DNA of 34,910 bases from a virus (Duplodnaviria > Caudoviricetes). The notes beneath the pieces are model-generated. The model was not told where the DNA came from. It did not search any database and was given only the letters and a program-made list of their open reading frames with translations. The translations under genes were made by a program, and so were the position numbers. Location: IMG/VR virus record IMGVR_UViG_3300029821_000149, positions 1-34,910 of that record. One strand, written 5' to 3'. Below are positions 1 to 34,910 of the stretch, piece by piece (position 1 is the first letter of the stretch; each line of letters starts with the position of its first letter).

Positions 1-372
1 TCAGGCTATCTTGCCCAGCCAGCCCTTGCCGAACTTCTTGTTGAACGCGCCCACGATGGCGTCCACGGCGAACTCGATGAGCTGCGCCTCGAGGGCCTCG
101 GGCACCCAGGGGATGTCCACCAGGCTGTTGATGATCTCTACCGCCAGCTCCTTCTTCTTGTCGCCGGCCAGCTTCAGGTCCGCGCCGATAACCTCCACGC
201 GTTCCACCACGTCCGTGATGACCGAGACCGCGGCCGAGACCGCCTTGAAGGACTTCTTGAAGACGTTGCTCTCGCTGCCCCAGGCCGCCTGCACCGCCTT
301 AATACCGTCCAGGATCTCCGCCGAGTCCTTGAGCTCCGCCACCACCTGCTCCGCCAGTTTCTTAATTTCCAT
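1..372 (-). CDS. Lysis-module protein, possibly holin-related (LL-H-like C-terminus)
   Basis: 123 aa, AGGAGG RBS, last gene of the late operon; GDKKKELAV...IEFAVDAIV resembles the LL-H holin C-terminus; no clear TM helix. Confidence 0.4.
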   Translation of the reverse strand: MEIKKLAEQVVAELKDSAEILDGIKAVQAAWGSESNVFKKSFKAVSAAVSVITDVVERVEVIGADLKLAGDKKKELAVEIINSLVDIPWVPEALEAQLIEFAVDAIVGAFNKKFGKGWLGKIA

Positions 373-535
373 GTTTCTGTCCTCCTGTAGTTTTCTGCGA
401 ATCTTTCCTCGGCCCTATCCCGCCGCCCAGCAGCTTGCACAGCAAGGGCCCGATGATGGGCAGGGCCAGCAGGTCCCAGGTCTTGATGGGCACGATGCGC
501 GGCTGCCGGCCGCCCTGGGCTGGGTCTAAGGTCAT
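362..535 (-). CDS. Small hypothetical lysis-region protein (57 aa, not in ORF track)
   Basis: MTLDPAQGGRQPRIVPIKTWDLLALPIIGPLLCKLLGGG...; ATGA overlap with the endolysin stop; fills the gap and overlaps the next start. Confidence 0.5.
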   Translation of the reverse strand: MTLDPAQGGRQPRIVPIKTWDLLALPIIGPLLCKLLGGGIGPRKDSQKTTGGQKHGN

Positions 536-918
536 AGCGCCTCGAAGTGCGGATAATCCCTGAAGCTAAACCAGCCGCCCCAGCGTATGTGGCCCTCGTA
601 GCCCAGCTCCTTGATGGCCTTACCCAGCGGCAGGTAGTAGTCCTCGCGCCACTGTACCGCGCCGCGCTCGGCTATGGCCACGTCAAAGGCCAGCGCCGGC
701 AGCTCGTTGTGCTTGCTCTTTATCTTGGTGCCGTCGCACCTGGTCAGAATCCGGCCGGGCTTGTTCTGCGCGAAGATGGCGGCCTGCTCTTCCGGGGTGC
801 GGTGGGTGCAGGTAAGGATAAGCGCGCGGCCGGGGTGCGCGGCCATATACCAGGCGCGGAGCTTGGGCCAAAACTCGGCCAGGAGCGGGGTCAGGTCTTT
901 GGGGTCGCGGCTTGCCAT
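532..918 (-). CDS. Endolysin, peptidase M15 family (L-Ala-D-Glu peptidase-like)
   Basis: Motifs RTPEEQ, SKH-x6-AFD and WGG-x-F-x2-DYPHFE; lysis-region position. Confidence 0.88.
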   Translation of the reverse strand: MASRDPKDLTPLLAEFWPKLRAWYMAAHPGRALILTCTHRTPEEQAAIFAQNKPGRILTRCDGTKIKSKHNELPALAFDVAIAERGAVQWREDYYLPLGKAIKELGYEGHIRWGGWFSFRDYPHFEAL

Positions 919-919
919 A

Positions 920-1177
920 TCAGTCAGCGCCTCCTATGCGCTCAGCCTCGGGCGTGTAATTGCCCGGGATTTGCGAGCCGGTGGGCCGCTGGCTGTCTTT
1001 CAGCACGAAGACGGCCATGTACCCTACCAGTGCGCTCAGGAAGCCGTAAATCGAAGCGCTGAGCGCCAGGTGCAGGAAGACGTCCAGGAAGACCACCACC
1101 AGGCCGCAGACGGCCGTCAGCAGGGTCAGGAAGAAGCGGACACCGCCGAACCAGCGGCGCAGGGCTTTAGCGAGCAC
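920..1177 (-). CDS. Two-TM membrane protein, holin candidate
   Basis: 85 aa, GTG start, two long hydrophobic segments, directly upstream of the endolysin. Confidence 0.55.
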   Translation of the reverse strand: MLAKALRRWFGGVRFFLTLLTAVCGLVVVFLDVFLHLALSASIYGFLSALVGYMAVFVLKDSQRPTGSQIPGNYTPEAERIGGAD

Positions 1178-1310
1178 GGGGCCTCCCGGAAGGCTTCTCG
1201 AAGGCTTTGAATATACCGGCTATGACCAGGGCCGTCCCGATAGCCAGCAGGAATACCAGGATGATGAACGGCAGGGCCACGGCCCCGGCAAGCAGTATTT
1301 CCTCGCTCAT
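1167..1310 (-). CDS. Small single-TM protein (47 aa, not in ORF track)
   Basis: MSEEILLAGAVALPFIILVFLLAIGTALVIAGIFKAFEKPSGRPRAR; ATGA overlap with the upstream gene. Confidence 0.6.
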   Translation of the reverse strand: MSEEILLAGAVALPFIILVFLLAIGTALVIAGIFKAFEKPSGRPRAR

Positions 1311-1606
1311 TTGCTCCCCCTGCTCATCATAACCGCGCGCAGCTCGCGCACATCCTGCCCCATCGAGCGCAGCTCTGTCAGGATGGCCTCCTGCCTCGCC
1401 TCGGCCCTATCCTGCTTGCGCTCTATGGCCTCTACGCGCTCGGGCAGGTCTTTGGCGCTGGAGAAGTAGGAGCCGGCAGTAAAGGTCAGCGAACCGAACG
1501 CCAGCAGTGCGGCGAGCAGGTTCTTCAAGAGCGTCGGCACATCAAATACTCCGGTGTGGTCGGTGCCGTTCTTCTTGCCGCCCAAAAACTTAATAACCTT
1601 TTCCAT
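1307..1606 (-). CDS. Membrane protein with C-terminal coiled coil (holin/antiholin-like)
   Basis: 99 aa; one TM segment (LLAALLAFGSLTFTAG) followed by the heptad-like RVEAIERKQDRAEARQEAILTELRSM. Confidence 0.6.
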   Translation of the reverse strand: MEKVIKFLGGKKNGTDHTGVFDVPTLLKNLLAALLAFGSLTFTAGSYFSSAKDLPERVEAIERKQDRAEARQEAILTELRSMGQDVRELRAVMMSRGSK

Positions 1607-1799
1607 TTCTACCTCTCAGTTTTTCAATGATGTTCCGGCGCTTGCTGTGCGCCAGGTCCGACGCCGCCTTCAGCCTCGCCACCACCGACCCGCTCTCCGG
1701 TATCGCCGGCTTCTTCTCCACGTCCTCCTGCGTAAACAGCTCCACGCGGCGCAGGAAGGCGTGTCGGCCGCGTTTAAGCCATTCGTAGATTACCTTCAT
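1590..1799 (-). CDS. Hypothetical protein
   Basis: 69 aa, overlaps both neighbours in the operon. Confidence 0.5.
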   Translation of the reverse strand: MKVIYEWLKRGRHAFLRRVELFTQEDVEKKPAIPESGSVVARLKAASDLAHSKRRNIIEKLRGRNGKGY

Positions 1800-2302
1800 G
1801 CCCGCCTCTTCATCACGTCAATCTCGAAGCGCGGCGACTGGCCGTTAAGCCATCCCACCTGATTCCACCGGCCGAACAACCAGAACTCGCAGTACGGCCG
1901 GCGGCCGCCCTCGTAGGTGCGGATGATGTAGAAGTTGCGCTTGCCGGAGTGGTCCTCCTCGTACAGGAAGCGGCCGAGCCGGTAGGCGGCGTAGTTGTTC
2001 CAGTTAACACAGGAGTTGCGAATCGCGCTCCACCAGTAGCAACGAAGCCAAAGCCAGCCGCAAGTGAGAACCCACTCCGGGTATTTGCTTTCCTGCCTCG
2101 CGCACTCCTTGCCAGTTTCCATTTGGACGCTATCGTCTAGCAGTAGCCACAACGGGGCGAAGGTCGGGCGGTAGAGATACTCCGGCCGCATTACCTCTCT
2201 CGTCCGCAGTTTCCGCCGTAGCGCGTAGGCCAGCGGATACAACAGGGCCGAGGCCACGCGCTTGACGGGTTCCAGTAGGAGATACGCGAGGAGGTGGAGC
2301 AT
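1796..2302 (-). CDS. Trp-rich hypothetical phage protein with hydrophobic N-terminus
   Basis: 168 aa; contains YWWSAIRN; lies between the fibre and lysis genes. Confidence 0.65.
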   Translation of the reverse strand: MLHLLAYLLLEPVKRVASALLYPLAYALRRKLRTREVMRPEYLYRPTFAPLWLLLDDSVQMETGKECARQESKYPEWVLTCGWLWLRCYWWSAIRNSCVNWNNYAAYRLGRFLYEEDHSGKRNFYIIRTYEGGRRPYCEFWLFGRWNQVGWLNGQSPRFEIDVMKRRA

Positions 2303-2303
2303 A

Positions 2304-2375
2304 TTACCCCGTCACCTTTGTTTCCGCAAACGACAGGGACGGCAGTAAGAGAAGAAGAAAGAGAAGTGGTTTCAT
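2304..2375 (-). CDS. 23-aa mini-ORF consisting almost entirely of a signal peptide (possible gene remnant)
   Basis: MKPLLFLLLLLPSLSFA-ETKVTG-stop; AGGT upstream; exactly fills the gap between two genes. Confidence 0.5.
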   Translation of the reverse strand: MKPLLFLLLLLPSLSFAETKVTG

Positions 2376-2380
2376 AGTTG

Positions 2381-3499
2381 TTACCTAAATGCTACCCAAG
2401 AATACGTTGAGCCCGAGTAATTACACGCTCCGATGGAGGCCCTAGTTACAAAGAAGTTGGTTGCATCCATAGATGTTACGACATCGGTTTTTGTGGTTGC
2501 GCCGTATTGTGACTGAATAATAGTAGGAGCCCCGCCAGTTAAATCACAGAAATTATCACCTGCACTTATCTGTAGAACATGGACATACTTCGGGATAGTG
2601 CCGAGCCCGTGAGCGATAGCCCTGTTATTTGTCCCGTCACCTGTATAAGTTCCGGTTGTTATCATCACCGCCATCGTTGTCACGCCACCAATTGTGGTAG
2701 CAGATGGGAGGGAAGTTCCACCCGTAAAGTTATTCGTCCCCGTCCAGTTGTTGTTGCCGGAGGAGGTTATAGAACTGGTAAAAGTATTTGCCCCGGTAAA
2801 CGTCTGCGTAGAGGCGAGAACCGCGCCGCCGGACGTGCTCGGGAGGTTGGTCAACTGCGAACCGTCCACCGCCGGCAGTTTGGAGAGCGCGTCCAGTTTC
2901 ACCAGTTGCGAGGCCCCGTTGAAGGTGTTGCCCTGCAACGTAACGCTCGACGGCTTCGCGCTAAACGTCGCGCCCGTCAGCGCAAGCGAAACGCCGTCGG
3001 CCAGGTAGGAGGTCGTGGCGATGTTGATGTTGGCCGAGCCGTCAAAGGACACGCCGTTGATAGCCCGCGCCGTGGCCAGCTTGGTGGCCGTAGCCGCGTT
3101 GCCCGTCACGTTGCTGGGCTGGCTGCATACCGCCGCGCCGTTGGCCCCTATGCCCAGCGCCACGTTGGGCAGGGTGCAGTCGGCCGGGTTGGCCGCGAGC
3201 GCCGAGGCCGTAGCGGCGTTGCCGGTGAGGTCTCCATAGAAGCCCCCGCTGGCCGTGATGGAGCTGCCGGCCGTGATCCAGTTGTTGACCAGGAGCGAGC
3301 TGTAGGTGGGCGTGCTGGTGCCCACCGGCACCGAGGAGTTGAGCAGCACGAAGTTGTTGCGGATGGCCGCTGCCCATACGTTGCCGGCATCGCCGAAGTT
3401 CGGGTAACACAGGCCCAGGCCGGTCGTTGCCGGAGTGCATGCCGCGCGCGCCGTCAGCGGCACCAGGATGAGAAGCACGGAAAGGATCAGTCTGTTCAT
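2381..3499 (-). CDS. Tail fibre / receptor-binding protein with N-terminal signal peptide (372 aa)
   Basis: Start at 3499 (GAGGAG RBS, ATGA overlap); fibre motifs GNAATATKLATARAINGVSFDGSANI and KLPAVDGSQLTNLP; C-terminal GTYTGDG...HGLG...YSWVAF domain. Confidence 0.8.
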   Translation of the reverse strand: MNRLILSVLLILVPLTARAACTPATTGLGLCYPNFGDAGNVWAAAIRNNFVLLNSSVPVGTSTPTYSSLLVNNWITAGSSITASGGFYGDLTGNAATASALAANPADCTLPNVALGIGANGAAVCSQPSNVTGNAATATKLATARAINGVSFDGSANINIATTSYLADGVSLALTGATFSAKPSSVTLQGNTFNGASQLVKLDALSKLPAVDGSQLTNLPSTSGGAVLASTQTFTGANTFTSSITSSGNNNWTGTNNFTGGTSLPSATTIGGVTTMAVMITTGTYTGDGTNNRAIAHGLGTIPKYVHVLQISAGDNFCDLTGGAPTIIQSQYGATTKTDVVTSMDATNFFVTRASIGACNYSGSTYSWVAFR

Positions 3500-5871
3500 A
3501 ATATCTCCTCGAGCTGCAGGTCGGTTATGCCGCTTTTGTACTGCTGGTTGATTCCTACCACCTTGAAGACCACGTCGCGCAGCAGGACGGCCTGGCTCTC
3601 GCCAAACGCCGGCGCGAACTTCTGCATGGGGTCGCCGAAGACGTTGCTCTCCAGGAGCGGGTCCTCGTAGTACGCGACCTGGATGACGTCGCTCAGTTCC
3701 AGGAAAGGGATGAGCTTGCACTGCAGGCGCACGCGCCGCTTGGCCACATGCTTGGCCTCGTAGCCTATCTGCGCCATGCCGGTAGCGATGTCCGCGTCGT
3801 TGGCCAGCATGAAGCCGCCCATGGACTTGTTCTCTATGCGGTCGTTGTAGATGTCCTTGCTGGTGGGGAAGCTCTCGCCGGCGCTGACGGAGTTGTACTC
3901 CTTGTAATAGGGGTCGTAGGAAACCTGGCAGTTGTTGCGGACCTCGTTCCAGCCGGGCTTGAAGCTGGAGATCCGCACGATCTGCTTTTGGTTGAGCGTC
4001 AGTACCGGAGTCGCGGAGGTGCTCTTGGTGCGGAAGAAGAACACGCCGGCGCCGGTGAAGCCGATCTCGCCGTTGAAGATGCCGGCCAGCGTCTGCAGCG
4101 CCTGGTAGCAGTTCTGCCCGGAGAAGTCGGCCAGGGCCACGGCCACGGTGGCGGAGTAGAAGTCGATGGTGACTTTGTTGACCACCGGCGACAGGTAGTT
4201 CCACGCCTGGTGGTTGAACGTCAGCTTGAACTTGAACCAGCGGCTCAGGGTGGACTGCACCACGCCGCCGGCCGTAAGCGCCGAGTACGCCTCATAGGTC
4301 CCTCCGGAGGTGGGCGCCGTCCTGGTCTGCACCGCCACGGTGCCGCCGTTGAGCGTGGCGTAGGTGGTGAACACGCCCCACTGGTCAGGCACCACCAGCA
4401 GGTCATGCTCGCCGCTTTCGTAGGTGCACTGGTCGGCCTTGAAGACGCCGTTGACGGTATCCACCACGTTCGGCAGCACCATGGCGTAGTCGCCGGTGGC
4501 GCCATAGAGAAAGCTGGTGTCGAAGGTGGTGGCGTTGTAGGTGGTGTCGGTGACGTCGATGTAGCTGGGGTCGTCCTTCTGTTTGACGTAGATCCGGCCG
4601 GTGCTGGCGTCCCGGGTGATGAGGATGTTCTTGTTGTTGTTGACGTTCTGCCAGGACGTGACCCCCAGCAGGGTCTGTACCGAGGGAGTCGGGGACGTCC
4701 GCGGATCCGTGCGCCAAAGCTCAATGCGGCTGTCGTATCCTGAATAGACGCGCTTGATGTAGTACGCGGGGCGGCCATTAAGTGTCGCTGAGACAAAGTT
4801 GTCGAACAGGAATGTAAAAGTTCCTAATCCATCCGCTCTGTTCAGTAATACGCACCAGGAAGCGCTGTTGTAATTAATGGTGAGCGCGGTGCCATAGCTG
4901 AGGCTGTCCGCGGTCAGCGGGGGGATTGCAAGCAGCGCCGTGGTGACGTCGCCCGGCGCGGTGCTGGTGTCGGTCAGCGTCTTGACGTAGCCGGTGTTCT
5001 GCCAGTCGGCCTGGTCGTCTATGGTCTTCACGCTGGCGACCAGGTTAGGAAAGAGGACCTCTTCGATGATGCGGTCGGTGATGCCGCAGTAGTCGCAGAT
5101 GGCCTCGGCCAGTTCCTCTATCTTCTGCCCGGTCAGCCACTTAATGCCGCTGGTATCTATGTTGCCTTCGCCGGCGGCCGGCGCGATGTTGAAGCTTATC
5201 TTGGCCGGCTTGTTGTATTCGCCGGTCTCGGAGATGGTGTAGTCGACGCCCTCTTTCTTAACCACGCCGCCCACGCGCACCTGGTTGACGAAGCCCACGC
5301 CCACGGAGGTGGTGTAGAAATCCGTGATGACGCCGTTGCCTATGGCCGGGCTGGTGGCTTCCTCGGTGAACGCGGCAGATACCTTCTGTGCGTCGTTCTC
5401 CTTGAAGTCCAGCTCCTTGCCGGAGATGGTCGCCTCGAAGATGCCCTTATCCGGGGACATGCTGAAGTCCACCATGTAGCCGGTGAACTGCACAGGCACC
5501 TCGGCGGTGCCGTCCGGCAGCAGGTAGCCGGCCTCGATCTGGAACAGCGTGCGGTACGCCTGGTAGCCGGCCGTGGCCACGGCGTCGCTGCCGAACACGC
5601 CGGCCTGGTTATAGGGGCTCCATTCGTAGCGGTTGTTGCGCAGGCTCAGCACGATGTTGCTGGCGTTAAAGACGCCGCCCGTCACGGTGTCCAGGGTGCT
5701 GCTGGCGTCGCCGAGCTGCACAAAGTTCTTCATCTCCAGCGTGTTCCAGTCGGCCTCGTAAACGAAGGCGCCGCCGGCCGCGTAGCGCCGCTTGTACTTT
5801 ATGCGGTGTACCTCGAACTTGGCCGCCGGATTACGCCAGGCGGCCAGGAAGGCGTCGGAGACGGTAAGCAT
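3496..5871 (-). CDS. Large tail-tip / baseplate hub-like protein
   Basis: 791 aa, beta-rich, second gene after the tape measure; internal GNG...DF...VRVGG...GVDY...ISFNIAPAAG module typical of tail proteins. Confidence 0.75.
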   Translation of the reverse strand: MLTVSDAFLAAWRNPAAKFEVHRIKYKRRYAAGGAFVYEADWNTLEMKNFVQLGDASSTLDTVTGGVFNASNIVLSLRNNRYEWSPYNQAGVFGSDAVATAGYQAYRTLFQIEAGYLLPDGTAEVPVQFTGYMVDFSMSPDKGIFEATISGKELDFKENDAQKVSAAFTEEATSPAIGNGVITDFYTTSVGVGFVNQVRVGGVVKKEGVDYTISETGEYNKPAKISFNIAPAAGEGNIDTSGIKWLTGQKIEELAEAICDYCGITDRIIEEVLFPNLVASVKTIDDQADWQNTGYVKTLTDTSTAPGDVTTALLAIPPLTADSLSYGTALTINYNSASWCVLLNRADGLGTFTFLFDNFVSATLNGRPAYYIKRVYSGYDSRIELWRTDPRTSPTPSVQTLLGVTSWQNVNNNKNILITRDASTGRIYVKQKDDPSYIDVTDTTYNATTFDTSFLYGATGDYAMVLPNVVDTVNGVFKADQCTYESGEHDLLVVPDQWGVFTTYATLNGGTVAVQTRTAPTSGGTYEAYSALTAGGVVQSTLSRWFKFKLTFNHQAWNYLSPVVNKVTIDFYSATVAVALADFSGQNCYQALQTLAGIFNGEIGFTGAGVFFFRTKSTSATPVLTLNQKQIVRISSFKPGWNEVRNNCQVSYDPYYKEYNSVSAGESFPTSKDIYNDRIENKSMGGFMLANDADIATGMAQIGYEAKHVAKRRVRLQCKLIPFLELSDVIQVAYYEDPLLESNVFGDPMQKFAPAFGESQAVLLRDVVFKVVGINQQYKSGITDLQLEEIL

Positions 5872-6695
5872 CAGCCTATCTCCTCCACGGCAAAGCCGAG
5901 GTCATAGCCGGCGCCCTTGTAGTCGCTGGTGGGGGTAATCTTGAAGGACGAAGTGAAATGGCTGTAGAAGATCTCGCCCGCCTTGTCGCCCGGCTCCGGG
6001 TAGAACAGGAAAGCCGGGTTGTCCCGGTCCATGGCCTGCAGCTCCAGGATCTCCGCGTAGGTTACCTGCTTGAACTTGAACGAGGCGGAGTAGAAGCTGT
6101 TGCTGGCCGCGCTGCGCTTGATGTAGGAGATGTCCTTGGAGCCGTCGGCCATGGTCAGCACGCGCTTGTTCTTCTTGTCGTCCTGGGAGATGGGATTTAC
6201 CGGGATGGCCGTCATCTGCTTAAGCAAGCCGGCCGCGACGGCCGTGCCCAGCTTCTTGGCGGCGTTGGCCACGATGGTCTTGGTGGCCGTGATACGGATA
6301 AAGTTGGCGCTCTTGGGCGCGGCCGAGATGTCGCTTATCCAGTTGGCCGCGGTGTTGCCGGTCACCGTGTAGGTGGTGTGAAAGGTCGCGCCGCCGTCGC
6401 TGGACAGGGCCACGGTGAAGTCCTTGAAATTGGTGTTGAGCAGGGCCAGCAGGCCGATGTCGGTGCGCAGCGCCTGCGCCTCGCCCTCGTAGAGCTCAAT
6501 GTCCACGGTCTCGGAGATGGTGTCATCTTCCACCGAGCCCTGCCAGTAGGCGAAGGGGTCCATGTCCAGGATGCGCGGCGCGATCGCCTGCATGGTGGTG
6601 GCCGTGAAAATGCCGGGCACCTTCGCGGTTATCACGTCGGTGTTGATGTAGTTCTTGGTGAGGAAGATTGGCGCGGCGCCGGCTGTAAGGATCAT
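5871..6695 (-). CDS. Distal tail-like protein
   Basis: 274 aa immediately after the tape measure; assignment by position. Confidence 0.6.
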   Translation of the reverse strand: MILTAGAAPIFLTKNYINTDVITAKVPGIFTATTMQAIAPRILDMDPFAYWQGSVEDDTISETVDIELYEGEAQALRTDIGLLALLNTNFKDFTVALSSDGGATFHTTYTVTGNTAANWISDISAAPKSANFIRITATKTIVANAAKKLGTAVAAGLLKQMTAIPVNPISQDDKKNKRVLTMADGSKDISYIKRSAASNSFYSASFKFKQVTYAEILELQAMDRDNPAFLFYPEPGDKAGEIFYSHFTSSFKITPTSDYKGAGYDLGFAVEEIG

Positions 6696-8683
6696 ACGGA
6701 CCTACCTCCATACTTGGTGGCGACGTTGTCACTGGTGATGGCGAGCTTTATGAAGGGGGCGGTCTCCTCGTTGAAGCCGCGCACCAGGGCGTCGGCCAGC
6801 GCTTCGGGCGACCCATTGAGGCTGCCGCCCTGGACTATGACCTCCACCTTTTCGAAGATTACGGTGATGCCGCCGGCAGACTTACCGGCCGGTGAGCCCA
6901 GGTTGCCGCCGCCGGCCAGCACGCCCATGGCGAAGCCTTTAGCCTGGGAGTCCGGGACGACGCTCTCGATCTCGCCGCCTTCGCCTACCATAGCCAGCTC
7001 CGGGGAACCCACGCGGCCGCCATCCTTGTACGCGGAGATCTTGGCCACGTTGCCGAGGCCCGCGGCTATAACGGCGGCCATCAGCGCATAGTTGAACGGC
7101 GGCGGCGCGGACGCCAGCGCCTTGTTGGCGGCCCTGTAGGTGTCGATGGAGGCCTGGGAGATCGCGGCGGCCTTGCCGATGGCGGCCAGCTCGTTGTTCT
7201 TGCTGCTGGACAGGGAGGAGATAAAGCCCAGGGTGCTCTCGAAGTTCTGCTGGCGGGCCTTGTTGTAGGCGGCCTCGTCCTTGAGCATCTGGGTGTGGAT
7301 GGCCTTCTCGCGCTGCTGGAGCTGCAGGTCGAGCTGGGCTATTTTAGCGTTGGCCTCCTGCCGGTAGGCCGGGCGCTGCCGGGCGAGCATTTCGATGTCC
7401 GCGACCTCGGCGTCATGCGCGGCGCGCAGGACGGCTATTTTCTGGTCGGCGGTGTAGCGCACCTGGTCCAGCTCGAGCATCTGGCCTTCGGAGAGCTTGA
7501 GCTTCTTTTCCTCCAGCTTCGCGGCGACCTCTTCCAGCTCGAGGCTCTGCCCGGCCTCGATTATCTTGAGCCGGTCTTCCTGCTCTTTCTTGAGCTCCTC
7601 GAGCTCCTTCTCGGTCTGCGCGGCGCGGATGCCGCCGACCTCCACCAGGTTCTGTTTCACCGCCTCTTTCTGTCCGCTCCAGATGGCTTTCAGCTTGGCA
7701 TCTCCGGAGGCCATGATCTCGCCCTGCTTGGCCATGTCCTCTTTGGCCAGTGTCAGGAGATCGTTGCCGAGCTGCACCGCGGCGTCCTTGGCCTTGAACA
7801 GGTGCCCGGTGAAAATGTTGTAGACGATCTCCACCACGCCTTCGACCAGGCGCTTAATGCCCTCGGTCCCGGAGGCGAGCTCCTGCATGATCATGGCGAA
7901 GACCTGCCCGAAGGCCACGCCGATGGACTTGATGACGATGAGCACCGGCCCGCCGACCACGTCCATGAATTTCTGGAAAGCCGGGAGCACGTCCGCGAAC
8001 ATGGCCGAGCCTGCGTCCATGAGGCTGCGGCCCATGTCCTTGAAGGAGAGGGTGGCGCTACCGGCTTTGGTCGCGGCGCCGCCGTAGGTGGCGGCCAGCT
8101 TGTTCAGCGCTTCCTCGTTGGTCTTTACGCCTTCGAGCTGCGCGCCGAACTCCTGGCGCATCTGCATCAGGCCGCGCTCGGAGCCGGCGGCGGCCCGGGA
8201 AAGCATCTCCAGCGTGGTCTCAAAGTTCTTGCCGGAGGTGATGGCTATGTCCTGGGAAAGCTGCACCAGCTTCATGGCCTGGTCCAGGTCGTTCACGCGC
8301 TGCACGGTGCGGCCGAGGGCGGCCACTACCTGGTCGTCCTCGATGTGCGCGGCGGCCTGCATGGCGGCGGCCCAATCTTCTATCTTTACGCGGTTGAGAT
8401 CATAGGAAAGGCCCAGCGCGTCCATCTGCGCGCGGAGCTGGCGGAAGGCCTCCTCCTCGGCGGCGGCTTCCTGTATCGCGGCTTTGAAGAAGGCAAGCAC
8501 GGCGGTAGAGGCCGCCAGCTTGGTGAGCCCACCCATCAGCGAGTCTATCTGCTTGCCGCTGTCCGCGGACTTCTCGCCCAGCCGGCTGACGTCGTCACCC
8601 AGGCCGCGCAGCTCGCCCTTGACCATCTCGAGCTGGCCGGTGTCCTTGTTGACGCGGACTACTATGTTGAGTTCGTCAGCCAT
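6692..8683 (-). CDS. Tape measure protein
   Basis: 663 aa, Ala-rich and helical; MADELNIVVRV N-terminus; C-terminal AYKDGGRV...MVGEGG motif. Confidence 0.88.
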   Translation of the reverse strand: MADELNIVVRVNKDTGQLEMVKGELRGLGDDVSRLGEKSADSGKQIDSLMGGLTKLAASTAVLAFFKAAIQEAAAEEEAFRQLRAQMDALGLSYDLNRVKIEDWAAAMQAAAHIEDDQVVAALGRTVQRVNDLDQAMKLVQLSQDIAITSGKNFETTLEMLSRAAAGSERGLMQMRQEFGAQLEGVKTNEEALNKLAATYGGAATKAGSATLSFKDMGRSLMDAGSAMFADVLPAFQKFMDVVGGPVLIVIKSIGVAFGQVFAMIMQELASGTEGIKRLVEGVVEIVYNIFTGHLFKAKDAAVQLGNDLLTLAKEDMAKQGEIMASGDAKLKAIWSGQKEAVKQNLVEVGGIRAAQTEKELEELKKEQEDRLKIIEAGQSLELEEVAAKLEEKKLKLSEGQMLELDQVRYTADQKIAVLRAAHDAEVADIEMLARQRPAYRQEANAKIAQLDLQLQQREKAIHTQMLKDEAAYNKARQQNFESTLGFISSLSSSKNNELAAIGKAAAISQASIDTYRAANKALASAPPPFNYALMAAVIAAGLGNVAKISAYKDGGRVGSPELAMVGEGGEIESVVPDSQAKGFAMGVLAGGGNLGSPAGKSAGGITVIFEKVEVIVQGGSLNGSPEALADALVRGFNEETAPFIKLAITSDNVATKYGGRSV

Positions 8684-8912
8684 ATATTACCTTCACGGTG
8701 GCGGCGCTCATCATCTGCTGCGTGCCCTGCAGGGCTTCAGCGTGGCTGCTGCCGTGGCGCTTGAAGGCGTCGTAAAGGGCCAGCAGCACCAGCTCCTCGC
8801 CCAGGGATGGGTCAAGCTGCTTCAGCCGGCCGGGGACGTCAAGCCGGCCGTCGCGTCTTTTCGCAACGGCCAGCTCAATGTCCTGCAGCGTTACTGCCTG
8901 GTTTACTTCCAT
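8676..8912 (-). CDS. Putative tail assembly chaperone
   Basis: 78 aa, only gene between tail tube and tape measure; GGAGG RBS; assignment by position. Confidence 0.5.
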   Translation of the reverse strand: MEVNQAVTLQDIELAVAKRRDGRLDVPGRLKQLDPSLGEELVLLALYDAFKRHGSSHAEALQGTQQMMSAATVKVIYG

Positions 8913-8927
8913 TGCCGAGCCTCCGGC

Positions 8928-9884
8928 TTAGATGGTCGCTATGCGGTTGATGACGTCCAGCTCCAGCAGCTTCGAGCTGGTGATGTCGTAGGAGGCTTCG
9001 AACGCCACCTGCGCGGCCAGCATGTTGTCGGCCTCGCCGTAGGGGTACGCCTTGTAGAGGATCTTCGGCAGGCGCAGGTCCAGCGTTTCCTTGCTCGTGC
9101 CGGCGATGGTCTCGCCCTCGATGAGGAACTGCAGGCTGTTGCTGGTGCCGGCGATGAACTTGGCGCGCTCGGTGTCGTTCTCGAAGTAGATGGTGAACGA
9201 TCCGTCCACCTTCAGCGGGGCCGGCGCGAGGATGTCGGCCGGGACCTGGCTCCCGCTCATGACGCGCTTAGCGAACGCGCCGCTGTCCAGGGTGAACGCC
9301 CATTCTTTGATGTCCACGTTGGCCACGCCGCCCACTTTCACGGTGGCATGGTTAAAGGACAGCGGGACGCCCTCGTTGGCGTAGGACGGGCTGCCGATGG
9401 AGCCGGCGGCTTCGTTTAGGCCGATGATGTCGGACTCGTGCGTGATCAGGCCGTTCGGGCTGGCTTTCAGGCCGAACTTCTTCACCGCGCAGCCGTTGTA
9501 CTTCTTGACGCCCAGGCCGCGGTCCACGAAGAACGTGTACGTGGGGGGCTGGATGCCGGACGGCAGCACGAAGGCGTGCTTGTAGGCCGCGCCGGTCTCC
9601 ACCTCGCTGGTGGTGGGGGCGCCCAGGATCATGTTGACGAAGTAGGCGATGGCGCTCACCCGCAGCGGGTTCTGCACCTTGCCCTCCGTCACCTTCATGC
9701 CGGGCACGGCCGGGAAGTTGGCCTTCACGCCGCGCAGGCCGTTATCCTCGAGCAGCTCCAGGCGGTGGTTGATGTCCGAGCTCTTGTCCACCGAGATCCA
9801 CGCGCTGGGCGCAGCCTCGGCCGTAAGGCGAACGGCCTCTTTGGCGAGACCCCACCGGGTTGCTTCTTTGCTGAAAGGCGACAT
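8928..9884 (-). CDS. Major tail (tube) protein
   Basis: 318 aa; AYKHAF, TYTFFVDRG, YNGCAVKKF and VDGSFTIYF are typical tail-tube segments; AGGAGG RBS. Confidence 0.85.
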   Translation of the reverse strand: MSPFSKEATRWGLAKEAVRLTAEAAPSAWISVDKSSDINHRLELLEDNGLRGVKANFPAVPGMKVTEGKVQNPLRVSAIAYFVNMILGAPTTSEVETGAAYKHAFVLPSGIQPPTYTFFVDRGLGVKKYNGCAVKKFGLKASPNGLITHESDIIGLNEAAGSIGSPSYANEGVPLSFNHATVKVGGVANVDIKEWAFTLDSGAFAKRVMSGSQVPADILAPAPLKVDGSFTIYFENDTERAKFIAGTSNSLQFLIEGETIAGTSKETLDLRLPKILYKAYPYGEADNMLAAQVAFEASYDITSSKLLELDVINRIATI

Positions 9885-9908
9885 AGTTTCCTCCTGACTG
9901 CGTTTGAT

Positions 9909-10358
9909 TTACGGCTCGATGCCGGGCCGCACGTACTCCACGTCCACTACCATTTCGCAGACGGCTTTGGGGGCGAAGTGCCCCTTGTCCGTCGTAACGC
10001 TCGCCACGTCTGACCAGGTGGCAAGGCCGCCCAGCTTAGGGTCCGCGTGAATCCGCTTGGTGATCGCGCCGATGAGCGCGTTGAGGTCCTGCTGCAGCGC
10101 CTCGTGGCTGTTGTTGTTCTCAACGTAGCCGACCAGGGTGACGCTCATGCGGCTCTTGAAATTGCTCACGGTGATGTTCTTGCGGTCCTCGTCCGAGCCG
10201 GCAAGGAAGACGATGGGCATCTCGGGGCCCGGCACGTTGTCCGGGTGCTGCAGGCCGCGCTCCACCTTGTTGACGGTGAGCGCGTAACCGGCCGCCACGG
10301 TGATGCCAGCCAGGTTGGTCTTGAGGGCCGCCTCTATTTCTTCCCTACGCGTTGCCAT
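9909..10358 (-). CDS. Tail terminator / completion protein
   Basis: 149 aa; TRREEI...LAGI, DPKLGGLA; directly upstream of the tube gene. Confidence 0.7.
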   Translation of the reverse strand: MATRREEIEAALKTNLAGITVAAGYALTVNKVERGLQHPDNVPGPEMPIVFLAGSDEDRKNITVSNFKSRMSVTLVGYVENNNSHEALQQDLNALIGAITKRIHADPKLGGLATWSDVASVTTDKGHFAPKAVCEMVVDVEYVRPGIEP

Positions 10359-10845
10359 TGGCCGCCTCCCTTAAGAACGCCGCGATGCTTTCCTTGAAGC
10401 CGCCCAGGCTGTCCGTGACTCCGGGCTTCATGAAGGGCCGGGCCGGCATGCGGCTGCCGGGGTGGTTGACGCTCTTGGCGAACACGCGCCGGCCGCCTAT
10501 CAGGAACGAGAGCACGCCGCCGGCCTCGCGCGGCCGGAGCACCCGGGGCGGGGTATGGCCGCCGAACTCGTGGATGGGGGCGTAGGGCACGTCCGTGCCG
10601 AAGGTTACGGTCAAGGTGTCGGAGCCTTCCCTGACGCGGTGCCGGATGGAGCTGCGCAGGTGGCCGGTGACCACGCCCAGCTTGTCGCCCCTGGGGCCGC
10701 TGAGATAGCCCGACTGTATGCGCCCTACGGCGTCGGCGCCCCACGAGTCCGCGACCTTGGAAAGGCCTACCTGGACCCTTGTCTTAAAGGCGTCCAGGTT
10801 CTTGATGACCAGCTTGGGGTCGCAGATGAGGCCGAGCTTAAGCAC
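10345..10845 (-). CDS. HK97 gp10-like / virion morphogenesis neck protein
   Basis: Motifs VVTGHLRSSI, YAPIHEFG, HPG-x2-PARPFM. Confidence 0.8.
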   Translation of the reverse strand: MLKLGLICDPKLVIKNLDAFKTRVQVGLSKVADSWGADAVGRIQSGYLSGPRGDKLGVVTGHLRSSIRHRVREGSDTLTVTFGTDVPYAPIHEFGGHTPPRVLRPREAGGVLSFLIGGRRVFAKSVNHPGSRMPARPFMKPGVTDSLGGFKESIAAFLREAANGNA

Positions 10846-11467
10846 TCGCTACCTCCTCGCACCAATCCTCGGCGCTGGGGCTCATAACGTGGGGCTGCAG
10901 GGCGCTCGCTACCTGGGGGGGAATGTCCACCTGGATATAGGTGATGGTCTTGTCGCCCAGGCTCTCGCTCTGCACGTCGTGCCGCCGGTTCTTGGCTTTG
11001 AAGTAGGCCGCCGCGCACCATTCCTTGACGGCAAGGGCGACGCTGGCCGGCAGGGTGGCCAGGCTGTAGCCGGCCGTGTAGATGACCTTGATGTTGTAGG
11101 TGCCCTTGGCCCAGGCGCTGCGGTTGTTGAAAGCCGTCACGCGCCCGCAGGGCTCCACTATGCGGTCCGCGGCCGCCACCTCGGTGGAAGCGCCGAAGGC
11201 CCGGAGGCCGTCCTCGTAGATCTTGCTGACGGCCGTGACCGGCGCCATGGCCAGCATGAGCGACGGCGAGTTGCGGCCGCTGTAGAACTGCGTGTAAGAC
11301 TTGGAGAGCAGGTTGCGCTGGCAGTGGTCGTGGACGCGCTGGCTGATGCCGTTGATGATGGCGGCCAGCAGTGCGTCGTCCGTGGTGCCGCTGGAGATCT
11401 GCAGGTACTCCTTCATCTGCTCCAGGGTGACCAGAGCTACGGTGGTGTCTACGGTCGTGGCGCTCAT
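10838..11467 (-). CDS. Head-tail connector (gp6/gp15-like adaptor), 209 aa
   Basis: Start at 11467 (GGAGG RBS, ATGA overlap); LVTLEQMKEYL...DDALL, YTAGY, SESLGD. Confidence 0.85.
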   Translation of the reverse strand: MSATTVDTTVALVTLEQMKEYLQISSGTTDDALLAAIINGISQRVHDHCQRNLLSKSYTQFYSGRNSPSLMLAMAPVTAVSKIYEDGLRAFGASTEVAAADRIVEPCGRVTAFNNRSAWAKGTYNIKVIYTAGYSLATLPASVALAVKEWCAAAYFKAKNRRHDVQSESLGDKTITYIQVDIPPQVASALQPHVMSPSAEDWCEEVASA

Positions 11468-12546
11468 TCGAACCTCCCGGTGCGCGACGCGGAAATATAA
11501 AAGTCGAAGGCGCTCTTCCAGACCAGGGCCATCTTCGCCCAGGAGTGCTCCTCGGCAAAGCGGCGGTTGCTGGCGCCCAGATCCCGGCAGAAGCCCGGGT
11601 TCTTCTTGAGCGTGGTCAGGGCCGCGGCCAGGCAGGCCACGGTGTGCTCCATCTGCTCCGGGGTCTCCTCCTGGTAGCGGGGGATCCACAGGATGCCCTC
11701 CCGCACGTTCTCGCCGTGCCAGCCCACGCGGGTGGACAGGACGGGAAGCCCGGCCGCCATGGCTTCGAAGGTGATGCTGCTGCAGGCTTCCGAGCGGCTC
11801 ATCTGCACCAGGCAGGAGACGCCGCGGTAGAAGGCCGGCATGCCGTCCAGCGGGATCTGCGGCGCGGTCAGCGAGCCGTCGCGGTTGCGGTTCTTCCAGC
11901 CGCACCAGGAAAGCTTTACGCCCGCGCGAGCGCAGGCGGGGACGATGTAGTTGGTGAAGCCCTTCCAGTTGTCGAAGTAATCGTTGGAGAAGTTGCCCGC
12001 CGCGCCGACGGTGAACTCCTCGGGGAAGGCGGCGGCCGGGGTGAACTGTTCCACCGGGGCGCCGTTGTTAAGGGGCGCGAAGGCGTGCTTGACCTTGTGC
12101 TTGAGCGCGTCCTGGCGGAGCCGCTCGTTGAGTGGTATCACGCCCAGGATCATCGGGTAGTGCGCCAGGTACCGCGACTGGAAGGCGCGCTCGCTGTCGA
12201 TAACGGAAACGACCCGGCCGTAAAGGTTCCGGGGGAAGCTGACGTTCAGCAGGTCGGAAATGCTGCGGACCACGTAGAGGTCGGAGTCCAGGCTGCCGGA
12301 ATACCGGGCGCCGGTGTAGGCGATCTCCGGCTCGATGCCGGGCATGTTGGATATCATGTCCTTGACGTGCCGCTCGCCGCACCAGTTCTTCGGCGCGAGG
12401 AAGGTGATCTTTGGGATAGCGCGCGCAGGAATAGGAGGCACCTTGCAGGAGATCGAGAACAGCATGTCCCGATACATTCCTGCAAGGTGTACCTGCCCAT
12501 TCTTCTCCGCTTCGGCCAGGGCCGCGCGGTAGACGCGCTCTTTCAT
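11464..12546 (-). CDS. Glycosyltransferase, GT4-like (GT-B fold)
   Basis: C-terminal MPAFY...SRSEACSSITFEAMAAGLPVLSTRVG (E-x7-E signature) and terminal AEEHSW. Confidence 0.85.
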   Translation of the reverse strand: MKERVYRAALAEAEKNGQVHLAGMYRDMLFSISCKVPPIPARAIPKITFLAPKNWCGERHVKDMISNMPGIEPEIAYTGARYSGSLDSDLYVVRSISDLLNVSFPRNLYGRVVSVIDSERAFQSRYLAHYPMILGVIPLNERLRQDALKHKVKHAFAPLNNGAPVEQFTPAAAFPEEFTVGAAGNFSNDYFDNWKGFTNYIVPACARAGVKLSWCGWKNRNRDGSLTAPQIPLDGMPAFYRGVSCLVQMSRSEACSSITFEAMAAGLPVLSTRVGWHGENVREGILWIPRYQEETPEQMEHTVACLAAALTTLKKNPGFCRDLGASNRRFAEEHSWAKMALVWKSAFDFYISASRTGRFE

Positions 12547-12713
12547 TAGCTCGCGTTCTCCAGGGCGGTCACGCGGCCCGCGACGACGTCTATGGCGGCG
12601 AGGATGGCGGTCTGCCCGTCCTGCAGCTCCTTGAGAACGTCGTAAAGGTTCGGGTCCTTGTCCTGCAGGGTCTGCAGGTCGAGGGCTTTCTGTATTTCTT
12701 CGAGAGATTTCAT
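12546..12713 (-). CDS. Small coiled-coil protein after capsid gene (55 aa, not in ORF track)
   Basis: MKSLEEIQKALDLQTLQDKDPNLYDVLKELQDGQTAILAAIDVVAGRVTALENAS; AAGGAG RBS; TAATG overlap with the GT gene. Confidence 0.75.
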   Translation of the reverse strand: MKSLEEIQKALDLQTLQDKDPNLYDVLKELQDGQTAILAAIDVVAGRVTALENAS

Positions 12714-12738
12714 AGCTTGGCTCCTTGCCTCTTTTAGT

Positions 12739-12770
12739 AAAAACCCCGGGGCAGGGGCGCTGCCCCGGGG
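12739..12770 (-). terminator. Intrinsic terminator after major capsid gene
   Basis: Perfect 11-bp stem CCCCGGGGCAG/CTGCCCCGGGG with a 5-nt loop, followed by TTTTT on the minus strand. Confidence 0.85.
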
Positions 12771-12790
12771 CGTTTCAACAGCTACTCAGT

Positions 12791-14095
12791 TCAGGCGCAC
12801 TCGATGCTCGAGCCCATCCAGGTCGTCTTGTTGGAGGCGATCGGGTATATGGGCGCGAAGGTGAAGCGCTCGGAGACAAGCAGGGCATCCTGCTGGCTCA
12901 GGGCGAACAGCTCCTTCAGCATCTGCATGGTCTGCCCGGTGCGTTCGCCGAGGGCGAAGGCGTTGCGGTTGACCACGTGCATGACCGACTTGGTCGCGCC
13001 GCTGCCGTAGACGGCGGTCGTGACAGCCAGGTCCTCGCGGATGTTCTCGTCCACGATCACCGGGATGCCGTCCAGCTTGGCGAGCTCGCCGGTCAGGATG
13101 GTGGCCAGGGTGCCGTACTTGTCGACCGTGGTCAGTTCCTTCAGGGCCAGCAGCTTATAGAACCCGGTCACGCCGCAGATGATGGCGAGATCCTGGGGCC
13201 GGACGCCGAACTTGCCCATCTTGGCGCGCAGACCGCGGACGGTGTCCATGTTGAACGTGGCCAGGGAGCTCTTGTAGCTCTGGTCGTTCGACATGGCGCG
13301 CAGGCCGAGGAACAGCTTGCGGCGGTCCTGGGCGCTGGTCACGTCCGAGTCCTCGTGGGTGGAGGCGGAGTCGCCGTTGAGGATAGCGTCGCCGCGGCCT
13401 TCCGCGAAGGCAGCTATCATCTCTTTCTGCAGGAACGGCAGTATCGGGACGATGTCGTCCTCCTGCGCGTTCTTGGAGGCCAGCACGGCCGCGGAGTGAC
13501 CGACAGCGGTCAGCACGGTGGCGCCGGAAAGGGCGGCCACGTCGCCGAACGGGATGGCGGTCTGCCCGGTGTTCGCCGTGTTCTCAGGCTGCTTGAACGT
13601 TTTCATCTTGCCGATCTGTATCGGCAGGGTGTAAGGGTTCGAAGGCATCTTGATGATCGGGAACAGGCCGGCGGTCTTCGACTCGAGACGGATCATTTCC
13701 ATCAGGGTCGGGGAGAACGCGGTCGGCACCCAGTCAGAGCCGGAGCCGGCGGAGCCGGTGGCGCTGATGGCTTTGAGGTGGCTCTCGGCCTTGCGCTTGA
13801 AGCGGCCGTAGTAGCTCAGCTCGTTGGCCTTCCTGCCCATGATCGCGGAGAGCAGCATCAGGTTGTCCATGTCCTGGTGCAGTTCCTTAGGCATTTCGCC
13901 TATGATCTCGTCCACGGGGGAGGTGGAGCCGGGCGGCACGAACAGCTTGGGGGCCTGCGTCGCGCCGGGGTGAGCGGCCAGGGCTTCCTTCACTATTGCC
14001 GTGATGGTGTCTTTCATGCCAGCGGCGCCCGCTTTCGCGAGGTCGGTGGCTTCTTTGATGGACGCTTTAAGGGCGTCGAGTTCCTGCTTGTCCAT
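12791..14095 (-). CDS. Major capsid protein (HK97 fold)
   Basis: 434 aa after the protease; GSGSDWVP, DAILNGD, GELAKLDGIPVI; N-terminal extension may be a cleaved scaffold domain. Confidence 0.9.
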   Translation of the reverse strand: MDKQELDALKASIKEATDLAKAGAAGMKDTITAIVKEALAAHPGATQAPKLFVPPGSTSPVDEIIGEMPKELHQDMDNLMLLSAIMGRKANELSYYGRFKRKAESHLKAISATGSAGSGSDWVPTAFSPTLMEMIRLESKTAGLFPIIKMPSNPYTLPIQIGKMKTFKQPENTANTGQTAIPFGDVAALSGATVLTAVGHSAAVLASKNAQEDDIVPILPFLQKEMIAAFAEGRGDAILNGDSASTHEDSDVTSAQDRRKLFLGLRAMSNDQSYKSSLATFNMDTVRGLRAKMGKFGVRPQDLAIICGVTGFYKLLALKELTTVDKYGTLATILTGELAKLDGIPVIVDENIREDLAVTTAVYGSGATKSVMHVVNRNAFALGERTGQTMQMLKELFALSQQDALLVSERFTFAPIYPIASNKTTWMGSSIECA

Positions 14096-14128
14096 GGTAG
14101 TTTTCCTTCCCTGCTTGCAGCGAGGTCG

Positions 14129-15010
14129 TTACTCCTGCGCCGGGCCTTTATTAAAGGCCTTCTCAAGCTGGGACTGCACTGCTTTAACCAGGTCTTCTTT
14201 GCTCGGGTACAGGGCTTTCACGCAGTTGCCGAACCCCTCCACCGTGCTCTTCAGCTGGTCAAATTCTTCCTTGGTGACTTCCTCTTTCTCGCACTCCTGG
14301 ACGATCTCCTGGAGCACAGAGATGGCGCTCTTGGCGAGCTTGAGTTTGCCTTCGTCGGTGGGCTTAAACTTCACGGCCTTAGCCAGGTCGATAATCTGCT
14401 TAAGCGAGTCGTCGAAGCTGTCATCTACGATAAGCACCTTCACGGGTGCCGGCGCGGCGGGAGGCTGCGCGGCGGCCGCCTTGCCGTCGGTCAGGAAAAA
14501 CTTCTCGCCCTCCTGGCGCACATAGCTCTCGCCGAAGGTCTTCTTGATGAGGTCGGCCTGGGCGTGGGTCACGCAGGCGCCGGGATTGGCCGGCACCGGC
14601 ACGGCCGAGTACTCGAGCAGTTCGGCGCGGGTGAACACGCGGCCGCGGCGGTCCTTCTCTACGTCCTCGTAGGCGATCTCGCGCGGGATGAAGCCCACGG
14701 AGAAGGCGTTCATAAAGCCGTCCTTGTAGAGGGTGAAGATCTTGTTGCCCTCCTCGGTGTCGGCGAACTGCGTGACGGCCAGCAGGCCGTTGTCGTCTTC
14801 CAGGAGTTCGACGCACTTGCCGACCGGGAGGTTCCAGTGGTCGTGGGCGAAGAGCACCACCGGGTTCTTGTTGAAATTGTCCAGCACCCAGGCGCCCTTG
14901 GCGAAGCGCTCCCCGTCGCGGTCCCACTTAAAGTCCGAGACGTAGGCCCGGACCAGCCGGTTCTCTACGTCTATGCTTTTCACGAAACCGAATTTGAGTA
15001 GCTTTTTCAT
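14129..15010 (-). CDS. HK97-family prohead protease
   Basis: DRDGE, NPVVLFAHD, AFSVGF, ELLEYSAVPVPANP; start 15010 chosen from the AGGAG RBS. Confidence 0.92.
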   Translation of the reverse strand: MKKLLKFGFVKSIDVENRLVRAYVSDFKWDRDGERFAKGAWVLDNFNKNPVVLFAHDHWNLPVGKCVELLEDDNGLLAVTQFADTEEGNKIFTLYKDGFMNAFSVGFIPREIAYEDVEKDRRGRVFTRAELLEYSAVPVPANPGACVTHAQADLIKKTFGESYVRQEGEKFFLTDGKAAAAQPPAAPAPVKVLIVDDSFDDSLKQIIDLAKAVKFKPTDEGKLKLAKSAISVLQEIVQECEKEEVTKEEFDQLKSTVEGFGNCVKALYPSKEDLVKAVQSQLEKAFNKGPAQE

Positions 15011-15012
15011 GG

Positions 15013-17157
15013 TCACTGCTCCTTTGCCTTTATAATCGTGCAACGGCACTGGATGATCTCCTCGGGCGGGCCGGAAGGATCACCAGGGTACTGCAGTTTC
15101 GCGCCGCCGGCGGTGATGAACGGCTCGCCGTGCGGCTTTACGTCGCCCTCAAGCAGCTGGTGCGTGTCGCGCACCTTGCCGTCGCGGCTGGTCAGCCACT
15201 GCACGGAGGCGCCCACGCGGCCCAGCATGTCGTAGCCGGCGGTGTTGGCCGCGCCGATCACTTCGGTCCTGGCTATCACGGTGGAGCGGTGCGCCTGGGC
15301 GAAATCGTAGACGTCATCTATGCGGTCGGCGATGGAGCGCATGGTCTCGCTGTTCTCCAGGCCCTCGGCTATGGCGTCGCGCACGGCCTCCACCACGCTG
15401 TCGCTGAGGCTTTCCTTGGTGGTCGCGCTGGCCTCGCGCGCCAGCTTCAGCACCTTGCTCTCCACGAAGCGCACAAGCTCCGGGTCCTTGAGGCTGAAGT
15501 TCAGGTCGAGCTCGTTGTCCTTGATGGCCTGCAGGGCGAAGTCCGCGTAGACGCCGCGGATCAGCTTGCCGGCCGCGCGCTGCATGGCCGCCATCTCAGA
15601 GTCGTCATTCCAGATGGTCTGGATGATGATGCTCACCGCGTCTTCCTGGAGATCCTTCCGGTCACCCAGGCGGCCGCCCTTGAGCAGGTCCACCTTCTTG
15701 AGGCGGGCCAGCACCCGGGCCCGCTGCGACTTGAAGAAGGTCTTCATGGCGGCTTCGAACTTGGGCTCGTGCATGCGCAGGTTGCGGTCGAAGGCGTTCC
15801 AGCGCATGCGCTTCACGGTCTCGGCCAGCTCCTCGGCCTGCTTGGAAATGCGAACGCGCCCGGCCTTGGGCGTTTCATCCTCGCCCGCGGGCGTCTCTTC
15901 CTGGTCGTCTTTCGGTTCATCCTCGGGCTGGTCCGTGCCGGCCGGCGGCTCTTCCGGTTCAGGCTCCGGCTTATCCTCGACCGGGTCGAAGGGCAGGTCC
16001 ATCTTGTTGATGATGTCGTTGAGCGGGATGCCGATGAAGCGGTAGGCCTGCGCGGTCTGCGCGCGCTGCAACTCGTTCTCCTGGAGCGCCTTCACGGTGC
16101 TGAGGTCGGCCTGGAAGACGACGTCCTGCTTCTTCATCAGGTCGCCCACGCGCATGGTCATGGTGCTTTCGAACTCTTTGACCTTGGCCGAAAGCCCGAG
16201 CTCCCAGAACACGCGCATCTGCGCGTCGGCGTTGGCGTAGTTGGCATCCTCGCGGATACCTACCACGAAGGCCGGCACGCCCAGCACACCCAGCACTTCC
16301 TCGCGCTTCATCTTGGACAGCTGGATGAAGTCCATGTCTTTGAGGTTGCGGGAGAAATCCTGGAAGCGGCTCTTGCCGCCGGTGCCGCCGCCGATGAGCG
16401 CTATCTTGTGGGCCTTGTCCATGCCCTTGTACAGGGTGTCCCAGGCTTCCAGGTTGCGCTTGCGCTGGTCGTCGTTGAGCGGGCCGTCCACGAAAAGGAT
16501 GCCGTCTATCTTGCTGGCGTTCTTGAAGAAGACCTTGTTCCAGGCGGTGGCGAACAGGTCCGTCATGATGGAATCTTTCGCGGCGGTGATCCCCGGCAGG
16601 CCGTCGATGAGGCTGTCCAGGGAGTTGATGCTGCGGAAGTAGAGCACGTCCTCGTACTTGTAGGAGATCTTGCGGCCGGGCGTGGGCTCGTATTCGAAGC
16701 CGGCGATCAGCTCTTCCTTGCCCGGGACCGGCTTGGTCAGGTGCGGCGGCAGCAGGTTAAGCTCGGTCGGCTCTCCCAGGCTGTTCTTCTCGATCAGCCA
16801 GAAGCTTTTGCCCGTCATCTCGAGCGCGAGGAAGTGGTACTTCTTGAAGTCGTACCAGGACATGAACTTGTTCGGCCGGCGCAGCAGTTTCTCCCAGGGG
16901 TTGCCCTCGTCTATCACCCAGCCCTTGGCGCCGTTCTTCTTCACGGTGGGCTTATAGAAGTGGTAGTCCACGCCGGCCAGGTTATTGACGATGGCGCGCA
17001 TGCCGGCGAACACCCAGGGGTGCTGGCGGGCGACCTGGTAAATGCTGAAGCCCTCGTAGTCGTCCGTGCTGGAGCCGATGTTGAGGACCTCGGAGATCAT
17101 GCGGGCGACTTCGCCGGACTTCCTGAAGGTGTTGGTGAAGAAGCGCTTTATGTCCAT
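15013..17157 (-). CDS. Portal protein (HK97-like) fused to Mu gpF/SPP1 gp7-like minor head domain
   Basis: Portal motifs RPNKFMS, KDMDF, LGVP, ANYANA; acidic Pro-rich linker; C-terminal IARTE, WLTSRDGKVRDTH, YPGDP...IIQCRC; TGATG coupling to TerL. Confidence 0.9.
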   Translation of the reverse strand: MDIKRFFTNTFRKSGEVARMISEVLNIGSSTDDYEGFSIYQVARQHPWVFAGMRAIVNNLAGVDYHFYKPTVKKNGAKGWVIDEGNPWEKLLRRPNKFMSWYDFKKYHFLALEMTGKSFWLIEKNSLGEPTELNLLPPHLTKPVPGKEELIAGFEYEPTPGRKISYKYEDVLYFRSINSLDSLIDGLPGITAAKDSIMTDLFATAWNKVFFKNASKIDGILFVDGPLNDDQRKRNLEAWDTLYKGMDKAHKIALIGGGTGGKSRFQDFSRNLKDMDFIQLSKMKREEVLGVLGVPAFVVGIREDANYANADAQMRVFWELGLSAKVKEFESTMTMRVGDLMKKQDVVFQADLSTVKALQENELQRAQTAQAYRFIGIPLNDIINKMDLPFDPVEDKPEPEPEEPPAGTDQPEDEPKDDQEETPAGEDETPKAGRVRISKQAEELAETVKRMRWNAFDRNLRMHEPKFEAAMKTFFKSQRARVLARLKKVDLLKGGRLGDRKDLQEDAVSIIIQTIWNDDSEMAAMQRAAGKLIRGVYADFALQAIKDNELDLNFSLKDPELVRFVESKVLKLAREASATTKESLSDSVVEAVRDAIAEGLENSETMRSIADRIDDVYDFAQAHRSTVIARTEVIGAANTAGYDMLGRVGASVQWLTSRDGKVRDTHQLLEGDVKPHGEPFITAGGAKLQYPGDPSGPPEEIIQCRCTIIKAKEQ

Positions 17158-18389
17158 CACGTGCCCCCGCTTACAGAGATTAGGAACTGGTTGCCGAGGC
17201 CCTTGTTGTGCGTGTGCCAGGCGTAGCGGATGCCGTCCATGGAGTGGTCCATGAACTTCACCGGCTGGTCGAATACTTTGCCGTTGCGGTCCTTCATCCA
17301 CTTGTAGACCTTGGCCTCTTTGATGATGTTGGTGGAGTCCTTGGTCACGGACATGCCGGAGCTCTTAACGGACAGGATGCCGGGCACAACTTCCTTGTCG
17401 GCCGGCAGCACGTTGAAGCCCGCGTTGGCGATCTCGGAAATGCGGGCCGGCTCGGCCGCGTCCGCGTATATGGGGTCGCCGCGCTGCTCGTTCGGGATGA
17501 TGCGCTTCAACTCCTCGATGAGCATGGTGTTGGTCAGCCCGGCCTGGTACAGCTCCTCGCGCGCAAAAGGTTTGCCATCCTTGACCACGATCTTAACTAG
17601 CGAGCTAGGGTTATTAAAACCAAAGTCGAGTCCGCGGATGGCAAAGTCGTAGGAGTCGGGCAGCTTGTCGACCAGGTTGAAGCTGTAGATCAGGTCGGTA
17701 AGCATGCCCCACTGACCCTCGGCGAAGATCTGGAAATAGACGGGGTCTATCTCCTTGAGCGCCAGCAGGGTCTTGATGTAGTCTTCGGAGAGGAACGGGT
17801 TGTCGCGGTAGGTGCTGTGGATGAACTTCACGTCCGGCATCTGGCGCAGCTTGTCGTGTATCCAGGAGTTGGAGTCGCAGGGGTTGAAGCTCAGGTAGAT
17901 CTGGTTGCGGTAAATCTTGGACGCGGCCGACAGGCGGGTCTTGATGGTGACGAAGTCGTCCCAGGTGAACTCGTCGGCCTCTTCCAGCCAGACGTCGTTG
18001 AACTCGGAGGACTTGATCTTGCTGGTCTCGTCCAGGGACAGGAAGTCTATGGTGCCGCCGTTGAACTCGTAAGAGCTGTCGGCGCGGTGGTAGTCCTTCT
18101 CGTTGTAGTAGCCGTAGTCCTTGAGCAGGTCTATGACCAGCCGGCGGGCCGTGCGGCGCAGGGCCGGGCCGGTCTTGCGCATAACGGCCACCTTGCGCTT
18201 GGAAGCGTTGCTCGCCCGGCCGATAAGCAGCTGGGCGATGGAGTGGGACTTGGTAGAGCGGGCGCCGCCGATGTTGGCGAGAACCTGCTCGGTGGATTCA
18301 GCGTTGCGCCAGAAGACCTCGGTCGCGACTATTTCACGCTTAGCTTCCGGGCTGGGCGTCGCCTGGCTTGGCGTGTTTAGCAGGGTCAT
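17157..18389 (-). CDS. terL: Terminase large subunit, PBSX/SPP1-like
   Basis: GGARSTKS Walker A, WLEEADE Walker B, SFNP, STYRDNPFL, GLDFGF, DHSMDGIRYA; start uncertain (18389 or 18425). Confidence 0.92.
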   Translation of the reverse strand: MTLLNTPSQATPSPEAKREIVATEVFWRNAESTEQVLANIGGARSTKSHSIAQLLIGRASNASKRKVAVMRKTGPALRRTARRLVIDLLKDYGYYNEKDYHRADSSYEFNGGTIDFLSLDETSKIKSSEFNDVWLEEADEFTWDDFVTIKTRLSAASKIYRNQIYLSFNPCDSNSWIHDKLRQMPDVKFIHSTYRDNPFLSEDYIKTLLALKEIDPVYFQIFAEGQWGMLTDLIYSFNLVDKLPDSYDFAIRGLDFGFNNPSSLVKIVVKDGKPFAREELYQAGLTNTMLIEELKRIIPNEQRGDPIYADAAEPARISEIANAGFNVLPADKEVVPGILSVKSSGMSVTKDSTNIIKEAKVYKWMKDRNGKVFDQPVKFMDHSMDGIRYAWHTHNKGLGNQFLISVSGGT

Positions 18390-18768
18390 AATGCACAAAA
18401 GAGATAGGAACAGGTGCATGAACATTGGCCTCCACGTGCTGGGTATTTTTCCACTCGTCGGGCGCGCGGTTGAAGAGATACACGCACAGGGCGCCCATGT
18501 GGCCCCGCTTGGCTTTCATGTAGAGGACGTCTACGAGTATCTCTATGCGGCTTTTCTTGGCTTCATCGACCTTTGCTTTGAAGTCAGGATCTTCTTTGTA
18601 CCAGGAGTAGAAAGTGTCGTGATGGATCTTGGCGCCCTTGCAGGCGAGGCGCACGCCGGCGCCGTTGCGCAGGCTCTGGATGATGAAGGGTTTGGCGTCG
18701 CGCTTATTGTTCGCGAGCCCTTTGGAGTTTTGCTTGGTGGACTGCTTTTTCTTCTCGTTGTCTTTCAT
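18340..18768 (-). CDS. terS: Terminase small subunit (HTH)
   Basis: 142 aa from ATG 18768; ACKGAKIHHDTFYSWYKEDPDF HTH and YLFNRAPDEW; directly upstream of TerL. Confidence 0.75.
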   Translation of the reverse strand: MKDNEKKKQSTKQNSKGLANNKRDAKPFIIQSLRNGAGVRLACKGAKIHHDTFYSWYKEDPDFKAKVDEAKKSRIEILVDVLYMKAKRGHMGALCVYLFNRAPDEWKNTQHVEANVHAPVPISFVHYDPAKHAKPGDAQPGS

Positions 18769-18790
18769 CCCCAGCCTTTTGACCAGGGCG

Positions 18791-18827
18791 AAAATAAATA
18801 GCCCGGGCCATCCTTGACCCGGGTTAT
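18791..18827 (-). terminator. Terminator-like hairpin at entry of late operon
   Basis: Minus RNA CCCGGGUCA-AGGA-UGGCCCGGG followed by CUAUUUAUUUU. Confidence 0.65.
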
Positions 18828-18836
18828 GATGGTTCA

Positions 18837-18866
18837 AGTATAGCCCATGGGTTTGACTTTTGTCAC
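18837..18866 (-). promoter_or_regulatory. Putative late promoter
   Basis: GTGACA-18 bp-TATACT in an AT-rich intergenic region; dyad TGAC-N4-GTCA overlaps the -35. Confidence 0.55.
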
Positions 18867-18884
18867 GACCTATTTTTGGCAAAT

Positions 18885-19025
18885 TCATTTTGCCCGTCGG
18901 CGCGCATGGTATACTCGCCACTTGTTTTTTAATCCCAGCCGGGCGGCCACCTCCTTTGGCTTCAGGCCGGTAGCGAGCAGCGCGAGGATCTGCGCGTCCA
19001 GGGACACGGTGCGCGGGCGGGTCAT
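18885..19025 (-). CDS. Small HTH protein (46 aa), candidate late regulator
   Basis: QILALLATGLKPKEVAARLGL is GerE/LuxR-like; last early gene; ATGA-coupled. Confidence 0.65.
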   Translation of the reverse strand: MTRPRTVSLDAQILALLATGLKPKEVAARLGLKNKWRVYHARRRAK

Positions 19026-19216
19026 TCTTCCTCCAGCGCATGGAACAGCGCATCGAAGCCGGCGAGCATGGCCGCGGTCTTGGGCTTCTCGGCCAGGTTG
19101 GGGTGCAGCTTGCCGGTCCTGGACGGCTGCACCGGGGCGCGGAAGGCGTGCTTCCACCATATCATCCCGTTGTTGAAGAACATGCGCTCGGGGTCGAAGG
19201 GGAATGGAGCGGTCAT
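19022..19216 (-). CDS. Hypothetical protein
   Basis: 64 aa, coupled on both sides. Confidence 0.55.
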   Translation of the reverse strand: MTAPFPFDPERMFFNNGMIWWKHAFRAPVQPSRTGKLHPNLAEKPKTAAMLAGFDALFHALEEE

Positions 19217-19554
19217 TATTTGCCGGCCTCCTGGATGCGCGTCTCCGTAATGACCGGCTCGAACACCAGGCGCCGCATGTCCTCGAGGTGCGCCTTCGTC
19301 GCCTCGAGCACGCCTTCCACGCGGCTCTGCTCCTTGGGTTTCACGCCGCGCTCCAACAGGGCGTTGAGGATTGCCTCAAGACCAGCGTGCGTGGGGATCA
19401 CCATCGTGAAATCATCTATCATCACGCCCGGCTCATACGTCTTTATCGTCTTGCCGTCAGACTGCAGCACAGAGATGCGGCCGTCCTGCTCATAGAACAA
19501 CACCAGTTTCGCACCACCTAAAAACGCTTCGTCGATTATTCTTGCTTTCCACAT
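19216..19554 (-). CDS. Hypothetical phage protein
   Basis: 112 aa, AGGAGG RBS; ends in GVLEATKAHLEDMRRLVF. Confidence 0.7.
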   Translation of the reverse strand: MWKARIIDEAFLGGAKLVLFYEQDGRISVLQSDGKTIKTYEPGVMIDDFTMVIPTHAGLEAILNALLERGVKPKEQSRVEGVLEATKAHLEDMRRLVFEPVITETRIQEAGK

Positions 19555-19556
19555 GG

Positions 19557-19697
19557 CTATTTCCTCCTGCTGATTTCCTGGTCTATCCAGGCGACCACGA
19601 AGGCCGCCGTTATCTGTGTGTAAGGCCCGACCTCGCGCCGGACGCGCCGGCGAAGACGGCGGAGCACTTTGATCACCGCTTTGTTGCAGGGCTTCAT
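19557..19697 (-). CDS. Small basic hypothetical protein (46 aa)
   Basis: MKPCNKAVIKVLRRLRRR...; ATGA overlap with the upstream gene. Confidence 0.5.
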   Translation of the reverse strand: MKPCNKAVIKVLRRLRRRVRREVGPYTQITAAFVVAWIDQEISRRK

Positions 19698-19972
19698 AAC
19701 GGCAGCCCCGGGACGTTGCGGCCGATCACCGGCTTCTTGCGCGGCACCGGCACGATGGTGTACGACGCGCAGCGCACCGGCATGTCGGCGAAAGCGAGAT
19801 TGTCCTGGCCGTGCGCGCCCGCGCCCACGATGTTCATGCAGTTCGCCGTGAGGTTGCGGCAGGCGTCCAGCGCGGTCCGCGCCGCGCAGCGGGTGCGCCG
19901 GCACCTGGCGCAGTTCTGCTCCTGCCAGTACATAGCCTGCGTGCCGTTGGTGAACGGGATGTAAGTCGTCAT
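19694..19972 (-). CDS. Cys-rich hypothetical protein
   Basis: 92 aa; PFTNGTQAMYWQEQNCARC. Confidence 0.65.
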   Translation of the reverse strand: MTTYIPFTNGTQAMYWQEQNCARCRRTRCAARTALDACRNLTANCMNIVGAGAHGQDNLAFADMPVRCASYTIVPVPRKKPVIGRNVPGLPL

Positions 19973-20169
19973 AGCTTCCTCCTGCAGCTCCGGGGCTGCT
20001 CGATGCGCAGCTCGAAGCTCAGCCGCGGCGGCTTGGCTGGGTTACGCTCGTCAAAATGCCCGAGGCGGCAGCGGCGCGTACCGACGCCGTCCCCGGGCAC
20101 GAAGCAACTGCACCACAGGCCGCAATACGGCGGCGGGTTGAACTTGTCGTTGACGCGGGGGCGGCTCAT
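19969..20169 (-). CDS. Cys-rich hypothetical protein
   Basis: 66 aa, coupled; CGLWCSC. Confidence 0.5.
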   Translation of the reverse strand: MSRPRVNDKFNPPPYCGLWCSCFVPGDGVGTRRCRLGHFDERNPAKPPRLSFELRIEQPRSCRRKL

Positions 20170-20372
20170 GGCTTCACCTCTTTGCCGAACGCCAGGCAGG
20201 CCGCGCAGCGCAAGGGGCCGCCACCAAGGCAGCGCTGCAGCTTCTTGTCGAACAGGACGCAGTGCGCCGGCCGCTCCGTGTAGTAGGAGCAGCTCTCGCT
20301 GCAGTACTTGTCCTCGGTCTTGATGGTGATGAAGACGCCGGAGCCGTAGATGCTGATGCGCTCGGAGGTCAT
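20166..20372 (-). CDS. Cys-rich hypothetical protein (68 aa)
   Basis: Start 20372 (ATGA overlap); YCSESCSY...HCVLF...RCAAC. Confidence 0.6.
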   Translation of the reverse strand: MTSERISIYGSGVFITIKTEDKYCSESCSYYTERPAHCVLFDKKLQRCLGGGPLRCAACLAFGKEVKP

Positions 20373-20851
20373 GCCCGCCTCCCCGGCGCCGGCTGCGCGA
20401 TCGGGCAGATGTCGTCCGGCCGCCCCAGGCACTCCCCGCGCAGGGCCATCTGGCACGGCGTGCAGAAGGTCCGCGAGAGCCACTCCCGGCACGTGACCTT
20501 CCTGGGCCGCAGCTTCGCCCAGATCCAGCGCGCCGGCCAGGCCAGCCACAGCAGCAGGTAGAGCGCCGCGTACCAGACCAGGAGCACGGTGTTGGTCAGG
20601 AAGCGCCAGGTGGCGCGGCCCACCTGCTTGGCGCGGGAGATCAGCAGCGCGCGCTTGAGCTGCGCGGCGATGTCGGCGTAGAGCGTGGGCAGGCAGACCT
20701 CATGCACCAGGGCGTCGAGGTTGCGCACCTTCACCTTGCGCATCGGCGAGGTGAACCAGGCGTCCTTGCTGATGCGCCAGGTCGCGGGCTTGTTGCAGAC
20801 GGGGCACAGGGCCAGGCCGTCCGGGCAGGTTTCGTTCTGTATCTTGTTCAT
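20369..20851 (-). CDS. Hypothetical membrane protein with Cys motifs
   Basis: 160 aa; CPVC, one TM segment, Cys-rich C-terminus; AAGGAG RBS. Confidence 0.6.
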   Translation of the reverse strand: MNKIQNETCPDGLALCPVCNKPATWRISKDAWFTSPMRKVKVRNLDALVHEVCLPTLYADIAAQLKRALLISRAKQVGRATWRFLTNTVLLVWYAALYLLLWLAWPARWIWAKLRPRKVTCREWLSRTFCTPCQMALRGECLGRPDDICPIAQPAPGRRA

Positions 20852-21486
20852 GGGGTCTCCTTGAGGGTTTCGTTATCGGTCAGCGCCTGGGCTATAGCCG
20901 CGGCGCGGTCGAGCTTGTAGGTGCCTTTGCCGGCCGGGATGATGGCGAAGCCGGCCGCGGCGAGCACGTGGATGTCGCGCTCCACGCTGCGCATGCTCAC
21001 GCCGTTCTGCTTGGCCAGGTCCGGCACGTGAACGGGCGCGCCGAGCATTATGCGCACGATGTTGAGCAGGCGCTGGAGGCGCAGCTCCTTGCGCGGGCTG
21101 GCTGCTTTCGGCGGGAAGTAGACGGTCTTGCCCTGGGGTGGCTTCTTCGGCTCGGCCGGCGGCATGGGCAGGGCCGGCAGCTCCGGCTTGACCGGCACCA
21201 CGTCCTTGAGGTAGCGGAAGATGGTCGCCGCGCACTTGTCGCAGGACGCCGCTATGGAGGCCAGCGACTCCCCGGCCCGGCGCCGCTCTATCAGGGGCGC
21301 GAGCTGCTCGGGGGTGAAGGCCGGCTTCCGGCCGCGCTTACCAGGGATCCGCGGCGGCTTCGGCTCCCGCGGGATCCTGGCCAGGGTCACCTCGCGGCCG
21401 CACTGGCTGCAGACGCACAGCCGGCCGGCGATATACGTATGGTCGGTCCTCTCGTCTTCGGTCGGGCAGTACAGGGAGATCTTCAT
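20848..21486 (-). CDS. Zn-ribbon plus double-HTH transcription regulator
   Basis: N-terminal CPTE...CSQC; central HTH GESLASIA...ATIFRYL; C-terminal winged HTH LAKQNGVSMRSVERDIHVL. Confidence 0.7.
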   Translation of the reverse strand: MKISLYCPTEDERTDHTYIAGRLCVCSQCGREVTLARIPREPKPPRIPGKRGRKPAFTPEQLAPLIERRRAGESLASIAASCDKCAATIFRYLKDVVPVKPELPALPMPPAEPKKPPQGKTVYFPPKAASPRKELRLQRLLNIVRIMLGAPVHVPDLAKQNGVSMRSVERDIHVLAAAGFAIIPAGKGTYKLDRAAAIAQALTDNETLKETP

Positions 21487-21962
21487 AACGCGGGCACCTC
21501 CTCTTCTTCGGCCTGCTCGAACAGGGTGGGGCGGGCAGCCTGCTCATCGGCCGGCGTACCGAAGCGCGGCCGGAAGAACTCGGCCAGGCTGGGGGGGATG
21601 GGCTCCGCGTCCAGCTCGCCGCTGTACAGCTCGTGCAGCTTGAAGGCGGGCACGCCGCGGCAGGCCTTGATCAGCTTGTAAACGTTGGCCGGCTCGATGT
21701 CCAGGGTGGACGCTATGCGCCAGAGCTTCACCACCGGCGTCTTCACGCAGGCGGGGTTGCCGCACCTGATCACCCGGCCGATAGGGGTGTACGGCCCTTC
21801 CTCGGTGCGCAGGTAGATGACCTCCCCGATCATAACCGTGCCCAGCTCCTGCTCACCGTAAGGCGCCGGCGCCGCGATGCACGTGTCGCAGCGCAGGTAC
21901 CGGGTGTCTATCGGCTTGGCCGCGGCGTTGCTGTTGTTGTTGCTATATGCGCTCTTGCTCAT
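21483..21962 (-). CDS. Hypothetical protein
   Basis: 159 aa after the replication initiator; CDTC and CGNPAC. Confidence 0.6.
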   Translation of the reverse strand: MSKSAYSNNNSNAAAKPIDTRYLRCDTCIAAPAPYGEQELGTVMIGEVIYLRTEEGPYTPIGRVIRCGNPACVKTPVVKLWRIASTLDIEPANVYKLIKACRGVPAFKLHELYSGELDAEPIPPSLAEFFRPRFGTPADEQAARPTLFEQAEEEEVPAL

Positions 21963-22875
21963 ACTCTCTCCTTTCGCTGTCCCATGCCGTGAAGTCTTTC
22001 TTCAGCCAGCGCAGGTCCCAGCTGTCCTTGCCCTGCTTGGCGTACCAGTCCGCGTGGTCCTTGATAGCCCGGAGGGCCAAGGTTACGTCGCCGCCTGCTA
22101 AGGCCAGTAGGTCCCGGGCAGGGTACGAAACGTCAACGCTGGCCACGTAGACCGCCTTGGCTGCCGCGTTAGCGAAGCGGAGCTTCTTGGCCGCGCAGTA
22201 GGCATCGATTACGGCCAGCACGTCCTGGTCTTTTATAATGGCGTCGGAACTGTCCACGGCCCCCGCTTTCCCTGCAGCCGCGCCGTCAGGCGCGGAACAC
22301 GGCGAAGCCGGCCCGGCGGGGGGGGCATCAGGTTTATCCTTATCCGAAACGATACTGTTATCATTATCGTTATGGAAGACCCTCCCCCCTCTTCTCTCCT
22401 CTACTTTACTTTGTCCATTTCCGGCGGTAGAAATGGGGTTATTGCCGCTTTTAATTCCCGAAAACGGGGGTTTTGGGGGATTATTGTCGTCATATTGACG
22501 ACATAAATCCGGGCGGGCAGGTGTGGGGCTGGCCCTGCGCCGCCAGACCTCGGAGAGGTTGTCGACCAGGTCCTGAGACCAGACCACGCGGGACCGGGCC
22601 CAGAGCTCGCTGTCGATGTTGTTGAGCTTGGCCATGACGTCCAGCATGGCGATGGCGTCCTGCTCGTTGACCCGGGTCTTGGCCAGGAAGACCTCGCGGG
22701 TGATGTCGTTCTTGAAGTCCAGGTACATGTCGTCCGACTCGCAGAGGGTCTCGTAGAGCTTCCACATGAAGGCATAGCCGGGGATCCCCCATCGTGTCTC
22801 CAGGATGAAGAGCGTCTTGCCGGGCTTGACCACGTGCGGGAAGTAGTCCACGGTGCGCTTGATGGTGCGGGCCAT
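21943..22875 (-). CDS. Replication initiator / replisome organiser (DUF4373-like N-terminus)
   Basis: MAR...VDYFPH...GIPGYAFMWKLYETL N-terminus; central low-complexity linker with QSKVEERR. Confidence 0.75.
   Translation of the reverse strand: MARTIKRTVDYFPHVVKPGKTLFILETRWGIPGYAFMWKLYETLCESDDMYLDFKNDITREVFLAKTRVNEQDAIAMLDVMAKLNNIDSELWARSRVVWSQDLVDNLSEVWRRRASPTPARPDLCRQYDDNNPPKPPFSGIKSGNNPISTAGNGQSKVEERRGGRVFHNDNDNSIVSDKDKPDAPPAGPASPCSAPDGAAAGKAGAVDSSDAIIKDQDVLAVIDAYCAAKKLRFANAAAKAVYVASVDVSYPARDLLALAGGDVTLALRAIKDHADWYAKQGKDSWDLRWLKKDFTAWDSERREYEQERI
22330..22510. other. Candidate origin of replication inside initiator gene
   Basis: AT-richer segment with TTATC repeats, a pyrimidine tract, TTATTGYCG repeats and the palindrome TGTCGTCA-TAT-TGACGACA (22485-22503). 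Confidence 0.5.
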
Positions 22876-23177
22876 TACCGCACCGCCTTGAGCGTTTTAA
22901 CGGCCCCTACGGCGCGGTAGTTGGCGGCCTCCCAGCCATCCAGCGCCGCGGTGAACTCGGCCGGGGTGGCCAGGCTGCCGCGGCACGCCACCCAGGCGCT
23001 GTCCAGCTTGGCGCGGGCGGCCTCCAGGGCTTCGTTTAAGGCCCTGTAGTCCTTGGTGAGGTCCTTGGGGCTCAAGCTGCGTCCCCAGGCCTTCCTGATG
23101 CGGCTGAAGGTGGCGTTGAAGGCCTCCTGGCGCGCGAGCTCAGCTGCTTCGGGTGTTGTCGTTGTGTTCATGTTCAT
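22875..23177 (-). CDS. Hypothetical protein (paralogue of 25970..26320)
   Basis: About 100 aa; W-x2-CR-x3-AT-x-AEF-x3-L-x2-W motif. Confidence 0.7.
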   Translation of the reverse strand: MNMNTTTTPEAAELARQEAFNATFSRIRKAWGRSLSPKDLTKDYRALNEALEAARAKLDSAWVACRGSLATPAEFTAALDGWEAANYRAVGAVKTLKAVR

Positions 23178-23305
23178 CTCCCTGTGAAGTAGGCCAGCGC
23201 CCCGAAAGCCAGGGCGGCGGCGGTAAAGATAGCGGTCCAGCCGTAGCGGGTAAAGAACGCGGCGCCGGGCCTGCGGTCGGTGGTGATGCGGTCGGGGTGG
23301 TTCAT
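23174..23305 (-). CDS. Small single-TM protein (43 aa, not in ORF track)
   Basis: MNHPDRITTDRRPGAAFFTRYGWTAIFTAAALAFGALAYFTGR; GGAGG RBS; ATGA overlaps at both ends. Confidence 0.6.
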   Translation of the reverse strand: MNHPDRITTDRRPGAAFFTRYGWTAIFTAAALAFGALAYFTGR

Positions 23306-24093
23306 ATAGCCTCCGTGGATTTAATCCACATAACTTCTGTCCTTGGCTTCGCGCAACAAGCGAACGAAGGGCGCTCCACCCGCGTCCACCCGCGTCCACC
23401 CGCGTACAACTCCTCGTAGAGAGGGCTTGGATACCCCGAAATAATTACTGTGCCTTTTAATGTCTTAAGCACATTTGATAGTGCCACGTGATCAAGGTCT
23501 GATAGTTCGTGGATATACCCATGCCGTTCTTGCCTGGTCTCCGCCAGATATGGTGGGTCCACGTAATGCAGCGCGTCCGGGGCGTCATACTTCTCCAGCA
23601 CGCCAATCGCCTCCATGCTTTCAATCACAACTCCCTGCAGGCGCTCAATAATGCGCTGTAACGCCTCGGGGTAGCTGGCCCAGTCATGCGACGGCGTGCT
23701 GCCGGCGCGATTCACGCTGCCCCGGAACCCGCTGGCCCGATATAAGCTGTCGGAGCCGTGCCCCATATTCGCTTTAACGATGGTCCGGCGGGCTTGCTCC
23801 ACGGCGTCCACCGTGTGGTCGTACGCCTCCAGCATCTCCTGCCGAGAGAACGGCGTCAGCTGGATCTTCCGCAACAGTTCCGGCCCCTGGTCCCGCACTA
23901 CCTTTAACAAGTTCACCAGCTCGCCGTTAAGATCGTTGTATATCTCGGCGTAAGCCCGTTCCTTCCGCAACAAGCAGCTGGCCGCGCCCCCGTAAACTTC
24001 GGTGTAAACCCGGTGTTTAGGGAAATGAGAAATAACCCATCCAGATATGCGGGATTTGCCTCCGTAGTACCTGATAAGTGGACGGTACTTCAT
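23302..24093 (-). CDS. DNA adenine methyltransferase (D12/Dam-like), orphan
   Basis: RYYGGKS, EVYGGAAS, YNDLN, YVDPPY. Confidence 0.92.
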   Translation of the reverse strand: MKYRPLIRYYGGKSRISGWVISHFPKHRVYTEVYGGAASCLLRKERAYAEIYNDLNGELVNLLKVVRDQGPELLRKIQLTPFSRQEMLEAYDHTVDAVEQARRTIVKANMGHGSDSLYRASGFRGSVNRAGSTPSHDWASYPEALQRIIERLQGVVIESMEAIGVLEKYDAPDALHYVDPPYLAETRQERHGYIHELSDLDHVALSNVLKTLKGTVIISGYPSPLYEELYAGGRGWTRVERPSFACCAKPRTEVMWIKSTEAI

Positions 24094-24449
24094 GCTCCCT
24101 CCTGGAACTGCCGGTGCACCAGCACCGCGCAGGTGTTGCCCTTGGCGTTAGCCCGGCGCAGGCCGGTCTCCACCAGGATGCAGCCGAACTCGGCGGTCTT
24201 AAGCTGCGAGACGCGCGGCCGGACGGAGAAGGCGTCCACGTTGTGGCCGAGCATCTGCAGGCGGGCGGCCATCTCGTCGGCGATGAAGCCGTTGGGGTAG
24301 AGCAGGGCTTCCTGCGCCACCAGGCGCCGCAGCGCGGTCTCGTCCACCCTCTCTAACGCCGCGGCGCTGCACTCGGCCGCCACCGCCCCGGAAGCCTGTG
24401 CCTCCGGGGTCGGGGTGCCGTTGTCGTTGAACATGGCGGGCTGCATCAT
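24090..24449 (-). CDS. Winged-helix DNA-binding protein (119 aa)
   Basis: Start 24449 (ATGA overlap); ADEMAARL...SVRPRVSQL...TGLRRANAKG. Confidence 0.65.
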   Translation of the reverse strand: MMQPAMFNDNGTPTPEAQASGAVAAECSAAALERVDETALRRLVAQEALLYPNGFIADEMAARLQMLGHNVDAFSVRPRVSQLKTAEFGCILVETGLRRANAKGNTCAVLVHRQFQEGA

Positions 24450-25960
24450 TTCGCCGCCTTCGCGGGCTTCTTGCCCTTCTGCGCATCCCAGGCGGCCTCG
24501 GCGTCCTTCTTGGCCTTGGCCATGACGGCCTTGGCATTGATGCCGCAGATGGAGAAGCTTTTCGGGTCCGGTTCTTGGGTGGAGAGAGACTTGCGGAAGT
24601 CGAGCGCCATCATGAATACCAGGGCGAACAGATCCTGCTGGCTCAGGTCTTCGTACTGGTACTCGGTGTATGTCCAATCGTTCTCCTTGTCCTTCTTCTC
24701 CTTGGTGCTCACCGGGATGAGCTGCATGGGGATCTTGGTGTCGTAGTGGCCGGGCTCGAGGGCCTTGGCGATTACGGCCAGGTGGGAGTTGTCGGTGTTG
24801 CCCAGGCATGCGGTCCTGGCGGCGTTGAAGAGCGCCTTGTAGGTCTCCATGCGGATGAACTTCTGCTTCGGGGTGATGCGGTTCGTGTCCTCGGGCGCCC
24901 CGGAGACGTCCGTCTTGGGCTTCCGCTCCACTACGACCCAGAGGTTGTACTCGGAGTCCAGAAGGTACTTGGCCCCGGCTTTCTGCGCGGCCTTGGTTTT
25001 CTTGTCATCCGCTTTCCCAAGGGTGACCAGATTCTTGTCGCCATTCTGGAACAGGTGCTTCATCTGGCAGTCGGCGTAAACGTAGCGCTCGGTCATGCCG
25101 AGGAAGTCGTCCCCGTGGACGTTTTTCATCGCCTGGATCTTAATCTCTTTGTAGTGCTCCATCTTGGCTTCCAGGCAGGGGCGGTTGAGGCAGTTGCCCT
25201 TTTCGGCCCCGTCAAAGAGCCGGCCCTGGTTGCCGCTGTTGTAGACGCAGGCGGTGCAGGCTTCCTTGCCGGCGTAGGCCACATTCTTGGGAAAGGGGTG
25301 ACCGTCCAGCTTGCGGCCGAACTGGTTATCGATGGTGTCCTTGAGATTGGTGGCGGTCGTTTCGTCTCCGTCGCCGCTATCCTCCACCACCTCCTCTATC
25401 TTCTCGGCCGGGACGCGCAGCAGTTGGTGGCCGTGCGCGGCGGTCCATTCCCCGGACTCTATGCGCTCCAGCACCTTCTCGGGCAGCTCAAGCAGCCGCA
25501 CGGCGCGGTACACGTAACTGACGTTCTTGCCGACGCGGTCCGCGAGCTCCTGGGCCTGCTCCACGCTGTGGCCCTTCTGGTCCAGCAGCACCTTGAAGGC
25601 CCGGGCCTCCTCGATGGGGCTGAGGTCCTTGCGGTGGAGGTTCTCGAGGGCCTGGACCTCTAGGGCTTGGTCCTCGGTCAGCTCCAGCATGCGGTAGGGA
25701 ATCCGCTCGACGCCGGCCAGCATGGCGGCGCGGTAGCGGCGCTCGCCCGCGACCAGAATATATCCCTCGCGCAGGATTACCGGCTGCAGCACGCCCACCT
25801 TAGCGATGTTCTCGGCCAGTTCCTGCAGGGCCTTCTCGTTAAACGTCTTGCGGAAGTTCGATATCACCGCGATCTTGTCGCAGTCCACGAGCCCTGCCTC
25901 TATCTCCTTGTAACCCTCGCCGGCGACTACCTCCGGCGTTTTCTTGGTTTTAGTTTTCAT
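24446..25960 (-). CDS. ParB/Spo0J-family protein with extended C-terminus
   Basis: LQELAENI-x2-VGVLQP, LVAGERRYRA, ENLHRKDLSPIEEA, HTH, then CTAC...CLNRPC. Confidence 0.9.
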   Translation of the reverse strand: MKTKTKKTPEVVAGEGYKEIEAGLVDCDKIAVISNFRKTFNEKALQELAENIAKVGVLQPVILREGYILVAGERRYRAAMLAGVERIPYRMLELTEDQALEVQALENLHRKDLSPIEEARAFKVLLDQKGHSVEQAQELADRVGKNVSYVYRAVRLLELPEKVLERIESGEWTAAHGHQLLRVPAEKIEEVVEDSGDGDETTATNLKDTIDNQFGRKLDGHPFPKNVAYAGKEACTACVYNSGNQGRLFDGAEKGNCLNRPCLEAKMEHYKEIKIQAMKNVHGDDFLGMTERYVYADCQMKHLFQNGDKNLVTLGKADDKKTKAAQKAGAKYLLDSEYNLWVVVERKPKTDVSGAPEDTNRITPKQKFIRMETYKALFNAARTACLGNTDNSHLAVIAKALEPGHYDTKIPMQLIPVSTKEKKDKENDWTYTEYQYEDLSQQDLFALVFMMALDFRKSLSTQEPDPKSFSICGINAKAVMAKAKKDAEAAWDAQKGKKPAKAAK

Positions 25961-25969
25961 CGTCTCTCC

Positions 25970-26320
25970 TTATCTGTTTCTGAATTTGCACTCTCTGCGC
26001 TTTGCTGTGATCTGCTTCGTCCGCTTGTCCATCGCGTCCTTCTCGCCGGGCTTGCCGAGATCCAGCACCTCGGCCGCGTGCAGCCGCTCCACCCGCCAGC
26101 TGGCCAGATAGTGGCTAAACTCCGCGTGCGTAGCGCGGCCGGCTCTGCAGTCCTGCCATACCAGGACCAGCAGCTCTTGGGTGAAGCGGAGGTCGCACTG
26201 TATGCACTGGTCGGTCCGGTTGTCCGGCGCCGGGAACTTGTAGGCGGCGTAGCCCGGCCAGACCTCCATCACGTCATGGGCGGCCCTGATGAACTCCTTG
26301 CGGCGCTGCTCTTCGGTCAT
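25970..26320 (-). CDS. Hypothetical protein (paralogue of 22875..23177)
   Basis: 116 aa; WQDCRAGRATHAEFSHYLASW. Confidence 0.65.
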   Translation of the reverse strand: MTEEQRRKEFIRAAHDVMEVWPGYAAYKFPAPDNRTDQCIQCDLRFTQELLVLVWQDCRAGRATHAEFSHYLASWRVERLHAAEVLDLGKPGEKDAMDKRTKQITAKRRECKFRNR

Positions 26321-26910
26321 GCGGCCTCCAGCTGCTTGACCATATCCCGGCCCCGCGCCGCCTCGAAGGTAGCGCAGGCGTCGGCGATATGTTCCTTGTC
26401 TTTTATGAGTTGCTCCGAGATGGCCGGGTACTTCGCCTCCATGGCCGCCATGACGAACCGCTTCAACTCGTTGGTGTCCGCGCCCGGGTGGTCTTTCTTG
26501 ACCCAGCCGGCCGCCTCACGGCTTTCGTTCGGGGTGATCCATTCCGCCGGGCACCGGAGCGCCACGTGGACCACCGCTATGATCCCGGTGGCCAGGCCCA
26601 TGCACTTCTGCGCCGCGGCGCTCTGCGCACCGCCGTTGGGTATCTCGCAGGCCAGGGCCTGGCACTGGTTCTCCAGGAAGTAGTTCAGGATCTCGGTCGC
26701 CATGAACTCGCTGCGGCGAACGTCGTCTACGGCCACGTAGGAGAGCTGGCGCTTCACGAGCTTATTGCGCTTATTGCGCACGCAAACCGTGTGCCCCTGT
26801 TCCGTGTGTATGCACTTGGAATCGAAGAGCTGCCACCCTTCCGGGGTATGCTCAAAAATAGCCATACCCGTTGACCGGAAGCCGACGTCCGCCGCGAGGA
26901 GTTTAATCAT
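26317..26910 (-). CDS. RuvC-like Holliday junction resolvase
   Basis: LLAADVGFRSTG, LACEIP and EHIADA supply the acidic catalytic residues; start 26910 or 26922. Confidence 0.8.
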   Translation of the reverse strand: MIKLLAADVGFRSTGMAIFEHTPEGWQLFDSKCIHTEQGHTVCVRNKRNKLVKRQLSYVAVDDVRRSEFMATEILNYFLENQCQALACEIPNGGAQSAAAQKCMGLATGIIAVVHVALRCPAEWITPNESREAAGWVKKDHPGADTNELKRFVMAAMEAKYPAISEQLIKDKEHIADACATFEAARGRDMVKQLEAA

Positions 26911-27247
26911 TGACGCTGGCATCCTGGAACTTCAGTTTCTCCGCGGCCTCGATGATGTTCACGCGCCGCTTGCAGTTGCGCTCCGTGTCGAAGTAGACGA
27001 TGCTGGTCTTCTGGGCTTTGTCCATCAGCTCCAGCAGCTTCTCGGCCGCCTTCTTGACGTTGTCCTTGGCGCGCGCTTCCTCCACCTTCTTGCCGCTCAG
27101 GTAGTCCGCCGCGTCCTGGAGATCCTTCGGGCAGGTCTCGCGGACCGTGCCCTTGCCGTCCACCGTCTGCTGCGTGTACTTCTCGACCTTGCCGGGCAGG
27201 TCCAGGGTGCCCTGCTTGCCGCCTTTAGTGCTTGCTGATTTTGTCAT
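26903..27247 (-). CDS. Hypothetical protein
   Basis: 114 aa, GGAGG RBS, Lys/Glu-rich. Confidence 0.7.
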   Translation of the reverse strand: MTKSASTKGGKQGTLDLPGKVEKYTQQTVDGKGTVRETCPKDLQDAADYLSGKKVEEARAKDNVKKAAEKLLELMDKAQKTSIVYFDTERNCKRRVNIIEAAEKLKFQDASVND

Positions 27248-27446
27248 TGTTCCTCCGTATGTCTTCTATGATGTCCAGGGCCAGGCGGTTGGCGGTCGCG
27301 TAGATGTCGCGCAGCGCCGCTATCCGGCCCGAGAATTTGCTGGGCTCACCGGCGCGAAGTGCCTCGCGCTCGATGAGGATGACCACTTTGTTGGAGTGGC
27401 TGGTGCTCTCTATGCGGTGAGTCTCGACGTGTTTGGTATTAGCCAC
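27225..27446 (-). CDS. Hypothetical protein
   Basis: 73 aa, GTG start, overlaps both neighbours. Confidence 0.5.
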   Translation of the reverse strand: MANTKHVETHRIESTSHSNKVVILIEREALRAGEPSKFSGRIAALRDIYATANRLALDIIEDIRRNNDKISKH

Positions 27447-28713
27447 GGCTCTCCACCTCCACGTTCTCCAGGTCCGCCACCTTGGTGATGAAGTACTGGA
27501 AGTCGTCCGCGCCGGCCTGCTCCAGGAACGCCTTCTGCGTGTCAGTGTCGAGGCTCTCGAAGCCGTCCAGGCAAATGGCCTTGACCTCGTAGCCCGCGTT
27601 GAGGTTGCGGGTCACGGCCACGGCCAGGCGGGCCTTCTCGCTGGTGCTGAGGTTGACGATGGGCACGCCGTTGAGCGTGAAGGAACCTTCCGCGAAGGCG
27701 AGGCCCTCCACCGGCATGCTGACGTCCGCCATCAGCTGGGCCGGCGCTTCCTTCTGCAGGGTCTTCACGGCCTTGTCCAGGGTCTCGGCCTTCTTCTTGA
27801 CCTCGCGGTACTCGCCGCGGAGATCTTCCAGCCGGCCGAGGTCGCGGGAGGCGGCCTGGGAAGCCTGCAGCTCGGCCATGCGGGCCTGCAGCGGCGCGAT
27901 GTCCGGGACGTCCATGGCCACCAGCTCGTTCTCCAGGCGCCTGGCTTCCTCGCGCTTGGCGTTCATCTTGCCGGTGAGCTCCAGGATCTCCTCCTGCATC
28001 TCGGACACGTCCTTGCTGAGCTGGTCCATGCGCCGGCTGGTCTCTTCCATCTTCTGCTGCGCGGCGCGGGCCCCGCTGAGCTGCTCCATCACCTGGCCGA
28101 GCTCGGCCGGATCCACCGGCTTGGCGCCGGCCGGGATCTTGGTCTTGAGGTCCGCCGCGGCGCCCTCGAGCTGCTTCACCCGGGCGTTGGTGCCGGCGCG
28201 CTCCTGGTAGAGCACCTCAATGAGGTCGTCAACGGCCTCGAGGCCGTGCATGTTGACGTACTTCTCGAGGTCGCCCACCAGGCCGTCGGTCCAGCCCTGC
28301 AGCTGCTCCAGCGTGGCCATCACCGGGATGGCCTTGAGCAGGTACTGCGTCTGCTCCTTGGCGCTCATGGCAAAGAACTTCACCGGCTCGAAGGAGAAGT
28401 CGCCGATGATGCCGTCGAGGAAGGTCTGCGGCTTGGGCAGGATCTTCCCGTCCCGCGTCACCGTGACCGAGCCGCCCTTGGCGGTGATGCTGCGCTTGAT
28501 CTCGATGTCGTCGGTGGCAAGGAAGATCTCCGCCTTGCTCTCGCCCACGCGGATCTTGTCCTGGCCGGCGCCCCGGAACGCGGCTTTGATGGCCTCGATG
28601 ATGGAGGTCTTGCCCTTTCCGTTGCGGCCGGCGATGATGTTCATCTTCTTCGGGTCGATGCTGGTTTCCTCGATGCCGATGAAGTTGCGCACTTCAAGTT
28701 TGGTTATCTTCAT
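27439..28713 (-). CDS. SMC/RecN/SbcC-like ABC ATPase
   Basis: KLEVRNF, GRNGKGKTS Walker A, central coiled coil, NLSTSE signature, ICLDGFESLD. Confidence 0.88.
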   Translation of the reverse strand: MKITKLEVRNFIGIEETSIDPKKMNIIAGRNGKGKTSIIEAIKAAFRGAGQDKIRVGESKAEIFLATDDIEIKRSITAKGGSVTVTRDGKILPKPQTFLDGIIGDFSFEPVKFFAMSAKEQTQYLLKAIPVMATLEQLQGWTDGLVGDLEKYVNMHGLEAVDDLIEVLYQERAGTNARVKQLEGAAADLKTKIPAGAKPVDPAELGQVMEQLSGARAAQQKMEETSRRMDQLSKDVSEMQEEILELTGKMNAKREEARRLENELVAMDVPDIAPLQARMAELQASQAASRDLGRLEDLRGEYREVKKKAETLDKAVKTLQKEAPAQLMADVSMPVEGLAFAEGSFTLNGVPIVNLSTSEKARLAVAVTRNLNAGYEVKAICLDGFESLDTDTQKAFLEQAGADDFQYFITKVADLENVEVESRG

Positions 28714-29825
28714 AACTCCACGTCCTCCTTGGCCAGCTTCATGGCCTTGAACTCTTCGGTGACCGAGATGTCGAGCAGGGGCTCCACGTCTTCCTTGAGC
28801 CCGTCGTTCTTCTTGTAGAGCTTCTTGAGCTCGGTGCCGGTGATGGAGAGCCAGGCCAGGGGCTTGATGCCCTTGAGCTCCAGCAGGCTCGCGAAGGCGT
28901 CCATGTCGCGCACCTTGATCTTCTCCTTCTTGCTGTAGCCCCAGCGGCCGCTGGCGGTTTCAACGTCGCCATGGCCCTGCACGTAGCCCTTGAGCGCGTC
29001 CTTCTTAGCCTTCACCTGCGCCTCGAGCACGAACAGATCCTCCGCCACCTGGCGGGCTTCCTCGGGGTTGGTGACCACCAGCAGGTTGGACGGCTTGGCG
29101 GTACATATGCTGGCGTAAGGGCAGTACTGGCAGGCGGTGCCGGGCGTGGCGTTGAACTTCTTCTCCTCGCTGACGCGCGCGCACTTCTCCTCGATCTCGT
29201 CCACCAGCTTCGGCAGGTCCCTGCGCTCGAACTCCTTAACGGCCGTGTGGCCGCTGTTGACGTAGGAGAACTCGGTGTTGACCTTCTGCACCTCCGGCAT
29301 CATCTGCATGGTGCAGGCGGCGTAGATGCGCATCTGGAACGGGTTGCCCTCGCCGTAGCCGGTCTTGTAGTCCCGCACGGTGGCCTGGTCCTCGTCCTTG
29401 TAGAGGCGGTCTATCTTGCCGCGAAAGGCCGCCGTCTTGCCGAAGAACGAGCACTTGTTCCAGTTCTTGTCGAAGGCGATGTCCAGCTCGATGCCGACCA
29501 GGGTGGCGGCGTCCAGGATCTCCTGCTCCACGAACTTGGAGCAGATCTCGCTGTAGCCTTCCAGCAGGTGGCCCGGCAGCGGCCGCTTGAGGTTCTGCAG
29601 CACTTCCTTGGCGATGCGCTCGTAGGAGGCCAGGTCGGTCTCCACCTTGGCCGCCAGGCAGTGCTTGCCGTACGCCTCAAAGAACTCATGCCCGGCCGCG
29701 CCCAGGATGAGCGGATCGGCCGGGGGCTCGGGCACCTTGTCCAGGTGCTTGAGCTTGTACTGCAGGGGGCACTCCTCGAAGGTGTGCAGCCTGCTGTAGG
29801 ACAGGGGGGGATTGGCGAGGATCAT
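28710..29825 (-). CDS. PD-(D/E)XK RecB-family exonuclease with Fe-S Cys motif
   Basis: LSYSRL...ECP, RGKIDRL, DYKTG, QMRIYA, CQYCPYASIC. Confidence 0.88.
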   Translation of the reverse strand: MILANPPLSYSRLHTFEECPLQYKLKHLDKVPEPPADPLILGAAGHEFFEAYGKHCLAAKVETDLASYERIAKEVLQNLKRPLPGHLLEGYSEICSKFVEQEILDAATLVGIELDIAFDKNWNKCSFFGKTAAFRGKIDRLYKDEDQATVRDYKTGYGEGNPFQMRIYAACTMQMMPEVQKVNTEFSYVNSGHTAVKEFERRDLPKLVDEIEEKCARVSEEKKFNATPGTACQYCPYASICTAKPSNLLVVTNPEEARQVAEDLFVLEAQVKAKKDALKGYVQGHGDVETASGRWGYSKKEKIKVRDMDAFASLLELKGIKPLAWLSITGTELKKLYKKNDGLKEDVEPLLDISVTEEFKAMKLAKEDVEL

Positions 29826-29826
29826 A

Positions 29827-31059
29827 TTACTTGGCCCCCTTGAGGATGGTGAGCAGCTTGGCCTTGTCGGGGTAGCTGCGCATCATCGCGTCTATCTTCA
29901 CCTGCGACCACTTGAGCCTGGCGAACTCGGCCTGCAGTTGCGGGATGAGGTTGACCGGCGGCGCGGGCGGGGTGGCGGGCTTGGCGGCGGCAGGGGCCGG
30001 CGCAGCGGGCTTCGCCGCGGGGGCGGGCGCCGGGGCAGGCTTCGCGGCAGGGACGCCCCTGTCGGGCAGGGTGCCCAGGTACTTGATGAACTCGGCGGTG
30101 GTGCCCATGGAGGCTTTCAGCGCCAGGCCGGCTTCGTGGGACATGCCCTTCTCCGCCAGCATCAGTATCTCGTGCTGGCTGAGCTTCACCTGCTCCTGCT
30201 GCTCAGGCTCCATCAGCTCGGCTTCGGCTTCCTGCACCGGCTCCGGCTTCTCCGCGGGGGCGGCGCCGGCGGCGTCCTGGCCGATGAGCGGCACGGTTTC
30301 CTCGGGCATGAGGTCCGTGGGGATCTCGTCCGGACTGGGGCCTTCCACCTGGTACGCCAGCTGGCTGAGCCGCTGCTGGCCGAGCGCGATGAGCTGCTTG
30401 AACTCGCCGCGCCATTCCACGGTGAGGTGGTGGATGATGCTCTGCTTGCCTTCCACCATGCACTTCTTGGGCACCACTTTCAGGATCAGCGGGATCATGG
30501 CGATACGGCCGCCGGTCACGGAGCGGATCATGTCGATGTCGCTGTTGAGGCTGACGATGCCGTTGAAGCTGCCGGTGTCTATCTGCCAGACGCCCAGGAT
30601 GCCGACCTTGGGGATGAGGAACTGCAGGGTGCCGACGCGGCGGCAGGCCGTGGGCAGCCCGGTCTTCTTGTCCTTGGCGTACTCGCACTCCTCGGGGCCC
30701 AGGCAGTGGATCTCCTGCAGCTCGCCGGTCTGCATGTCCAGGCGGTTGGCGGTGATGCCGTCGCCCTTGCAGATAAGCTTGCCGCCGGTGCTCTGGGTGC
30801 GGACGTAGGACTTGTACCAGCAATCCCAGAAGATGTTCACGGCATCGACCGGGAACATGATCTCCAGTTCTTTGGGGTTCTCGCCGTAGACCTTCTTGAA
30901 GGTCTCCGCGGCGATGGCCGGGGTGGACTCGTCAGCCTTGACGACGAAGTAGTCCACCGCCTTGGGGTAAGGGTTGCCCTTCTGCGACATGGCTTTCACC
31001 CCGAGGTGTATCTTGCCGACTCGACGAAGGCGGCGTATGTCCGACAGCTCTTTTATCAT
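29827..31059 (-). CDS. Gp3-like (recombination directionality factor-like) protein
   Basis: RVGKIHLG...YPKAVDYF, LICKGDG, LQFLIP...GVWQIDTGSFN; Pro/Ala-rich linker near the C-terminus. Confidence 0.7.
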   Translation of the reverse strand: MIKELSDIRRLRRVGKIHLGVKAMSQKGNPYPKAVDYFVVKADESTPAIAAETFKKVYGENPKELEIMFPVDAVNIFWDCWYKSYVRTQSTGGKLICKGDGITANRLDMQTGELQEIHCLGPEECEYAKDKKTGLPTACRRVGTLQFLIPKVGILGVWQIDTGSFNGIVSLNSDIDMIRSVTGGRIAMIPLILKVVPKKCMVEGKQSIIHHLTVEWRGEFKQLIALGQQRLSQLAYQVEGPSPDEIPTDLMPEETVPLIGQDAAGAAPAEKPEPVQEAEAELMEPEQQEQVKLSQHEILMLAEKGMSHEAGLALKASMGTTAEFIKYLGTLPDRGVPAAKPAPAPAPAAKPAAPAPAAAKPATPPAPPVNLIPQLQAEFARLKWSQVKIDAMMRSYPDKAKLLTILKGAK

Positions 31060-31418
31060 TGTGCTTGCTCCTTATGGGTTTCATTTTTTACGTCTAAATC
31101 GGGCAGGCCGTGGCGGGGGTAGTCACCCGCGGGCCCGCCTTTTTCTTTTTCTAGCCCTCTTTCACTTCGGGTTGAGGGCGCATAGTCACCTCCGAAGTGC
31201 TGATCCTGCCTGCTCGCCCGGGAAGTTTCTATCAGGATTTCTATCCCCGGACTAACGACGCTAGAATTGCCGCCGCAGGCCAGCGGCTCTTTTGAAATAG
31301 GCGCGGGCGGGTTGTAAGGTTGGAACCGCTCGGCCCGGCTTTCGGCCAGGTCGGAGCAGTCCAGGGAAGAATCGCGCCCGCCCCAGATGCGCTCTGCCAG
31401 GAAGTCGTTGAAGCTCAT
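31056..31418 (-). CDS. Hypothetical 120-aa ORF overlapping structured elements
   Basis: ATGA overlaps at both ends, but atypical codon usage and no recognisable domain. Confidence 0.4.
   Translation of the reverse strand: MSFNDFLAERIWGGRDSSLDCSDLAESRAERFQPYNPPAPISKEPLACGGNSSVVSPGIEILIETSRASRQDQHFGGDYAPSTRSERGLEKEKGGPAGDYPRHGLPDLDVKNETHKEQAQ
31101..31255. other. Structured element: tandem hairpins with repeated TAGTCACC
   Basis: Hairpin 31102-31139 next to a T-tract (31140-31150); CACTTCGG/CCGAAGTG stem (31163-31199) crossing GCCCTC/GAGGGC; TTTCTATC direct repeat. Confidence 0.55.
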
Positions 31419-31666
31419 AAGGTTGCCGCGTGATGAAGGACGCGGCGAATCCAAGCCGGCGTCAATATGTAAGCGGTGCTCGCGTAGTCCGCCCGGGCCT
31501 CGGCCTCCTGGTCGAAGGTCTCCAGCCGGGTGATCCTGCCCCACTGGCGGTCTATCACCATGTACTCCGCGCACTCCGTGGAGACCAGCCTCCGGTCGCC
31601 GCCCGGCAGCTGGCGGGTGTCGAGCACCTGCATCGGATTCCTCGCTGACCTAATCATGCTTTCCAT
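31415..31666 (-). CDS. Hypothetical protein
   Basis: 83 aa, GAGGTGGAG RBS. Confidence 0.6.
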   Translation of the reverse strand: MESMIRSARNPMQVLDTRQLPGGDRRLVSTECAEYMVIDRQWGRITRLETFDQEAEARADYASTAYILTPAWIRRVLHHAATL

Positions 31667-31675
31667 AACTCCACC

Positions 31676-31897
31676 TCACCTATGTCCCAGGTAGCGCTTG
31701 TTGATCTCGCCGCCCGAGCCCTGCTTGTAACCGAGCGCTGCAAAGTCCTCAAGGCGGAAACGCTTCACCCGGCCGAACCGCATGTAGCTCACCTGCCCGC
31801 TGTCTGCCCACTTGAGCACCGTCTGCCAGCCGTACTCGGGGGAAAGCTTGAGCGCGGCGGCCACTTCCTTAGCGGTTAAAAATTCTGTCTGGCTCAT
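31676..31897 (-). CDS. Excisionase-like HTH protein
   Basis: FLTAKEVAAALKL...TVLKWADSGQV...RFGRVKRFRLED. Confidence 0.8.
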   Translation of the reverse strand: MSQTEFLTAKEVAAALKLSPEYGWQTVLKWADSGQVSYMRFGRVKRFRLEDFAALGYKQGSGGEINKRYLGHR

Positions 31898-32148
31898 ATG
31901 CTCGATGCCTCCGGTACACCCTCACCCTCGAAATCCTCCGGTTCGAACCTGATGCCCAGGTACTTCATGATCCTCACGATGTCGGCCGCCAGGGGCTGGT
32001 GCTTGCCCGCCAGCAGGTACTCCATTCTGTCGACCGAGATGTGAACCTTTTCGGCCATCTCTCGTATAGTCCACCCCTTCATACGCCGGAAGAGGTCCAG
32101 CTTGCCTGCAAACTTTAGGGTCATAATGTCCGTTCTGCCTTGCTCCAT
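31894..32148 (-). CDS. Cro-like XRE HTH regulator
   Basis: RRMKGWTIREMAEKVHIS...LLAGKHQP; first early gene, divergent from the repressor. Confidence 0.8.
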   Translation of the reverse strand: MEQGRTDIMTLKFAGKLDLFRRMKGWTIREMAEKVHISVDRMEYLLAGKHQPLAADIVRIMKYLGIRFEPEDFEGEGVPEASSI

Positions 32149-32164
32149 CCTTAATTCTCCCCGG

Positions 32165-32193
32165 TTGACAACCCCGCAAATTCGCTATAATCT
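32165..32193 (+). promoter_or_regulatory. Putative lysogenic (repressor) promoter
   Basis: TTGACA at 32165-32170, with TATAAT at a 15-bp spacer or TAATCT at a 17-bp spacer. Confidence 0.6.
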
Positions 32194-32207
32194 ATAGTTG
32201 CGGCAGT

Positions 32208-32263
32208 AAAAAATAGGGCCAGCTCTCGCATAGTCCGGGTCAAGGCGTTTTGCGAAAGCTGGC
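32208..32263 (-). terminator. Attenuator-like hairpin in early leader
   Basis: 13-bp stem GCCAGCUUUCGCA/UGCGAGAGCUGGC (one G-U, valid only on the minus RNA), 20-nt loop, then CCUAUUUUUU. Confidence 0.6.
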
Positions 32264-32342
32264 GGGCTCTTGTAAGCCCTCTGCGCTTTTGGGGCGCATA
32301 GTTGTTGAATCTGTCTTTGACCCGGACATGTATTTCTGTTGA

Positions 32343-32361
32343 TAGTGTATCAGATACACTA
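32343..32361. promoter_or_regulatory. Operator candidate (perfect 19-bp dyad)
   Basis: TAGTGTATC-A-GATACACTA overlapping the early promoter, about 20 bp upstream of the repressor start. Confidence 0.75.
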
Positions 32362-32372
32362 ACACCTGTCAA
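32344..32372 (-). promoter_or_regulatory. Putative early lytic promoter
   Basis: TTGACA-17 bp-TACACT on the minus strand. Confidence 0.7.
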
Positions 32373-32380
32373 GGGTCCAT

Positions 32381-33013
32381 ATGCCTATACGGCCTAAAAG
32401 AGCGGAGATACGTCGGAGGAGGAACCTCGCCGGCTTGTCTTTGCGTGAGTTTTCCAAGGTCGCAAAGATTGGCTTTGTCACAATATCGAACATCGAAACC
32501 GGCAAAGCCGGGGCCTCTCCTGAGATGCTGGATAAGATCGCCGCGGCGCTGAATTGTTCAGCGGCCGACATCTCTGAAGAGTTGCCGTTCGAGCTGCCGA
32601 GAGATCCTTCCCAAGAAAGGGGGGTGCCGGTAGTCGGGGTTGTAAACGCCGGCAATTTCAGTTTCTCCTACGACATGCCGCCCGAGACGCATCTGCCTCT
32701 CCGGCTGGATCTGCCAGGCAGCCGGCGCGCCGTGGCGCTGCGGGTGAGCGGGGATTGCATGGTGAACCCGAAGGACCCCAAGGGCAGCCTGTATGACGGG
32801 GACTACGTGATAATCGTGGAGCCGAATAATAAGGAATGTCCCAACGGCAAGATCGCCGTCGTCCGGCTGGGGGGCGATGAGTACACGCTCAAGCGCGTCT
32901 TTAAGACCAAGGACGGCTACGAGCTGAAGCCGGACAACGACAAGTATAAGTCCATTTTCATCAAGGGCGACATCGACGTGGTGGGGATAAAGATGGCGAA
33001 GTGGTCTCCATAG
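32381..33013 (+). CDS. CI/LexA-like repressor (XRE HTH plus S24 peptidase domain)
   Basis: N-terminal HTH (ISNIETGK), VPVVGVVNAG cleavage loop, VSGDCM, TLKR. Confidence 0.92.
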   Translation: MPIRPKRAEIRRRRNLAGLSLREFSKVAKIGFVTISNIETGKAGASPEMLDKIAAALNCSAADISEELPFELPRDPSQERGVPVVGVVNAGNFSFSYDMPPETHLPLRLDLPGSRRAVALRVSGDCMVNPKDPKGSLYDGDYVIIVEPNNKECPNGKIAVVRLGGDEYTLKRVFKTKDGYELKPDNDKYKSIFIKGDIDVVGIKMAKWSP

Positions 33014-33020
33014 AGGATTT

Positions 33021-33392
33021 ATGCTGGGTTATATATTTATCCTATTGCTCGCCCTGCCCTGCAGCGCCGGCGCCGGCATGCTGGACGTGGACTACTTCAA
33101 GCCCAGCCCCACGAAGGCGTTCATGTGGTCGGCGGCGGTTCCCGGCGGCGGAATGTTCTACCTGGACCACCAGCTGCCCAAGGCGAACCGGCAGTATTTC
33201 AGCAAGGGTATGCTCTTCCTGATCACCCAGGGCGCCGCGGCGTACTTCATAGTAGACCGGGCCGGCAAGGGCAAGGACGTCATGCCGCTGGTGGGCGGGC
33301 TCTTCCTATTTAAGATCCTGGAGTTCAGCACCGTGATAGACGAAGCCGAGACCATGCGGCACAACCGGATGGCGCTCAGCCTGAGCAGGTAA
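33021..33392 (+). CDS. Membrane protein with signal peptide (DUF5683/TM2-like motif)
   Basis: Hydrophobic N-terminus; KPSPTKAFMWSAAVPGGGMFY; two further hydrophobic segments. Confidence 0.7.
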   Translation: MLGYIFILLLALPCSAGAGMLDVDYFKPSPTKAFMWSAAVPGGGMFYLDHQLPKANRQYFSKGMLFLITQGAAAYFIVDRAGKGKDVMPLVGGLFLFKILEFSTVIDEAETMRHNRMALSLSR

Positions 33393-33396
33393 GATT

Positions 33397-33873
33397 ATGC
33401 TGATCAGCGCGGAGTTTCAAGACCGTAGATCCCGGGCCTTCCTGCAGTTCCTGGAAGAAGCCCGGCGGATCCCCGGCTACTACCAGAAGACCGACGCCGC
33501 CGGCCACGTCTCCCACGCCATCGAGTTCACGGAGCGCACCTACCTCAAGATCCTGGACGGGTTCGGGGACCGCCTCGAGCGTACCTGGGGCGGCGTGTTC
33601 AGCGTGAACGGCCGGCAGACCAGGCTGACGCATCTCTGGCAGCGCCACCTGCGCGCGGCCGATATCATGGACAACGCCTGCTGCGAGGCCTGCGGCACGG
33701 CCCTGGGCCGGCTGCCGCTCAAGGTGGAGTTCGTGGTCAAGAACGGGGTCGTGGACTACCGGGTCAACTGCCTGTGCGGCGCCGACATCACCGGCATCTA
33801 TACCACCGCGCACGCGATCTCGACCGCGAAGACCCCGGTCGAGCTCGTGAAGAAGAGCCGGGGGGAGGCATAG
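33397..33873 (+). CDS. Hypothetical protein with probable Zn-binding motif
   Basis: 158 aa; CEAC...CLC; lies between repressor and integrase. Confidence 0.65.
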   Translation: MLISAEFQDRRSRAFLQFLEEARRIPGYYQKTDAAGHVSHAIEFTERTYLKILDGFGDRLERTWGGVFSVNGRQTRLTHLWQRHLRAADIMDNACCEACGTALGRLPLKVEFVVKNGVVDYRVNCLCGADITGIYTTAHAISTAKTPVELVKKSRGEA

Positions 33874-33875
33874 TT

Positions 33876-34910
33876 ATGGCCAGGATCTTCGAACGCAACG
33901 GCTGGAAATACGCCGACTATTTCGACGCCAACGGCGTGCGGCAGAAGCCGTCCCTCAAAACCAAGAACCAGCGCCTGGCGCTGATGAAGCTGTCGCAGCT
34001 GGTGGGTGACGCGCATGCCGGCCGCGTGCCGGATCCTGCCAGGCATAAGCTCTGGCGGCTGTGCGTGGACCGCTACCTGGAATGGGTGCGGCGCGAGCAG
34101 GATCCCAAAACGTACCGGGCCGACGCGCTGGCCTTCAAGCGCTACGAGGAAATGTACCACCCGCAGACGATGTTCGAGGTGACGCCGGAAAGCGTGAGCG
34201 AATTTAAGTGGCAGATGGAAAAGGACCAGGTCGGCGTGTACGCCAGGGAGCGGGCCATCCGCGCGCTCAAGGCTTCGCTGCCGCGGCTCGAGGAGGCTGA
34301 GGGGCTGCCGGTGCAGAACTGGCACCGGGTCAAGAACGTGAAGCTGCCCAATAAGGGCCGCGTGATCTTCTTTACGCACGAGGAGATGCAGGAGATCCTG
34401 AAGGCCTGCCGCAAGCCGCACTGGAAGACCATTGTGCTCCTGGGCGCCCGCGCGGGCCTGCGCGCCGGCGAGATCTACAACCTGCTCTGGGAGAACGTGC
34501 TCTGGGATTTCGGCGACTTCGGCGCCGTGGACATCTGCCATAAGGCCGACTGGTCACCGAAGTGCGGCAAGGCCCGCATCGTGCCGATCACCAGCGAGCT
34601 GCGCGACCACCTGCTGCAGGAGCATAAGCGCGCGCGGTCGCGGTGGGTGGTGGCCGAGGGCGAGTGGCGGCCGTCCGGGATAGACTCCCTGGGGCACGTC
34701 TTCCACAAGATCCTGCGCGCCATCGGCCTCAAGGGCATGATGCACAAGCTGCGCCATACCTACGGCAGCGACCTGGCCCGGCTCGGCAAGAGCGAGAAGC
34801 AGATCATGGAGCTCATGGGCCACAGCACCAGCCGCGCCGTGCAGATCTACATGCACCTGCAGCCTAAGGACGTGGTCTCGGTGGTCAACGACCTGAAGCC
34901 GTATTCCTGA
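33876..34910 (+). CDS. int: Tyrosine integrase
   Basis: Start 33876 (GGAGG RBS); GLRAGE (R), PKCGK (K), HKLRH (HxxR), LMGH (H), QIYMH (Y). Confidence 0.95.
   Translation: MARIFERNGWKYADYFDANGVRQKPSLKTKNQRLALMKLSQLVGDAHAGRVPDPARHKLWRLCVDRYLEWVRREQDPKTYRADALAFKRYEEMYHPQTMFEVTPESVSEFKWQMEKDQVGVYARERAIRALKASLPRLEEAEGLPVQNWHRVKNVKLPNKGRVIFFTHEEMQEILKACRKPHWKTIVLLGARAGLRAGEIYNLLWENVLWDFGDFGAVDICHKADWSPKCGKARIVPITSELRDHLLQEHKRARSRWVVAEGEWRPSGIDSLGHVFHKILRAIGLKGMMHKLRHTYGSDLARLGKSEKQIMELMGHSTSRAVQIYMHLQPKDVVSVVNDLKPYS

Follow-up and report, generated by a model that had tools for sequence, protein, structure and literature searches.

We propose that the early leader RNA of this phage is likely a timer that switches on the late genes, since the loop of the RNA, its own 5' site and the hairpin that precedes the late genes change together when relatives are compared at the sequence level. 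In this model, the terminated leader RNA would bind the nascent late leader, block its terminator and expose the first late ribosome site, while a pairing of the leader's own 5' end with the same loop (helix P0) would likely act as the early antiterminator; we assign this reading a probability of roughly 0.62. The window, i.e. the whole 34,910-nt stretch of DNA analyzed, is a temperate prophage with int, cI, cro, replication and terminase genes, and no tRNA genes were found. The genes neighboring its closest relative are those of Elusimicrobiales, and the phage group hosting the system is an uncultured prophage family. Of five cro loci found, L020 (which starts within cro) and L021 (a false match) were left out of the leader counts, and L019 has the leader in a record that does not reach the late region. 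Early and late modules occur together in three records only (the window, G001 and G002). As the window and G002 share a loop type, the late covariation amounts to one independent switch.

Early transcription is predicted to start at a sigma70-type (lytic) promoter on the minus strand (32344..32372; TTGACA-17-TACACT with an extended TG), whose position is matched in three relatives. Over it lies a palindrome (32340..32364, strand not assigned) that is likely the CI operator; each relative has another palindrome there and a different CI HTH. The cI repressor gene (32381..33013, plus strand) was recognized by domain match to an HTH and an S24 peptidase. The predicted leader RNA of ~125–130 nt (32208..32337, minus strand, with its start placed by the -10 box) contains, all on the minus strand, the 5' site (a) (32317..32327), which is complementary to the loop; hairpin P1 (32282..32298), with 2/5 pairs changed on both sides; hairpin P2 (32264..32279), where G-U variants keep the pairing on this strand; a 13-bp terminator-like stem (32218..32263), with 7 basal pairs invariant in 4/4 leaders; the 20-nt specificity loop that the stem encloses (32231..32250), which varies among phages in sequence comparison; and a U-tract (32208..32215). 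The first gene after the leader encodes a cro-like HTH protein (31894..32148, minus strand, protein match). A leader of ~125 nt precedes cro in 3/3 relatives with upstream DNA. For the window, Rfam (which contains C4 and isrK models) gave three sub-threshold unrelated matches, none within the leader; it gave no match at the gathering score for L022 and L023, and one weak unrelated match for the loci of G512, a distant relative. A second copy of the leader was found neither in the window nor in G001 or G002. No RNA run was listed as a holder of the sequence, which speaks neither for nor against expression; the one run labeled RNA-Seq is probably DNA, and the leader was not covered in it.

The pairing of the 5' end with the terminator loop is kept at 10/10 pairs in 4/4 leaders, with five pairs changed on both sides; 0/500 shuffles equaled the observed pairing, and slid controls paired at 26–46%. 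When prefixes of increasing length were folded, P0 prevailed until 12–16 nt beyond the loop, and thereafter the terminator did. Based on these comparisons, P0 is the likely early antiterminator. In the finished RNA the 5' end could also form a pseudoknot with the loop, locking it, which would speak against action in trans. G512 keeps a 10-nt 5'-loop pairing (6/3,000 shuffles), and its leader is missed by RNA model R1, which was built on an RNAalifold consensus that took the P0 fold.

At the late end, a sigma70-type promoter (18837..18866, minus strand; GTGACA-18-TATACT) is followed on the same strand by the terminator-like hairpin H2 (18802..18823), identified by fold and complementarity, with site (b) (18822-18812) forming its 5' arm and loop; by a U-rich tract (18791..18801), ATTTATTT, invariant in 3/3 records; by hairpin H3 (18769..18788), which covers the first late gene's ribosome site and has a 5' arm able to pair with the 3' arm of H2 once the latter is free; and by that gene, the terminase small subunit (18340..18768, protein match). 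Promoter-like boxes lie upstream of the late leader in 3/3 records at the level of patterns, and it is likewise at pattern level only that a sigma70-type promoter and a short terminator-ended leader precede the late genes. H2 has a stem of -18 to -22 kcal/mol and an interrupted U-tract in 3/3 records, and a terminator pattern scan calls it in 1/3. H3 was absent from the first-pass annotation, and because of this hairpin the control may act on translation as well as on transcription. No Q-family Pfam match was found among the 47 window proteins scanned, nor a Q-family match in PHROGs for 21 window proteins. An early HTH protein of G001 has weak matches to late activators (phrog_836, E 2e-7) and to the Q-like phrog_79 (E 0.002), and the window encodes an HTH protein weakly related to it, so the late genes may instead be switched on by a protein activator.

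The three complements of the loop (32250-32231) reported by the first-pass annotation, at 32327-32317 (11 nt), 18822-18812 (11 nt) and 31254-31246 (9 nt), are all in place. The number of such matches is unremarkable by itself; what stands out is the position of site (b). A 20-mer taken from the phage's own sense strand recurs elsewhere 5.0 times on average at a match length of 9 nt or more, and 0.5 times at 11 nt or more, so that site (c) (31246..31254, minus strand) and the 9-mers in coding DNA are at chance level. Two additional copies of 9–10 nt, at 34325-34334 and 27586, had been overlooked. Site (c) is a real match but without a counterpart in G001 or G002, and is probably outside the system; the element at 31.1–31.25 kb was accordingly rejected as a third target or paralog.

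The late site is different. It is an 11-nt perfect complement of the window's loop, and the best RNAduplex tile for that loop among 1,744; in 3/3 records (window, G002 and G001, with 1,744, 1,884 and 1,948 tiles), the loop has its best tile in the late leader of the same record. In that order, the two longest perfect complements in each record, at the 5' and late sites, measure 11/11, 11/12 and 10/14 nt, and shuffled loops match the late leader equally well in 31, 9 and 2 of 20,000 trials; for the window, the count is of shuffled loops reaching an 11-nt match within the 40-nt late leader. In G001, loop, 5' site and late site have all been exchanged for another sequence, and the late match is 14 bp long; in G002, all three are kept. 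The G001 loop binds its own late leader at -27.7 kcal/mol, compared to -9.4 and -11.9 kcal/mol on the others, and at least two natural loop types exist that do not pair with each other's targets. The complementarity reaches the 5' arm and loop of H2 directly in the window (11 nt) and G002 (12 nt), and is indirect in G001, where the matching late site is an inserted extra hairpin, H1, ahead of the ancestral H2. The 5' arm of that ancestral H2 matches the loop type of L019, and as no second leader copy was found, it has no detected cognate RNA in G001. The earlier proposal of an early leader sRNA that targets the late terminator in trans is partly supported as a sequence-based prediction: sites (a) and (b) change jointly with the loop in G001 and are conserved in G002, but site (c) finds no support. 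The leader itself folds more stably than shuffled sequences (z = -5.06, with 0/200 shuffles as good). It is very unlikely that only the cis pairing of 5' end and loop is functional, as an attenuator, with the late match a product of chance or a relic of duplication. Matches of 9–11 nt are common in the window genome, and G512 has the cis pairing while its sole terS-like locus shows no late match (longest complement 8 nt), though this locus is on an unlinked contig that may belong to another prophage. Such a reading would, however, leave the 14-nt match of G001 to coincidence, in spite of its changed loop and homologous late position (2/20,000 shuffles; top of 1,948 tiles).

We also considered which molecule would meet the late site. 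A convergent promoter-like element (32165..32197, plus strand; TTGAC-N-15-TATAAT, or 17 to TAATCT) points through the leader toward cI and is kept in 4/4 leaders; a promoter scan did not call it, and a near-invariant palindrome over it (32185-32197) is likely the Cro operator. The cI transcript from such a promoter would carry the complement of the 5' site, and this opposite-strand RNA, rather than the loop, could be the partner of the late site, with duplex energies equal to the loop's (-26.1/-27.4/-28.6 kcal/mol for the antisense copy of the 5' end and -24.4/-27.8/-27.7 for the loop in the three records). We consider this improbable: at the positions that distinguish the late site from the 5' site, the former makes Watson-Crick pairs with the sense loop, with a G opposite a loop C in 3/3 records and further such pairs in G001 and G002; the G-U variants preserve the hairpins on the cro-sense strand only; and opening the late leader would make little sense for a transcript made in the lysogen.

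The motif might instead be a DNA site for a phage protein, present at both promoters and inside the leader, as the first-pass annotation had offered as an alternative. The phage encodes several HTH proteins, and the window's copies lie ~15–20 bp past both -10 boxes. This idea has become highly improbable, as the motif is identical in the window and G002 although their CI helices and operators differ, and differs in G001 although the Cro recognition segment hardly changes. In addition, the copies are always oriented as loop and target on a single strand and lie within covarying RNA helices, and the late copy shifts from ~8 to 27 nt past the inferred start among phages.

The predicted energies bear on how the leader RNA would act. 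Opening the early loop costs 2.8–5.3 kcal/mol, and binding of the loop to the late site comes to -16 to -18 kcal/mol in total on the nascent RNA, compared to -3 to -7 kcal/mol on the closed hairpin, a difference that fits action during transcription. With the site blocked, the H3 5' arm pairs with a freed 3' arm in intermediate prefixes of 3/3 records. At equilibrium with the site blocked, the OFF hairpins return all the same (blocked minimum versus ribosome-site-open state: -39.7/-31.1 in G001, -18.4/-14.0 in the window and -22.3/-13.0 kcal/mol in G002), so the model needs kinetics. The same energies disfavor a reversal of roles, in which a short terminated late-leader RNA, comparable to lambda's PR'-tR' RNA or StxS, binds the early loop, blocks P0 and boosts early termination, as an immunity aid or sponge. 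The complementarity is symmetric, the late promoter looks constitutive, and terminated late leaders can turn into sRNAs (PMC7547250). Nevertheless, we find this direction unlikely, because the late site is buried in the finished late RNA (13–16 kcal/mol to open, net -3 to -7) while the early loop is exposed, and because the H1 relay of G001 and the position of H3 on the ribosome site have the build of a receiver.

For the leader RNA as the acting molecule, the following course would result. CI would shut the early promoter in the lysogen, so that the RNA would be made only after induction or infection. In the nascent early transcript, the 5' end would take the loop first, and this P0 helix would hinder closure of the terminator stem, so that the early genes are read. 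Transcripts ending at the early terminator would build up as a ~125-nt sRNA, whose loop would pair with the 5' arm of H2 before H2 closes, so that the late terminator fails to form. The 3' arm of H2, now free, would capture the 5' arm of H3 and so expose the first late gene's ribosome site. For G001, the added hairpin H1 would receive the sRNA and then relay the signal. Less certain is a further step, in which the loop would also bind the 5' ends of new early transcripts, block P0 and raise early termination, giving a self-reinforcing switch (early off, late on). The most complete version, a natural RNA replacement of Q that combines a cis antiterminator partner, early shut-off in trans and late opening by strand displacement, and that is re-keyed through changes of loop and 5' site plus an adapter hairpin, is tentative, and we would sooner doubt it than assume it.

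Several further searches for relatives brought none with both modules beyond those named above. Additional Cro homologs (P0002–P0018) are known from the protein search, several of them encoded on contigs of 10–60 kb. An inverted-motif pattern gave 17 stretches in viral contigs and no leaders, and single-protein locus searches with Cro and a Gp3-like protein gave no loci. For the terminator-stem pattern, 120 of an estimated ~410 loci were examined; 6 had a T-rich tail, and none of these was leader-like. The palindrome pattern gave 8 loci, with G001 the sole real one; the late-promoter pattern gave 69 loci with no terS match; and the excisionase alignment gave 4 loci, of which G001 alone was close and the other three had no leader. 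Among the kin of G002, the cro profile yielded 1/61 and 2/393 matches (the latter gave G512), the RNA model 1/151 and 1/80, and the stem pattern 16/401, with only G002 leader-like. There was no match in annotated phages.

P4 CI and P1 C4 RNAs are repressors, and lambdoid phages leave late antitermination to a protein. The window RNA would work like synthetic STARs and, partly, like P4 CI RNA, but is neither of the two. STARs are engineered RNAs that bind the 5' stem of an intrinsic terminator in trans and cause read-through, and the 2015 preprint states that neither natural nor synthetic examples had been known before (bioRxiv 10.1101/022772). This geometry is direct in the window and G002 and indirect via H1 in G001; unlike in STARs, the activator here would arise naturally as a by-product of an attenuator, and its target has a linked hairpin over the ribosome site as well as, in G001, a hairpin acting as a relay. 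P4 CI RNA brings about termination and keeps the lysogenic state, and seqC lies downstream of CI (PMC4825925). Common to both systems are an early-leader RNA, a complementary 5' site upstream, action in trans on nascent transcripts and control of termination. The window has a seqA-like upstream target in its own leader (P0, 4/4, covarying), but the seqC-like downstream target is absent, site (c) being 1 kb off, 9 nt long and at chance level; instead, a second conserved target lies 13.4 kb away in the late leader, which binding is predicted to open. The window phage, unlike the P4 CI RNA system, also encodes a CI repressor protein, and there is no sequence family match. The active P4 CI and P1 C4 RNAs are released by RNase P processing (PMC5499578, PMC5320573).

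C4 of P1/P7 shares short loop-target pairing and a variable loop that sets phage specificity, but is described with two loops (a' and b'), RNase P excision and ribosome-site occlusion (PMC5320573), whereas the window RNA has one loop in a terminator hairpin, is predicted to activate, and has a 5' end and a terminator arm as its conserved targets, not a ribosome site. IsrK of the Salmonella prophage Gifsy-1 is likewise a short terminated prophage leader and a trans activator whose target refolds to free a ribosome site, but it acts on its own read-through transcript to switch on the antiterminator AntQ (PMC4825925); the direct target of the window RNA would be a late leader in a different operon. 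Lambda PR'-tR' and StxS have the same arrangement of a promoter and a short terminator-ended leader before the late genes (PMC7547250); lambda uses Q protein, whereas here no clear Q homolog was found, and it is with an RNA loop that the terminator arm covaries. In T-box riboswitches, a natural trans RNA also causes read-through of an intrinsic terminator, but the ligand is uncharged tRNA and a complex fold stabilizes the antiterminator, with no antisense sRNA blocking the terminator arm (PMC7430163).

If true, the engineered STARs would have a natural counterpart in the early leader RNA, and the lytic cycle a new mode of timing, in a system as small as a ~125-nt RNA and a 40–75-nt target, and G001 would show how the late lock gets re-keyed in evolution.

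The provirus record comprises 34,910 bases, and a Pfam scan of its 47 proteins placed an integrase (33774) and the CI repressor (32381-33013; HTH and S24 peptidase) on the plus strand. The cro-like gene (32148-31894) lies on the minus strand, as do excisionase-like, recombination and replication genes, then the terminase small (terS) and large subunits, portal, capsid and tail genes. Metagenome runs with window DNA are from groundwater or aquatic samples. Next to the prophage of G002, the closest relative, two host proteins fall into 90% clusters with members named Elusimicrobiota or Elusimicrobiales, and we infer a similar host for the window.

The predicted early leader RNA (32337-32208, minus strand) follows a sigma70-type promoter (32372-32344) and precedes cro; its fold consists of two small hairpins (P1 and P2), then a 13-bp stem capped by a 20-nt loop, with a U-tract behind (z = -5.06). 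The first-pass annotation had proposed that the loop (32250-32231) is complementary to the leader's 5' site (32327-32317), a late site before terS (18822-18812) and a site (c) among the early genes (31254-31246), and all three complementarities are exact. Its caution about chance is borne out for match counts, which prove little by themselves because the phage's own 20-mers often recur (averaging 5.0 further copies that are 9 nt or longer and 0.5 that reach 11 nt); the case lies in position and covariation. Site (c) has no counterpart in the relatives G001 and G002, which argues against it as a target. L020, a relative's locus starting inside cro, matches the window-type loop over 9 nt at 1208-1216, in a manner like site (c), within a long intergenic stretch (1000-1417) among early genes. 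Within the window's 31.1-31.25 kb element, 31165-31186 repeats P1 (32281-32302) over 22 nt at 77%, a repeat not found in relatives, and a strong plus-strand hairpin followed by a T-run (31100-31151) is likely a terminator of antisense transcription; a second terminator-like site on that strand lies at 31272-31287. A cro coding segment (32053-32072) is identical at 18/20 nt to the terminator 3' arm (32217-32236), which gives the terminator's 5' arm complementarity to cro mRNA.

Alignment of cro yielded five loci, of which one false hit and the one starting inside cro were set aside; the leader is present in all three kept (L019, which covers the early leader only, L022 of G002 and L023 of G001). 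The sequences of the 5' site and the loop are GTCCGGGTCAA/TTGACCCGGAC in the window and G002, GTCCCGGTCAA/TTGACCGGGAC in L019 and GCTCTTGGCA/TGCCAAGAGC in G001. Their helix, P0, pairs in 40/40 cells of the alignment, and five of its ten pairs have changed on both sides, although its shuffle control involves four related sequences and the value is not a probability. P1 has two pairs changed on both sides, and the seven basal pairs of the terminator stem are invariant and hence uninformative alone. G-U variants of P2 and of this stem preserve pairing on the cro-sense strand. Two database proteins extend through the leader by mis-annotation, their residues being the sole view of its sequence; one, P0008, carries LLPK where G001 has LLAK (5' site) and NLWQEH where G001 has NLCQEH (loop), a hint of a further loop type. 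At depth under 5, contigs of run X4 have a changed promoter and operator and, among the changes listed, none in 32209-32329, and in a contig of run X5 the listed changes include one base inserted into the 5' site and replacement of the inner 70 nt. G001 also carries an insertion between cro and the excisionase-like gene, which by eye is HNH-like (L023, 4350-4850).

In the window, G002 and G001, the two longest perfect sense-strand complements of each record's own loop are the 5' site and the late site. The late leader ranks first for its own loop among 1,744, 1,884 and 1,948 tiles, and 31, 9 and 2 of 20,000 shuffled loops matched the late leader equally well. The late site of G002, a 12-nt complement, makes up the loop and 5' arm of a hairpin that has a promoter upstream and a U-rich tail behind; this hairpin precedes a 391-aa gene (ParB/methylase-like by eye) and then the terminase genes. 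In G001, where the loop has changed, the complement to its own loop measures 14 nt and sits directly behind the homologous late promoter, upstream of terS, and this type cross-pairs weakly with the others. The covariation suggested earlier as a check is thus seen, the late site of G001 having switched with its loop; G001 is the single independent test, as the window and G002 share a loop type. From these comparisons, a functional RNA-RNA pairing of the loop with the late leader appears likely (probability about 0.8).

The late pairing is present in 3/4 records examined, as the single terS-like locus of the distant relative G512 (fragmented genome, contigs unlinked) lacks a loop match; 13 copies of the site occur across this fragmented genome, none late-leader-like. 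G512 (cro 58%) has the int-cI-promoter-leader-cro order of the window, and its leader (L253 1213-1400, G512:C104), of unrelated sequence, has the same 5'-loop pairing design before the cro homolog. Its 10-nt 5' site pairs with a segment inside a 12-bp stem, and the U-tract is absent. Separately, L254 1216-1335 (G512:C235) resembles a switch-like late leader before a terS-like gene, its 5' arm having two alternative partners, then a terminator.

The aligned late leaders have a common promoter followed by hairpin H2, whose ATTTATTT tail is invariant; in 3/3 a further hairpin, H3, closes over the first late gene's ribosome site and start codon. H2 passes a terminator pattern scan in one of three records. 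Its 3' arm can pair with the H3 5' arm in all three (-13.5 to -15.4 kcal/mol), and H3 resembles a duplicate of H2 that has decayed. In G001 an additional hairpin, H1, stands between promoter and H2 and carries the cognate site; the H2 5' arm there instead matches the L019 loop type (11 nt). With the H1 site blocked, prefixes 52-64 show the 3' arm of H1 paired to the 5' arm of H2 (-9.6 to -11.9), and in later prefixes pairing moves to the H3 5' arm. In this one record, H1 may be an adapter gained when the loop changed. The late hairpin of the window (18819-18809) is also complementary to the L019 loop over 11 nt, which suggests that early and late modules have been exchanged in mosaic fashion between loop types. 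The terS frame of the window (19053-18340, minus strand) is open for 95 codons upstream, across the late promoter, probably by chance; the relatives lack such an extension.

Opening the loop costs 2.8-5.3 kcal/mol. Its net binding is stronger with the nascent late site (-16 to -18 kcal/mol) than with the closed hairpin (-3 to -7), which is most compatible with action during transcription. It is reasonably probable, though less so than the pairing itself, that the terminated leader RNA opens the nascent late leader, blocking its terminator and freeing the ribosome site. Against this, the OFF hairpins re-form at equilibrium despite a blocked late site, an antisense copy of the 5' end equals the loop in pairing strength at the late site, and an HTH protein of G001 resembles late activators. 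In prefix folding of the early leader, P0 takes all probability up to 12-16 nt past the loop, after which the terminator stem dominates; with the 5' site blocked the stem forms earlier. As P0 and the stem have no bases in common, their exclusion would be topological and kinetic. A full dual-switch clock, in which the loop would be a cis antiterminator partner, shut off early transcription in trans and open the late leader, is a more doubtful proposition.

The palindrome over the early promoter differs in each of four phages, and the CI HTHs also vary, which fits a putative operator through which CI represses this promoter; the leader RNA would then be absent in lysogens. Behind the early terminator, a promoter-like element (32165-32197, plus strand; conserved in the window, L019, L022 and L023) faces the early promoter and points back at cI through the leader. 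Its hexamers are perfect and 15 nt apart in 4/4, an unusual spacing, and it was not called by the promoter scan. The near-invariant palindrome overlapping it is likely the Cro operator, the Cro recognition segment being near-invariant too. If active, the element would yield an antisense copy of the leader able to neutralise leader RNA in lysogens.

No Rfam family matched the leaders of the window, its relatives or G512, and the early leader RNA did not group with CI RNA or C4 in membership tests. It resembles P4 CI RNA in its upstream pairing and would resemble IsrK as a terminated leader activating in trans (PMC4825925); in geometry at the late site it is like synthetic STARs (10.1101/022772). 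T-boxes, the known natural case of RNA-driven read-through, use a different mechanism (PMC7430163), and the relevant part of a review on sRNAs and termination presents sRNA antitermination only against Rho (PMC6582626). A full-text search, with most subscription journals outside its coverage, turned up no case of a late terminator opened by a phage leader RNA. Trans-acting phage leader RNAs are already known; activation, if shown, would border on a new kind of RNA control.
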